Below, piece after piece: positions 1-64,000 of a stretch of DNA of 64,000 nt. The number at the start of each line of letters is the position of its first letter. Within the stretch, counting starts at the first letter, position 1. Below the pieces are notes generated by a model that saw nothing but the letters and a program-made list of their open reading frames with translations, was not told the DNA's origin and ran no database searches. Both the position numbers and the translations under genes were made by a program. Origin of the DNA: Eledone cirrhosa (taxonomy: Eukaryota); NCBI GenBank assembly GCA_964016885.1, contig OZ024746.1, forward strand, positions 92,442,001-92,506,000, in the 5' to 3' direction.

Positions 1-625
1 TGTGGCTGGCCGTAGCCTAAAATGCACCAAACTCTGTAATCTGACAAGCAATTGCAATACTCTTAGCAGAGATTGCAGCCATCATGTGTGTGTGTGTGTG
101 TGTGTGTGTATGTTTGATTTTGATCAATACAATATTATTATATAATCAGACCATACCAAAAGTGTATATGTTTATCTATTATAAAACAAAATATTGGGAA
201 TTCCATCCAGCCATATTAACAGACAATTGAATGTTTTAAATATATATATAAATACCTATTTAAACAATTTTGATAGAGAAAATATATTTGTTTCTATTTT
301 GTTTTTGTCTCATTTTAATTTTCATTCCGATGTGATGACCATCTCAGAAAAGTACAAAGACTGAATTTGTGTTTTGTAATAACTAAATTGTTTTTCACGT
401 GATATTTTGGGGATATATTCTATAGATTAAGTTGAGCTTCTCTTTTAGTTGTTCTTTTTTACATGCATGATTTTTGTGTGTCAATAACGGATTGAGGCAT
501 TTAAAAAACTAACTCTTTCAGTTGTATTCCTATTTCAATATTTCACTGCTATATGGACCTATCAAACTAAACCACTTCGCTCTCATTGAGCAAGGTTTTT
601 TATTCTTTTTCTAGCATGCCTTTAT

Positions 626-1460
626 CATCATCATTATGATCATTTAACATCCACTTTTCCTACTAGCAAGGGTTGGATGAGTCTCCATAGACCAAGTCAG
701 TAATGAAGTCGGACTACTGACTTCTCAGACAGTTAGGACGACTGCATCTCGCTTACATACCATTCAATGTTCTACTGAGTGTACTTTATTATGGCACCAA
801 CACTAGGGAGAGTGTCATGTCAACACTGTGATACCAACACTAGGGAGGTTGTTCTGTTGACACTGTGACACCAACACTAGGGAGAATGTCCTGTCGACAC
901 TGTGACACCAACACTAGGGAGAGTGTCCTGTCGACAATGTGACACCAACACTAGGGAGAGTGTCATGTCGACACTGTGACACCAACACTAGGGAGAGTGT
1001 CCTGTCGACACTGTGATACCTACACTAGGGAGGTTGTCATGTCAACACTGTGACACCAACACTAGGGAGAGTGTCCTGTCGACACTGTGATACCTACACT
1101 AGGGAGGTTGTCATGTCAACACTGTGACACCAACACTAGGGAGAGTGTCCTGTCGACACTGAAACCAACACTAGGGAGGTTGTCATGTCTTTGACACAAC
1201 TGAAGGGTCCTCCCAACCCTTTGTTCGACAAGCTTTCTATAGCTGGATGCCCTTCCTTCCCCCAACCATTTAACAGTGTGCACTGGGTGCTTATCGTGCA
1301 GATCAACATTAGAGCGGTTGTCATGCCGTTGACACAATGAAAGCATCCTCTCAACACTTTTAGGCATGGTTTCTACAGCAGAGTGCCTTTCCTATCACCA
1401 ACCACCTTACAGGTTGTACCAGGTGATTTGTGTGCTACCAACACTAGTGAGGTTGTTAGT
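626..1460 (-). mobile_element. Degenerate RTE-type 3' tail/UTR with internal minisatellite expansion
   Basis: (CAT)n, tttaacatccacttttcc, ctagcaagggttgga and gctggatgcccttcc...ccaacc are the reverse complement of the RTE 3' end seen at 16190-16350 and 63170-63210. Confidence 0.6.
795..1188. repeat. ~37-bp minisatellite (gacactgtgacaccaacactagggagagtgtcctgtc), ~10 copies
   Basis: Direct tandem repeats visible; single-unit relatives at ~1437 and ~23810. Confidence 0.9.
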
Positions 1461-2966
1461 CATTGTCCTAACTGAAGAGTTTTCTCTCTTCTGTTGGAAT
1501 GTGGGAGGAGAAGAGAGACAGGTATGAAATTATGGATGTATGGCAAGTGTGGTATCATTTGACAGGGTGATTAGTTGAGCTAAGGCGTGACCTTTGGTAG
1601 TATAAGGGGAAGGGAATGGTGCCTTAGAGGGAAGTTATGGACCCAAATCCAGTATTGATCTGTTCTTCAGGCTGATATATAAAAAAAGAGATTATATAAT
1701 GTCATCCTAGCGACTTAGTCTGAATAATAAAGGTAACAGGGATGACTGGAACTCCTTTGATGATGGGTCTGCTGGTCTAGAGCTGACTTGGTAATGATGA
1801 TGGGACATTGTTTATCTGAAGTCTTACCTGAAGATCATCAATACAGTGTTCTTGTACAACTCAGTAAGAAACAGATTCAACAAAAAATTCTAATGAAATA
1901 ATACTGTCCATCCCCACCCCTCTCACCATGTTTATTTTCCTTTCATTTTTTTAAAATTATTTTAAAACTCCAGTTTATGGTTAAGCAAGTCTTCCTGGTG
2001 TTGACTGCTACATTCTAAATTGGGTTTGTTTATATATATATATATATATTGCAGAAGAATGTTGCTTATAAGTAGTTGTTATGTCATAGCTTCTTGAGAA
2101 TAAACCGGTCCTAGCAATCCACTTCACATCAGTAGTTTATCCCAGGTAAGTGTTGGGGATTAAGGGTAACGGAGTATTCATTTATCAAATAAAAGTAGTT
2201 AAGATTGGATTAATTCTCCACAATTGTTTGTTGTATATCCCTGTTACATGGTTATTCATGTGACTTCATCAGATGCTTACACAATGATAGGTGCAGTTAT
2301 GTAATCATTGGGATATGTTGCTGGCCATGTATAAGTAGTGATGTCAGCAGGGTGTAATTTGAAAGAGATTTGGCTGCTAATTCCAGTAGGTTGAATGATC
2401 TCACTGAGACATCCTCATTGGCTGCTGCTTGAGTTGATTATGCCTGCTAACCTCCCAACCTCTTCATTGAACAAGCTGACATGAATGGAAATGAAATGTT
2501 TCTAAAAATAGATTATTCTACTTTCATATCTTGTCATTCCTTCTCAATAATAAATGATACTGAGTGAATTATTGATATATCCTCCACTTGCTTACAGTAT
2601 ATCCTGTAATTATTGTTTATCTCCTGCTTTCCATTGAGATTTAATCTTCTGATTACAGTAAGTGTCTCTATCAGCATTAATCTTCCATATCGGCTGGCAG
2701 CCATTGCTTTAACATAGTTAAACTGACACAATCAATGTCAAATAGAATGTCTTTATCAGTAGACTACAAACTCACAGACATGTCTGTATGTCAAAATCAA
2801 TTGATCAGGCTGCCACTTTGATTAATGATAGCTTTTACAAATGTTAGACAAACTTGAAAATAAAAATGAAGGTTTTTCAGTTTATAATCTTACAGAATAA
2901 CTGGGGCATTCTGTCAACATGGAATATTTATACATACATACCTATACACATATATATATATATATT

Positions 2967-3238
2967 TGTGAGTTCAATTCTCAGACCGGGTGATGTGTTG
3001 TTTCCTTGAGCAAGACACTTTATTTCACATTGCTCCAGTTAACTCAGCTGTAGAAATGAGATGATAGGACTGGGGTCCATATCGTTCCACTGTAAAGTGG
3101 ACGTGTAGGCGCCACGGAAAAAAAGCACCCAACACTCACTGTAAATGAGGTTGGTGTTAGGAAGGGCATCCAGCTGTAGAAATCAAGCCGGAATCAGTTC
3201 CCGTCCCACCCTTGCAAGCAGGGAAAAGCGGACGTAAA

Positions 3239-3280
<42 letters not shown>
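2967..3280 (+). mobile_element. SINE family A (tRNA-like head, ccttgagcaagacactt body, RTE-derived 3' tail), 5'-truncated
   Basis: B-box-like gagttcaattc; RTE tail ggttggtgttaggaagggcatccagc...ggacgtaaaat(gat)n; near-identical to the copies at 5312, 10378 and 39591. Confidence 0.8.
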
Positions 3281-3282
<2 letters not shown>

Positions 3283-5311
3283 ATATATATATATATATAT
3301 TAATTTAATAATGAAAACAATAACAGTCAAGTTATATTACCTATTCATATCATTGTTTTACGGTTGTTTCAGAGGGTTGATCACATTGATATATTGTCTG
3401 ATCTATAGTAAAAAAAACTTTACCCCGTAATTTTATGTAATATCCTTCATTAAGTTATGTTCCAAATACCACCTTATTGATGAGAAAATTATATTAATTA
3501 TTTTCAAAATTATTTAAAAATCATATGCAGTGTCTTTTATTAGAAACATTGTAACGAGAGGGTTAATGAGTTATTTGCTGACTTGTAATTCCAAGTTCAA
3601 ATCTTCCTACATTGTCAGGAGAAAGATAGATTATAACGAAACTAACTTGGTATGTTTACATCATTGGATAATATAATACAAGTTATATCTCTCAATAGGT
3701 TATAGAACTTACATATAATATAAAAGAAGTTAAATTTAAAGTTTGGCTCAAGCCCGGAGGATGATCAAGCTGGTTTTTATCCCAGTTTCCTCAGCCTTAA
3801 GCAGCTGGAAGTACAAGACAGCCACCCATCCTGGTAAAGATGCTAGTCCATCACATGTTTAACTCCCAGCTATTGCTGCTACTCATTTTCAGCTGAGTTT
3901 TCTTGAGCAATATGAAATGAAGTGTTTTGCTCAAGAACACAACCTGCCACCAGGTTTAGGAATGAAACCCATGACATTATGTTCTCAAGTCCAGCATTCT
4001 AACCACCAAGCAATGCATGTTCATAATATAATGCAGGTAAATATTGGTAAAATATTCCATCAGAAAATGTTTAGATAGATGAACAATTAGAGACAAGATC
4101 CTTGTGAATAGATTAGCTAACCCAGTTTCTCTTCTCTGTCATTTCATTATTAAGAAATGGTTTTGAAAAGACATTGACATCACACAGTCTCATAATCTTT
4201 CTCCTATAAATCTGAGGATGTTTACTTATGGAGAAAAAAAATTTATATTCAGATGACAACTTTCTGGATAATTTTCATCAACTTATAATGTGTGTGTGTT
4301 TAATTATAATATTTATATGTATCCTTCATTTTAATTGATTCAATATTAAAACCATTTGTTTAGAAATAAAGTCTCCTACTTGAAACTCAGCCTGGGATAA
4401 ATTGATATATTGAAGAATAAAATACCCTATGATAATTGGAAATCAAATCAATCAAAACATAGTAGTGGTTGTAAATATTGCAAATATATGCACTAAAGAT
4501 GAATGAAGTTAATAGTCTAAATTTCATTTCAAAACTTGAGATATTTAATCAATAAATTGACTCGTTCCTAGATAATTTGCATTTTCTATTTTCCAATAAT
4601 CCATTTAAAATACCAGTTTAAAATGTTGATAACTAAGCAGCTAAAACATCTTATCTCATTATAAAATATTATTTCAAAATGCTGCAACTTATGAAAGAAA
4701 CTCATTCTATCTGCTGATAACTGACAAACATGTTGCTTTAATGTGTTTCTTACCAACTTAGGAAAATACCACATTGGGGAAAACTTGATTAGTTTTGATT
4801 TCTGATTGAAGCTACTCCATATTTCTTACTTTGCTAATGTATTTGGTAAAAAGCATTAATATTACATTACCACAATACTTTTTTTCCCCTTATGATGTGA
4901 GATTTTCTCATAACTCATAACTCATTTAAAATACTGTTTCAATATTTAGAAAGAAAAAAAAAAATCATGTAGTATGAAGTAACTTCCTCCTCTTCCTCAG
5001 GCGATTACAATAGTTTTCAGACACACCTTCTAGACTATTTTGTTGGAATCAACCATCTCTAAATAATCCAACTGGATCCCTAAACAAGATCAACCAAGAT
5101 TATAGATGTTATCCAACTATTTTGCTTATGATCTCCTTCCAATTGGCTTTGCCCATCAAATCTTTCTTGTAATTCTTTCCTTGTACATTCCAACTACATG
5201 TTCACTGTACCATAGCAGTGATCTCTCAGAGAAGTAGTGGAGCAACTCTATTATGTTGATAATCTATTTAGTAACACTATTTTGACATAAGTTTTTACAT
5301 GCATCATCGTT

Positions 5312-5650
5312 TCATCATCATTTCATTTTACGTCCGCTTTTTCCCTGCTTGCAAGGGTGGGACGGGAACTGATTCTGGCTTGATTTCTACAGCTGGATGC
5401 CCTTCCTAACACCAACCTCATTTACAGTGAGTGCTGGGTGCTTTTTTGCCGTGGCACCTCCACAACCACTTTACAGTGGAATGATAGGGACCCCAGTCCC
5501 TATCATCTCATTTCTACAGCTGAGTAAACTGGAGCAATTTGAAATAAAGTGTCTTGCTCAAGGAAACAACACATCACCCGGTCTGAGAATTGAACTCACA
5601 ACCTTTCGATTGCAAGGCCAATGTTCTAACCACTAAGTCATGTGCCTCCA
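5312..5650 (-). mobile_element. SINE family A, full-length
   Basis: Reverse strand reads tggaggcacatgacttagtggttagaac (A box)...gagttcaattc (B box)...RTE tail (gat)n. Confidence 0.85.
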
Positions 5651-6719
5651 CTTTATTTTAATGTGCCAACAATTTATAACAGACACTTGGTATATGTCAA
5701 CAATTTATTTAGAATCTCTTGCTTCACTTTAATGATATTTTAATAAACTTTATACATTGCAACTTCCTGGATCATCCACTGAGAAAAAGGTTTTATTCAA
5801 GAAGTCATCAAGAAATCACAACACCTATTTTCTTACCTGTATATTAATGTAGCTATTTTCTTTTCACTTAGTTTTAAATTCTTATTATAGGTACTGTAAG
5901 TTAGTGATTAAGAATTTTCATGTTAATTACAAATTTGCATCTTTATGATGTGCTGCAAGTTTTATCTGCAATTTAATTAAAGAAATTTGCTGAATATAAT
6001 TTGCTAGTTTAATAATTTGACTCCTCTGTACAGCAATAACCCTTTGAGAGGGTCTCATGTTATTTAACCAATGAACAAAGCAATTTAAAGTACACACAAA
6101 GAATTAAATATATTTTATACACAATCTGTCCATGGTTCAGAGGCTTGTGCTGATAAATAACCAAAATGTAATGCAATGTTAACTGCATTGCATATTTAAA
6201 ATTAAAAAAAAGATATATATGCAAATTTATAATCCTAAGCAATACATGCTAAAATTTTAATAGTTTTAGTTTTACACAAATTCAAAAATTCAGAGCATAA
6301 ATATTTTATTGTCACTGGGAAAAATTAGAAAGCAAAACAGTTTGTGCACAGAGGACATTAAAAAATCAAAGAGAACATTATCCTTGTGCAGATAATTAGG
6401 TAACACTTTCATTTATTTTCTACTCTTCTCAGCTGTGTATGTATTATATCTCTGTGTATGATTATTGTATTTTACTGAAGTTTGGAGCAGGTTTTTAAAT
6501 AAATCCTGCTTTATATGTTAAGGCAGTAGAAGAAAGTACAAAAATTGGTAAAAAATTATAGAAATATTAGTAAGAAAATAGTTGATAGGGGGGGGGGCAT
6601 TAAAAACAAACTAGAAATTATTATCTGGAAAGAAAAAAAAACATGTTAGATAACCTGATTATTTTCATTTTTTTTCAGCAAGTCCACAAGACAATTTCAG
6701 ACATGTCTTTGATCTTCTA

Positions 6720-7376
6720 ATAGTACAAAATAGCCCTCCACTGTACTTACTATAGTTCTAACAGTACAACATAGCCCCCCACTCTTCTTTCTATAGTTGT
6801 GGTCTTCTGTACAACATAGCCCTCCACTCTACTTGCTGTAGTTGTGTTCTTCTGTACAACATAGCCCTCCACTCTACTTGCTGTAGTTGTGGTCTTCTGT
6901 ACAACATAGCCCTCCACTCTACTTTCTGTAGTTATGGTCTTCTGTACAACATAGCCCTCCACTCTACTTGCTCTAGTTGTGGTCTTCTGTACAACATAGT
7001 CCTACACTCTACTTTCTATAGTTGTGGTCTTCTGTACAACATAGTCCTACACTCTACTTTCTATAGTTGTGGTCTTCTGTACAATATAGCCCTCCACTCT
7101 ACTTGCTCTAGTTGTGGTCTTCTGTACAACATAGTCCTACACTCTACATTCTATAGTTGTGGTCTTCTGTACAACATAGCCCTCCACTCTACTTGCTCTA
7201 GTTGTGGTCTTCTGTACAACATAGTCCTACACTCTACTTGCTGTAGTTGTGGTCTTCTGTACAACATAGCCCTCCACTCTACTTTCTATAGTTGTGGTCT
7301 TCTGTACAACATAGCCCTCCACTCTACTTGCTGTTGTTCTAAAACATAACCCTCCACTCTACTTTCTATAGTTGTG
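6720..7376. repeat. 45-bp minisatellite (gttgtggtcttctgtacaacatagccctccactctacttgctgta), ~14 copies
   Basis: Tandem repeats visible; 15-aa periodicity in ORF 6750..6962. Confidence 0.92.
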
Positions 7377-7770
7377 CTAAAAGAATCAGTAAGTAATCTA
7401 CAGTTTAGGACATTATTTGACGTCGGAAAATACAATTGTTGAAATAATAAATAATTCATAGACAATATCTGGAATTAATGAAAATAAAAGGAAGTGCAAT
7501 GATGTGTACCTCTTTAATAATAACTTGGCTCAGCTCTCATTCTATCAAACAAAACAGTTTTAAAATCTAATATGCTATTAGTTGTTGCTTCACAGTGAGT
7601 GCTGCTTTCATCTCTGGTTGAAGAATTTAGCAATGGATGTTGTATTTATATTTAATAATTACCATTACAAAATAGTTGATGACTCATTTTATTTATTGTT
7701 TTACCCATGTGATCTATATTGATTATATACATATATGTACATACATTCATATACAAATATATATATATAT

Positions 7771-8120
7771 TTCATCCCGCAGGGTGTCCAAATATCACCC
7801 TCCTCGCCATGCAAGCTTGGTGGGGTTGCCAGTTTAAGCCCACAGTTGTTATCACAACACCTTTCTAAGAGAGGGAAACTCTGAAAAAAAAACCTGCAGT
7901 TTCGGAAGCATCCAATGATGTTGACCAGTTCTCCTTTTTGAAAAGTGTTTTTGATGCTCAGACAGTGGGATTGGTAATGTGCAAGGCCTTTCACCACTTA
8001 AAAAACCTTCAAAGCACAGGCATTGCTTGTTCAGGATCTGTTACAGGTTTGTGTGGCTGGCCGTAGCCTAAAAGTGCACCAAACTCTGTAATCTGACAAG
8101 CGATTGCAATACTCTAAGCA
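7771..8120 (+). repeat. Dispersed repeat, possibly retroelement 5'-UTR-derived; its 3' part recurs at 1..68
   Basis: 8052-8120 matches 1-68 almost exactly; starts at the edge of a (TA)n; contains a gagagggaaactctga...aaacc motif reminiscent of RTE 5' UTRs. Confidence 0.5.
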
Positions 8121-8967
8121 ATGTAATAAGTGTTATGATATAACGGACTCTAACCGGAAATGTAGACATTTGAAAATTTTAAAAGAAGTAAATCTTAAAA
8201 TAAACAATCATTATATATAAGAATATTTATGTTTAATCAACAGCTACGAAATTTAGTTGATAAATTATGTAATATTCATTCATTATTTATTCAAAGTAAT
8301 CTAACTTATTTTATTAACAGGATAAAAAAAAATATTCGGGATGCAGTCCCCCCTTTATTATAGTTATGATTTGCTTGATACTTGCATAAAGAAAACTGAG
8401 AGAAACTTCTAAAGAAATAACAGCTGATTAAATGCCTTACAAACAGCTTCTGGTTTGTTTTAGGCAGGTGTACTGGGTAAATATAGAAAATAAATACATT
8501 TGAAGTCCTTTCATGCTTCTACATTTCTCACATTAGGAGAGTCTCTATCAGTCATAACAGACCACAAGTGTGTACTTGGAAAGTTCTTCTCCACAGTGCA
8601 AGTCTGGGTAAGGTGTTTCGTGAAAACTATCATCCGCCCATGCTTATTAGGTCCTCACCACCTCTCCATGCCACCGATATTATCTAAAGGAAAGGCAAAG
8701 GCCTATACAGCTTGACACCAATGTTATTGCAACTCAGTTTTTCCAGCTGAGGTGACTGGAGCAACATGAAATAAAGTATCTTGCTCAAGGACACAATGCA
8801 CTGCCCAAGGGGGGAATTAAACTCACAACCTTATGATTGTAAACCCAACACCCTAATTGCTTTGTTTGGTGTTTGTACACTATATTTATGACGATGTCAT
8901 TTAAGGAGGTTCATTAATCGTCCAGCTTTTAAAAACCCATCATTTACCACACTAGTCTTTTAAAATT

Positions 8968-9150
8968 ACTGTTTCTACTTTAGGCACAAAGCCAGCAATT
9001 ACCCAGTGCATTACTGGTACTTTATTTTATCAACCCCGTAAGGATGAAAGGCAAAGTCAACCTCGGTCGGATTTGAACTCAGATCGTAAAGGGACGTAAC
9101 TATGCTGGAAAGCATGGCGCCTGACCCTCTACCGATACTGCCAATCCACC
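8968..9150 (-). mobile_element. SINE family B (tRNA-like head, gcctttcatccttacggggtcgataaaataaagtaccag body)
   Basis: Reverse strand: tggcagtatcggtagagg...gagttcaaatcc...ggctttgtgcctaaagtagaaac; many copies in the window. The body resembles Deu/Nin-type SINE central domains (recalled, not searched). Confidence 0.8.
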
Positions 9151-9360
9151 ATCACTAGTCTTTTAAAATAACGATCATAATCTATTTAGACAGATTTTGT
9201 AATTCTTAATAAATCTACTTTCTTGATTCATCTATATTAAATCAGCAGTATTGTTTGTATTGCAACAGTGTCAGAAACCTCTGTATGTCAACAAGTTATT
9301 TACTGTACCTAGCTTCAATTGTTCCCTAACAGGTATTTGTCTAGTAAATCATGTTTGTTA

Positions 9361-9808
9361 TCTATATATCTAAAACAGAGAATGTCTGTCTGTCTGACTC
9401 CCTAAAACTCGAGAACCACCCAACCGATTGTTTTCAAACTTTACACATGTAATACTTACGGTCGTGTGAGTGTTTTGAGCAAAACATATTTCAAATTTTC
9501 AATGCCCTAGGGACCGCATTAGGCGATTTAGCGATCTCTCTCTATAAGTCTTAGTCTTTCTTTTTAGATAGATACATAGATATAACGTTGCGCCCTTATA
9601 ATATCTGTCTCTATGTCTGGCTGTCTACATTACGACATTATGATGCTATATGTGTGTGTGTGTATATATAGTGTATGTATATATATATATATAGTGTGTA
9701 ACGTTTTTCGAAATATTTACTTCTGCGTTCACAGATTGATTTGTTTAGTTTCAGAAGATCCCATTAAGGGTGAAAGCAGCGATTCTTTACTCAAACTTTA
9801 ATCTGTTA

Positions 9809-9862
<54 letters not shown>

Positions 9863-10010
9863 TATATTTGTATACAGATATTTTTGCATACACAATAACA
9901 AAATACAATAACAAACATATTTATTTCACGAGGCTCGACAAGAATAAATATATATCAAATATATAAGAACCCTAGAGAAAATCCCGAGGAACGCTGGGCC
10001 GTTCTGCTAG
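9361..10010 (+). mobile_element. Non-autonomous Helitron-like element with nested microsatellites and PLE-end fragments
   Basis: A|TCtatatatctaaaa...tgtctgtctgtctg 5' end; GC-rich subterminal hairpin cccgaggaacgctggg followed by CTAG|T at 10007-10011. Confidence 0.65.
9747..9797 (+). ncRNA. Hammerhead-like motif with CAGAAGA core variant (second copy 10204..10249)
   Basis: agttt-CAGAAGA-tcccattaagggt-GAAA-gca...tac-TC-aaact; stem I agttt/aaact; stem III gca/tgc in the second copy. Confidence 0.5.
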
Positions 10011-10269
10011 TATGTAACTAATATTATTGATATTGTAAAACCCATGATTATCACAAGGTTGTAAAACTGGTTGGAATGATGGATATACATTATAGGATTT
10101 CAAATCCATTTTCATCTTCAATACATATATATATGTATATAGTAATAATAATAAATGCGAAGATTTAAAACCCAAAGAGGGCTTGATAAGGATAAATATA
10201 TATCAGAAGATCCCGTTAAGGCTGAAAGCAGTGATTCTTTGCTTAAACTTTAATGTGTTATTTTAATAA

Positions 10270-10324
<55 letters not shown>

Positions 10325-10377
10325 TATATGTATAAATATATATATATATACACATATATATACATTTATATATATAT

Positions 10378-10706
10378 CATCATCATCATCATCATTTTAC
10401 GTCCGCTTTTCCCTGCTTGCAGGGGTGGGACGGGAACTGATTCTGGCTTGATTTCTACAGCTGGATGCCCTTCCTAACACCAACCTCATTTACAGTGAGT
10501 GCTGGGTGCTTTTTTGCCGTGGCACCGCCACGACCACTTTGCAGTGGAATGATATGGACCCCAGTGCCTATCATCTCATTTCTACAGCTGAGTAAACTGG
10601 AGCAATGTGAAATAAAGTGTCTTGCTCAAGGAAACAACACATCACCCGGTCTGGGAATTGAACTCACAACCTTTCGATTGCAAGGCCAATGCTCTAACCA
10701 CTAAGC
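10378..10706 (-). mobile_element. SINE family A
   Basis: Near-identical to 5312..5650. Confidence 0.85.
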
Positions 10707-10737
10707 CTTATACACATATATATACATTTATATATAT

Positions 10738-11270
10738 CATCATCATCATCATTGTTTAACGTCCATCTTCCACGCTAGCATGAGTCTGGACGGGAATTGT
10801 CCCACTTGAGGCAAGATTGGTTGTCTTGCTCAGGATTGTCTGCGGGTTTTCTACGGCTGGATGCCCTTCCTAACAGCAACCACGTTTACAGTGTGGACTG
10901 GGAGGTTTTTACAGTGTTACCTACACGGCCACATTACAGCGTGGACTGTGTGTTTTTTTTTTGTTGTGACACCTACACGACCTCATTTATTTAGGACTGG
11001 ATGTTGTGGTACCAACATAACTTTACATCGAAAGGGGTGGTGTGGATGGGGTGGGGGTAGTGGGACAGGGTGTATTTTGGTTAAGTGGTGCCTACTGACT
11101 GTAGGTTTTGCTTTGTACTTAGGCAAGGCGGGTCTTCTGTATTACTGCGTAGTGCCAAAGATCTCGGTCCAGTGACATTGTCTTGGAGAGGTGTAAATGT
11201 GTGAGGTCAGAATTTATCAAGTCGTCCCAGATTTTTCTGGGTCTGCCTACTCCGTAGCTACCGTCTATTT
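10738..11270 (-). mobile_element. RTE LINE 3' fragment (ORF C-terminus + 3' UTR + (GAT)n)
   Basis: Reverse complement matches 62790-63210 and 15770-16350. Confidence 0.9.
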
Positions 11271-11296
11271 TGATCGCCCGGCACTTTTTTATACAG

Positions 11297-11339
<43 letters not shown>

Positions 11340-11459
11340 CTTATTTAATCCAGAATTAGCCGTCGAAACTACTCATTCCTATATATACATATATATATAT
11401 AAAATAATTAAGTCAAATATGTAAAATTTGGTTTCGTTTATTATAAATTATAGATATAT

Positions 11460-11517
11460 TGCTAAATTATAGATATATTTCGGTGACAGCCATCATTGGC
11501 TGTGAGCTCTTCAGGCA
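11460..11517 (-). ncRNA. Degenerate hammerhead-like motif
   Basis: tgc-CTGAAGA-gctcacagcca atga tggctgtcacc-GAAA-tatatc...; stem II is good, stems I and III are imperfect. Confidence 0.4.
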
Positions 11518-11736
11518 GTCCGAATTGGTGTGGGAAGGACAGGTACACATGTTGTTGAAGTGTGTTTTACTCCATCGATACATCGATATGTCCAGATGTA
11601 TCACTGATTTTTCATTTTATATTATATCATACTCTGCTCTGAAAGAGCATAGAGTGCTCAACCGGCATACCGCCTATGGAAGCATCTTAGCTACCATCTG
11701 ACACACATATATATTCATATATATATTTATATATAT

Positions 11737-11921
11737 CAAGCCGTTTCGACGGCTATTTCTGGACTAAAGTCCATAAATAGCCGTAAAGTCCAGAAATAGC
11801 CGTCGAAATGGCTGAGCTCTGCCGTCGGGGTCATACTTTCTCCTATTACACACTCTACTACCCTAGTATTGAGTACTCTGGTGCGTTATGGTCCATCTGG
11901 TCCCTTACCACAACTCCTTCG

Positions 11922-11925
<4 letters not shown>
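11737..11925 (+). mobile_element. PLE-end remnant: 3' half of a hammerhead folded back on its own stem II, followed by the terminal hairpin
   Basis: gtccagaaatagccgtc-GAAA-tggc tgagctct gccg-TC-gggg; the upstream part is the inverted copy (ccgtttcgacggctatttctggac); ends in (TA)n. Confidence 0.6.
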
Positions 11926-11964
<39 letters not shown>

Positions 11965-12097
11965 CAGAAGGGATATTCAATTTGTTGGTAATTCAACAAA
12001 TATAAATGTTTATAACTGATTCAGAGCACTCGACAAGTTTTCTGGAGTATAATATTCAATATTAAATAAATGGAAACTATATTTATAAAACCATATT

Positions 12098-12159
12098 TAT
12101 TCTATTATATATATTTCAAGGGTACCAAAAACTTTGGTACGCTTTCATCAGATAAAATA
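12098..12159 (-). ncRNA. Type I hammerhead ribozyme (mirror of 12334..12395)
   Basis: Reverse complement of the + copy. Confidence 0.85.
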
Positions 12160-12333
12160 CAAAGTGCGTTTTATAAATTTTGACATAGCCAAGGAACATA
12201 CCTTAATGGTTGAAGTTATCCTTGGATAGTGGACTTAAAGACCACTAAAAGTCTTTAAGTCCACTATTCAAGGATAACTTCAACCATTAAGGTATGTTCC
12301 TTGGCTATGTCAAAATTTATAAAACGCACTTTG

Positions 12334-12395
12334 TATTTTATCTGATGAAAGCGTACCAAAGTTTTTGGTACCCTTGAAATATATATAATAGAATA
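12334..12395 (+). ncRNA. Type I hammerhead ribozyme with palindromic stem III
   Basis: tattttat-CTGATGA-aagcgtaccaaagtttttggtaccctt-GAAA-tatata-TA-atagaata; predicted cleavage after AUA (12387). Confidence 0.85.
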
Positions 12396-12537
12396 AATAT
12401 GGTTTTATAAATATAATTTCCATTTATTTAATATCATTGAATATTATACTCCAGAAAACTTGTCGAGTGCTCTGAATCAGTTATAAACATTTATATTTGT
12501 TGAATTACCAACAAATTGAATATTCCTTCTGCTTATA

Positions 12538-12636
<99 letters not shown>

Positions 12637-12764
12637 CGAAGGAGTTGTGGTAAGGGACCAGATGGACCATAACGCACCAGAGTACTCAATACTTAGGGTA
12701 GTAGAATCGGTACAGTATATGGAAGGTATATATTAGGTTAACGCTTGATATAGCAGGAAGAGGG

Positions 12765-12800
12765 TCTTAACGTTTCGGACGCTAGTTCTTCATCAGAAGA
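12765..12800 (-). ncRNA. Minimal hammerhead (GAAACGUU type)
   Basis: tctt-CTGATGA-a gaac tagc gtcc-GAAA-cg-TT-aaga; one stem II mismatch; stem III can form only as a dimer. Confidence 0.65.
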
Positions 12801-12894
12801 AAGAATGAAAAATAAAATATATTGATGCGACGGGCGGGATGGAATTGGAAAAAATGTCTTATATATATATATATATTCATATATATATATATTC

Positions 12895-12927
<33 letters not shown>

Positions 12928-13863
12928 CATATAGTTATACACATATATATACATTTATTTTATATATATGTACATACACACACATATATATATATATGTA
13001 TGTTTATATACATCATCATTTAACGCCCATTTTATGATGATGTGTGTGTGTGTGTGTGTGTAATATATATTTTAGGTTTCTAAGATTATATTACTCAACA
13101 TTACCACATTGCCAAGTCTCTCATAACAATTATCAATTTCTGTAGTTTCATATTATTTATGGAATAGATACTATGTTTCATTATTATTTTTGTTTTGTTT
13201 TGTTTCTGTTTGTTTTTAAAATTTATTTATTTATTTCATTTCCCCCCTTTCCCCCACCTCCCCATTAATGTAACTTGAAGCACTCTTCTACAGTTATATG
13301 TTTTCATTTAAATGTCTGCAATTGTTGATTGAAAATTTGAGAGTGTCACGCTAAGTTCATGAATTAAGGTGAAACCGAGGCCTATCCTTTCCTTCAGAGC
13401 CAACACTGACACGACTGAGGACAGGACAAACAATCAAGATGGGTAAGATAAATTGGTGTACTCTACTATTTTATCCTTAAGCTTTTATTTCACCTTGCTT
13501 ACTTCAGTTCTTTTAGGGTGTTCTCTTGCACGATCTCATTTAACTCATTTGCTGCTATTTTGACCACCTAGTAACAATTTCTTTTCTTCTCTCATCACTT
13601 AACTATTCCCAACACATTATTTAAGTTATACATCTAAAATGTCTTCAGGAATTCTCATCTTCTAAACTTTTCACTCACATAGTCTGTCTAGTAAAAAATA
13701 ATAGATTGTCTTTTAAAGATTGTGTGTATGTATGGCTATATGTATGGATATATGTATCAATATATGTATGGCTGTATATACATACACATGTATTGCCATA
13801 TATGTATTTGCTATACACCAACACTCCTGTTTATATACAATATCACTTACATATTTGTCTTCT

Positions 13864-13905
<42 letters not shown>

Positions 13906-13962
13906 ATTCGTCTTTGAATTTGTTTTGTGAGATTTCTTATCTGAAAACATGTGTTGAAACAG

Positions 13963-14375
13963 ATATTGTTAGACTTTGGGAGGGTCATGTTGCCAATAAA
14001 AGCACGCGCACCTGTTGGTTTTCACTTCAATTTATTATAAATTCTGGTTGGTTGGTTCAATAATGAGATGGTTGTTTATATAGTGTCAAAGCTCTTTCGT
14101 TACTCATTCTGTCACCTCCTTTGTTCTGTCCTACACCATGTTGTATGTTGTATGCTAACACACAAAAACAAGATGGTGTAAGACAGAACAAAGGAGACAC
14201 ACAAAATAAAAACCTAGTCACTGACGAGGTCACAGAATGTGTGACGAAAGAGCTTTGACAATATATAAACAACCTTCCGGTTATCAAACCAACCAACCGG
14301 AAATTTATAATAAATTGAAGTAAAAACCAACAGGTGTGTGTGTTTTTATTAGCAACATGACCCTCCCAAAGTAAT

Positions 14376-14380
<5 letters not shown>
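13963..14380. mobile_element. Fold-back PLE-end element (family of 28562..29185)
   Basis: Diverged inverted arms; the left arm has lost the CUGANGA half; ends at (TA)n. Confidence 0.8.
14217..14259 (+). ncRNA. Minimal hammerhead ribozyme
   Basis: gtca-CTGACGA-g gtcac agaatgt gtgac-GAAA-gagc-TT-tgac; homologues at 28686..28728 (-) and a degenerate one at ~42010-42050. Confidence 0.7.
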
Positions 14381-14414
<34 letters not shown>

Positions 14415-14419
14415 GAGAG

Positions 14420-14580
14420 AGAAATGGCTTCTACAGGACTAGAACTGTTTCATTCAAAGGAAATCACCAGGAAAGTCCTGATGATTTCCTTCGAATGAAA
14501 CAGCACTAGTCCTGTAGAAGCCATTTCTTTATTAACAATTTACACTCTGCTATATATTGAGTGCCTTACTATGGTTACCC
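14420..14580 (+). mobile_element. Small fold-back PLE-end element with hammerhead (core at 14478) and terminal hairpin
   Basis: Inverted arms 14420-14528; CTGATGA tttccttcgaat GAAA cag...ctg TA gaag; same family at 31170..31356 and 41825..41890. Confidence 0.75.
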
Positions 14581-14679
14581 ATATAATATATATATATATA
14601 CTTGTATATATACGTACATATGTATATATATATACATATGTATGTATGTATTTGTATATAACAAATGCAATCTGAGTCC

Positions 14680-14844
14680 TTCAAATATTAAAAATAACAC
14701 TCAACTCATTTGCAATTATGCAAACAAGCCTCAATCTTATAGCCATGTCAGTAGAATGAACCCTTCATTCTACTGACATGGCTATAAGATAGAGGCTTGT
14801 TTGCATAATTGCAAACGAGTCAAGTGTTATTATTAATATTCGAA
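14680..14844. repeat. Fold-back palindrome (~80-bp arms, ccc loop)
   Basis: ...gtcagtagaatgaa ccc ttcattctactgac...; abuts the 5' truncation point of an RTE. Confidence 0.9.
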
Positions 14845-16350
14845 TATAGTGAAGAATTTAGCGTAAAAGTTGGTGTTCATGAAGGCCCTGTCCTTAGCCC
14901 CCTCCTATTTATTATTGCCCTTCAGGCTATAACAGAGGAGTCGAAAGACCAGCTGTCCATGGGAACTTCTATACGCCGATGATCTAACTCTCATAGCTGA
15001 ATCTATGGCTGAACTAGAGAAGAAATTCCAAACATGGAAGCATGGCATAGAATCAAAAGGCCTTAAAGTTAACTTGTCTAAGACTAAAGTTCTAGTATGT
15101 AGAAAGGAAAATAGGGCACAGGTCCCCTCTGGGGAAATAGCCATGCTCAGTGTGTAGGAAAGGAGTAGGCAGAAATTCCATTTTATGTCCCAAATGCAAA
15201 CTATGGGTACATAAAAGATGTAGTGGGATCACAGGTAAACTATCTAAGAACATAGATTTTATATGTGGCCAATGCTCAGGTGCAATAAGTAGCATGTGCA
15301 CACAGAATACTAGCTCCTTCTATTGTCCAGATGGTTCTATAGAAATAGTGGACACCTTCCGTTACCTGGGTGACAAAATCATCAGTGGTGGAGGGTGCTC
15401 TGAAAGTACAGTAGCCAGAGTCAGAACGGGATGGAAAAAGTTCAAAGAGCTTATACCACTATTGGCCACTAAAGGTTTCTCTCTAAAAATGAAAGGGAGA
15501 TTGTATGATGCTTGTATACGAACAGCAATGCTACATGGCAGTGAGACATAGGCATTGTGTGCAGAGGATCTGTGCAGACTGGAGAGGAACGAAGCATGCA
15601 TGCTCCGTTGGATGTGTAATAGTAATATATGCGAACGGCAAAGCATAAATGAACTAAGTGAGAAATTAGGAATAAGAGGGATCAGATGCTGTTTACTTGA
15701 GAGAAGACTACATTGGTATGGTCACATGATGCACATGAAAGACGACAGCTGTATAAAAAAAGTGCAGGGCGATCAAAATTGATGGAAGTTACGGAGGAGG
15801 CAGACCCAGAAAAACCTGAGACAATTTGATAAATTCCGACCTTACACACTTACATCTCTCTAAGACAATGTCACTGGAGTGAGATCTTTGGCGCTACGCA
15901 GTAATACAGAAGACTTGCCTTGCCTATGTACATAGCGAAATCTACAGTCAGTTACAGTCAGTAGGCACTTCTTAACCAAATATACACCTCCATCCCACTA
16001 GCCCTACTCCACCCCTCACTCCCACCAACACCACCCTCTCTCTGTAAAGTTATGTTGGTACCACAACATCCAGTTCTAAATAAATGAGGTCGTGTAGGTG
16101 TCACAACAAAAAAAAAACACACAGTCCACGCTGTAATGTGGCCGTGTAGGTAACACGGTAAAAACCTCCCAGTCCACACTGTAAACGTGGTTGGTGTTAG
16201 GAAGGGCATCCAGCTGTAGAAAACCTGCCAGACAGTCCTATACAAGCGAGACACAGCCTCCCGACCAATCTTGCCTCAAGTGAGACAATTCCCATCTAAA
16301 CCCATGCTAGCGTGGAAGATAGACGTTAAACACGGTGATGATGATGATGA
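14841..16350 (+). mobile_element. 5'-truncated RTE LINE (RT C-half, PHD-like finger, 3' UTR, (GAT)n), with frameshifts and stops
   Basis: Colinear and highly similar to 61859-63210; WELLYADDL, CSVCRKGVGRNSILCPKC. Confidence 0.95.
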
Positions 16351-16414
16351 TTCGAAGGACTCAGATTGCATTTGTTGTATTCAGCCATGTAGAGTGAAAG
16401 TTTTCTTTTTTATT

Positions 16415-16461
<47 letters not shown>

Positions 16462-16478
16462 TTGTGTATTTGTATATA

Positions 16479-16511
<33 letters not shown>

Positions 16512-17807
16512 GTATATATATGAGTGTTGTTAAATACCTTTTCATATTTAGATTTGTTTCTGCATACACATATACGTATATTCACATATTCACATATGTT
16601 GTCATTACTCATTACTCACACACACCCCATATATATGCATGTATCATTCAAATTTTGTGAGCTTACAAATAAATGCCTATTTAAAAAGAAAAGGAAACTG
16701 TGTGTGTGCATGTATGTGTGTGCGGGTATATGTATGTACATGTATGTGTGTGTGTACGAGTATGTGTGTGTGTACACATATATGTGTGTACATGTATGTG
16801 TGTGTGTGTAGCTGTATATTGATTGGTAAACTATTATAATTCCTTAAAAAAGGGGATTAAAGTTGATTTAGTGTATTTCTCTTGTATCATTTTACTTTTA
16901 TATTGTGGCTGTCAGAAGCAAGGAATATTTATGTGATGTGTTTTACTCTTGAAAGAATGGAAGGCAATAAAAGTTTTGTGTGAGTTCTGTGACAAGAAGA
17001 CAATAAAGAGATCATCACCATTTTACATTCATTCTCCCATGCTAGCATGGGTTAGACAGGTTGTCCTGTTGTGGGCAATGCCAGGTCAGGTGACATAAAC
17101 AGAAATATGACTGGGTTAGTTGTATGACTAGAGTTGTAGAGCTTGTATAGAAGTAGTAGGTAAAGCAATTCAGAAAATGAAGACGGAGGAAGCTACACAG
17201 ATGTTTCAAGAATATTTGTTCCAAAGTTGGATTGTTAAAATGGAATTTTATGAGAGAAAAAGGAAAATATATATAACTAGCAGGGTAGCACTAACTGTAA
17301 CATGAACTGCTAGATAATTATTACACAATGTGGGAGTCTTGAGTTAATGGTTTATGCTTTGAAGGGTTAAGACTCAAAGAAGCTCAGACATCTTATAACA
17401 AAGTTAAATATCTGAATGACTTATGAGAATGCTCTAAAAATATGTGAAGTTGCTGAAAGTAGGATTCTGATCAATTGTGCAGTCATCTTATAAATTAGGG
17501 TAGAGTAAATTACACAATAAATTCCATGTTCGGTGATTATAGTAGTACTGTGGCTGTTACAGATGTATTGAGTGTTAGATATATTCTAAACATTCCAGTT
17601 GTTTCTCCTTGTTGAATCTATTGAAGAACTTTGTTCTAAAGGAGAATTGGAACTCTTTATTGAAAGAAACTCTACTTGTATCACAAGGGCCACAATAGGT
17701 CTGCAATAAGGAAATGACATTATGTGTGGCATCAAACATTAGAGTAATAAAGGAATATATTGCTAGCATGATTAGCATTCAAGAACAGTATGCTGCTCAC
17801 TCTGTAA

Positions 17808-18030
17808 AATGGTAGTGCAGGTGCCATGATAAAATATATACAGTACACTCTTTAAAATGGTAGTGCTGGTGGCATGATAAAATATATACAGTACACTCTG
17901 TAAAATGGTAGTGCTGGTGGCATGATAGAATATATACAGCACACTGTAAAATGGTAGTGCTGGTGCCATGATAAATTATACACAGCTCACTCTGTAAAGT
18001 GGTAGTGCTGGTGCCACAAAAAAGCACCCA
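17808..18030. repeat. ~48-bp minisatellite related to RTE/SINE 3'-UTR sequence, ~5 copies
   Basis: ctctgtaaaatggtagtgctggtggcatgataaaatatatacagtaca repeats; the last unit runs into aaaaagcacccagtccac. Confidence 0.75.
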
Positions 18031-18629
18031 GTCCACAACATGGACTGGGTTCATATCACCAGTACTAGAGAGATTGTCTAGCAGGATTTAAGGGTCCTTT
18101 CTACCTTGTATCAGTTTTAATTCAGAGAGGCTGCTCTCCTAGATGGGTTCCCTTCTCTAGACTTCTCATTTACCCCATATAGTAAAATGAAAATTATAAA
18201 AATCTCAAACCAGTTTTGTACAGCCACTAGATTTGTACATTTTTACATTGCTAACTACTAATTAGAAGTGGTATTATGAATAGAATTAATACATTGATTC
18301 TCATATATAAATAGAGACTGCATTTTGAAAGAGAATTTGTTCTGAAATGTTAGTTGATAAAACTAAAATTGTATTATCAATTTCTATGAAGGAGGACCCA
18401 GATTTTTATATAAAACTGTTTAGTATATTGTTATACTAAATATTATCAAGAAGTTGATACATTTTCACATTTGTTAGTTTCACAATATTCTGAATTTAAG
18501 AAGAAAAAAAACACTAATGAAAATCAAAGAAAAAATGCCTAAAATTCACCGGAAATAATGTTGAATATAGCGGCCTACTTGGAACCACCTCTGGCCTTTA
18601 ATACAGAAAACTGCTTGTTTTAAAGTGTT

Positions 18630-19250
18630 CATCATCATCATCACCGTTTTACGTCCATTCTTCTACACTAGCATGGGTTAGACAGGTTGTCCTGTTGTGG
18701 GCAGTGTCCGGTCAGCTGACCTTGTCTTGCTCATATGGAACTGATTTTGGCTTGATTTCTACAGCTGGATGCCCTTCCTAACACCAACCTCATTTACAGT
18801 GAGTGCTGGGTGCTTTTTTTTCTGTGGCGTCTGCACGACTGCTTTACAGTGTGGGCTGGGTGCTTTTTTTTCCGTGGCACCTCCACAACCACTTTGCAGT
18901 GGGAGAGGGGTGGGGGCATATTTTCTATATGCTTCAGCTTCAGCTTGTACCCATGGAAAGTCGAGCCTCCTGTATTACTATGTGAAGCCAGAGATCACGG
19001 TCCTGTGAAATTGCCCTTGAGAGGTACAATTGAGTAAGGTCAGCTTTTATCACCTCATCCCAGATCTTCTTTGGTCTCCTCACTCCACAGCTTCCATCGA
19101 GTTCTAGTGCTCTGCACCTTCATACGCATCACATGTCTATACTAACGCAACCTCCTCTCCTCCACACAGCATTTGATTCCTCTTATGCTCAGTCACTCTC
19201 TCAATTCATTTATGCTTTGCCGTCGGAGCATGCAAGCTTCGTTTCTTGTT
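18630..19250 (-). mobile_element. RTE LINE 3' fragment (different subfamily)
   Basis: (CAT)n, RTE tail and degenerate ORF end (GRPKKIWDEVIKADL on the reverse strand). Confidence 0.75.
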
Positions 19251-19457
19251 CATATTTAAATTAATAACCTGCTGTCATAAGTCAGAAACATTGTTATGTT
19301 CCAAACAGCAACTATTACTTATTTTACTAGATCTTTCTAAATTCTTTATCATTTCAAAATAATTGAAATTCACAAGAAATATGGTCAGAAAAGTGATAAA
19401 GATTTTATTTCAAGCCTCAGTCTGAAGCTAGACTTAGCTTGGTGTGTTTAAAATAGA

Positions 19458-19680
19458 GTTTAATACAGGTGTGATTAGTTTAATACAGGTATGTTTATAT
19501 TAATACAGGTATGTTTAGTTTAATACAGGTGTGATTGGATTAATACAGGTGTTATTAGTTTAATACAGGTGTGATTGGTTTAATATAGGTATGATTAGTT
19601 TAATATAGGTGTGATTAGTTTAATATAGGTGTGATTGGTTTAATATAGGTGTGATTAGTTTAATACAGGTGTGATTGGTA
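19458..19680. repeat. 20-bp minisatellite (ttagtttaatacaggtgtga), ~11 copies
   Basis: Tandem repeats visible. Confidence 0.9.
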
Positions 19681-19869
19681 CATTATATCTGTTTCATAAT
19701 ATCAGTTTCTACTAGAGAATTCATTAAGCTATCTAACAAGTTACTACTGGCACTATAAACACTGGTTCCTATCAGATCACATCACACTACTAATTAATGT
19801 AAATGCTTATAAGTGATAAAATATTCTTTCTGTCCTTTGTAGAGTCTAGTATCTTGCAGTTAGATTTCA

Positions 19870-20640
19870 CCACCTCTGCTTACATCTTCCTTAGTCTTTC
19901 TCTTCCACTTCTTTTCTCTTGGACCTTTTGGTACTTCTTCACACAGCGATCACCATCCACATTACATGCCCATAGCAATCTTCTCTCCTGCGCACAACAT
20001 CTGATTCCTCTTATGTTCAATTTTTCTCTCAGCTCATCCACACTTAGAAGCTATCAACTACTTTTCTGGTACTTTGTCAGGAGAAAGTTTCTTTCACTGG
20101 TACTGCTAACTCTCCCAGTACATTTGCCAAATATAAAGTTCAGCATCTCTTTTAGCCTGCTTACAATCTCACTAGACCTCTTGAATACAGGATACAAAAT
20201 TCTCTTCTTTTCTACATATAGAACAAGACCATTTACCTGATTAAAATGGCACATTCCCCACGTTTAGTAAACATAATATTTCTGTGCCATTCTCTTGAAC
20301 GTCAACATGGTTAAACACTCCAGAATCCTTTCTCACGCCCTTTACTCTCACAATGTCTTCATTCACACTGCTTATCAATGAGGAACAGCTCATACCTCTG
20401 CACCACATATCATGGAACATTGCAAAGCTTCTGGCTTTCAGCTTCTCTTCTAGTTATAAGATTGTTCTGCTGCCCTCGTTTTTCCAGTCTTTTAGCTTTT
20501 AATGTTCTATCTTCAGCACTATTTCAACGTCAATTCACCTTTTATCTGGCTGGTATTTGACTTCAACCACAGGTCTTGTCAGTGGCTCACAACAGGTTGT
20601 CTCAGAGAATCTTCCAGTTCACCTCCCAACCATAGTTATC
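19870..20640 (-). mobile_element. Highly degenerate RTE fragment(s)
   Basis: Reverse strand gctgagagaaaaattgaacataagaggaatcagatgttgtgcg...ctatgggcatgtaatg resembles the RTE ORF C-terminus; ctggacaagacctgtggttga resembles the APE-RT linker. Confidence 0.5.
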
Positions 20641-20722
20641 AATCTCCTCCTCCCCAACATGTACAGCACCTCTGAACCTATATTTAGTCAACAGATCGCA
20701 GTTATACTAATATCTCACTGAA

Positions 20723-20756
<34 letters not shown>

Positions 20757-20814
20757 TGTGTGTGTATACATGGGTATATACATATATATGTATGAGTGTT
20801 TATATATATAATCT

Positions 20815-22475
20815 CCTACCCTATTGTCAGTACCCTATAGTATTCCACCCTAATTTACTACCCTATAGTCCCTCACCCTATTGTCAGTACCCTATAGTCT
20901 CTCACCCTATATTTACTACCCTATAGTCTCTCACCCTATATTTATTACCCTATAGTCTCTCACCCTATATTTATTACCCTATAGTCTCTCACCCTATATT
21001 TATTACCCTATAGTCTCCCACCCTATATTTACTACCCTATAGTCTCTCACCCCATATTTACTACCCTATAGTCACTCACCCTATATTTATTACCCTATAG
21101 TCTCTCACCCTATATTTACTACCCTATAGTCTCTCACCCTATATTTACTACCCTATAGTCTCTCACCCCATATTTACTACCCTATAGTCTGTCACCCTAT
21201 ATTTATTACCCTATAGTCTCTCACCCTATATTTATTACCCTATAGTCTCTCACCCTATATTTATTACCCTATAGTCTCCCACCCTATATTTACTACCCTA
21301 TAGTCTCTCACCCCATATTTACTACCCTATAGTCACTCACCCTATATTTATTACCCTATAGTCTCTCACCCTATATTTATTACCCTATAGTCACTCACCC
21401 TATATTTACTACCCTATAGTCTCTCACCCTATATTCATTACCGTATAGTCACTCACCCCATATTTACTACCCTATAGTCACTCACCCTATATTCATTACC
21501 GTATAGTCTCTCACCCTATATTTACTACCCTATAGTCTCTCACCCCATATTTACTACCCTATAGTCACTCACCCTATATTCATTACCGTATAGTCTCTCA
21601 CCCCATATTTACTACCCTATAGTCACTCACCCTATATTCATTACCCTATAGTCTCTTACCCTATATTTACTACCCTATAGTCTCTCACCCTATATTTATT
21701 ACCCTATAATCTATCACCCTATATTTACTAGCCTATAGTCTCTCACCCTACATTTATTACCCTATAGTCTCTCACCCTATATTTACTAGCCTATAGTCTC
21801 TCACCCTATATTTACTACCCTATAGTCTCTCACCCTATATTTATTACCCTATAGTCTCTCACCCTATATTTATTACCCTATAGTCTCTCACCCTATATTT
21901 ACTACCCTATAGTCTCTCACCCTATATTTATTACCCCATAGTCTCTCACCCTATATTTATTACCCTATAGTCTCTCACCCTACATTTATTACCCTATAGT
22001 CTCTCACCCTATATTTACTAGCCTATAGTCTCTCACCCTATATTTACTACCCTATAGTCTCTCACCCTATATTTATTACCCTATAGTCTCTCACCCTATA
22101 TTTATTACCCTATAGTCTCTCACCCTATATTTATTACCCTATAGTCTCTCACCCTATATTTATTACCCTATAGTCTGTCACCCTATATTTATTACCCTAT
22201 AGTCTCTCACCCTATATTTATTACCCTATAGTCTCTCACCCTATATTTATTACCCTATAGTCTCTCACCCTATATTTACTACCCTATAGTCTCTCACCCT
22301 ATATTTACTACCCTATAGTCTGTCACCCTATATTTATTACCCTATAGCCTCTCACCCTATATTTATTACCCTATAGTCTCTTACCCTATATTTACTAGCC
22401 TATAGTCTGTCACCCTATATTTATTACCCTATAGTCTCTCACCCTATATTTACTAGCCTATAGTTTCTCACCCTT
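20815..22475. repeat. 29-bp minisatellite (tatttactaccctatagtctctcacccta), ~57 copies
   Basis: Homogeneous tandem array. Confidence 0.95.
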
Positions 22476-22841
22476 TCAGTGTCTATGTTTATTTACTGAT
22501 TTTATTGATTTTTACATTAGTACATTTTTTTATATTTACAGATAGAATTATATACACAGATCTTTACTAACAGTTTATATGTTAAACCTTTTTACAATCA
22601 TATATCCATCATCATCACCATCACTGTTTAACCTCTATTTTTCATCCTCACATGAGTTAGAGGGATTGTCTCGTTTTGAGACCAGACTTGTCAGGTCCTG
22701 TTCATATGTTTTGTTTTGGCTTGGCTTCTATGACTGGATCTTCTTCCCAACACCAACCACTTTACAGAGTGTACTGGGAGTATGGTTTCTACAGATATTT
22801 TTTATATGTGTATTATATATATTCTATTGCTGTATAAAGAT

Positions 22842-23200
22842 CATCATCATCTTCGTTTAACGTCCATCTTCTACGCTAGCATGGGTTAGACGGGAGTTGT
22901 CCCACTTGAGGCAAGGTTGGTCGAGTGACCGTGTCTCACTCATATAGGACTATCTGGCAGGTTTTCTACGGCTGGATGCCCTTCCTAACACCAATCACGT
23001 TTACAGTGTGGAACTGGGAGCTTTTAACCATGTTACCTACATGGCCACATTACAGCGTGGACTGTGTGTTTTTTTTTGTCATGACACCTACACGACCTCG
23101 ATCTCATTATCTCATTTATTTGGACTGGATGTTGTGGTACCAACTTTATAGAGAGAGGGTGGTGTTGGTGGGAGTGGGAGGATGGAGTAGGGGTAGTGGA
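22842..23200 (-). mobile_element. RTE 3' UTR fragment
   Basis: Reverse complement of 15990-16350. Confidence 0.85.
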
Positions 23201-24004
23201 TATATATATATATATACTTAGTGGCTTATGTTTTATTTTGTGTGTTGTGATTAAGAGTAGTTCTACATTAAGTACTGCTATATAGACAATTATACGCATA
23301 CAATTGTTGACCATAACAATAGTAACACTTCTGTTCGGCATGTATGTTTAATTATGTTTTACTGTCTCTGTTATTATTGTTTTCTGCTTCATAATAGACT
23401 TTTGTTTATATTTATTTATATAAATTCATTACCAGCAAAATAGCATCATCATCATCCTCATCATTTAATGTTCATTTTCCCTGCAAGCAAGGGTTGGACA
23501 GGTTGTGACAGAACAATTTAGTACTCAAGTAGAGTTATTAACCCCCTCAGATAGGCTGGGGCCTTGTATGTTGCTTGCATACGTTCCCACACTCTGCCCT
23601 GTGCATTTATCAGGACACCAGCACAAGGGAGGTTTTCATATTTTTGAAATAACTGTTCCTGGCCCTTTTTTGTCAATCTTTCTATGGCTGGATGCCCTTC
23701 CTAACACCAACCACTTTACAGAGTGTACTGGGAGCATAGTTTCTATGGCTGTATGCCCTTCCTATCAACAACCACTTTACACAGTGTACTGGGTGTATTC
23801 TGTAGATCACCAACACTAGAGAGGTTGTGTCACCATTGACACACATGTTTATCTGTAGACATGTCAACTTACATCTGAAAACTACTTTTCTACCATTTTT
23901 ATAGACCTAAATATTTTCTCTGTGGTATATTATGTAGTACTATTATCTATTAGTATCATGTAGTACTATTATCTATTAGTATTATTATGTAGTACCTATT
24001 AGAG

Positions 24005-24435
24005 CGGTGGAATGGCGCAGTATTGGTAGAGCGTCAGACACCATCCTTTGCAGCATAAAGTTATGGCCCTTTACGTTCTGAGCTCAAATCCCGCCGAGGT
24101 TAACTTTGCCTTTCATCCTTACGGGGTCGATAAAATAAAGTACCAGTAATGTACTGGGTAATTGCTGGCCTTGTGCCAAAATAGAAACAATTATTATGTA
24201 GTAAGTACTATTATCTATTAGTATTATTATTTACATTAGTAGAGTGTCAGATAAAATGTCATTGCAGTATTTGTTCTGGTTGTTTATATTCTGAGTTCAA
24301 ATCCCACTGAGGTTAACTTTATATTTCATCCTTCCGGGGTTGATAAAATAAAGTACCAGTTATGTACTGGGGTTGATTTAATCAACTATGCTCTTCCCCA
24401 AATTTGTTGGCCTTGTGCCTAAAATAGAAATTGAT
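24005..24435 (+). mobile_element. Two tandem SINE family B copies (24005-24195, 24238-24435)
   Basis: tggcgcagtattggtagagcgtcagac...gagctcaaatccc...gcctttcatcc...ggccttgtgcc...tagaaa. Confidence 0.85.
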
Positions 24436-25429
24436 ATTATTATTTACATAGAATAATATTTAAAATATATTTTCTTGGGGTGTGGCATGGTTGGAATTTT
24501 ACTTAGTTAAATGTAGTTTATTATATTCAAACTTCTTTCTTATACTTTTGAATAAGTTGTCAGTTGGGTTTGAATATGTGTGCATGGTAGATTTACGTAG
24601 AACATGCTAACTATTTACAACTATACCAATGTGTGCATATTATTTCCTATTATTTCTTTAGCATTCTTGAGTTCTATTTCAATATGATTTAAAACTTTTC
24701 TCTCTCTTTTCAATGCTTTCATGAAATATGTTAACATTTTTATTGCCAAATTTCTTATAAAAAATATTGCCTAGAATTTTCAAATCATTTTGAAAATAAT
24801 CAAGAATTTGGAAATATTTTGTAATATAACATTGTTATTAAGCTGATGGAAGATAAAATGACAAAGGTTCTAACATACACATAAACACTTTATCTCTTTT
24901 GTTACCTATACACCTGAAGCCACCCTTGGTCCTTCAGCCACCCAATACAAAGCTGTTTATTTTAAAGTGTCTATATATATCTTAAACTCTTCCATTATGA
25001 TTTTATGTAAGTTATGTTTCAGCTTAATAATGGCAAAGTTAGTTATATTAGTAAACCTCACTAAATTCATAATTATTTTCAACATCATTTGAAAATCATA
25101 GGCAGTGTCTTTCATTAGAAATATGGTAACGAGAGTGAGGACCATCTTCAGGTGATTTGGTCATCTACCTCTAGCCCAAGAGTAAGGAGTACGACCATCA
25201 GGTCTCTTCTTATCAACCCTGGGTAATCCAGCAGGCTCTAAAATTGAGGGGATATTGACTCTGGCTCATTTTATTATAATTAGCTTCATCTCAGTGTGGT
25301 GTGCAAAGTGAAGCAACCTCCAATCAGTCGAGATGGCAATCAATGAAGACTCATGGAATCATGAGTCTTGTTATGCCAACATATCCATGAAGACTCACAT
25401 GGAATCATGTGGCTTGCTACATCAACATA

Positions 25430-25823
25430 CATGTGTACCTGGGTATTTAACACCCCAGGCTAGCTCTACAATGTGTACCCGGGTATTTAACAACCTAGGC
25501 TAGCTCTAGAATGTGTACCTGGGTATCTAACACCTCAGGCTAGCTCTACAATGTGTACCTGGGTATTTAACACCCTAGGCTAGCTCTACAATGTGTACCT
25601 GTGTATTTAACACCTTAGAGTAGCTCTACAATGTGTACCTGGGTATTTAACACCCCAGGCTAGCTCTACAATGTGTACCTGGGTATTTAACACCCTAGGC
25701 TGGCTCTACTATGTGTACCTGGGTTTTTAACACGCTAGGCTAGCTCTAGAATGTGTACTGGGGTATTTAACACCCCAGGCTAACTCTAGAATATGTACCT
25801 GGGTATTTAACACCCCAGGCTAC
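25430..25823. repeat. 40-bp minisatellite (atgtgtacctgggtatttaacaccccaggctagctctaca), ~10 copies
   Basis: Tandem repeats visible. Confidence 0.92.
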
Positions 25824-26269
25824 TACCTCTAGTTTTCTTCCAGTTATGTGCCCCATTCTCTCAAATGAAATTATTTCAACTTAACAGTTTAGCAAGATGA
25901 CAAACCTAGTTATCCCTGCATGTCATAATAGATGAGTAAAAGGGTTGGCATGGTGATGGTAATATCTTTTAAGCTTCAGTAATGTGCCCCTCAGAGGTCT
26001 GCATCTAAGACAGCTGCCAAGTTGTTGTAATGATAGCCCCAGCTCTCAATATACTAAATTTCCATAACTAGTTTGTGGTAATTCTTGAAAAATTCAATGG
26101 TTATATTTTCTTAAAATCTGTTTTCTACAACTCTATTAATTTTAATACTTAACTGAGTACATCTTAACTATTGTAATCAATGACTTTATGACAGTTATTG
26201 GCTCCTTTCTGTCCTTAACATAATTTTACACTGAACATTGCAAGAAAGTTGTCTTATTTGTTGATATTA

Positions 26270-27150
26270 ATATAACTTTAATATGATGTACTTTTCATAT
26301 TATGATATTGTTCAATATGATATACTTTAATAGGATATAGTTCAATATAATGTACTTTGATATGATATAGTTCAATATAATATAGTTTAATATTACAAAT
26401 TTAATATGATGTACTTTAATATGACAACTTTAATATGACAACTTTAATATGATATAGTTCAATATGACAACTTTAATATGATATACTTTAATATGACAAC
26501 TTTAATATGATATACTTTAATATGACAACTTTAATATGATATAGTTTAATATGATATAGTTTAATATGATATAGTTCAATATGACAACTTTAATATGATA
26601 TACTTTAATATGATATACTTTAATATGATATAGTTTAATATGATATAGTTTAATATGATATAGTTCAATATGACAACTTTAATATGATATACTTTAATAT
26701 GACAACTTTAATATGATATACTTTAATATGATATAGTTCAATATGACATAGTTCAATATGACATAGTTCAATATGACATAGTTCAATATGACATAGTTCA
26801 ATATGACAACTTTAATATGACAACTTTAATATGATATACTTTAATATGATATAGTTGAATATGATATAGTTCAATATGACAACTTTAATATGACAACTTT
26901 AATATGATATAGTTCAATATGATATAGTTCAATATGACATAGTTCAATATGATATAGTTCAATATGACATAGTTCAATATGATATAGTTTAATATGACAA
27001 CTTTAATATGACAACTTTAATATGACAACTTTAATATGATATAGTTCAATATGATATAGTTCAATATGACATAGTTCAATATGATATAGTTTAATATGAC
27101 ATAGTTCAATATGATATAGTTTAATATGACAACTTTAATATGATGTACTA
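26270..27150. repeat. 14/15-bp AT-rich satellite (ttaatatgatatagt / ttaatatgacaact)
   Basis: Interspersed variant units in tandem. Confidence 0.9.
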
Positions 27151-27667
27151 TTCATATTTTTTCTATTATATGGCTGTCAATGTTTTTTCTCATTTTGTTT
27201 TCCATAACAAATATATTACCTGCTAAAAATACTTCTAGTTGAAAGATCTATACATTAATTATACATTAATTAATTAATAAATGTACTCTCTACATATGTA
27301 TAGAGTACATTTATTACTCTACATATGTATAGAGTCCTTTCTTTCAGTTTCTGTCATCTCAAAAAAATTTAATTTTTGGTAGATTATTAATAAACTATAC
27401 ATACAAATGTATCTCGAATATTGAGTTTGAAGCGTGAGTGTATTAGAATTCATAGAGTAATTGGAAGAATTCAGTGCAAGGAAGCTGTTAAAACAGCAAA
27501 ATGCCGTCAATAGTGACGTCAGGTAAAATTTACCTCAAAGGATAGAAATCAGTGGCTAGAAGTGTGCTGAGATGATATGGAATACTGGATCTACCAACTC
27601 ATAACATTATAACATTAAATCATAAATTTTTTAACACTACAAGTGAAGTCATTCTTTTCCTTTTTTT

Positions 27668-27715
<48 letters not shown>

Positions 27716-27716
27716 T

Positions 27717-27785
<69 letters not shown>

Positions 27786-28229
27786 TACATACACATATAG
27801 ACACATATGTACCCTTTAGAAGAATAAAAATAGAAATAATATGTACGTGCTATTTAATTATCACAGTTTTTATTTACGTTTATTGGAGAAAGGAATTAGG
27901 TTGGAGATAGTTTGTTCTTAGGAAAACTGAATTATAGACTGAGAGTTGATGGTGAAACCCAGTGAGAAGTAATGTGGGGTGTATGCAGATACCCAGGATT
28001 GGATTCTGTCAAGGTATATTATCTCGCTAAATAGTTAGTGGTTAGATACTTGGATTAGAACTAAGGAAGTGATAAACCAAGGCAAAGTAAGGTGTGGGTC
28101 CAACCGCTAAGTTAGTGTGGCTCTGGGATATTTTTAGATGCTAATCGAGACTAGAAGAGAGGAGAGAGAAGAGATAGGTGCAGTCAGTGGGCAGGGTTGG
28201 TGTCTCTGGGACTCAGTGCGGTAGGGTTG

Positions 28230-28565
28230 CTATCCATATAGCTTAAGGAAAGTTCCCATCCTTAGGTGTCGACATGCACCAAAGAAATCTGCCCTGTGAT
28301 TGATTATATTTATTCCACCACTAAGTATCTCAAGGGTCTCACTCAGACAGAGGCTGCAAATGCCAGAACCATCTCTGCCTGGAGGTACCTCCCTAACCTT
28401 GGACCAGATCAAAGAGTACAGGGTCTTGTCCAGCTTGAGCTTCCATATAAGTTTGGAAAGGGCCGTACTTTTGCACTTGTCAATCCTATTAAAGGAGTGG
28501 TGGTGATTGACGCAGCTCCTATGTATATATGTGTCGAGTTGGGGGTTGTAACCCTGCATATATAT
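28230..28565 (-). pseudogene. PLE GIY-YIG endonuclease fragment (same type as 49745 ORF) with internal deletion/frameshift
   Basis: IYICRVTTPNSTHIYIGAAS then HHHSFN...STALSKLIWKLK...WSKV...CSLCLSETLEI...NHRADFFGACRH aligns by eye with the C-terminus of ORF 49745. Confidence 0.85.
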
Positions 28566-29185
28566 TGTTATACTTTGAGAGGGCTATGCTGCCAATAAAA
28601 AACACATGCACTTGTTGGTTTTCACTTCAATTTATTACAAATTTCTGGTTGGTTGGTTCGATAACCGGATGGTTGTTTATATATTGTCAAAGCTCTTTCA
28701 TCACACATTCTGTCACCTCTTCAGTGACTGATTTCTTATTTTGTGTCTCTTTTGTTCTGTCCTACAACATCTTGTTATTGTGTGTTGTGTGTTTGGTTTG
28801 TGCATGTGTTACATCTCTGTGTGTGTGTGTATATATGTTTATTTATTTATGTATATGTTTATTTGTCACTAGTTGGTTGTTTGTTCTATATGTGTGTGTC
28901 TGGTTTATTTTGTTAGTTTGGTTTTTGTGTGTGTCTGTATGTCTTTATCTTGTCCTTAATTACTAGTTGTGATGTTGCTATTCCACTCATGTTTTCTGTT
29001 TAATTTTGGTTGGAGTTTGTTTGTATTTGTCGCCTCTGTAATTTGTCTGAGAATTGCGTCTTTTCTGTGTGTGGATATAATATTTATCTCTATGTTCTCT
29101 AATGTGTCCCTATGTTCTATTTTGGAATGTTGTGGGAGTACTGATGAGTATTTCTCATCCTGGAGTTCTCACAGTGTTCATATAT
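28562..29185 (-). mobile_element. 3' part of a second PLE type: GIY-YIG C-terminus (28956-29182), 3' UTR and HHR (28686-28728)
   Basis: Hand translation EH*ELQDEKYSSVLPQHSKIEH...DAILRQITEATN...PKLNRKHEW resembles a GIY-YIG C-terminus (H...H, catalytic E, LN); HHR gtca-CTGAAGA...GAAA-gagc-TT-tgac. Confidence 0.7.
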
Positions 29186-30514
29186 GTTTGTGTGTGAGTG
29201 TGTGTGTGGGCGGGGGTCACTGAGACTAGAAGTGTGCAGTTGTTAATTGCTGCATATGTAAAGAACTACATAAAAATTTGCTATACATTAAGCCATTGAA
29301 GTACCATGGCAGTGCTGGGTACCTCTGCTAATATATACATGAGTGTGTGTGTATATATAAATATGTGTATATATCTGTCTGTGTATGTGTGTGTATATAT
29401 CTAACTATATATACACATACAGATGCTAGTGTATGCATGTGTGTGTGTATATATAAATATGTGTATATATCTATCTGTCTGTGTGTGTGTGTCTATGTCT
29501 GTGTGTGTGTGTATATCAAACTAAATACACAATCCTATATGAACGAGACACACTCACCCGATCAATCTTGCCTCAAGTGGGACAATTTTCGTCTAACCCA
29601 TGCTAGCGTGGAAGATAGACGTTAAACGTTGATGATGATGATGATGATATACACACAGATGCTAGTGTATGCATATGCATGTGTTTGTGTATATATCTGT
29701 CCATGTGTGTGTATATCTAACTAAATACACACACAGATAATGTATGTATGTCATAAAAAATAACACCAGTTTTATCTAGTGTATGAAATAGTAGTCATTT
29801 AAAATGAGAGGTGAACCACCGATGAATTTCTTTCTTAAATACTTCAAACTTTGCATTTAATAATAAAATATTTACATTTATTACACCTTGATTTCTGTGA
29901 AAATGTCACGGCCGTCAATATGTAAATGTTACAATCCATTCCATCCACATGACAGAACTTAATGGTATATAATGTCATAGACACTTGTGCTGTCAAAAAT
30001 TCAATGTTCTTAGTTTTCACTAGTCCACTTAGTAGTTTAACTTTTTAGTACCAACCCACCTAAAACCACCAAAACTGCTAATTTTTAAAGGTTTATACTT
30101 ATATTAAAACTGCTACATACCCTAATTTGTATATATAGACTGAACATATATTTTTTTCAATTCATTAAGAATTAGAACAAAGCTACTCGAGGCATAACTC
30201 TCAATGTATTGTTTGAGATATATTCAATACATCATTTAATGTACAAATCATTGATATATTTACAATTTATATAAAGATATTTCCATTTGTTTCATTCCAT
30301 AGAAAAATGTTTCCTATTATAGCAATCTCTGAAAACGAGAGTAAAATTTTACCTGCCTAAATCCTCACCTTTCTCTTATTTTCTATAATATATGTTCTTG
30401 TAGCAATGCTTATAATATAAGTATTGCTACAAGAACATATATTATAGAAATATATAAGTTATATACAAACTAAGGTATGTAGCAACATGAAAGACAGTAT
30501 AAGTAGATTTTGTG

Positions 30515-30564
<50 letters not shown>

Positions 30565-30590
30565 TATAATATCACAAAATCTACTTATAT

Positions 30591-31119
30591 ATCATCATCA
30601 TCATCATCATCATTTTACGTCTGCTCTTCCCTGTTCACAAGGGTGGGACGGGTCTTATTCAGCATCTCTCAACTCGTCATGGTCCTTCGTCATCTCCACC
30701 AGATGACAGATCGGGGTACCCTATCAAAGGCCTTCTCTAGGTCAACAAAGGCTAAGTATAGTGGCTTATTTTTCTCTAAGAACCTCTCTTGCAATTGTCT
30801 CACCAAGAAGAGGGCATCTGTTGTACTCTTCCCAGACACAAAACCAAACTGCATCTCATCTAGTTTGACCCTTTCTCTAATTAGTTGTGCTAATATCCTT
30901 TCTGCCACTTTCATAACCTGATCCATCAGTTTTATACCCCTATAATTGCTCCTCTCCAGAGCATCCCCTTTACCTTTGTAACAATTTATGAGAATACTGC
31001 TGCACCAGTTTTGGGGTATGACACCACCATATATAGCCTGATTGATGATGCGTGTAACCAGTTTAGTGCCTACGTCCCCTGATGCCTTCAGCACCTCAGC
31101 AACTATTCCCGATGGTCCA

Positions 31120-31121
<2 letters not shown>
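30591..31121 (-). mobile_element. Internally deleted RTE (RT motifs 0-3 joined to a 3' tail)
   Basis: ORF 30690..31094 YKGKGDALERSNYRGIKL...QFGF...AFVDLEKAFDRVPR, then a (GAT)n tail. Confidence 0.9.
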
Positions 31122-31160
<39 letters not shown>

Positions 31161-31169
31161 GTGTGTGTG

Positions 31170-31356
31170 TATCCCAGGTTCAATCGAGGGTAACCACAGT
31201 AAGTAAGGTACTCAATACATAGTAGAGTATATAAAATATTTAATATAGAAATGGCTTCTACAGGACTAGAACTGTTTCATTCGAAGGAAATCATCAGGAA
31301 AGCCCTTTGAATGAAGCAGTTCTAGTCCTGTAGAAGCCATTTCTATACTAAATATT
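31170..31356 (-). mobile_element. Fold-back PLE-end element with hammerhead (31253..31304) and terminal hairpin (31210..31228)
   Basis: Reverse strand ggctttc-CTGATGA-tttccttcgaat-GAAA-cag ttctagtc ctg-TA-gaagcc. Confidence 0.75.
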
Positions 31357-31705
31357 ATATATCTATATCCAAAATTAAGATAAATCAAAATGAATTTAAT
31401 CTAAATCAAAATTATGGGTGTCATGCCAGAATGGCATGCGCCATATCACCTGCAAAATAATTATATTAAATATTATATATGTATTTATCATCATTATTGT
31501 TTAACATCCACTTTCCCCGCTAGCATAGGTTAGACGGGTTGTCCCATTTGAGGCAATTCAGGTCAGGTGATCATGTCTTGCTCACACAGATCTGTTTCTA
31601 ACTGGTTTTCTATGGCTGGATGCCCTTCCTAATGCCAACCACATTTACAGTGTGGGCTAGGTGCTTTTTGTCATGACACCTACATGACAACTGCAGACTC
31701 TCTCT

Positions 31706-31799
<94 letters not shown>

Positions 31800-32169
31800 G
31801 TAGGAAAATGCAAAAACTCGGCATAAAGAAGCTGTTAAAACAGCAAAATGCTGTCAAAATGGCATTGGATAAAACATTACCTCGAAGGATAGAAATCACT
31901 GGCTCAAAGTGAGTTGGCTCAAAAAATTGATAGGAAGGAAGAAATAAAATGGATGATAGATCACAAGCATTTAAATGCACTCATCAACTTTCAGACCACC
32001 TGCAGTTTCAACGATTTGACTGAAAGGACTGTGAAGAATAGGTGGCTTGTAACGACAGAGAAATAAATATCTCCATTGGTATTATGTTTGTGTTGGGACA
32101 GGCCAGAGAGAGAGAAATGAAGAGCGTCCTTTCAGCCTCAAGTCCCTGGGGAAGAATGCACCGCCTCAC

Positions 32170-34120
32170 ACAAGTTAGTTATTAGCAACATCAAAATAAA
32201 TACAAGACAGAACAAGATATGCAGAAAAATATGGAGACAGAAGATCTGGAAGCTAAAGGACCTTTCAGTTGAATATAGGTTTAGAAGGCCCTACAGGATG
32301 CAGTAGATGAGAGGGGTGATGAACTAGGTACATATAACATAGAGGACAACTGTAAATTTCTACGTGACATCATTTTGCAAACTACTGACAAGACTTGTGG
32401 CTGGAGTAAAGCACCAGCCAGACAGAGGGTAACCTGGTAGTGGAACAGCACAGGGGATAGAACCATTAAAGCCTAGAGACAGGTTTGGAAAGACTGGAAA
32501 AAATGGGGGTGGAAAGCTAGGAGAGAGGCTGAAAAAAGAAAGTTTGCCAGTGTCCTGAGATGTGAAGTGTTCTGTATTACAAGACAGTGTGTCAGTGTAA
32601 ATTGAGATGTTGTTGGGGGAAAAGTGTGTTAAAAATAACACTGTGCACATAACACCACTGATACTAAAAAAAAAGAGGCCTGGAAATGTTACTATGAGAG
32701 ATTGACGAATGTAGAGAATAAATGAGAGGAAGAGAAACTACCCCCAACCCACCCAACAGATGGACCAGCTATGGAAGTTGAGGGTTATAAGTTCAAAGAA
32801 ATGAAGAATGGTAAAGCTGCAGGACTTTCAGAGATAGTTGCTGAGATGCTAAAAGCATCTGGAGAAGTAACCTGCATTGTCAATCAGGTAATACAGGATG
32901 GTGTCATACCCAATACCTGGTACAGCAGTACAAACTAGTAACCCTACATAGTCAATCAAGTAATACAGGATGGTGTCATACCCAATACCTGGTACAGCAG
33001 TACAAACTAGTAACCCTACATGGTCAGTCAAGTAATACAGGACGGTGTCATACCCAATACCTGGTACAGCAGTACAAACTAGTAACCCTACATAGTCAAT
33101 CAAGTAATACAGGATGGTGTCATACCCAATACCTGGTACAGCAGTACAAACTAGTAACCCTACATAGTCAATCAAGTAATACAGGACGGTGTCATACCCA
33201 ATAACTGGCACAGCTGTACAATCATAAATTGCCACAAGGGCAAAGGTGATGCTCTAGAAAGGAGCAGCTATAGAGGAATAATGGACCAAGTTATGAAAGT
33301 GACAGAAAGAGTTATAGCGCAACTAATTGGAGTAAGAATCAGATTAGACAAGATGCAGTTTGGTTTCATGCCTGGGAATAGTACTACAGACGCCCTCTTC
33401 TTAGTGAGGCAACTACAAGAGAAGTTCTTTACCAAAAATACACTACACCTAGTTTTCGTTGACCTAGAAAAAGTGTTTGACAGAGTACCCCAATCTGTTA
33501 TCTAGTGGCCCTTAAGGAAATTAGGTGTAGAAAAATGGTCGGTGAGAGCAGTGCAAGCTATATAGACAGGCGTCATCTGTAAAGTGAGAGTAAGAAAGGA
33601 GTTTAGCAAGGAATTCAAGGTAGAAGTAGTTCATCAAAGTTCAGTTCTTAGCCCACTGCTGTTCATCATAGTTCTCCAGGCCATAACAGAGGTGTTTAAG
33701 ACTAGCTGCCTATGGGAACTTCTCTATGCAGATGATCTGGTCCTTATAGCCAAATCCATTAAAAACCTAGAAAATAAGTTCCAACTATGGAAATAGAATT
33801 TAGAATCAAAAGGCCTAAAAGTAAACTTAGCCTAAACTAAAGTACTAGTGAGTAGGAGAGAAGACAGGACCCTGATTCCTTCAGGGAAGTGGCCTTGCTC
33901 AATATGCAGAAAAGGAGTAGGCATAAATGCCACATGGTGTACACAATGTACATCTTGGGTACACGAGATGTAGTGGAATAACCGGTAGACTAACAGGAAG
34001 GGAAGACTTTGTAGAAGATGTACAGGAGAAATCAAAGGGAAGAGTGACAATGATATAAACCTCTTCAAGTCACAGGAAGGGTCTATAGAAGTGGTTGATA
34101 GCTTCTGCTATCTAGGTGAC
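32170..34120 (+). mobile_element. Degenerate RTE (linker-RT-PHD region)
   Basis: ORF pieces MDQVMKVTERVIAQLI...DLEKVFDRVP, WELLYADDL, PSGKWPCSICRKG; many stops. Confidence 0.9.
32878..33215. repeat. 72-bp tandem duplication of RTE coding sequence, ~4.7 copies
   Basis: caatcaagtaatacaggatggtgtcatacccaatacctgg... repeated; homologous to 61425-61470. Confidence 0.9.
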
Positions 34121-34949
34121 TATCTTCACTTCTGTTTAGGGAGTTGGAGTAGAAAGATAGGGAACTGTCTATCAGCACATTAGGGACTTCTGAAAACCAA
34201 ATTGATTTTACTTTTTACTTTCATATCCTCTGAGCCTGTAAAATACGCTGATGTGAATATTTGTGGTTGGGGTTAGCAAGGACATTCAGCCATAGAATAC
34301 CAAGATCAAAACGAAATGTATGAGCAAGACATGGTCATCTGTTCTGATTTGTCTATCTAACCGATGCAAGCATGAAAAATACACATTAAACAGTGGTGGT
34401 GGTGGTGGTGGTGATGAAAGCATAAATGAATGAAATGTTCCTTCCTAAATCCTTAACTTCCACAATATAAACCAATATTTAGTTGTGATTTATGTACTGT
34501 GTTTACATGTTAAGATCACATTAAAGCTTTATTTATAGCAATATAACAACATAGATTATCGATATCTTTATCTGCACAAAAGGTTTAATTAAAATACAAT
34601 ATAATATAGAATAAAGGTGAACGGAATTTCAATTGAATGTAATTTTTATTTTATTTCTTTTGTTCGTCTCATGGAATGTTTCATGAAAATATAAAATACT
34701 TCCATTATATTTTATGGAAATGGAACCTGCAGTATTTTAATCTATGATAAAAGTGAAAGGGTTTTATTTTTGATGACAAAATCTATTTCTAATCTTCCAA
34801 GAATATTTTGATCCAATTAGGCTTCTTTTACCTCCTCCTCCTCTCTATTTTCTTTTCGTTTTTCTTATTTCTTCTTTTTTCCTGTTTTATTTATTTTTAT
34901 TTTCACTTGTTCTCTCAACAGTAGTTTCATCACAGCAATTAGTTTCAAT

Positions 34950-35716
34950 TAGTTGCATTTGGGGAGGAAAAACCCAGAATCCACATACTCCCTCCACAAC
35001 ACTAATATCAAGAAGTTTTCTTGTGAACGTGACCTGGGTATTACTGTCAGCAGCAATTTGCATTGGACAAAGCACATCTCTAAACTTGTCAAGAAGGCCA
35101 AGAGTGTCTTAACATCACTCAGCAAGACCTTTGTCAGCCACCCTCTAGCTATCTATTTAAAGCTGTATATAGTTATGGTGCAGTCTGAAATCCCTATTTT
35201 GCTCAGAACATTGACCTAGAAACTGTTCAGTTCAACCAAGCGAATACCCTTCTTCAGGCATCTACTATACTCTGAGCATGGATACAGTGAAACTCCGACA
35301 TCTGGCAACTGACTTGATAAACACCCACAAAATTATTAACCATCTTGCCAACAACAACCCTGAGTACCTTTTTGAATTCCATGTGTCTAACACCCGTGGA
35401 CATGCCTTCAAAGTCAGGAAACAGCACAGCTCCCATGACTTTCGGATACATTTTTTCACGCTCAGAGTTGCTGAAGCATGGAACAAACTACCTGCATCAG
35501 TTGTTAACTGTCGAGACACTGCATCCTTTAAAACCTCCATTCTTCCTGAAATTCGCCAAGACTACACCTGATATTCCCCCTCCATACACACGCACACATG
35601 TATATCATGACTCATACACTGTTCACTTTCCTGACATTTGTACATTATTCTATGCACCTTTGATGAGTTGTAGTGCACCTGAGCCTTGTACACAATAATT
35701 TCATTATTATTATTAT
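34950..35716 (+). mobile_element. 5'-truncated CR1-type LINE
   Basis: HLGRKNP...ERDLGITVSSNLHWTKHI...TRGHAFKV...FFTLRVAEAWNKLP; (ATT)n tail. Confidence 0.85.
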
Positions 35717-35771
35717 CTCTCACTAAGTTCTAATCCCATTGGTGTTGAGAAAGGGGCCCAAACTAAAATAC

Positions 35772-35834
35772 AAGTCTTGTCTGATGATCCTGTGTGCACA
35801 GGTAAACAGGTGAAACTCCAGAATAACAACACTT
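35772..35834 (+). ncRNA. Type I hammerhead motif followed by terminal hairpin (35864..35883)
   Basis: aagtcttgt-CTGATGA-t cctgt...acagg t-GAAA-ctccagaa-TA-acaacactt; one mismatch at the base of stem III. Confidence 0.65.
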
Positions 35835-35912
35835 ATCACATAGCCATAATAAAAAAATGTTAAACTCTACTTCAGTATTGAGTACTCATTCTCATGTCCA
35901 TCAATATCACAG

Positions 35913-35957
<45 letters not shown>

Positions 35958-36177
35958 AGGAAATGTTTGGAAAAGTAATCAATTTGAACTCAACAAAATT
36001 GGACCTATTGAGTATACTTCACTTTGTTTCTAATTTTACTTGCAAATATTATCATCATCATCATCAACATCGTTCTCATCATCACCACCTCCACAACCAC
36101 TTCACCATCATCATCATCATAATATATCTGCTCTCCATGTTGGCGTCAATTGTCACCATCTGAGTGAGTTAATATTT

Positions 36178-38477
36178 GAAGTTACTGTCCTCCTAGACAG
36201 GTTATAGGACCACATCTCAGTTACTGCCCTCCTAGACAGGTTATAGGACCACATCTCAGTTACTGCCCTCCTAGACAGGTTATAGGACCACATCTCAGTT
36301 ACTGTCCTCCTAGCCAGGTTATAGGACCACATCTCAGTTACTGCCGTCCTAGACAGGTTATAGGACCACATCTCAGTTACTGCCCTCCTAGACAGGTTAT
36401 AGGACCACATCTCAGTTACTGCCCTCCTAGACAGGTTATAGGACCACATCTCAGTTACTGCCCTCCTAGACAGGTTATAGGACCACATCTCAGTTACTGC
36501 CCTCCTAGACAGGTTATAGGACCACATCTCAGTTACTGTCCTCCTAGCCAGGTTATAGGACCACATCTCAGTTACTGCCCTCCTAGACAGGTTATAGGAC
36601 CACATCTCAGTTACTGTCCTCCTAGCCAGGTTATAGGACCACATCTCAGTTACTGCCCTCCTAGACAGGTTATAGGACCACATCTCAGTTACTGTCCTCC
36701 TAGACAGGTTATAGGACCACATCTCAGTTACTGTCCTCCTAGCCAGGTTATAGGACCACATCTCAGTTACTGCCCTCCTAGACAGGTTATAGGACCACAT
36801 CTCAGTTACTGCCCTCCTAGACAGGTTATAGGACCACATCTCAGTTACTGCCCTCCTAGCCAGGTTATAGGACCACATCTCAGTTACTGCCCTCCTAGAC
36901 AGGTTATAGGACCACATCTCAGTTACTGCCCTCCTAGACAGGTTATAGGACCACATCTCAGTTACTGTCCTCCTAGCCAGGTTATAGGACCACATCTCAG
37001 TTACTGCCCTCCTAGACAGGTTATAGGACCACATCTCAGTTATTGCCCTCCTAGACAGGTTATAGGACCACATCTCAGTTACTGCCCTCCTAGACAGGTT
37101 ATAGGACCACATCTCAGTTACTGCCCTCCTAGCCAGGTTATAGGACCACATCTCAGTTACTGCCCTCCTAGACAGGTTATAGGACCACATCTCAGTTACT
37201 GCCCTCCTAGACAGGTTATAGGACCACATCTCAGTTACTGTCCTCCTAGCCAGGTTATAGGACCACATCTCAGTTACTGCCCTCCTAGCCAGGTTATAGG
37301 ACCACATCTCAGTTACTGCCCTCCTAGACAGGTTATAGGACCACATCTCAGTTACTGCCCTCCTAGCCAGGTTATAGGACCACATCTCAGTTACTGCCCT
37401 CCTAGCCAGGTTATAGGACCACATCTCAGTTACTGTCCTCCTAGCCAGGTTATAGGACCACATCTCAGTTACTGCCCTCCTAGACAGGTTATAGGACCAC
37501 ATCTCAGTTACTGCCCTCCTAGACAGGTTATAGGACCACATCTCAGTTACTGCCCTCCTAGACTGGTTATAGGACCACATCTCAGTTACTGCCCTCCTAG
37601 CCAGGTTATAGGACCACATCTCAGTTACTGCCCTCCTAGACAGGTTATAGGACCACATCTCAGTTACTGTCCTCCTAGCCAGGTTATAGGACCACATCTC
37701 AGTTACTGCCCTCCTAGACAGGTTATAGGACCACATCTCAGTTACTGCCCTCCTAGACAGGTTATAGGACCACATCTCAGTTACTGTCCTCCTAGACAGG
37801 TTATAGGACCACATCTCAGTTACTGTCCTCCTAGACAGGTTATAGGACCACATCTCAGTTACTGTCCTCCTAGCCAGGTTATAGGACCACATCTCAGTTA
37901 CTGTCCTCCTAGCCAGGTTATAGGACCACATCTCAGTTACTGCCCTCCTAGCCAGGTTATAGGACCACATCTCAGTTACTGCCCTCCTAGACAGGTTATA
38001 GGACCACATCTCAGTTACTGTCCTCCTAGCCAGGTTATAGGACCACATCTCAGTTACTGCCCTCCTAGCCAGGTTATAGGACCACATCTCAGTTACTGCC
38101 CTCCTAGCCAGGTTATAGGACCACATCTCAGTTACTGCCCTCCTAGCCAGGTTATAGGACCACATCTCAGTTACTGCCCTCCTAGCCAGGTTATAGGACC
38201 ACATCTCAGTTACTGCCCTCCTAGACAGGTTATAGGACCACATCTCAGTTACTGCCCTCCTAGACAGGTTATAGGACCACATCTCAGTTACTGTCCTCCT
38301 AGCCAGGTTATAGGACGACATCTCAGTTACTGCCCTCCTAGACAGGTTATAGGACCACATCTCAGTTACTGTCCTCCTAGCCAGGTTATAGGACCACATC
38401 TCAGTTACTGTCCTCCTAGACAGGTTATAGGACCACATCTCAGTTACTGCCCTCCTAGCCAGGTTATAGGACCACAT
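36178..38477. repeat. 39-bp minisatellite (gttataggaccacatctcagttactgYcctcctagMcag), ~59 copies
   Basis: Very homogeneous array; 13-aa periodic ORF on the minus strand. Confidence 0.97.
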
Positions 38478-39549
38478 CCCACTCATTTCATTGTGTCTTA
38501 TACATGGGCAATGAAATGAAGGTAATGTAGGTTTTGAGACTTTAGAGTCCACCCTGTAGAGTGGGAGTACTGGTGTTAAACTACCCAGTACGCCCTATAA
38601 AGGTATCAAGAGGGGTATCCAACTATAGAAACCATGTGAAATATTGAACTTAACAAGCAACATGGGCTCCTCCAACCCACCTGAACTCAGGCCAAGACAA
38701 TTTGTCTGACCCATGCTAGTATGGACAGTGGACATAAACATGGTGATGATGTGTATTTGAAAATATAGATTCATTATTAATTTCTTCGATTTAATTGTTT
38801 TGTTTTGTCAAAATAATTCTTTGTTAATCTATTGTCGTTTTTATTCTTATGATCCTTCCTCAATCTGACCTGTATTCTATGGTAAGAATGTGTGAAAAAG
38901 GGAGAGAGAGGGTGAGAGAAAGAAAGAGGGAGTGAGAGGGCGAGAGAAAGAAAGAGGGAGAGAAATTATTTTTACAAAAAATATTGTTTATACTCCTTTT
39001 TATAGAAGTAAAATATTCCATTTTGGTATTTTTAGTCATTTGGTAAATTATCCAGTTTATTTTTGTTATTTTGTATATGTGTAAATATTCTGTAAATATT
39101 ATTTGTATGGATATATATGTATATAATGAGTAATTTAGAAGAATACAGTGCTTCAGGCATAGAAGTCATTGTTATCATTTCGGCCTTGCTTCCTGGAGAA
39201 CTGCTTAATGATAACAGAAAGAGAATATTGTTAAAGAACTAATCCAATGTTCTGAGGAAAGTGAGACCTGAATAGAACATTTTAGCATAACAATAACAAA
39301 GAAACCTAAGAATTCCAACAATTTAACAAAAAAATAGTTGAAATACTTACATTTCATATCTGGACCATATATATAAATTCATATATATATGTAGGTACCA
39401 AGGCCTTTTGCCCATATATGTTTGTGAGTATTGATTTATTATTTTTTAGATCGACACAGGCAGACTATATGTATTTGAATTAAGATATTTCATTCTAGCT
39501 ATTTTATTGTCAATTGCAACAAAAACATGTAAATGTTTATCATATATTA

Positions 39550-39590
<41 letters not shown>

Positions 39591-39593
<3 letters not shown>

Positions 39594-39940
39594 TCATCAT
39601 TTCATTTTACGTCTGCTTTTCCCTGCTTGCAGGGTGGGACAGGAACTGATTCTGGCTTGATTTCTACAGCTGGATGCCCTTCCTAACACCAACCTCATTT
39701 ACAGTGAGTGCTGGGTCCTTTTTTTCTGTGGTGCCTACACGTCCACTTTACAGTGTGGGCTGAGTGTTTTTTTTGCCGTGGGACCTCCACGACCACTTTG
39801 CAGTGGAATGATAGGGACCCCAGTCCCTATCATCTCATTTATACAGCTGAGTGAACTGGAGCAATGTGAAATAAAGTGTCTTGCTCAAGGAAACAACACA
39901 TCACCCAGTCTGAGAAATGAATTCACAACCTTTCGATTGC
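39591..39940 (-). mobile_element. SINE family A (head truncated)
   Basis: Matches 5312..5650. Confidence 0.85.
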
Positions 39941-40067
39941 CCCCACCATATATATATATATACATATAATGTAAATCAATACAGGCCGAAGCTTGGGCTG
40001 ATCAATAGTGAAACACGCATCACTACTCAATAAATGTAATGAAGATATAACAAATCAACCTTTTGTG

Positions 40068-40800
40068 GGTTAGCAGTATCGGTAGAGGGTCGGACGCCAT
40101 GCTTTGACGCAGAGTTACGGCCCTTGCCATTCTAAGTTCAAATCCCGCTGAGGTTAACTTCGCCTTTTATCCTTACGGGGTCGATAAAATAAAGTACCAG
40201 TAATACACTGGGTAATTGCTGGCCTTGTTTTCTCTCTTAACGTGGTGGATACTTAAGTGTATTCATGAGTGAATAATAATAATATTATAATAATTGTTTC
40301 TACTTTTGGCACAAGGCCAGCAATTACCCCAGTGTATTACTGGTACTTTATTTTATTGACCCCCGTAAGGATGAAAGGCAAAGCTAACTTCGGCAGGATT
40401 TAACTCAGAACGTAAAGGGCCATAACTCTATGCTGCAAAGCATGGTGTCTGTGAATACTGCTAATCCACCGCCCATTATTAATATTCAATAATTGTTTCT
40501 ACTGTTGGCACAAGGCCAGCAATTACCTCAGTGTATTACTGGTACTTTTTTTTTGATTCGTCAAAGTGAGGTTATTGAAAAGATAATTGTTTCTACTTTT
40601 GGCACAAGGCCAGCAATTACCCCAGTGTATTACTGGTGCTTTATTTTATCGACCCCGTAAGGATGAAAGGCAAAGTTAACCTCGGCGGGATTTGAACTCA
40701 GAATGGCAAGGGCCGTAACTCAATGTGTCAAAGCATAGCGTCCGACTCTCTACCGATACTGCCAATCCTATTATTTGTCACTCATGAATACACTATATAC

Positions 40801-40836
<36 letters not shown>

Positions 40837-40989
40837 TGTATGTGTGTGTATATATATGTCTGTGTATATCTATATATATATATTTTTTTCATTTTTACGT
40901 CCGCTTTTTCCCTGCTTGCAAGGGTGTATATGTAATTAACTTTCCCAATCCCCCAAAATTGCTGGCCTTGTGCCTAAATTAGAAACCAT

Positions 40990-41024
<35 letters not shown>

Positions 41025-41380
41025 GTACTACCACCACCACTACTACTACTAGTACTACCACGACCGCTACTACTACTAGTACTACCATCATCACCACCAC
41101 CACCACCACTACTACTGGTACCACCACCACCATCACCACTACTACTAGTACTACCACCACCATCACTACTACTACTACTACTACTACAATAATAATTGTT
41201 TCTACTTTTGGCACAAGGCAAGCAATTATCCCAGTGCATTACTGGTACTTTAGTTTATCGACCCCGTAAGGATGAAAGGTAAAGTTAACCTCGGCGGGAT
41301 TTGAACTCAGATCATAAAGGGCCGTAACTCTTTGCTGCAAAGCATGGCGTCCGACCCTCTACTGATACTGCCAATCAACA
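40068..41380. mobile_element. Cluster of SINE family B copies/fragments (40068+, 40290-, 40490-, 40585-, 40940+, 41194-) with an (ACT/ACC)n tract at 40990-41190
   Basis: Repeated gcctttcatccttacggggtcgataaa motif in both orientations. Confidence 0.85.
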
Positions 41381-41795
41381 GCCCTACAACTACTATAATA
41401 ATTCAATTAAATTTAATTCAATTAAAATTGTTATTCCCCCCGTATCAGTTGAGGAAATGAAGGGTTTAGATTGCAATATTAGATGTGTATTCCACTTTCT
41501 TTAGCTTCTTCTGTAAAATGATAAAGCATGCCATGGTACTTCACCACACAGTTGTAAGCTGCATGTAGTCAAATATGCGACATCTAGAAGTTACTAAATG
41601 TATCTTGTTTTAATATCTACAATTTTCTTTAAGCTTTTTTTATTATTTCAATCTACAAGAATTTCTTCACCAATTTTCCATCTTTTTTCTGGGCATTTTT
41701 TTTTTCATTATTTTTTTCTTTTTGTATGTATGAATATATGAATATGTATATATTGTATATACTGTATGTATATGTATTTATCTATGTGTATGTCG

Positions 41796-41826
<31 letters not shown>

Positions 41827-41839
41827 TTAATATAGAAAT

Positions 41840-41890
41840 GGCTTCTACAGAACTAGAACTGTTTCATTTTGTAGAAATCATCAGGAAGCC
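41840..41890 (-). ncRNA. Hammerhead motif (14478/31253 family) with intact stem I
   Basis: ggcttc-CTGATGA-tttctacaaaat-GAAA-cag ttctagtt ctg-TA-gaagcc. Confidence 0.65.
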
Positions 41891-42237
41891 GGCTGTCCAA
41901 GCAATATGGTAGTATTTATACCTTTTCTTGTGGTATAAATATATTATATATATAGTCTTGTGGTATAAATATATTATATATATATAGTCTATCGAGGAAA
42001 CAATAGTGCCACTGATGATGTCACAGATGTGTGACAAAAGAACTTTGATAGATTATACGTATATATTTATATCTGTATTTTTAACCTTTGGTCAATCAAT
42101 GATAAACATTGATTGCCAGATAAATTAAGTATGGAGATATAAAAGATAGAGAAGCGAAAACCAATCCGAACCAAAGAGTGACTGTGTTCTGTTATTATTT
42201 CTGGCAATATTATAACAATATGACTCTCCCCAAGTAT

Positions 42238-45110
<2,873 letters not shown>

Positions 45111-45660
45111 TGACGGAGCCATAGACCCTCGCTATTCCCTGTAAATAATGTGCTCAAAGGAGAAGAAATCCTGAGCTCTTTAAAATACAATATGTTGAAA
45201 AGGTAACACACCAGAGAGAGATATACAGTGCGCTAGCAATAAAACAGGGAAAAACCACCAGTGTATGGAATCTATAACCTATGAAAGGCAGACTATAGAC
45301 ACGATAATTAAAAATATAAATTAAAGCATAAATAAATACCTTTATAACTATATAACACACGTACAAATTCAAAGATATGTTTCATCAGTAATTTGTTGAA
45401 AGAAATGGGTTAACCTCGGTTCATCAGCGTGTGTAAGGCTATACATTTCAGACAGCACTAAGAGAATTTTAAAAGTGACTGTCCAGCTACACATGGGAGA
45501 GAGAAGTCACAGACTTCTCTCTCCCACGTGTCTATTGGGGGTCTCGGGTATTTCCAGGCTTTAAAGACAAGGTATCTACTGCCCAGAGGGTTCAATAACT
45601 GGGTAAGTTATTGGGAAAGGGAAGAAAAGAGAAAACAGCGAAAAAAACAACAAGCCAAGC
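45111..45660 (-). mobile_element. PLE-end fragment with HHR-like motif (45355..45434) and terminal hairpin (45152..45176)
   Basis: acacacg-CTGATGA...GAAA-ca...tg-TA-cgtgtgt (stem II weak); gctc agga tttcttc tcct tt gagc ac; flanked by (TA)n. Confidence 0.6.
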
Positions 45661-45686
45661 AATATATATGTATATATATATGCATA

Positions 45687-45728
<42 letters not shown>

Positions 45729-45913
45729 GATAAATCTACCAAGAGTTTACGGTAGTGTCCAATCCGTATGAAGAACTCAATGTATTCCGGATATCATGGA
45801 AAGAAGAGATGTAATGAAAATCCACTTTCGGTGAAAGATAAACGGTATACAGAGTCAAGATAAAATATTAAACAAATAATGAACAAACAATTCCTTATAT
45901 TAAACAAAAAAAG

Positions 45914-46068
45914 TTCACTATTTAACGATCGTTTCTAGGGTATATATGTGTTATAATTGGTATGCATATTCAACAGATCTATGTACAAAATTATACAAAA
46001 TTATACAAATTATCAAGATTAAATATACATACCTAACACATATATACGCCGTCTTCAGAAATAATGAA
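45914..46068 (-). ncRNA. Hammerhead ribozyme with ~115-nt extended stem II (sense to PLE)
   Basis: Mirror of 54698..54852. Confidence 0.8.
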
Positions 46069-46888
46069 GTATATTTATTGATAATAACAACAATTCAAAA
46101 TATCAGTTCAAAATTGACCAATGAAAACACAAAGGGTTAAAAGCAGTTTGGTGTGTGTATATACATGTAAAATCCTTACACATATTTTACAATAATGTGT
46201 GTATAATTTGTATGTGCATACTAAAAAGATGGATGCAAACACAAAATTTCAAGGTTAATATCTCTGTAAGCTTAATGCGCTGATAAGATGCGCGATGATA
46301 CTTATGGAGTCAAGCATATAAATTTATTTTTTTCATACTCACACATATCAGTATAATCACACATACATGCGCGTATATGCATAACTATACACATAACCAC
46401 GAACATACAAACACACACACTCCCCCACTCACATTTATATATGTGGATATAAAATCATAAGCAAATAGAAATTAAGTCACTCACATAAAACACTGGCACA
46501 CACATTTCAAGATCAAGATACAGAAATTAGGTGGGAGGGGGGGGAGGGGTCAGTATTAGATTGTCAGAGCAGACTGCCTAATATAAATGTATCTATAAAT
46601 TAAGAAAAATAAAAAAATAAAAACAATAAAATATAATAAATATAATATAATGTACATACACATACAGATATACATACACATACATACATGTACGCGCACA
46701 TAGAGATATTTACGCATACACACATACACACATACGTATACAGTCATACACACACATACACTTACACGAACATACACATACACATATAAAAAGATATATA
46801 TACACACACACACACGCGCAACACATACACACATACACATATATATAAAAAATAGATAATAAAGATATATATCCATATATATATATAT

Positions 46889-46943
<55 letters not shown>

Positions 46944-47032
46944 TATACACATACATACCCATACATCTAAATATACATACACATACATACACACATACAT
47001 GCATATACATGTACATACATATACGCACATCG

Positions 47033-47086
<54 letters not shown>

Positions 47087-47430
47087 TCACATAGACATAA
47101 AGATACATACACACACAACTTACATACACACGCATATATATATATATATATATATATAGATGTACCTTCATACATAGAATTAGATATATAATCATACATA
47201 CATATGCACCTACTTATACTCATATAAATAAATACATACGCTTCCATATATGTGTATACACATAAAAAACAATACCACCTCACCAAACTCAGACATACAA
47301 ATGAAAATAATAATAAACAAACGCATATGTATATACATACACACACGCATTAATAGAGATATATATATATACACACACATACATACACACACATATATAT
47401 ACACATACACACACACATACATACACATAC

Positions 47431-47477
<47 letters not shown>

Positions 47478-47481
47478 TAGA

Positions 47482-47518
<37 letters not shown>

Positions 47519-47793
47519 ATATATATCCACACACTCATACCACCATAAATACACATACAAACACCCACATGTATATATATATATATATCCACATACACAC
47601 ACGTATACATATATATATATATATATACACATACATATATATATATACACACACATAAAAAACAGACATGCACATATATATATATATATATATATTTCAT
47701 TACTCTTATATATACACATAGTATATATACATACACAACCTCACTTATACACATATACACATAAGTTATATTACAATAATAATAAAGAATAAT

Positions 47794-47826
<33 letters not shown>

Positions 47827-48052
47827 CATATATATATATATATACATACATACATACACATACATACATACACATAAATATATACATACATAAATACACA
47901 CATACGAATAAAGACATATATTCACACATAGACACCTATATACATATATATATATATATATATATCTATATATATATATATACATATATACATATATATA
48001 TATATATACACACATACACACACACACACACACACAGACACACATACACACT

Positions 48053-48087
<35 letters not shown>

Positions 48088-49744
48088 ATGTGAGTGTGCG
48101 CACACACACATATATACACACACACATACAAACACACACAAACACATACATATGCATACGTGCACACACACACACATATATCACATAGATACGAAGATAA
48201 ACATATAAATAGAGAGACATACAAATATATACACAACACATATACACATACATACATACACGCATACACATATACATACATATATACACATATATATATT
48301 CCTATATACAAGCATACACATACATACACATACATACATATACATACACATATACATACCACACATTCACATACACATACATATATAATACATATATATA
48401 CATATATATACATACATATGTATGTACAATCATATATACACACTCAATCTTACATTCATATTTACATGCTCATATATGTATTTTTATATTTAGAAATAAA
48501 TACCAAAACCTATATAGACACCCACCTACATATATATTCATACATATACGCTTACAAATACAGATGATAATAGTATGGGGGAAAGGGGGGGTTTGGAGAA
48601 GGGGATCAAAGTAAATATGTTTCAAGAAACATATAATATTTTCCGTATCTTAATTCAATGTATGTTCTTACATATTTTCAGTGCTAGGAAATACGAAATC
48701 TATGCATCTCAAAATAAATAAGTATACCATTAATCATATGTTAACTAAACCAAAGATAGTCAACATATTGATTTCTAAGGTGTAAATTAGTTAGGTTTAT
48801 AATATTTGAAGCAGAATTATGAAGTCAAACAGTAGTAGATTATTAATTACATTATAACTAAATTAAAGTTAATAACGTTATGGTATCAATATTAGGAGAT
48901 GAATTTAGTAATAGGGAAAAGAAACCCAAATAAAAATAAAATAAAGTATTACATCGGTAGTAGCATATAAATTATATGTTAACTAAATTAAAAATTATAT
49001 ATTTATTTCAATAGTATACGTTAATTAGTATATGTTAATTAGGTATACAATACATAAAGCAGATATTGTATTTCATCAATAGCATAATATAATTATATGC
49101 AAATAAAAATCAAAATTAATACGCATACATATACATATACATACACATACACATATACATACATATACACACATATATATATATATATACATATATATAC
49201 ACATATATACATATATACACACATAAACATACATACAGATACACATACACAACACACACATATACATATACATATACATATACATATCTTTTTCAAAAAA
49301 TTGCACAGAATATATTAACTAGGTATATATCCAAAACACATCCCATTCTATGATTACATGACATTCTGCAATTCATCTGTACAAGGATACTAATTTTAAG
49401 CAAATTAAAATTAAAGTTTTAGGTTGATTAAAACTAAAACCAAATAATAAATATATTTCCAAAATGTATATTAATTAGGTCTATAATACTAAAAATTCTT
49501 TCTCCGTCATTGGATACATGATATTATTTTGTTATATTTTATCTGTAAAAGAATTATAATAAAAAGGTTTAAATAAATTAAAATTAATCTATAAATTAAA
49601 TTACTGAGTATATATTAGTAATATTTAAAGGTTTTTCAAAATTTATGATTACATAATATTTTCTCATCTGTAATAAAATATTAATTAAATTAAATTTATA
49701 GGTTAACTAACATTTAAATTAAATTAATTTCTAGAATAATGTTA

Positions 49745-51337
49745 TTAATTAGGTTTATAATATTTAAATGTTTTTTTTAGTTTATGATTACACGATATAA
49801 TTAATTCCTGTCGTTTATTTAATAAGATATCCTTAGACTTCATTATTTCAAATAGTTCTTGGGAACATAATCTACATTCCTTTCTATTATTTTGATAAGG
49901 GGTGGCTCTTTTGAGCACACTCCAGGTCAAATCATATTTTATATTTTTATTTTTATAACTATTGATTTTTTCTGCTAGAGATGTTGTATTAGCCAGTGCG
50001 GCATTTTTAAAGCTATGTTTGTGGGTATTATACCTTGTCTTAAAATTGTTAGAGGTAGCTCCTATATATGAGCAAATAGAATCTTTAGTTTTAACATTAC
50101 ATTTATAGACTATGTTGTTAACAAGACAATTCCCTTTTAATGGGCAGTTTGTTTTGTTTCTACAGTTACATCCTTTCGTTAATTCTGTATTTGAGGAGAT
50201 ATTATTGTTAATTTGATGTACTGGTGGTATACTTATGGTTTTCTTACATTTATATGCATTATATGCACTTATATTTTGTTTTATGTTATTTGTTGTAGAG
50301 TATGAGAATTTAACTGTAGACCTATTTAAGATTTGATGGTATTTGTGGTTTGGCGGGAAGTTTTTCTCAAGGATATAAAAAAATTTTTTAGCAATATTAT
50401 CCTTAACTTGTAAATTAAAAGGAGCATTATACCAAGTAACTCGTCTATTACGGTTTCTATGTTGTTTATTATTTTTATTATTTTTATATGTTGTATCATG
50501 ATTTTTATTAGGAGGATTAATGTTAATGATCTCACCACAACTATTTTTAGTTATATTTGTAGATTTAGGTGTTTTATCTTTTTTATTAGGAGTTTTATTA
50601 TTAATATTTATTATAGTTGTATGATGAGTAGTTTTTTGAGGGTTACTATACTTTATATTAGAAGATTTAGTATTTTGGGGTATATTGTGGGTGGCATTTA
50701 GGTGTGTACTTTTCATTTGGTGTTTGTTGGTAATATTATGCTGTATGCTTTCAGTATTTTTAGTAGAAGGTATATACTCTAATCTATTTTTGTGGCCACT
50801 TCTATCTAGAGCTTCATTATAAAAGGTCGCATTTTTATCAAATACATCTTGGTTAGAAGAAAGGTTAGAAATTCTAAGTGATATATTATATGCAAGGTTT
50901 TTAAGGATAGATTTAGGGTGATTAGATTGTGAGTGTATGTAATGTAAGTTTTGGTTAGGTTTATGGTAAGGTTGGTATATACCCGTAGCTAAATCTAAAG
51001 TTATATCTAGGAAATTTACTACTTTACTTGTTTTTTCAAAAGTAATATTAAGATTATAATAGTCTTTAAGGAAAGTTCTAATATGCTTTTTGTTTTTTTC
51101 GATTTCTGAAAGGCTAAGGTTGTTAGAAAGAAGAAGACAGTCATCACGATATAAACCACCTTTGAGGTGGGGAAAAGAGGCATTTATGTTGAAAAGGAGA
51201 AAGAGGCCCACAAGATCAGTAATTTGGGCGGAATCGCTTGAACCCATAGTAATATCAAAAAGATTACTGTATGTGTTTCTGGTCCAGTATTCATTCTGAA
51301 ATTCAATAAGTGTTTGTCTAGCATGTGTAATAATTTT
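49745..51337 (-). CDS. PLE reverse transcriptase (C-half) + GIY-YIG endonuclease, 5'-truncated, no internal stops; probably Hydra-clade-like
   Basis: Frame open upstream of the ATG (KIITHARQTL...FDITMGSSDSA), GLYRDD, NFLDITLDL, CNCRNKTNCPLKGNC linker, IVY...YIG, RYNTH, CRLCSQE, LLNKRQE, SCNH. Clade assignment is from recalled motifs. Confidence 0.9.
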   Translation of the reverse strand, partial: KIITHARQTLIEFQNEYWTRNTYSNLFDITMGSSDSAQITDLVGLFLLFNINASFPHLKGGLYRDDCLLLSNNLSLSEIEKNKKHIRTFLKDYYNLNITFEKTSKVVNFLDITLDLATGIYQPYHKPNQNLHYIHSQSNHPKSILKNLAYNISLRISNLSSNQDVFDKNATFYNEALDRSGHKNRLEYIPSTKNTESIQHNITNKHQMKSTHLNATHNIPQNTKSSNIKYSNPQKTTHHTTIININNKTPNKKDKTPKSTNITKNSCGEIININPPNKNHDTTYKNNKNNKQHRNRNRRVTWYNAPFNLQVKDNIAKKFFYILEKNFPPNHKYHQILNRSTVKFSYSTTNNIKQNISAYNAYKCKKTISIPPVHQINNNISSNTELTKGCNCRNKTNCPLKGNCLVNNIVYKCNVKTKDSICSYIGATSNNFKTRYNTHKHSFKNAALANTTSLAEKINSYKNKNIKYDLTWSVLKRATPYQNNRKECRLCSQELFEIMKSKDILLNKRQELIISCNHKLKKTFKYYKPN

Positions 51338-51456
51338 AATTTGCTTAAAATTAGTATCCTTGTACAGATGAATTGCAGAATGTCATGTAATCATAGAATG
51401 GGATGTGTTTTGGATATATACCTAGTTAATATATTCTGTGCAATTTTTTGAAAAAG

Positions 51457-51492
<36 letters not shown>

Positions 51493-52664
51493 GTGTGTTG
51501 TGTATGTGTATCTGTATGTATGTTTATGTGTGTATATATGTATATATGTGTATATATATGTATATATATATATATATGTGTGTATATGTATGTATATGTG
51601 TATGTGTATGTATATGTATATGTATGCGTATTAATTTTGATTTTTATTTGCATATAATTATATTATGCTATTGATGAAATACAATATCTGCTTTATGTAT
51701 TGTATACCTAATTAACATATACTAATTAACGTATACTATTGAAATAAATATATAATTTTTAATTTAGTTAACATATAATTTATATGCTACTACCGATGTA
51801 ATACTTTATTTTATTTTTATTTGGGTTTCTTTTCCCTATTACTAAATTCATCTCCTAATATTGATACCATAACGTTATTAACTTTAATTTAGTTATAATG
51901 TAATTAATAATCTACTACTGTTTGACTTCATAATTCTGCTTCAAATATTATAAACCTAACTAATTTACACCTTAGAAATCAATATGTTGACTATCTTTGG
52001 TTTAGTTAACATATGATTAATGGTATACTTATTTATTTTGAGATGCATAGATTTCGTATTTCCTAGCACTGAAAATATGTAAGAACATACATTGAATTAA
52101 GATACGGAAAATATTATATGTTTCTTGAAACATATATTTACTTTGATCCCCTTCTCCAAACCCCCCCTTTCCCCCATACTATTATCATCTGTATTTGTAA
52201 GCGTATATGTATGAATATATATGTAGGTGGGTGTCTATATAGGTTTTGGTATTTATTTCTAAATATAAAAATACATATATGAGCATGTAAATATGAATGT
52301 AAGATTGAGTGTGTATATATGATTGTACATACATATGTATGTATATATATGTATATATATGTATTATATATGTATGTGTATGTGAATGTGTGGTATGTAT
52401 ATGTGTATGTATATGTATGTATGTGTATGTATGTGTATGCTTGTATATAGGAATATATATATGTGTATATATGTATGTATATGTGTATGCGTGTATGTAT
52501 GTATGTGTATATGTGTTGTGTATATATTTGTATGTCTCTCTATTTATATGTTTATCTTCGTATCTATGTGATATATGTGTGTGTGTGTGCACGTATGCAT
52601 ATGTATGTGTTTGTGTGTGTTTGTATGTGTGTGTGTATATATGTGTGTGTGCGCACACTCACAT

Positions 52665-52699
<35 letters not shown>

Positions 52700-52925
52700 A
52701 GTGTGTATGTGTGTCTGTGTGTGTGTGTGTGTGTGTATGTGTGTATATATATATATATATGTATATATGTATATATATATATATAGATATATATATATAT
52801 ATATATATGTATATAGGTGTCTATGTGTGAATATATGTCTTTATTCGTATGTGTGTATTTATGTATGTATATATTTATGTGTATGTATGTATGTGTATGT
52901 ATGTATGTATATATATATATATATG

Positions 52926-52958
<33 letters not shown>

Positions 52959-53233
52959 ATTATTCTTTATTATTATTGTAATATAACTTATGTGTATATG
53001 TGTATAAGTGAGGTTGTGTATGTATATATACTATGTGTATATATAAGAGTAATGAAATATATATATATATATATATATGTGCATGTCTGTTTTTTATGTG
53101 TGTGTATATATATATATGTATGTGTATATATATATATATATATGTATACGTGTGTGTATGTGGATATATATATATATATACATGTGGGTGTTTGTATGTG
53201 TATTTATGGTGGTATGAGTGTGTGGATATATAT

Positions 53234-53270
<37 letters not shown>

Positions 53271-53274
53271 TCTA

Positions 53275-53329
<55 letters not shown>

Positions 53330-53673
53330 GTATGTGTATGTATGTGTGTGTGTATGTGTATATATATGTGTGTGTATGTATGTGTGTGTATATATATATA
53401 TCTCTATTAATGCGTGTGTGTATGTATATACATATGCGTTTGTTTATTATTATTTTCATTTGTATGTCTGAGTTTGGTGAGGTGGTATTGTTTTTTATGT
53501 GTATACACATATATGGAAGCGTATGTATTTATTTATATGAGTATAAGTAGGTGCATATGTATGTATGATTATATATCTAATTCTATGTATGAAGGTACAT
53601 CTATATATATATATATATATATATATGCGTGTGTATGTAAGTTGTGTGTGTATGTATCTTTATGTCTATGTGA

Positions 53674-53727
<54 letters not shown>

Positions 53728-53816
53728 CGATGTGCGTATATGTATGTACATGTATATGCATGTATGTGTGTATGTATGTGTATGTATATTTAGATGTATG
53801 GGTATGTATGTGTATA

Positions 53817-53873
<57 letters not shown>

Positions 53874-54697
53874 ATATATATATATATGGATATATATCTT
53901 TATTATCTATTTTTTATATATATGTGTATGTGTGTATGTGATGCGCGTGTGTGTGTGTGTATATATATCTTTTTATATGTGTATGTGTATGTTCGTGTAA
54001 GTGTATGTGTGTGTATGACTGTATACGTATGTGTGTATGTGTGTATGCGTAAATATCTCTATGTGCGCGTACATGTATGTATGTGTATGTATATCTGTAT
54101 GTGTATGTACATTATATTATATTTATTATATTTTATTGTTTTTATTTTTTTATTTTTCTTAATTTATAGATACATTTATATTAGGCAGTCTGCTCTGACA
54201 ATCTAATACTGACCCCTCCCCCCCCCCCCTCCCACCTAATTTCTGTATCTTGATCTTGAAATGTGTGTGCCAGTGTTTTATGTGAGTGACTTAATTTCTA
54301 TTTGCTTATGATTTTATATCCACATATATAAATGTGAGTGGGGGAGTGTGTGTGTTTGTATGTTCGTGGTTATGTGTATAGTTATGCATATACGCGCATG
54401 TATGTGTGATTATACTGATATGTGTGAGTATGAAAAAAATAAATTTATATGCTTGACTCCATAAGTATCATCGCGCATCTTATCAGCGCATTAAGCTTAC
54501 AGAGATATTAACCTTGAAATTTTGTGTTTGCATCCATCTTTTTAGTATGCACATACAAATTATACACACATTATTGTAAAATATGTGTAAGGATTTTACA
54601 TGTATATACACACACCAAACTGCTTTTAACCCTTTGTGTTTTCATTGGTCAATTTTGAACTGATATTTTGAATTGTTGTTATTATCAATAAATATAC

Positions 54698-54852
54698 TTC
54701 ATTATTTCTGAAGACGGCGTATATATGTGTTAGGTATGTATATTTAATCTTGATAATTTGTATAATTTTGTATAATTTTGTACATAGATCTGTTGAATAT
54801 GCATACCAATTATAACACATATATACCCTAGAAACGATCGTTAAATAGTGAA
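54698..54852 (+). ncRNA. Hammerhead ribozyme with ~115-nt extended stem II
   Basis: ttcattattt-CTGAAGA-cggc gtatatatgtgtta ggtatgtatatttaa...ttgaatatgcatacc aatta taacacatatatac ccta-GAAA-cgatcg-TT-aaatagtgaa. Confidence 0.8.
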
Positions 54853-54897
54853 CTTTTTTTGTTTAATATAAGGAATTGTTTGTTCATTATTTGTTTA

Positions 54898-54943
<46 letters not shown>

Positions 54944-55118
54944 ATTACATAAACGGAGAAAGCTAATAGCGATACTCCGACCAATTTCCAACTCACTCAA
55001 CAAACATTAGGAAATACCGGAGTATGTTCCCAATTAAACGTTTGGGGTGCTAACTATATTGTATTGTGTGGATAATTGGCTGTATTATTTTATATGAGAT
55101 ATATTAAAGATCTCATTT

Positions 55119-55241
55119 CCCAAACGAATCGTTTCATGGTAAGATTTCTACATGGTGGGGTAAATTATACCAAGTTATGTAGAAACTTGTGTAAGATCGA
55201 TGGATTCTTATGCAAGTGGGCTCTTATAAATCTTCAGTGGG
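55119..55241 (-). ncRNA. Hammerhead with branched stem II domain, inside PLE-end fragment 54941..55413
   Basis: ccca-CTGAAGA-tttataaga[acttgcataaga/tcttacacaagt][tttctacat/atgtagaaa]tcttaccat-GAAA-cgattcg-TT-tggg. Confidence 0.7.
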
Positions 55242-55413
55242 TGCCCAATAATATTAATATTAATAACTAAATCAACATCAATATTTAGCGATAATCACCA
55301 TCAGTGCTAGAGGGAGCTGTTAGGTTGTAAGTCCAGCAGTTCGAAAGAAAATCTCACACTATCCCCAAAATGGGAGGAGGAGACTACCGTGAAAAATAAT
55401 ACACACGCTGGTC

Positions 55414-55468
<55 letters not shown>

Positions 55469-55484
55469 TGTATGTATGTATATA

Positions 55485-56119
55485 TGCATCCCCTTGCATT
55501 GAACCACAAAGTTACTAAGACAAAACCTATATATTTGCTAGCATAGGTATGCATCTGTATATATATGTTGGTAGATATACTAATTCTTTATAGTTATCTC
55601 CAAATTGTTTTGTTGAGCAAAAATTTGCCAAAACTGCTACTATAGTTCATAGTAACGACTTCGCTACTGTCTTTTTAACACCCCACTCCTCACTGATTAA
55701 CCTCGATGTCACGTGATTGATTCTTTTGAATTTGCCACCGACCAAGTAGGCAGTGATTTTTTTTCAATGTCTTGGAATTTAGTCCACGCTTGCTTTTTTC
55801 CATCCACTGAATTATTTTTGTATAAGTTCCCTGTGTCCACGCACGCCAGGTATCTTAGCTGAGAACAGACTTCCTGATGACGAAACGGCTTCTCCGTGCT
55901 TTCCATTTGGAAACCATGTTTATTCCCTTTTAGAAACTAATTAGTTGGAGTGAAATTTTAGTAAGTTAATTTTTATAATTTTCTTATTTTACGTCATTCA
56001 TATAATTGTTCTGCATCCCCTTGCATTGAACCACAAAGTTACTAAGACAAAACCTATATATTTGCTAGCATAGAGATGCATCTATATATATATGTTGGTA
56101 GATATACTAATTCTTTATA
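55485..56119. repeat. 108-bp direct repeats (55485-55592, 56012-56119) around a ~420-bp core
   Basis: tgcatccccttgcattgaaccac...ctaattctttata duplicated with ~3 differences; flanked by TA/TATG microsatellite. Confidence 0.85.
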
Positions 56120-56263
56120 CGTATGTATATATATATGTATATATATATATATATTTATATATATGTATATATATATATATATGTATATGTAGGAGGTGAG
56201 TTTTATTGTAGCACAATAAAGCAATGCAAATATCGGATTTTTAAGCTTCATATCATGTCTCCC

Positions 56264-56334
56264 TATTTTATCTGATGAGAACGCAGATATCATCCCATGA
56301 TGATATTTGTTTTTGAAATGCGCATAATAAAATA
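56264..56334 (+). ncRNA. Type I hammerhead ribozyme with palindromic stem III
   Basis: tattttat-CTGATGA-gaacgcagatatcatc ccat gatgatatttgttttt-GAAA-tgcgca-TA-ataaaata; perfect 8-bp stem I. Confidence 0.88.
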
Positions 56335-56406
56335 CGTGGAACTCTTTTAACCATCTTTTGATCTTATATTATATATATGTATAAATATATATATATATAT
56401 GTATAT

Positions 56407-56447
<41 letters not shown>

Positions 56448-56622
56448 TATGTATATATACATATGTGTGTGTATATATATGTGTATATATATATGTATAT
56501 GTATGTATATATATATGTATGTATATATATATGTATATATATATGTATGTATATATGTATATATATATATGTGTATATATATATGTGTATATATATATAT
56601 ATATAATATGTATATATATATG

Positions 56623-56753
<131 letters not shown>

Positions 56754-57033
56754 GTATATGCATATATATATGTATATGCATATATATCTATATGTATATA
56801 TATGTATAAATATATGTCTATATGTATATATATGTATAAATATATATGTATATGCATATATATGTATATGTATATATATGTATATGTATATGTATATATA
56901 TGTATATATATATGTATATGTATATATATGTATATGTATATATATCTATATGTATATATATATACATCTATATGTATATATTATTTTACGTCCGCTTTTC
57001 CCTGCTTGCAAGGGTGGGATATATATGTATATA

Positions 57034-57126
<93 letters not shown>

Positions 57127-57371
57127 ATGTATATAATATATGTATATTAATTTATATAGATATATATATATATAATATATATATAATATATATATAATAT
57201 ATATACGTATATAATATATATATATATAATATATATATCATCATCATCCTCATATATACGTATATAATGTATACATATATAAATAATATATATATGTATA
57301 TAATATATACATATATATATAATATATATGTATATATATATATAATGTATATCTATTATGTATATATATAT

Positions 57372-57540
57372 AATTGTTTCTACTTTTGGCACAAGGCCAG
57401 CAATTACTGGTACTTTATTTTATCGAGCCTGTAAGTATGAAAGGTAAAGTTAACCTCGGCGAGATTTGAACTCAGATCATAAAGGGACATAACTCTATGC
57501 TTTAAAGCATGGCGTCTGACCCTCTACCGATACTGCCAAT
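57372..57540 (-). mobile_element. SINE family B
   Basis: Matches 41194-41380. Confidence 0.85.
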
Positions 57541-57548
57541 CGACCGAG

Positions 57549-57774
<226 letters not shown>

Positions 57775-57822
57775 CTTGGTCGATTGTATATATATATATA
57801 CATATCTTGGTCGATTGTATAG

Positions 57823-57859
<37 letters not shown>

Positions 57860-58157
57860 GTATAAATATGTATATATATATATATATATATATAATGTAT
57901 ATATATTATATATATATAATGTATAAATATGTATATATATATATATATATATATAATGTATATATATTATATATATATAATGTATAGATATGTATATAAA
58001 CATACAAATTTTTGCTTTTTCTCTTACTGGTAATTGTTAGTGCTTAATACTACCATATTTATAATTATATATAACTCATATATATAAATATATATTATAT
58101 ATATATATATATAATATATTTGTATATAATATGTGTGTGTGTGTGTGTGTATGTATG

Positions 58158-58194
<37 letters not shown>

Positions 58195-58596
58195 GTATGT
58201 GTATATATATGTATATAATATATATATGTATATACATAAATATATATAATATATATATATATGTATCTGTATATATATATGTATATATATCATATAATAT
58301 AGTAATAATAATAAATTTGAAGACTAAAATCCAAAGAGGGCTCGATAAGGATAAATATATATCAAATATATAAGAACCGTAAAGTGGGTTATTTTAATAA
58401 ATATAATAATATGTATGTAATATATATGTATATAATATATATGTATATATATATAATATATATATATATATGTATATAATATATATGTATAGGTATATAA
58501 TATATAAGTATATATATATATATAATATTTATATATGTATATGATATATATATGTATATATGCACACATGACACACACACACATATACACACACAT

Positions 58597-58669
<73 letters not shown>

Positions 58670-58736
58670 TATCTCTCATTCACTCTCTCTCTCTCTCTGT
58701 TACACATATACCAATTTATATATATATATATTTATA

Positions 58737-58774
<38 letters not shown>

Positions 58775-59017
58775 CTACTTGTGTATGTCACTCTCCTTCT
58801 CTTTCTCATTTCTCCCTCTGTATATAGACATAGATGTATTTCTATTTTTAGGGGGAAGAGTTCTATGAATCCTGGATTGTTTTTTTTATTTAGTTTTTTA
58901 TCTCCTTAATTTCAGTGGTCCAAAGCGTGATAGTGGCGTTATTATTGGTAAGTTAATTTTACTCTACTGGCTTCATAATTTCATTTAATCATATCTAAAT
59001 ACTTGCACACACCTACA

Positions 59018-59087
<70 letters not shown>

Positions 59088-59176
59088 TGACCCAACAACT
59101 GAGTTCTTGCCATTTCCACAGCTTCTTCCAGACTGTTGAGTAATAATGATCTAACTAGACTTAAACTGTTTCTATC

Positions 59177-59234
<58 letters not shown>

Positions 59235-59235
<1 letters not shown>

Positions 59236-59418
59236 CAAATTTAAATTTTGAAAACCAAAAAAATGCGTATGAAGAATGTTAAATTGCCAAGGTAACAAAA
59301 GAATCTTACCTTAACAAATTTAACAATCGTTAAATTTGTTAAGGTAAGATTCTTTTGTTACCTTGGCAATTTAACATTCTTCATACGCATTTTTTTGGTT
59401 TTCAAAATTTAAATTTGT
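59235..59418. repeat. Perfect fold-back palindrome (90-bp arms, aatc loop) at the edge of (TA)n
   Basis: Arms 59235-59324 and 59329-59418. Confidence 0.92.
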
Positions 59419-59467
59419 GTTTCCTATTCAGCAATGCTTCAAGCAAGCTACAAAACTGTTATATATA

Positions 59468-59590
59468 TAATTGTTTCTACTTTAGGCACAAGGTCAGCAA
59501 TTACCCAGTTCATTACTGGTACTTTATTTTATCGACCCCGTAAGGATGAAAGGCAAAGTCAACCTCGGCGGGATTTGAACTCAGATCGTA
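59468..59590 (-). mobile_element. SINE family B, head truncated
   Basis: Matches 8968-9090. Confidence 0.8.
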
Positions 59591-59910
59591 AAATAATGAC
59601 TGTATATGACTGTATATATGTGTATGTGTGTGTATGTATGACTGTATATATATATATGTATGACTGTATATATGTATATATGTATGACTGTATATATGTA
59701 TATATGTATGACTGTATATATGTGTGTGTGTATGAATGTATGTATGACTATATATCGTCATCATCATCGTTTAACATCTATTTACCATGCTTGCATGAGT
59801 TACACAAGTCGTCCACATCATGAGACAAGTCTGGTCAGCTGGCTGTCATACCTTGGTCAGCATTTTTTCAGCTAGATGGATGCACTTCCTAACACCAACC
59901 ATGTTTACAG

Positions 59911-59979
<69 letters not shown>

Positions 59980-59981
<2 letters not shown>

Positions 59982-62900
59982 GGTTGTAGAAATGCTTGAA
60001 CGTAAGGAGGTCGATGTTTGTTGTATTCAAGAGACCTGGTGGAAGGGTGGGTCTGCTAGATTCATTGTGGGTAAAGAACGATGTTATAAGCTTCTCTGGG
60101 TGGGAAATGACAATGGGCTGGGTGGAGTAGGAATCATGGTAGCAGAAAAGTGGGCAGATAAGATAATAGACGTAAATAGAGTGAACGACAGAATAATTAA
60201 AATAAGACGTGTCCTCAATAGAACTACTGTGACAATAATATTTGCATATGCACCACAATCCGGACTGCCTGGCGTTATAAAAGACAGATTCTATGAGACG
60301 TTAATGCTCACTACCTCCCAAATAACCGACAGTGACTACATAGTTATCGCTGGCGACCTAAATGGTCACGTTGGACAACATTGTGACGGCTATGACGAAA
60401 TCCATGGAGGCTATGGGTTTGGTACTAGAAATGAGGAAGGCTCCAGAATCCTGGAATTCTGTGACGTAAATAACCTAACTATCTGTAACACTAACTTCAA
60501 AATACGAGACAATCACTTGATCACCTATAGATCAGGGGAACACACAAGCCAGGTAGATTATATCCTTAGCAGGAGATGTGACAGAGTGTCTGTTGTAAAC
60601 ACTAAATCCCTCCCCCATGAAGAATGCACTTCTCAACATAGACTCATAATTAACGACCTCATAGTCTGGACGAGACGTACTCGACAACAGAAGAGGACTA
60701 TCCTCAGGAGAAAAATATGGAAGTTAAAAGACCCCACAGCCAGTAATAAATTTAAAAGCATATTACTTGATGCTTTAGAGTCGTACAATATAGAGGAACA
60801 GTGGGAATTCCTGAAAGCTAACCTGCTGAAGGCGACAGATGAAACCTGTGGCTGGAGCAGACCTATAGGCAGGAGGAGAGTAACTCGGTGGTGGAACAGT
60901 AAGGTGGAGGGGTCAATCAAGCCCAAAAAGCAGGCTTGGAAAGCATGGCGGGATGGGGGAAGTAGAGAAGACTATCAAGTGGCCAGGAGGGAAGCTAGGA
61001 GACAAGTGTACTTCGCAAGAAGGGAAGCAGAGGAAAGAAAGTTCAAGCCTGTTCTACAACGCGAGGACCAAAAATGTGAGGTGTTCAGGATTGCTAGGCA
61101 ATGTGTCAAGGAAAACAGTGATATTGTCGGGGAGAAGTGTGTCCTTAATGATGATGGGGTACTTGCCATCACTGACGCTGAAAAGAAGGTAGCTTGGAAG
61201 TGTCACTACGAAAGGCTACTAAATGAGGAGAATAAATGGGAAAAAGATAGTCTCCCCCACATCGACCCAATAGAGGGACCAGCAGTGCAAGTTGAAGGTA
61301 GTATAATAAGTAAGGCGATCAAAGACATGAAGACGGGCAAGGCGGCCGGGCCTTTGGAAATAGTTGCTGAAATTCTGAAAGCATCTGGAACGGTGGGACA
61401 CACTATGGTCACTCGGATAGTAAACCAAGTCATACAGAATGGGGTCGTTCCGAAGGACTGGCGCAGCAGCATTATCATTAACTGCTACAAGGGTAAAGGT
61501 GATGCCCTAGATAGAGGAAACTATAGAGGCATTAAATTAATTGACCAGGTCATGAAGGTCACAGAAAAAGTAATAGCGCAACTAATCAGAGAGCGAATTG
61601 ATCTAGACGAAATGCAGTTCGGGTTTGCGTCAGGTAAAAGTACAACATACGCTCTCTTCATTGTACGACAACTACAGGAGAAGTACTTAGCTAAAAGTAA
61701 ACCCCTATACTTAGCCTTTGTTGACTTGGAGAAAGCCTTTGACAGAGTAGCCGCTCAATTATCTGGTGGGCCCTTAGAAAACTAGGTGTTGATGAATGGC
61801 TTGTGAGAGCTATACAAGCCATGTATAAAGAAACAGTCAGCAAGGTTAGAATTAACAACGAATATAGTGAAGAGTTTAGCGTAAAAGTTGGTGTTCATCA
61901 GAGCTCCGTCCTTAGCCCGCTACTATTTATTATTGCCCTTCAGGCTATAACAGAGGAGTTCAAGACCGGCTGCCCATGGGAACTCCTATATGCAGATGAT
62001 CTAACGCTCATAGCTGAATCAATGGCTGAACTCGAGAAGAAATTCCAAACATGGAAGCATGGCCTAGAATCAAAAGGCCTTAAAGTTAACTTGTCTAAGA
62101 CTAAAGTTCTAGTTTGTAGGAAGGAAAATAGGGCACCTGTCCCATCTGGGAAATGGCCATGCTCAGTGTGTAGGAAAGGAGTAGGCAGAAATTCCATTTT
62201 ATGTCCCAAATGCAAAGTATGGGTGCATAAAAGATGTAGTGGGATCACAGGTAAGCTAACTAAGAATATAGATTTTATATGTGGCCGGTGCTCTGGTGCA
62301 ATAAGTAACAGCAAGTGCCCACAGAATACTAGCTCATTCCATTGCACAGATGGTTCTATAGAAATAGTGGACAGCTTCCGTTACCTGGGTGACAAAATCA
62401 GCAGTGGGGGAGGGTGCTCTGAAAGTACAGTAGCTAGAGTCAGAACGGGATGGAAAAAGTTCAGAGAGCTTATACCACTATTGGCCGCTAAAGGGTTCTC
62501 TCTAAAAATGAAAGGCAGGCTGTATGATGCCTGCATACGAACAACAATGTTACATGGCAGTGAGACCTGGGCATTGTGTGCAGAAGATATACGCAGACTG
62601 GAGAGAAACGAAGCTTGCATGCTCCGTTGGATGTGTAATAATAATATACGTGAACGGCAAAGCATAAACGAACTAAGGGAGAAATTAGGAATAAGAGGGA
62701 TCAGATGTTGTTTACTTGAGAGAAGACTACGTTGGTACGGTCACGTGATGTGCATGAAAGACGACAGCTGTATAAAAAAGTGCAGGGCGATAAAAATAGA
62801 CGGTAGCCACGGAGTAGGCAGACCCAGAAAAACCTGGGACGACTTGATAAATTCCGACCTCACACACTTACACCTCTCCAAGACAATGTCCACTGGACCG

Positions 62901-63035
62901 AGATCTTTGGCGCTACACAGTTATACAGAAGACCCGCCTTGCCTAAGTACAAAGCGAAACCTACAGTCAGTAGGCACCTCTATCAAAATACACCCCCGTC
63001 CCACTACCCCCACCCCATCCACACCACTCCCTTAA
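59980..63035 (+). pseudogene. RTE APE-RT polyprotein, broken by a frameshift near 61750 (ORFs 59980..61785 and 61803..63035)
   Basis: DRV then a frame change into RSIIWWALRKLGVDEWLVRAIQAMY; further indel near 62890 relative to the 14841 copy. Confidence 0.9.
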
Positions 63036-63210
63036 ATGTGAAATTATGTTGGTACCACAACATCCAGTCCAAAACAAATGAGGTCGTGTAAATGTCACAA
63101 CAAAAAAACACACAGTCCACGCTGTAATGTGGCCATGTAGGTAACACGGTAAAAACCTCCCAGTACACAGTGTAAACGTGGTTGGTGTTGGGAAGGGCAC
63201 CCAGCCGTCA
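59980..63210 (+). mobile_element. Near full-length RTE-clade LINE (APE + RT + PHD-like finger), slightly 5'-truncated
   Basis: CIQET, YAPQ, GDLNGHVG, QVDYIL, SQHR (APE); NYRGIKL, QFGF, FVDLEKAFD, QSSVLSPLLF, YADD, FRYLG (RT); RTE 3' UTR. Confidence 0.95.
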
Positions 63211-63854
63211 TCAAAGTTGACATAAAATAAGGATGATAATCATCATCATCATCAACAAAGTTGACATAAAATAAGGAGGATGATGATAGAGTTTTACATC
63301 TCAAGTCCTATTCTTTCCTTCTTTCTCTCAGGAAATCAGTGATATACTGTTACAGTTTCTAATATTCTTGTAACATTGATGTTATAGATACAATCCTGAC
63401 TTCCATCTGCTATCAACCTAAAATGGACTGATCAAAATTTATTCCATCAGCAAACATTGAGTAATTTGTTTTAAATGATTTTGCAAGAGCAAGGAAATTG
63501 AAAATACTGTAGGGCAATAATTTATCATTAATTTTCGTTCATTAAACTAATTTTTTTCAAATTATGTCTATAATACTTCTTATTTCAAACCATTTTCATT
63601 GATTTTGCTTTTTTTCTTCAGTTTCTGTGTACTGTGGGTGTGGGGGGAGGGGCTTAGAGGTTGTATCATTACTCGGAAATTTCATATTACATTGAAATTA
63701 AGAGAGTTAAATCATACTTTAGAATTAATTGCAGCTTGACTTTCAGAGAATATCTTAGAGGTGATCTGTTTTGTTTGTTTTTAAATATTTTATTGTAATA
63801 ATTGTTATCAAAACATACTGGGAAAAATATGGTAGAATATTTTGTTTCAATAGC

Positions 63855-63923
<69 letters not shown>

Positions 63924-64000
63924 ATGTGAAGGTGCATGGCTTAGTAGTTAGAGTATTGCGCCAAGCTGGTGCCAAGCTGGTGCCAAGCTGTATTGGTCTT

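Follow-up and report, generated by a model that had tools for sequence, protein, structure and literature searches.

The stretch of DNA analysed here, referred to as the window, comprises 64,000 nucleotides. Inspection of the sequence reveals a type I hammerhead motif with an exact core on the plus strand of this Eledone cirrhosa DNA (54698–54852). The motif is part of an inserted Penelope-like element (PLE), the features of which are listed in Table 1. The open reading frame (ORF) of the element is flanked by two arms that form a 3.55-kb inverted repeat (45860–49413 and 51331–54906) of 99.36% identity, with one substitution and five gaps. An earlier note on this DNA had pointed to a duplicate of the hammerhead at 45914–46068. 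The duplicate is indeed identical, but it is located on the minus strand, in the other arm of the same insertion, and it is the only hammerhead match, sense to the ORF, in the 3' UTR of the element. Because both copies belong to one insertion, they are not independent and provide no covariation, and the duplicate was rejected as evidence of that kind. The opposite orientation of the two copies also means that they cannot dimerize within one transcript.

An insertion into (TA)n, an inverted 5'-truncated copy and a tail on one side only are all found at the locus (45662–54943). A 5'-truncated element joined to an inverted truncated copy, with a one-sided tail, is a layout described for PLEs (PMC8557442). 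Comparison with contigs shows that the tail of the left arm is shared by other copies, where (TA)n then follows. Since the locus is a truncated, recent insertion, it is an unlikely place of ribozyme action. About 2 kb of degenerate (TA)/(TG) microsatellite is situated in the 3' UTR of the element (46560–48570, mirrored at 52190–54200) and is intact in both arms.

A Pfam scan of the ORF fragment (49745–51330) returned no families, and 251 homologues were found at E ≤0.001. The motifs together with these homologues identify a reverse transcriptase (RT) followed by an endonuclease (EN) of the GIY-YIG type at the C terminus. The query was aligned with 40 among the 120 homologues listed (41 sequences). 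The CxCX5C linker, at query residues 405–413, is present in 39 of the 41 sequences, and the CxxC and CxH motifs around a conserved E and N, at query residues 503–509 and 522–533, are present in 38 and 35, respectively. A cysteine pair (CxxC) inside the GIY-YIG region is found in none of the 41. RW[KR] occurs in 27 of the aligned sequences, DK[TS] in 38 and DKG in one; the N-terminal part of the query is truncated, and its own DKT at residue 269 lies elsewhere. Judged by the linker and the cysteine motifs, which are diagnostic for the clade, the element is a member of the Hydra clade of PLEs. A Nematis-like or Neptune identity was dropped, as the CX2-5CxxC linker and the CCHH motif are not present. 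The locus does not have the form of a non-LTR retrozyme (head-to-tail tandem repeats of 150–400 nt that each bear a hammerhead, no ORF) either, the copies being inverted and 8.6 kb apart around an RT-EN ORF. In viral contigs, no relative of the ORF protein and no match to a 17-base motif were found.

Table 1. Features of the hammerhead and of the element that carries it
Feature	Positions	Strand	Remarks
(TA)n flank, left	45662–45725	.	
Tail (about 135 nt), left arm only	45726–45859	-	Long hairpin closed by ACUC/GAGU, 73-nt spacer
3' UTR, 3.9 kb, microsatellite-rich	45860–49744	-	Sense to ORF
Identical hammerhead copy	45914–46068	-	Sense to ORF, 3687 nt past the stop codon
ORF: 5'-truncated RT, CxCX5C linker, GIY-YIG; Hydra clade by its motifs	49745–51330	-	528 open codons including stop
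Inverted 5'-truncated arm, 3' UTR only, without tail	51331–54906	+	Holds hammerhead 54698–54852
Stem I, 5' strand	54698–54707	+	10 pairs with 54843–54852, one U-G
Catalytic core C3–A9, CUGAAGA	54708–54714	+	Sequence
Stem II base, 5' side: extra C, then G10.1, G, C	54715–54718	+	Two registers
Extended stem II, 5' strand (14-bp and 15-bp helices)	54719–54747	+	Pair probability ≥0.99 in five contexts
Apical 45 nt of domain II, weak hairpin, 10-nt tandem repeats	54748–54792	+	
Extended stem II, 3' strand	54793–54826	+	Predicted fold; 5-nt bulge 54808–54812
Stem II base, 3' side CCUA, and core G12–A15.1 GAAA	54827–54834	+	Sequence; GAAA is 54831–54834
Stem III, perfect 8-nt palindrome A15.1 to U16.1	54834–54841	+	Monomer 2 bp, dimer 8 bp
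H17 = U, predicted cleavage 3' of this base	54842	+	Analogy with hammerhead core
Stem I, 3' strand	54843–54852	+	Predicted pairing
Exact 10-nt repeat of stem I 5' strand (54883–54892) plus one base, predicted stem I competitor	54882–54892	+	
(TA)n flank, right	54904–54943	.	

Anatomy of the hammerhead and its relatives

Both halves of the catalytic core are complete, with C3-U4-G5-A6-N7-G8-A9 at 54708–54714 and G12-A13-A14-A15.1 at 54831–54834. The A15.1–U16.1 pair is formed by A54834 and U54841, and the NUH triplet is GUU at 54840–54842, where the earlier note had placed it. By analogy with the hammerhead core, cleavage is predicted after U54842. All 10 pairs of the proposed stem I were located, as were the two long helices claimed for stem II: 54719–54732 pairs with 54813–54826 in a 14-bp helix, and 54733–54747 pairs with 54793–54807 in a 15-bp helix. 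The extended stem II, put at about 115 nt, corresponds to a domain II of 116 nt (54715–54830), but the firm helix accounts for only about 29 bp and is capped by a weaker 45 nt. The palindrome described as CGAUCG is likewise present in stem III, but it is 8 nt long, from A15.1 to U16.1, rather than 6. In a fold of 171 nt, three helices with the open ends in stem I are predicted, with pairing probabilities of 0.87 for stem I, 0.99 for stem II and 0.25 for stem III. The self-duplex of stem III has a predicted energy of -10.0 kcal/mol, and its pairing probability in the monomer is at most 0.25.

The base of stem II can be arranged in two registers, and C54715 and A54830 face each other as a mismatch in only one of them. 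This facing register reads C.A, G-U, G-C, C.C. The C.A pair that had been proposed for the base is thus limited to this register, and the energy model prefers the slipped register (probability 0.80 versus 0.05), in which G54716 pairs with C54828, G54717 pairs with C54827 and C54715 is unpaired, leaving two extra bases before G12. The advantage of the slipped register is 2.3 kcal/mol, or 1.2 kcal/mol with the majority base at 54826. In both registers G54716 is the first paired base, either with U, with the C.A outside, or with C, followed by the two extra bases. Homology favours the facing register, because the hammerhead at 12342 in the same window has the same spacing (A-U, A-U, G-C, C.C) and the motif at 55874 opens only with C.A and G-U. 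When the long hammerhead and the short relative at 12342 were compared by eye, the latter had the same GCGUA/UACCC base with a C.C mismatch.

Loci of relatives were collected from metagenomes (78) and genome bins (16), and 87 of these 94 have the EN match on the plus strand. A sense hammerhead lies within 700 nt of the EN match in 37 of the 87; the flank is shorter than 300 nt in 27, and 23 have no strict match. A looser rescan of these 23 loci gave short motifs (11–25 nt) in five, and in L024 a doubtful candidate of 63 nt, whose core is non-canonical and which lies 1858 nt downstream. The 34 distinct motifs of the relatives have a domain II of 10–31 nt and are situated 42–366 nt past the EN match. 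Stem II opens with U.U in 15, G-C in 15, G-U in three and A-U in one of them, so that a mismatch at this place occurs as U.U in 15 of 34 and C.A in none. H17 is A in 23, C in six and U in five. For published Hydra families, canonical hammerheads are listed in 25 of 27, with a domain II of 12–26 nt, and a count by eye gave U17 for 10 of the 26 rows; PLE-X1_cBra is printed with a C/A pair of additional bases (PMC8557442, File S2). The hammerhead of one relative, L091, resembles by eye the row of Hydra-2_aMil.

Since the mismatch slot and U17 recur in relatives, neither this slot nor the GUU site is exceptional within the clade; C.A is uncommon, and the length of domain II is the real outlier. 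The premise that PLE hammerheads are usually minimal also does not suit this clade, whose motifs carry a stem III of 3–4 bp. The 3' end is bloated in parallel. The distance from the stop codon to the ribozyme is 3687 nt, compared with 42–366 nt after the EN match in the relatives, and the spacer of the tail hairpin is 73 nt, compared with 9–17 nt. This hairpin has the form GCUC-N9-17-GAGC in 21 of the 34 relatives and, by reading of the sequence, ACUC/GAGU here; the majority variants did not improve its fold (-30.9 versus -30.4 kcal/mol) and lend it no support.

The conserved hairpin, GCTC-N9-17-GAGC(A/G)CT, is located 36–61 nt past the cleavage site at L009, L019, L020, L022, L032–L034 and 14 more loci. 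Several copies without it become (TA)n just before its place, which suggests that the hairpin is part of an optional tail and a candidate site of RT binding or initiation. Hydra-like PLE ORFs with hammerheads were also present in bacterial genome bins (L079–L094), several of them titled as invertebrate symbionts, and these are most likely host DNA in the bins.

Elsewhere in the window, a 650-nt near-perfect palindrome with (TA)n flanks (11923–12573) consists of two head-to-head 3' ends of another PLE family. Its hammerheads (C3 at 12342 on the plus strand and 12151 on the minus strand) have a 27-nt domain II and an 8-nt palindromic stem III. A diverged inverted pair of hammerhead-like motifs is situated between (TA)n tracts at 42295–42509; the minus-strand motif at 42391 has a 39-nt domain II, and its plus-strand partner is shorter and looks damaged. 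A degenerate hammerhead-like motif at 55862–55960, referred to as 55874, opens with C..A and G-U and has a 52-nt domain II. All four motif types in the window thus have a domain II of at least 27 nt, which places them close to or beyond the upper limit seen in relatives. ORFs of the LINE kind, in two frames and with motifs of an endonuclease and an RT, which we take to be RTE-like, are found at 59893–63035 and as several diverged fragments at 14821–16217, 30690–31211 and 33164–33994. There are also two tandem arrays, at 36180–38478 (39 nt × 59, 97%) and 20831–22474 (29 nt × 57, 92%), and a 2.5-kb (AT)n tract at 42568–45100.

Detection, chance and other copies of the family

An Rfam scan of the window gave no matches at the gathering score. 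At E ≤10, there were 10 matches in the region 54500–55100, none to a hammerhead family and all of them chance microRNA-like ones. The published min-HHR descriptor specifies a stem II of 3–7 bp, a loop of 3–10 nt and no real stem III (PMC4209133, Fig. S7). The motif at 54698–54852 reaches the score of no Rfam hammerhead family and falls outside this descriptor, which supports the suggestion that it is an expanded variant missed by standard descriptors. As this family shows, the domain II of a PLE hammerhead can be four- to tenfold longer than usual. For viral type I motifs, a "long helix II" means 6–8 bp. No PLE hammerhead with a domain II near 100 nt was found in the literature searched; Lunse et al. 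2017, which reportedly covers about 150,000 variants linked to PLEs, lies outside its scope, as does Arkhipova et al. 2017, and either may list some. As a long-stem hammerhead escapes the descriptors, descriptor-based counts, and statements that a PLE family is without a ribozyme, may be underestimates.

The 171-nt region folds at -48.8 kcal/mol (z = -6.6), and none of 200 shuffles was equally stable. A relaxed hammerhead descriptor was devised for this analysis, and both strands of the window were scanned with it. It gave six matches in the real window compared with 0.03 per block-shuffled window, and a match with a stem I of at least 10 bp was obtained in none of 200 shuffled windows. A chance match in AT-rich microsatellite DNA, or a fold-back artefact of the assembly, could be suspected from the helices, which are TA/TG-rich like the surrounding UTR, and from the near identity of the arms. 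However, the shuffles for fold stability and for the descriptor speak against it, as do the position of the motif, which is the place expected in a Hydra element, the presence of the long motif in contigs from three further studies, and the inverted 5'-truncated copy with its one-sided tail, which is the PLE layout described above. An origin by chance or artefact is therefore highly improbable, and this reading has already been largely refuted.

Other copies of the family were examined by comparing the region 45735–46330 with the contigs of 4 of 20 listed runs, which carry four organism labels and come from four studies; one of them, X1, may be the source of the window itself. Overlapping contig pieces cover the long domain II in all four runs, no joint skips it, and no single piece spans the whole stretch. 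In these contigs, 35 places are variable, nine of them in the 155 nt inside the motif and 26 in the 441 nt outside, which is the same density. The core, the junction and stem III are without a variant (0 of 26 positions), and for CUGAAGA none is listed at ≥3% in the four runs, so that a core that fails to be conserved in other copies, named by the earlier note as grounds for abandoning its proposal, was not encountered. This test has little power: with equal variant density inside and outside the motif, an unchanged core has a P of about 0.21 by chance, which is not significant. At a P of about 0.2 core invariance is no proof of selection, because the family is too young.

H17 varies only from U to A, and a subfamily has GUA. 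Five transitions in the helices, two in stem I and three in the 3' strand of stem II, all keep pairing (P about 0.045). Two of seven helix substitutions break a pair, both of them transversions, one at 54728 and one at 54698 in the terminal pair of stem I. One-base deletions occur at 54730–54732, the end of the first helix, and loose contig ends reveal a subfamily in which the second helix has another 5' arm, whose partner strand is not visible. Among the family copies, no two-sided compensatory change was seen. Judged from these contigs, the long form is characteristic of the family, and the evidence that pairing is under selection is mild. Contig depth, which does not equal copy number, rises about tenfold just 5' of stem I. 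At 46090–46098, one contig in each of the runs X5 and X7 departs from the window sequence 22–30 nt upstream of stem I, and what follows is almost identical in the two contigs. This is a hint that another upstream element is joined to the long hammerhead and tail as well.

Possible roles of the long stem II and of a downstream repeat

The motif described here is probably an active hammerhead of type I, located at the 3' end (pLTR) of a PLE family in the Hydra clade, in which a long stem II is tolerated. Most likely, the ribozyme would be assisted by dimer formation or by a protein, and the bloating of its stem II would be tolerated. Where a master copy is transcribed in tandem or with read-through, two hammerheads would pair via the 8-nt palindrome and so build helix III; alternatively, the protein of the element might chaperone folding. 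The cut after U54842 would then yield RNA of unit length, or provide the unit downstream with a defined 5' end. Stem II may have grown from about 25 to 116 nt within the family-wide bloating of the 3' end; the extension would keep its pairing, as it has to join the core halves. Engineered hammerheads accept large insertions in stem II if they make no contact between loops. The length of stem II is probably dispensable here, because these ribozymes use no contact between loop I and loop II. Dimer cleavage with low activity has been reported for PLE hammerheads (PMC4209133). For the anole element, uncut RNA is described as serving as template, with reverse transcription initiated in the tail region and a ribozyme that depends on the protein (PMC11167929). 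Both arms extend beyond the cleavage site, by 60 and about 195 nt, so that the integrated RNAs were uncut there, in agreement with the anole element.

Several observations weigh against an active ribozyme. The invariance of the core is not significant, two-sided compensatory changes were not seen, and two of the seven helix substitutions break pairs. There are also the deletions at 54730–54732 and the subfamily with a different second-helix arm, and C.A is absent from the 34 relatives. Pairing is weak at the foot of stem II, where the preferred register places two additional bases ahead of G12. The two copies in the window are on opposite strands and form no dimer within one transcript, and run X1 may be the source from which the window itself comes.

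Downstream of the motif, the 5' strand of stem I is repeated. This competitor was found post hoc, in AT-rich sequence; an exact 10-nt repeat arises in 71 of 20000 shuffles, and one of at least 11 bp in 36 of 5000. Once the repeat is included in the fold, the predicted probability of stem I, 0.87 without it, drops to <0.01, and for the 3' cleavage product a hairpin is predicted that starts at its first base (0.93–0.97). Measured against 100 shuffles each, the competitor is stronger than 97 and 100 of them in the two arms and than 96 of them at the related 12342 hammerhead. The effect is not seen at the 42391 and 55874 hammerheads, for which 44 and 92 of 100 shuffles were as good, and the helix was rejected as a clade-wide feature, as only 1 of 32 relatives beat at least 29 of 30 shuffles. 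Four of five variants in the competitor helix keep pairing, the commonest, at 54882, breaks the 11th pair, and the loose ends of the diverged subfamily retain the 10-nt repeat. Stem I is already lost (0.04) to other downstream pairing before the repeat is reached, so the competition is not specific to the repeat. A downstream repeat that captures the 3' strand of stem I would be a simple means of holding the ribozyme off in the integration RNA.

The long stem II and the competitor could instead have been selected as a regulated switch, in which the ribozyme would be locked off by the competitor as soon as the transcript extends beyond 54892, and the 5'-OH product of a cut would be capped by it. 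The 29-bp helix would in addition be a platform for a dsRNA-binding factor, either the protein of the element or ADAR acting on A54830. The predicted loss of stem I in the presence of the repeat, the margin over shuffles, the pairing kept by the competitor variants and the repeat kept by the subfamily fit this proposal, and another hammerhead in the window, 55874, shares the C..A / G-U base. ADAR prefers UAG and A.C mismatches, and A54830 is located in UAG, opposite C, at the foot of the long duplex. The idea of editing also draws on the likeness of this microsatellite-rich DNA to cephalopod genomes. However, the post hoc discovery of the competitor, its rarity among relatives and absence at 42391 and 55874, the broken 11th pair in the commonest variant and the earlier loss of stem I to other pairing make a regulated switch unlikely. 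Its most elaborate version is decidedly improbable: a natural switchable hammerhead in which the downstream stem I copy would decide between a cut, giving a defined 5' end, and a whole template, and in which the 29-bp stem II would serve for docking, so that cleavage is turned on by the protein of the element or by host editing (A-to-I) of the invariant A54830, which would close the C.A slot. Long-stem hammerheads unseen by descriptors might then also be behind some PLE families reported with only a core or half a core.

A further possibility is that the motif is a non-cleaving vestige, inactivated by the expansion, the weak C.A / G-U / G-C / C.C base, the GUU site and the competition, and that its core looks intact solely because of the family's youth. 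Cleavage may not be required for PLE transposition. Ribozyme mutants left PLE insertion in vitro unimpaired, and for the anole element RNA ends at the site were not detected (PMC11167929); Naiad elements are described as thriving without canonical hammerheads (PMC8557442). The equal density of variants inside and outside the motif agrees with a vestige, as does the active fold, which is predicted to be a minor state in long contexts. Yet the 90-nt expansion spared all core bases, the 10-bp stem I and the perfect palindrome, and the transitions all keep pairs while H17 varies only from U to A, both of which fit retention better than decay, so that loss of cleavage appears rather unlikely.

For the assisted ribozyme with a tolerated stem II, which we prefer, the long hammerhead would be a modest addition to ribozyme diversity if the length of stem II is neutral. 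If it is true that a competitor or editing controls cleavage, this would explain how elements keep their template uncut. The locus offers a test system, in which a long stem II can be compared with a short one from the relative in the same window, a monomer with a dimer, and the presence of the natural competitor with its absence.

Comparison with known hammerheads

The Clec2 motif is a type III hammerhead, with its insertion in loop I rather than in stem II. The mammalian discontinuous Clec2 hammerheads share with the motif described here core halves that are split by a long insertion, and they are active in vitro; in contrast, their insertion of several hundred nucleotides is reported from an mRNA 3' UTR and not from a retrotransposon (PMC6765202). 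Closer in context is the protein-assisted hammerhead of PAc (Poseidon), which is also a PLE ribozyme at the 3' end, upstream of the tail, with uncut RNA as the integration template, whereas it belongs to a different clade and is described with a short stem II and an ORF start inside the ribozyme (PMC11167929).

In PLE-X1_sMoe and PLE-X1_sTam, the halves of a PLE core are also parted by a long domain II, counted here as about 54 and 48 nt, but these are plant elements without EN, marked as deviating, and the domain as printed is half the length and lacks a 29-bp helix (PMC8557442, File S2). The min-HHR motifs share CUGANGA-H-G where stem II begins, additional bases that may be present on both sides, a palindromic stem III and the dimer model; as described, their helix II has 3–8 bp, their loop has at most 10 nt, and in most of them stem III does not exceed one or two pairs (PMC4209133).

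The closest known system is that of the Hydra-clade PLE hammerheads. As listed in File S2 of PMC8557442, these are also of type I, in the sense orientation near the 3' end, with a self-complementary stem III of 3–4 bp, frequent mismatches or extra bases at the base of stem II, and a common U17. A (TA)n target and an inverted 5'-truncated copy, the latter as in Penelope-13_HM, are described for the clade as well (PMC8557442). The hammerhead described here differs from them in its domain II of 116 nt, compared with 12–26 nt, in its C.A in place of U.U or G-C, in a stem III that is a perfect 8-nt palindrome, and in the 3.9-kb 3' UTR in which it is embedded, where whole published elements measure 1.1–3.0 kb (PMC8557442).
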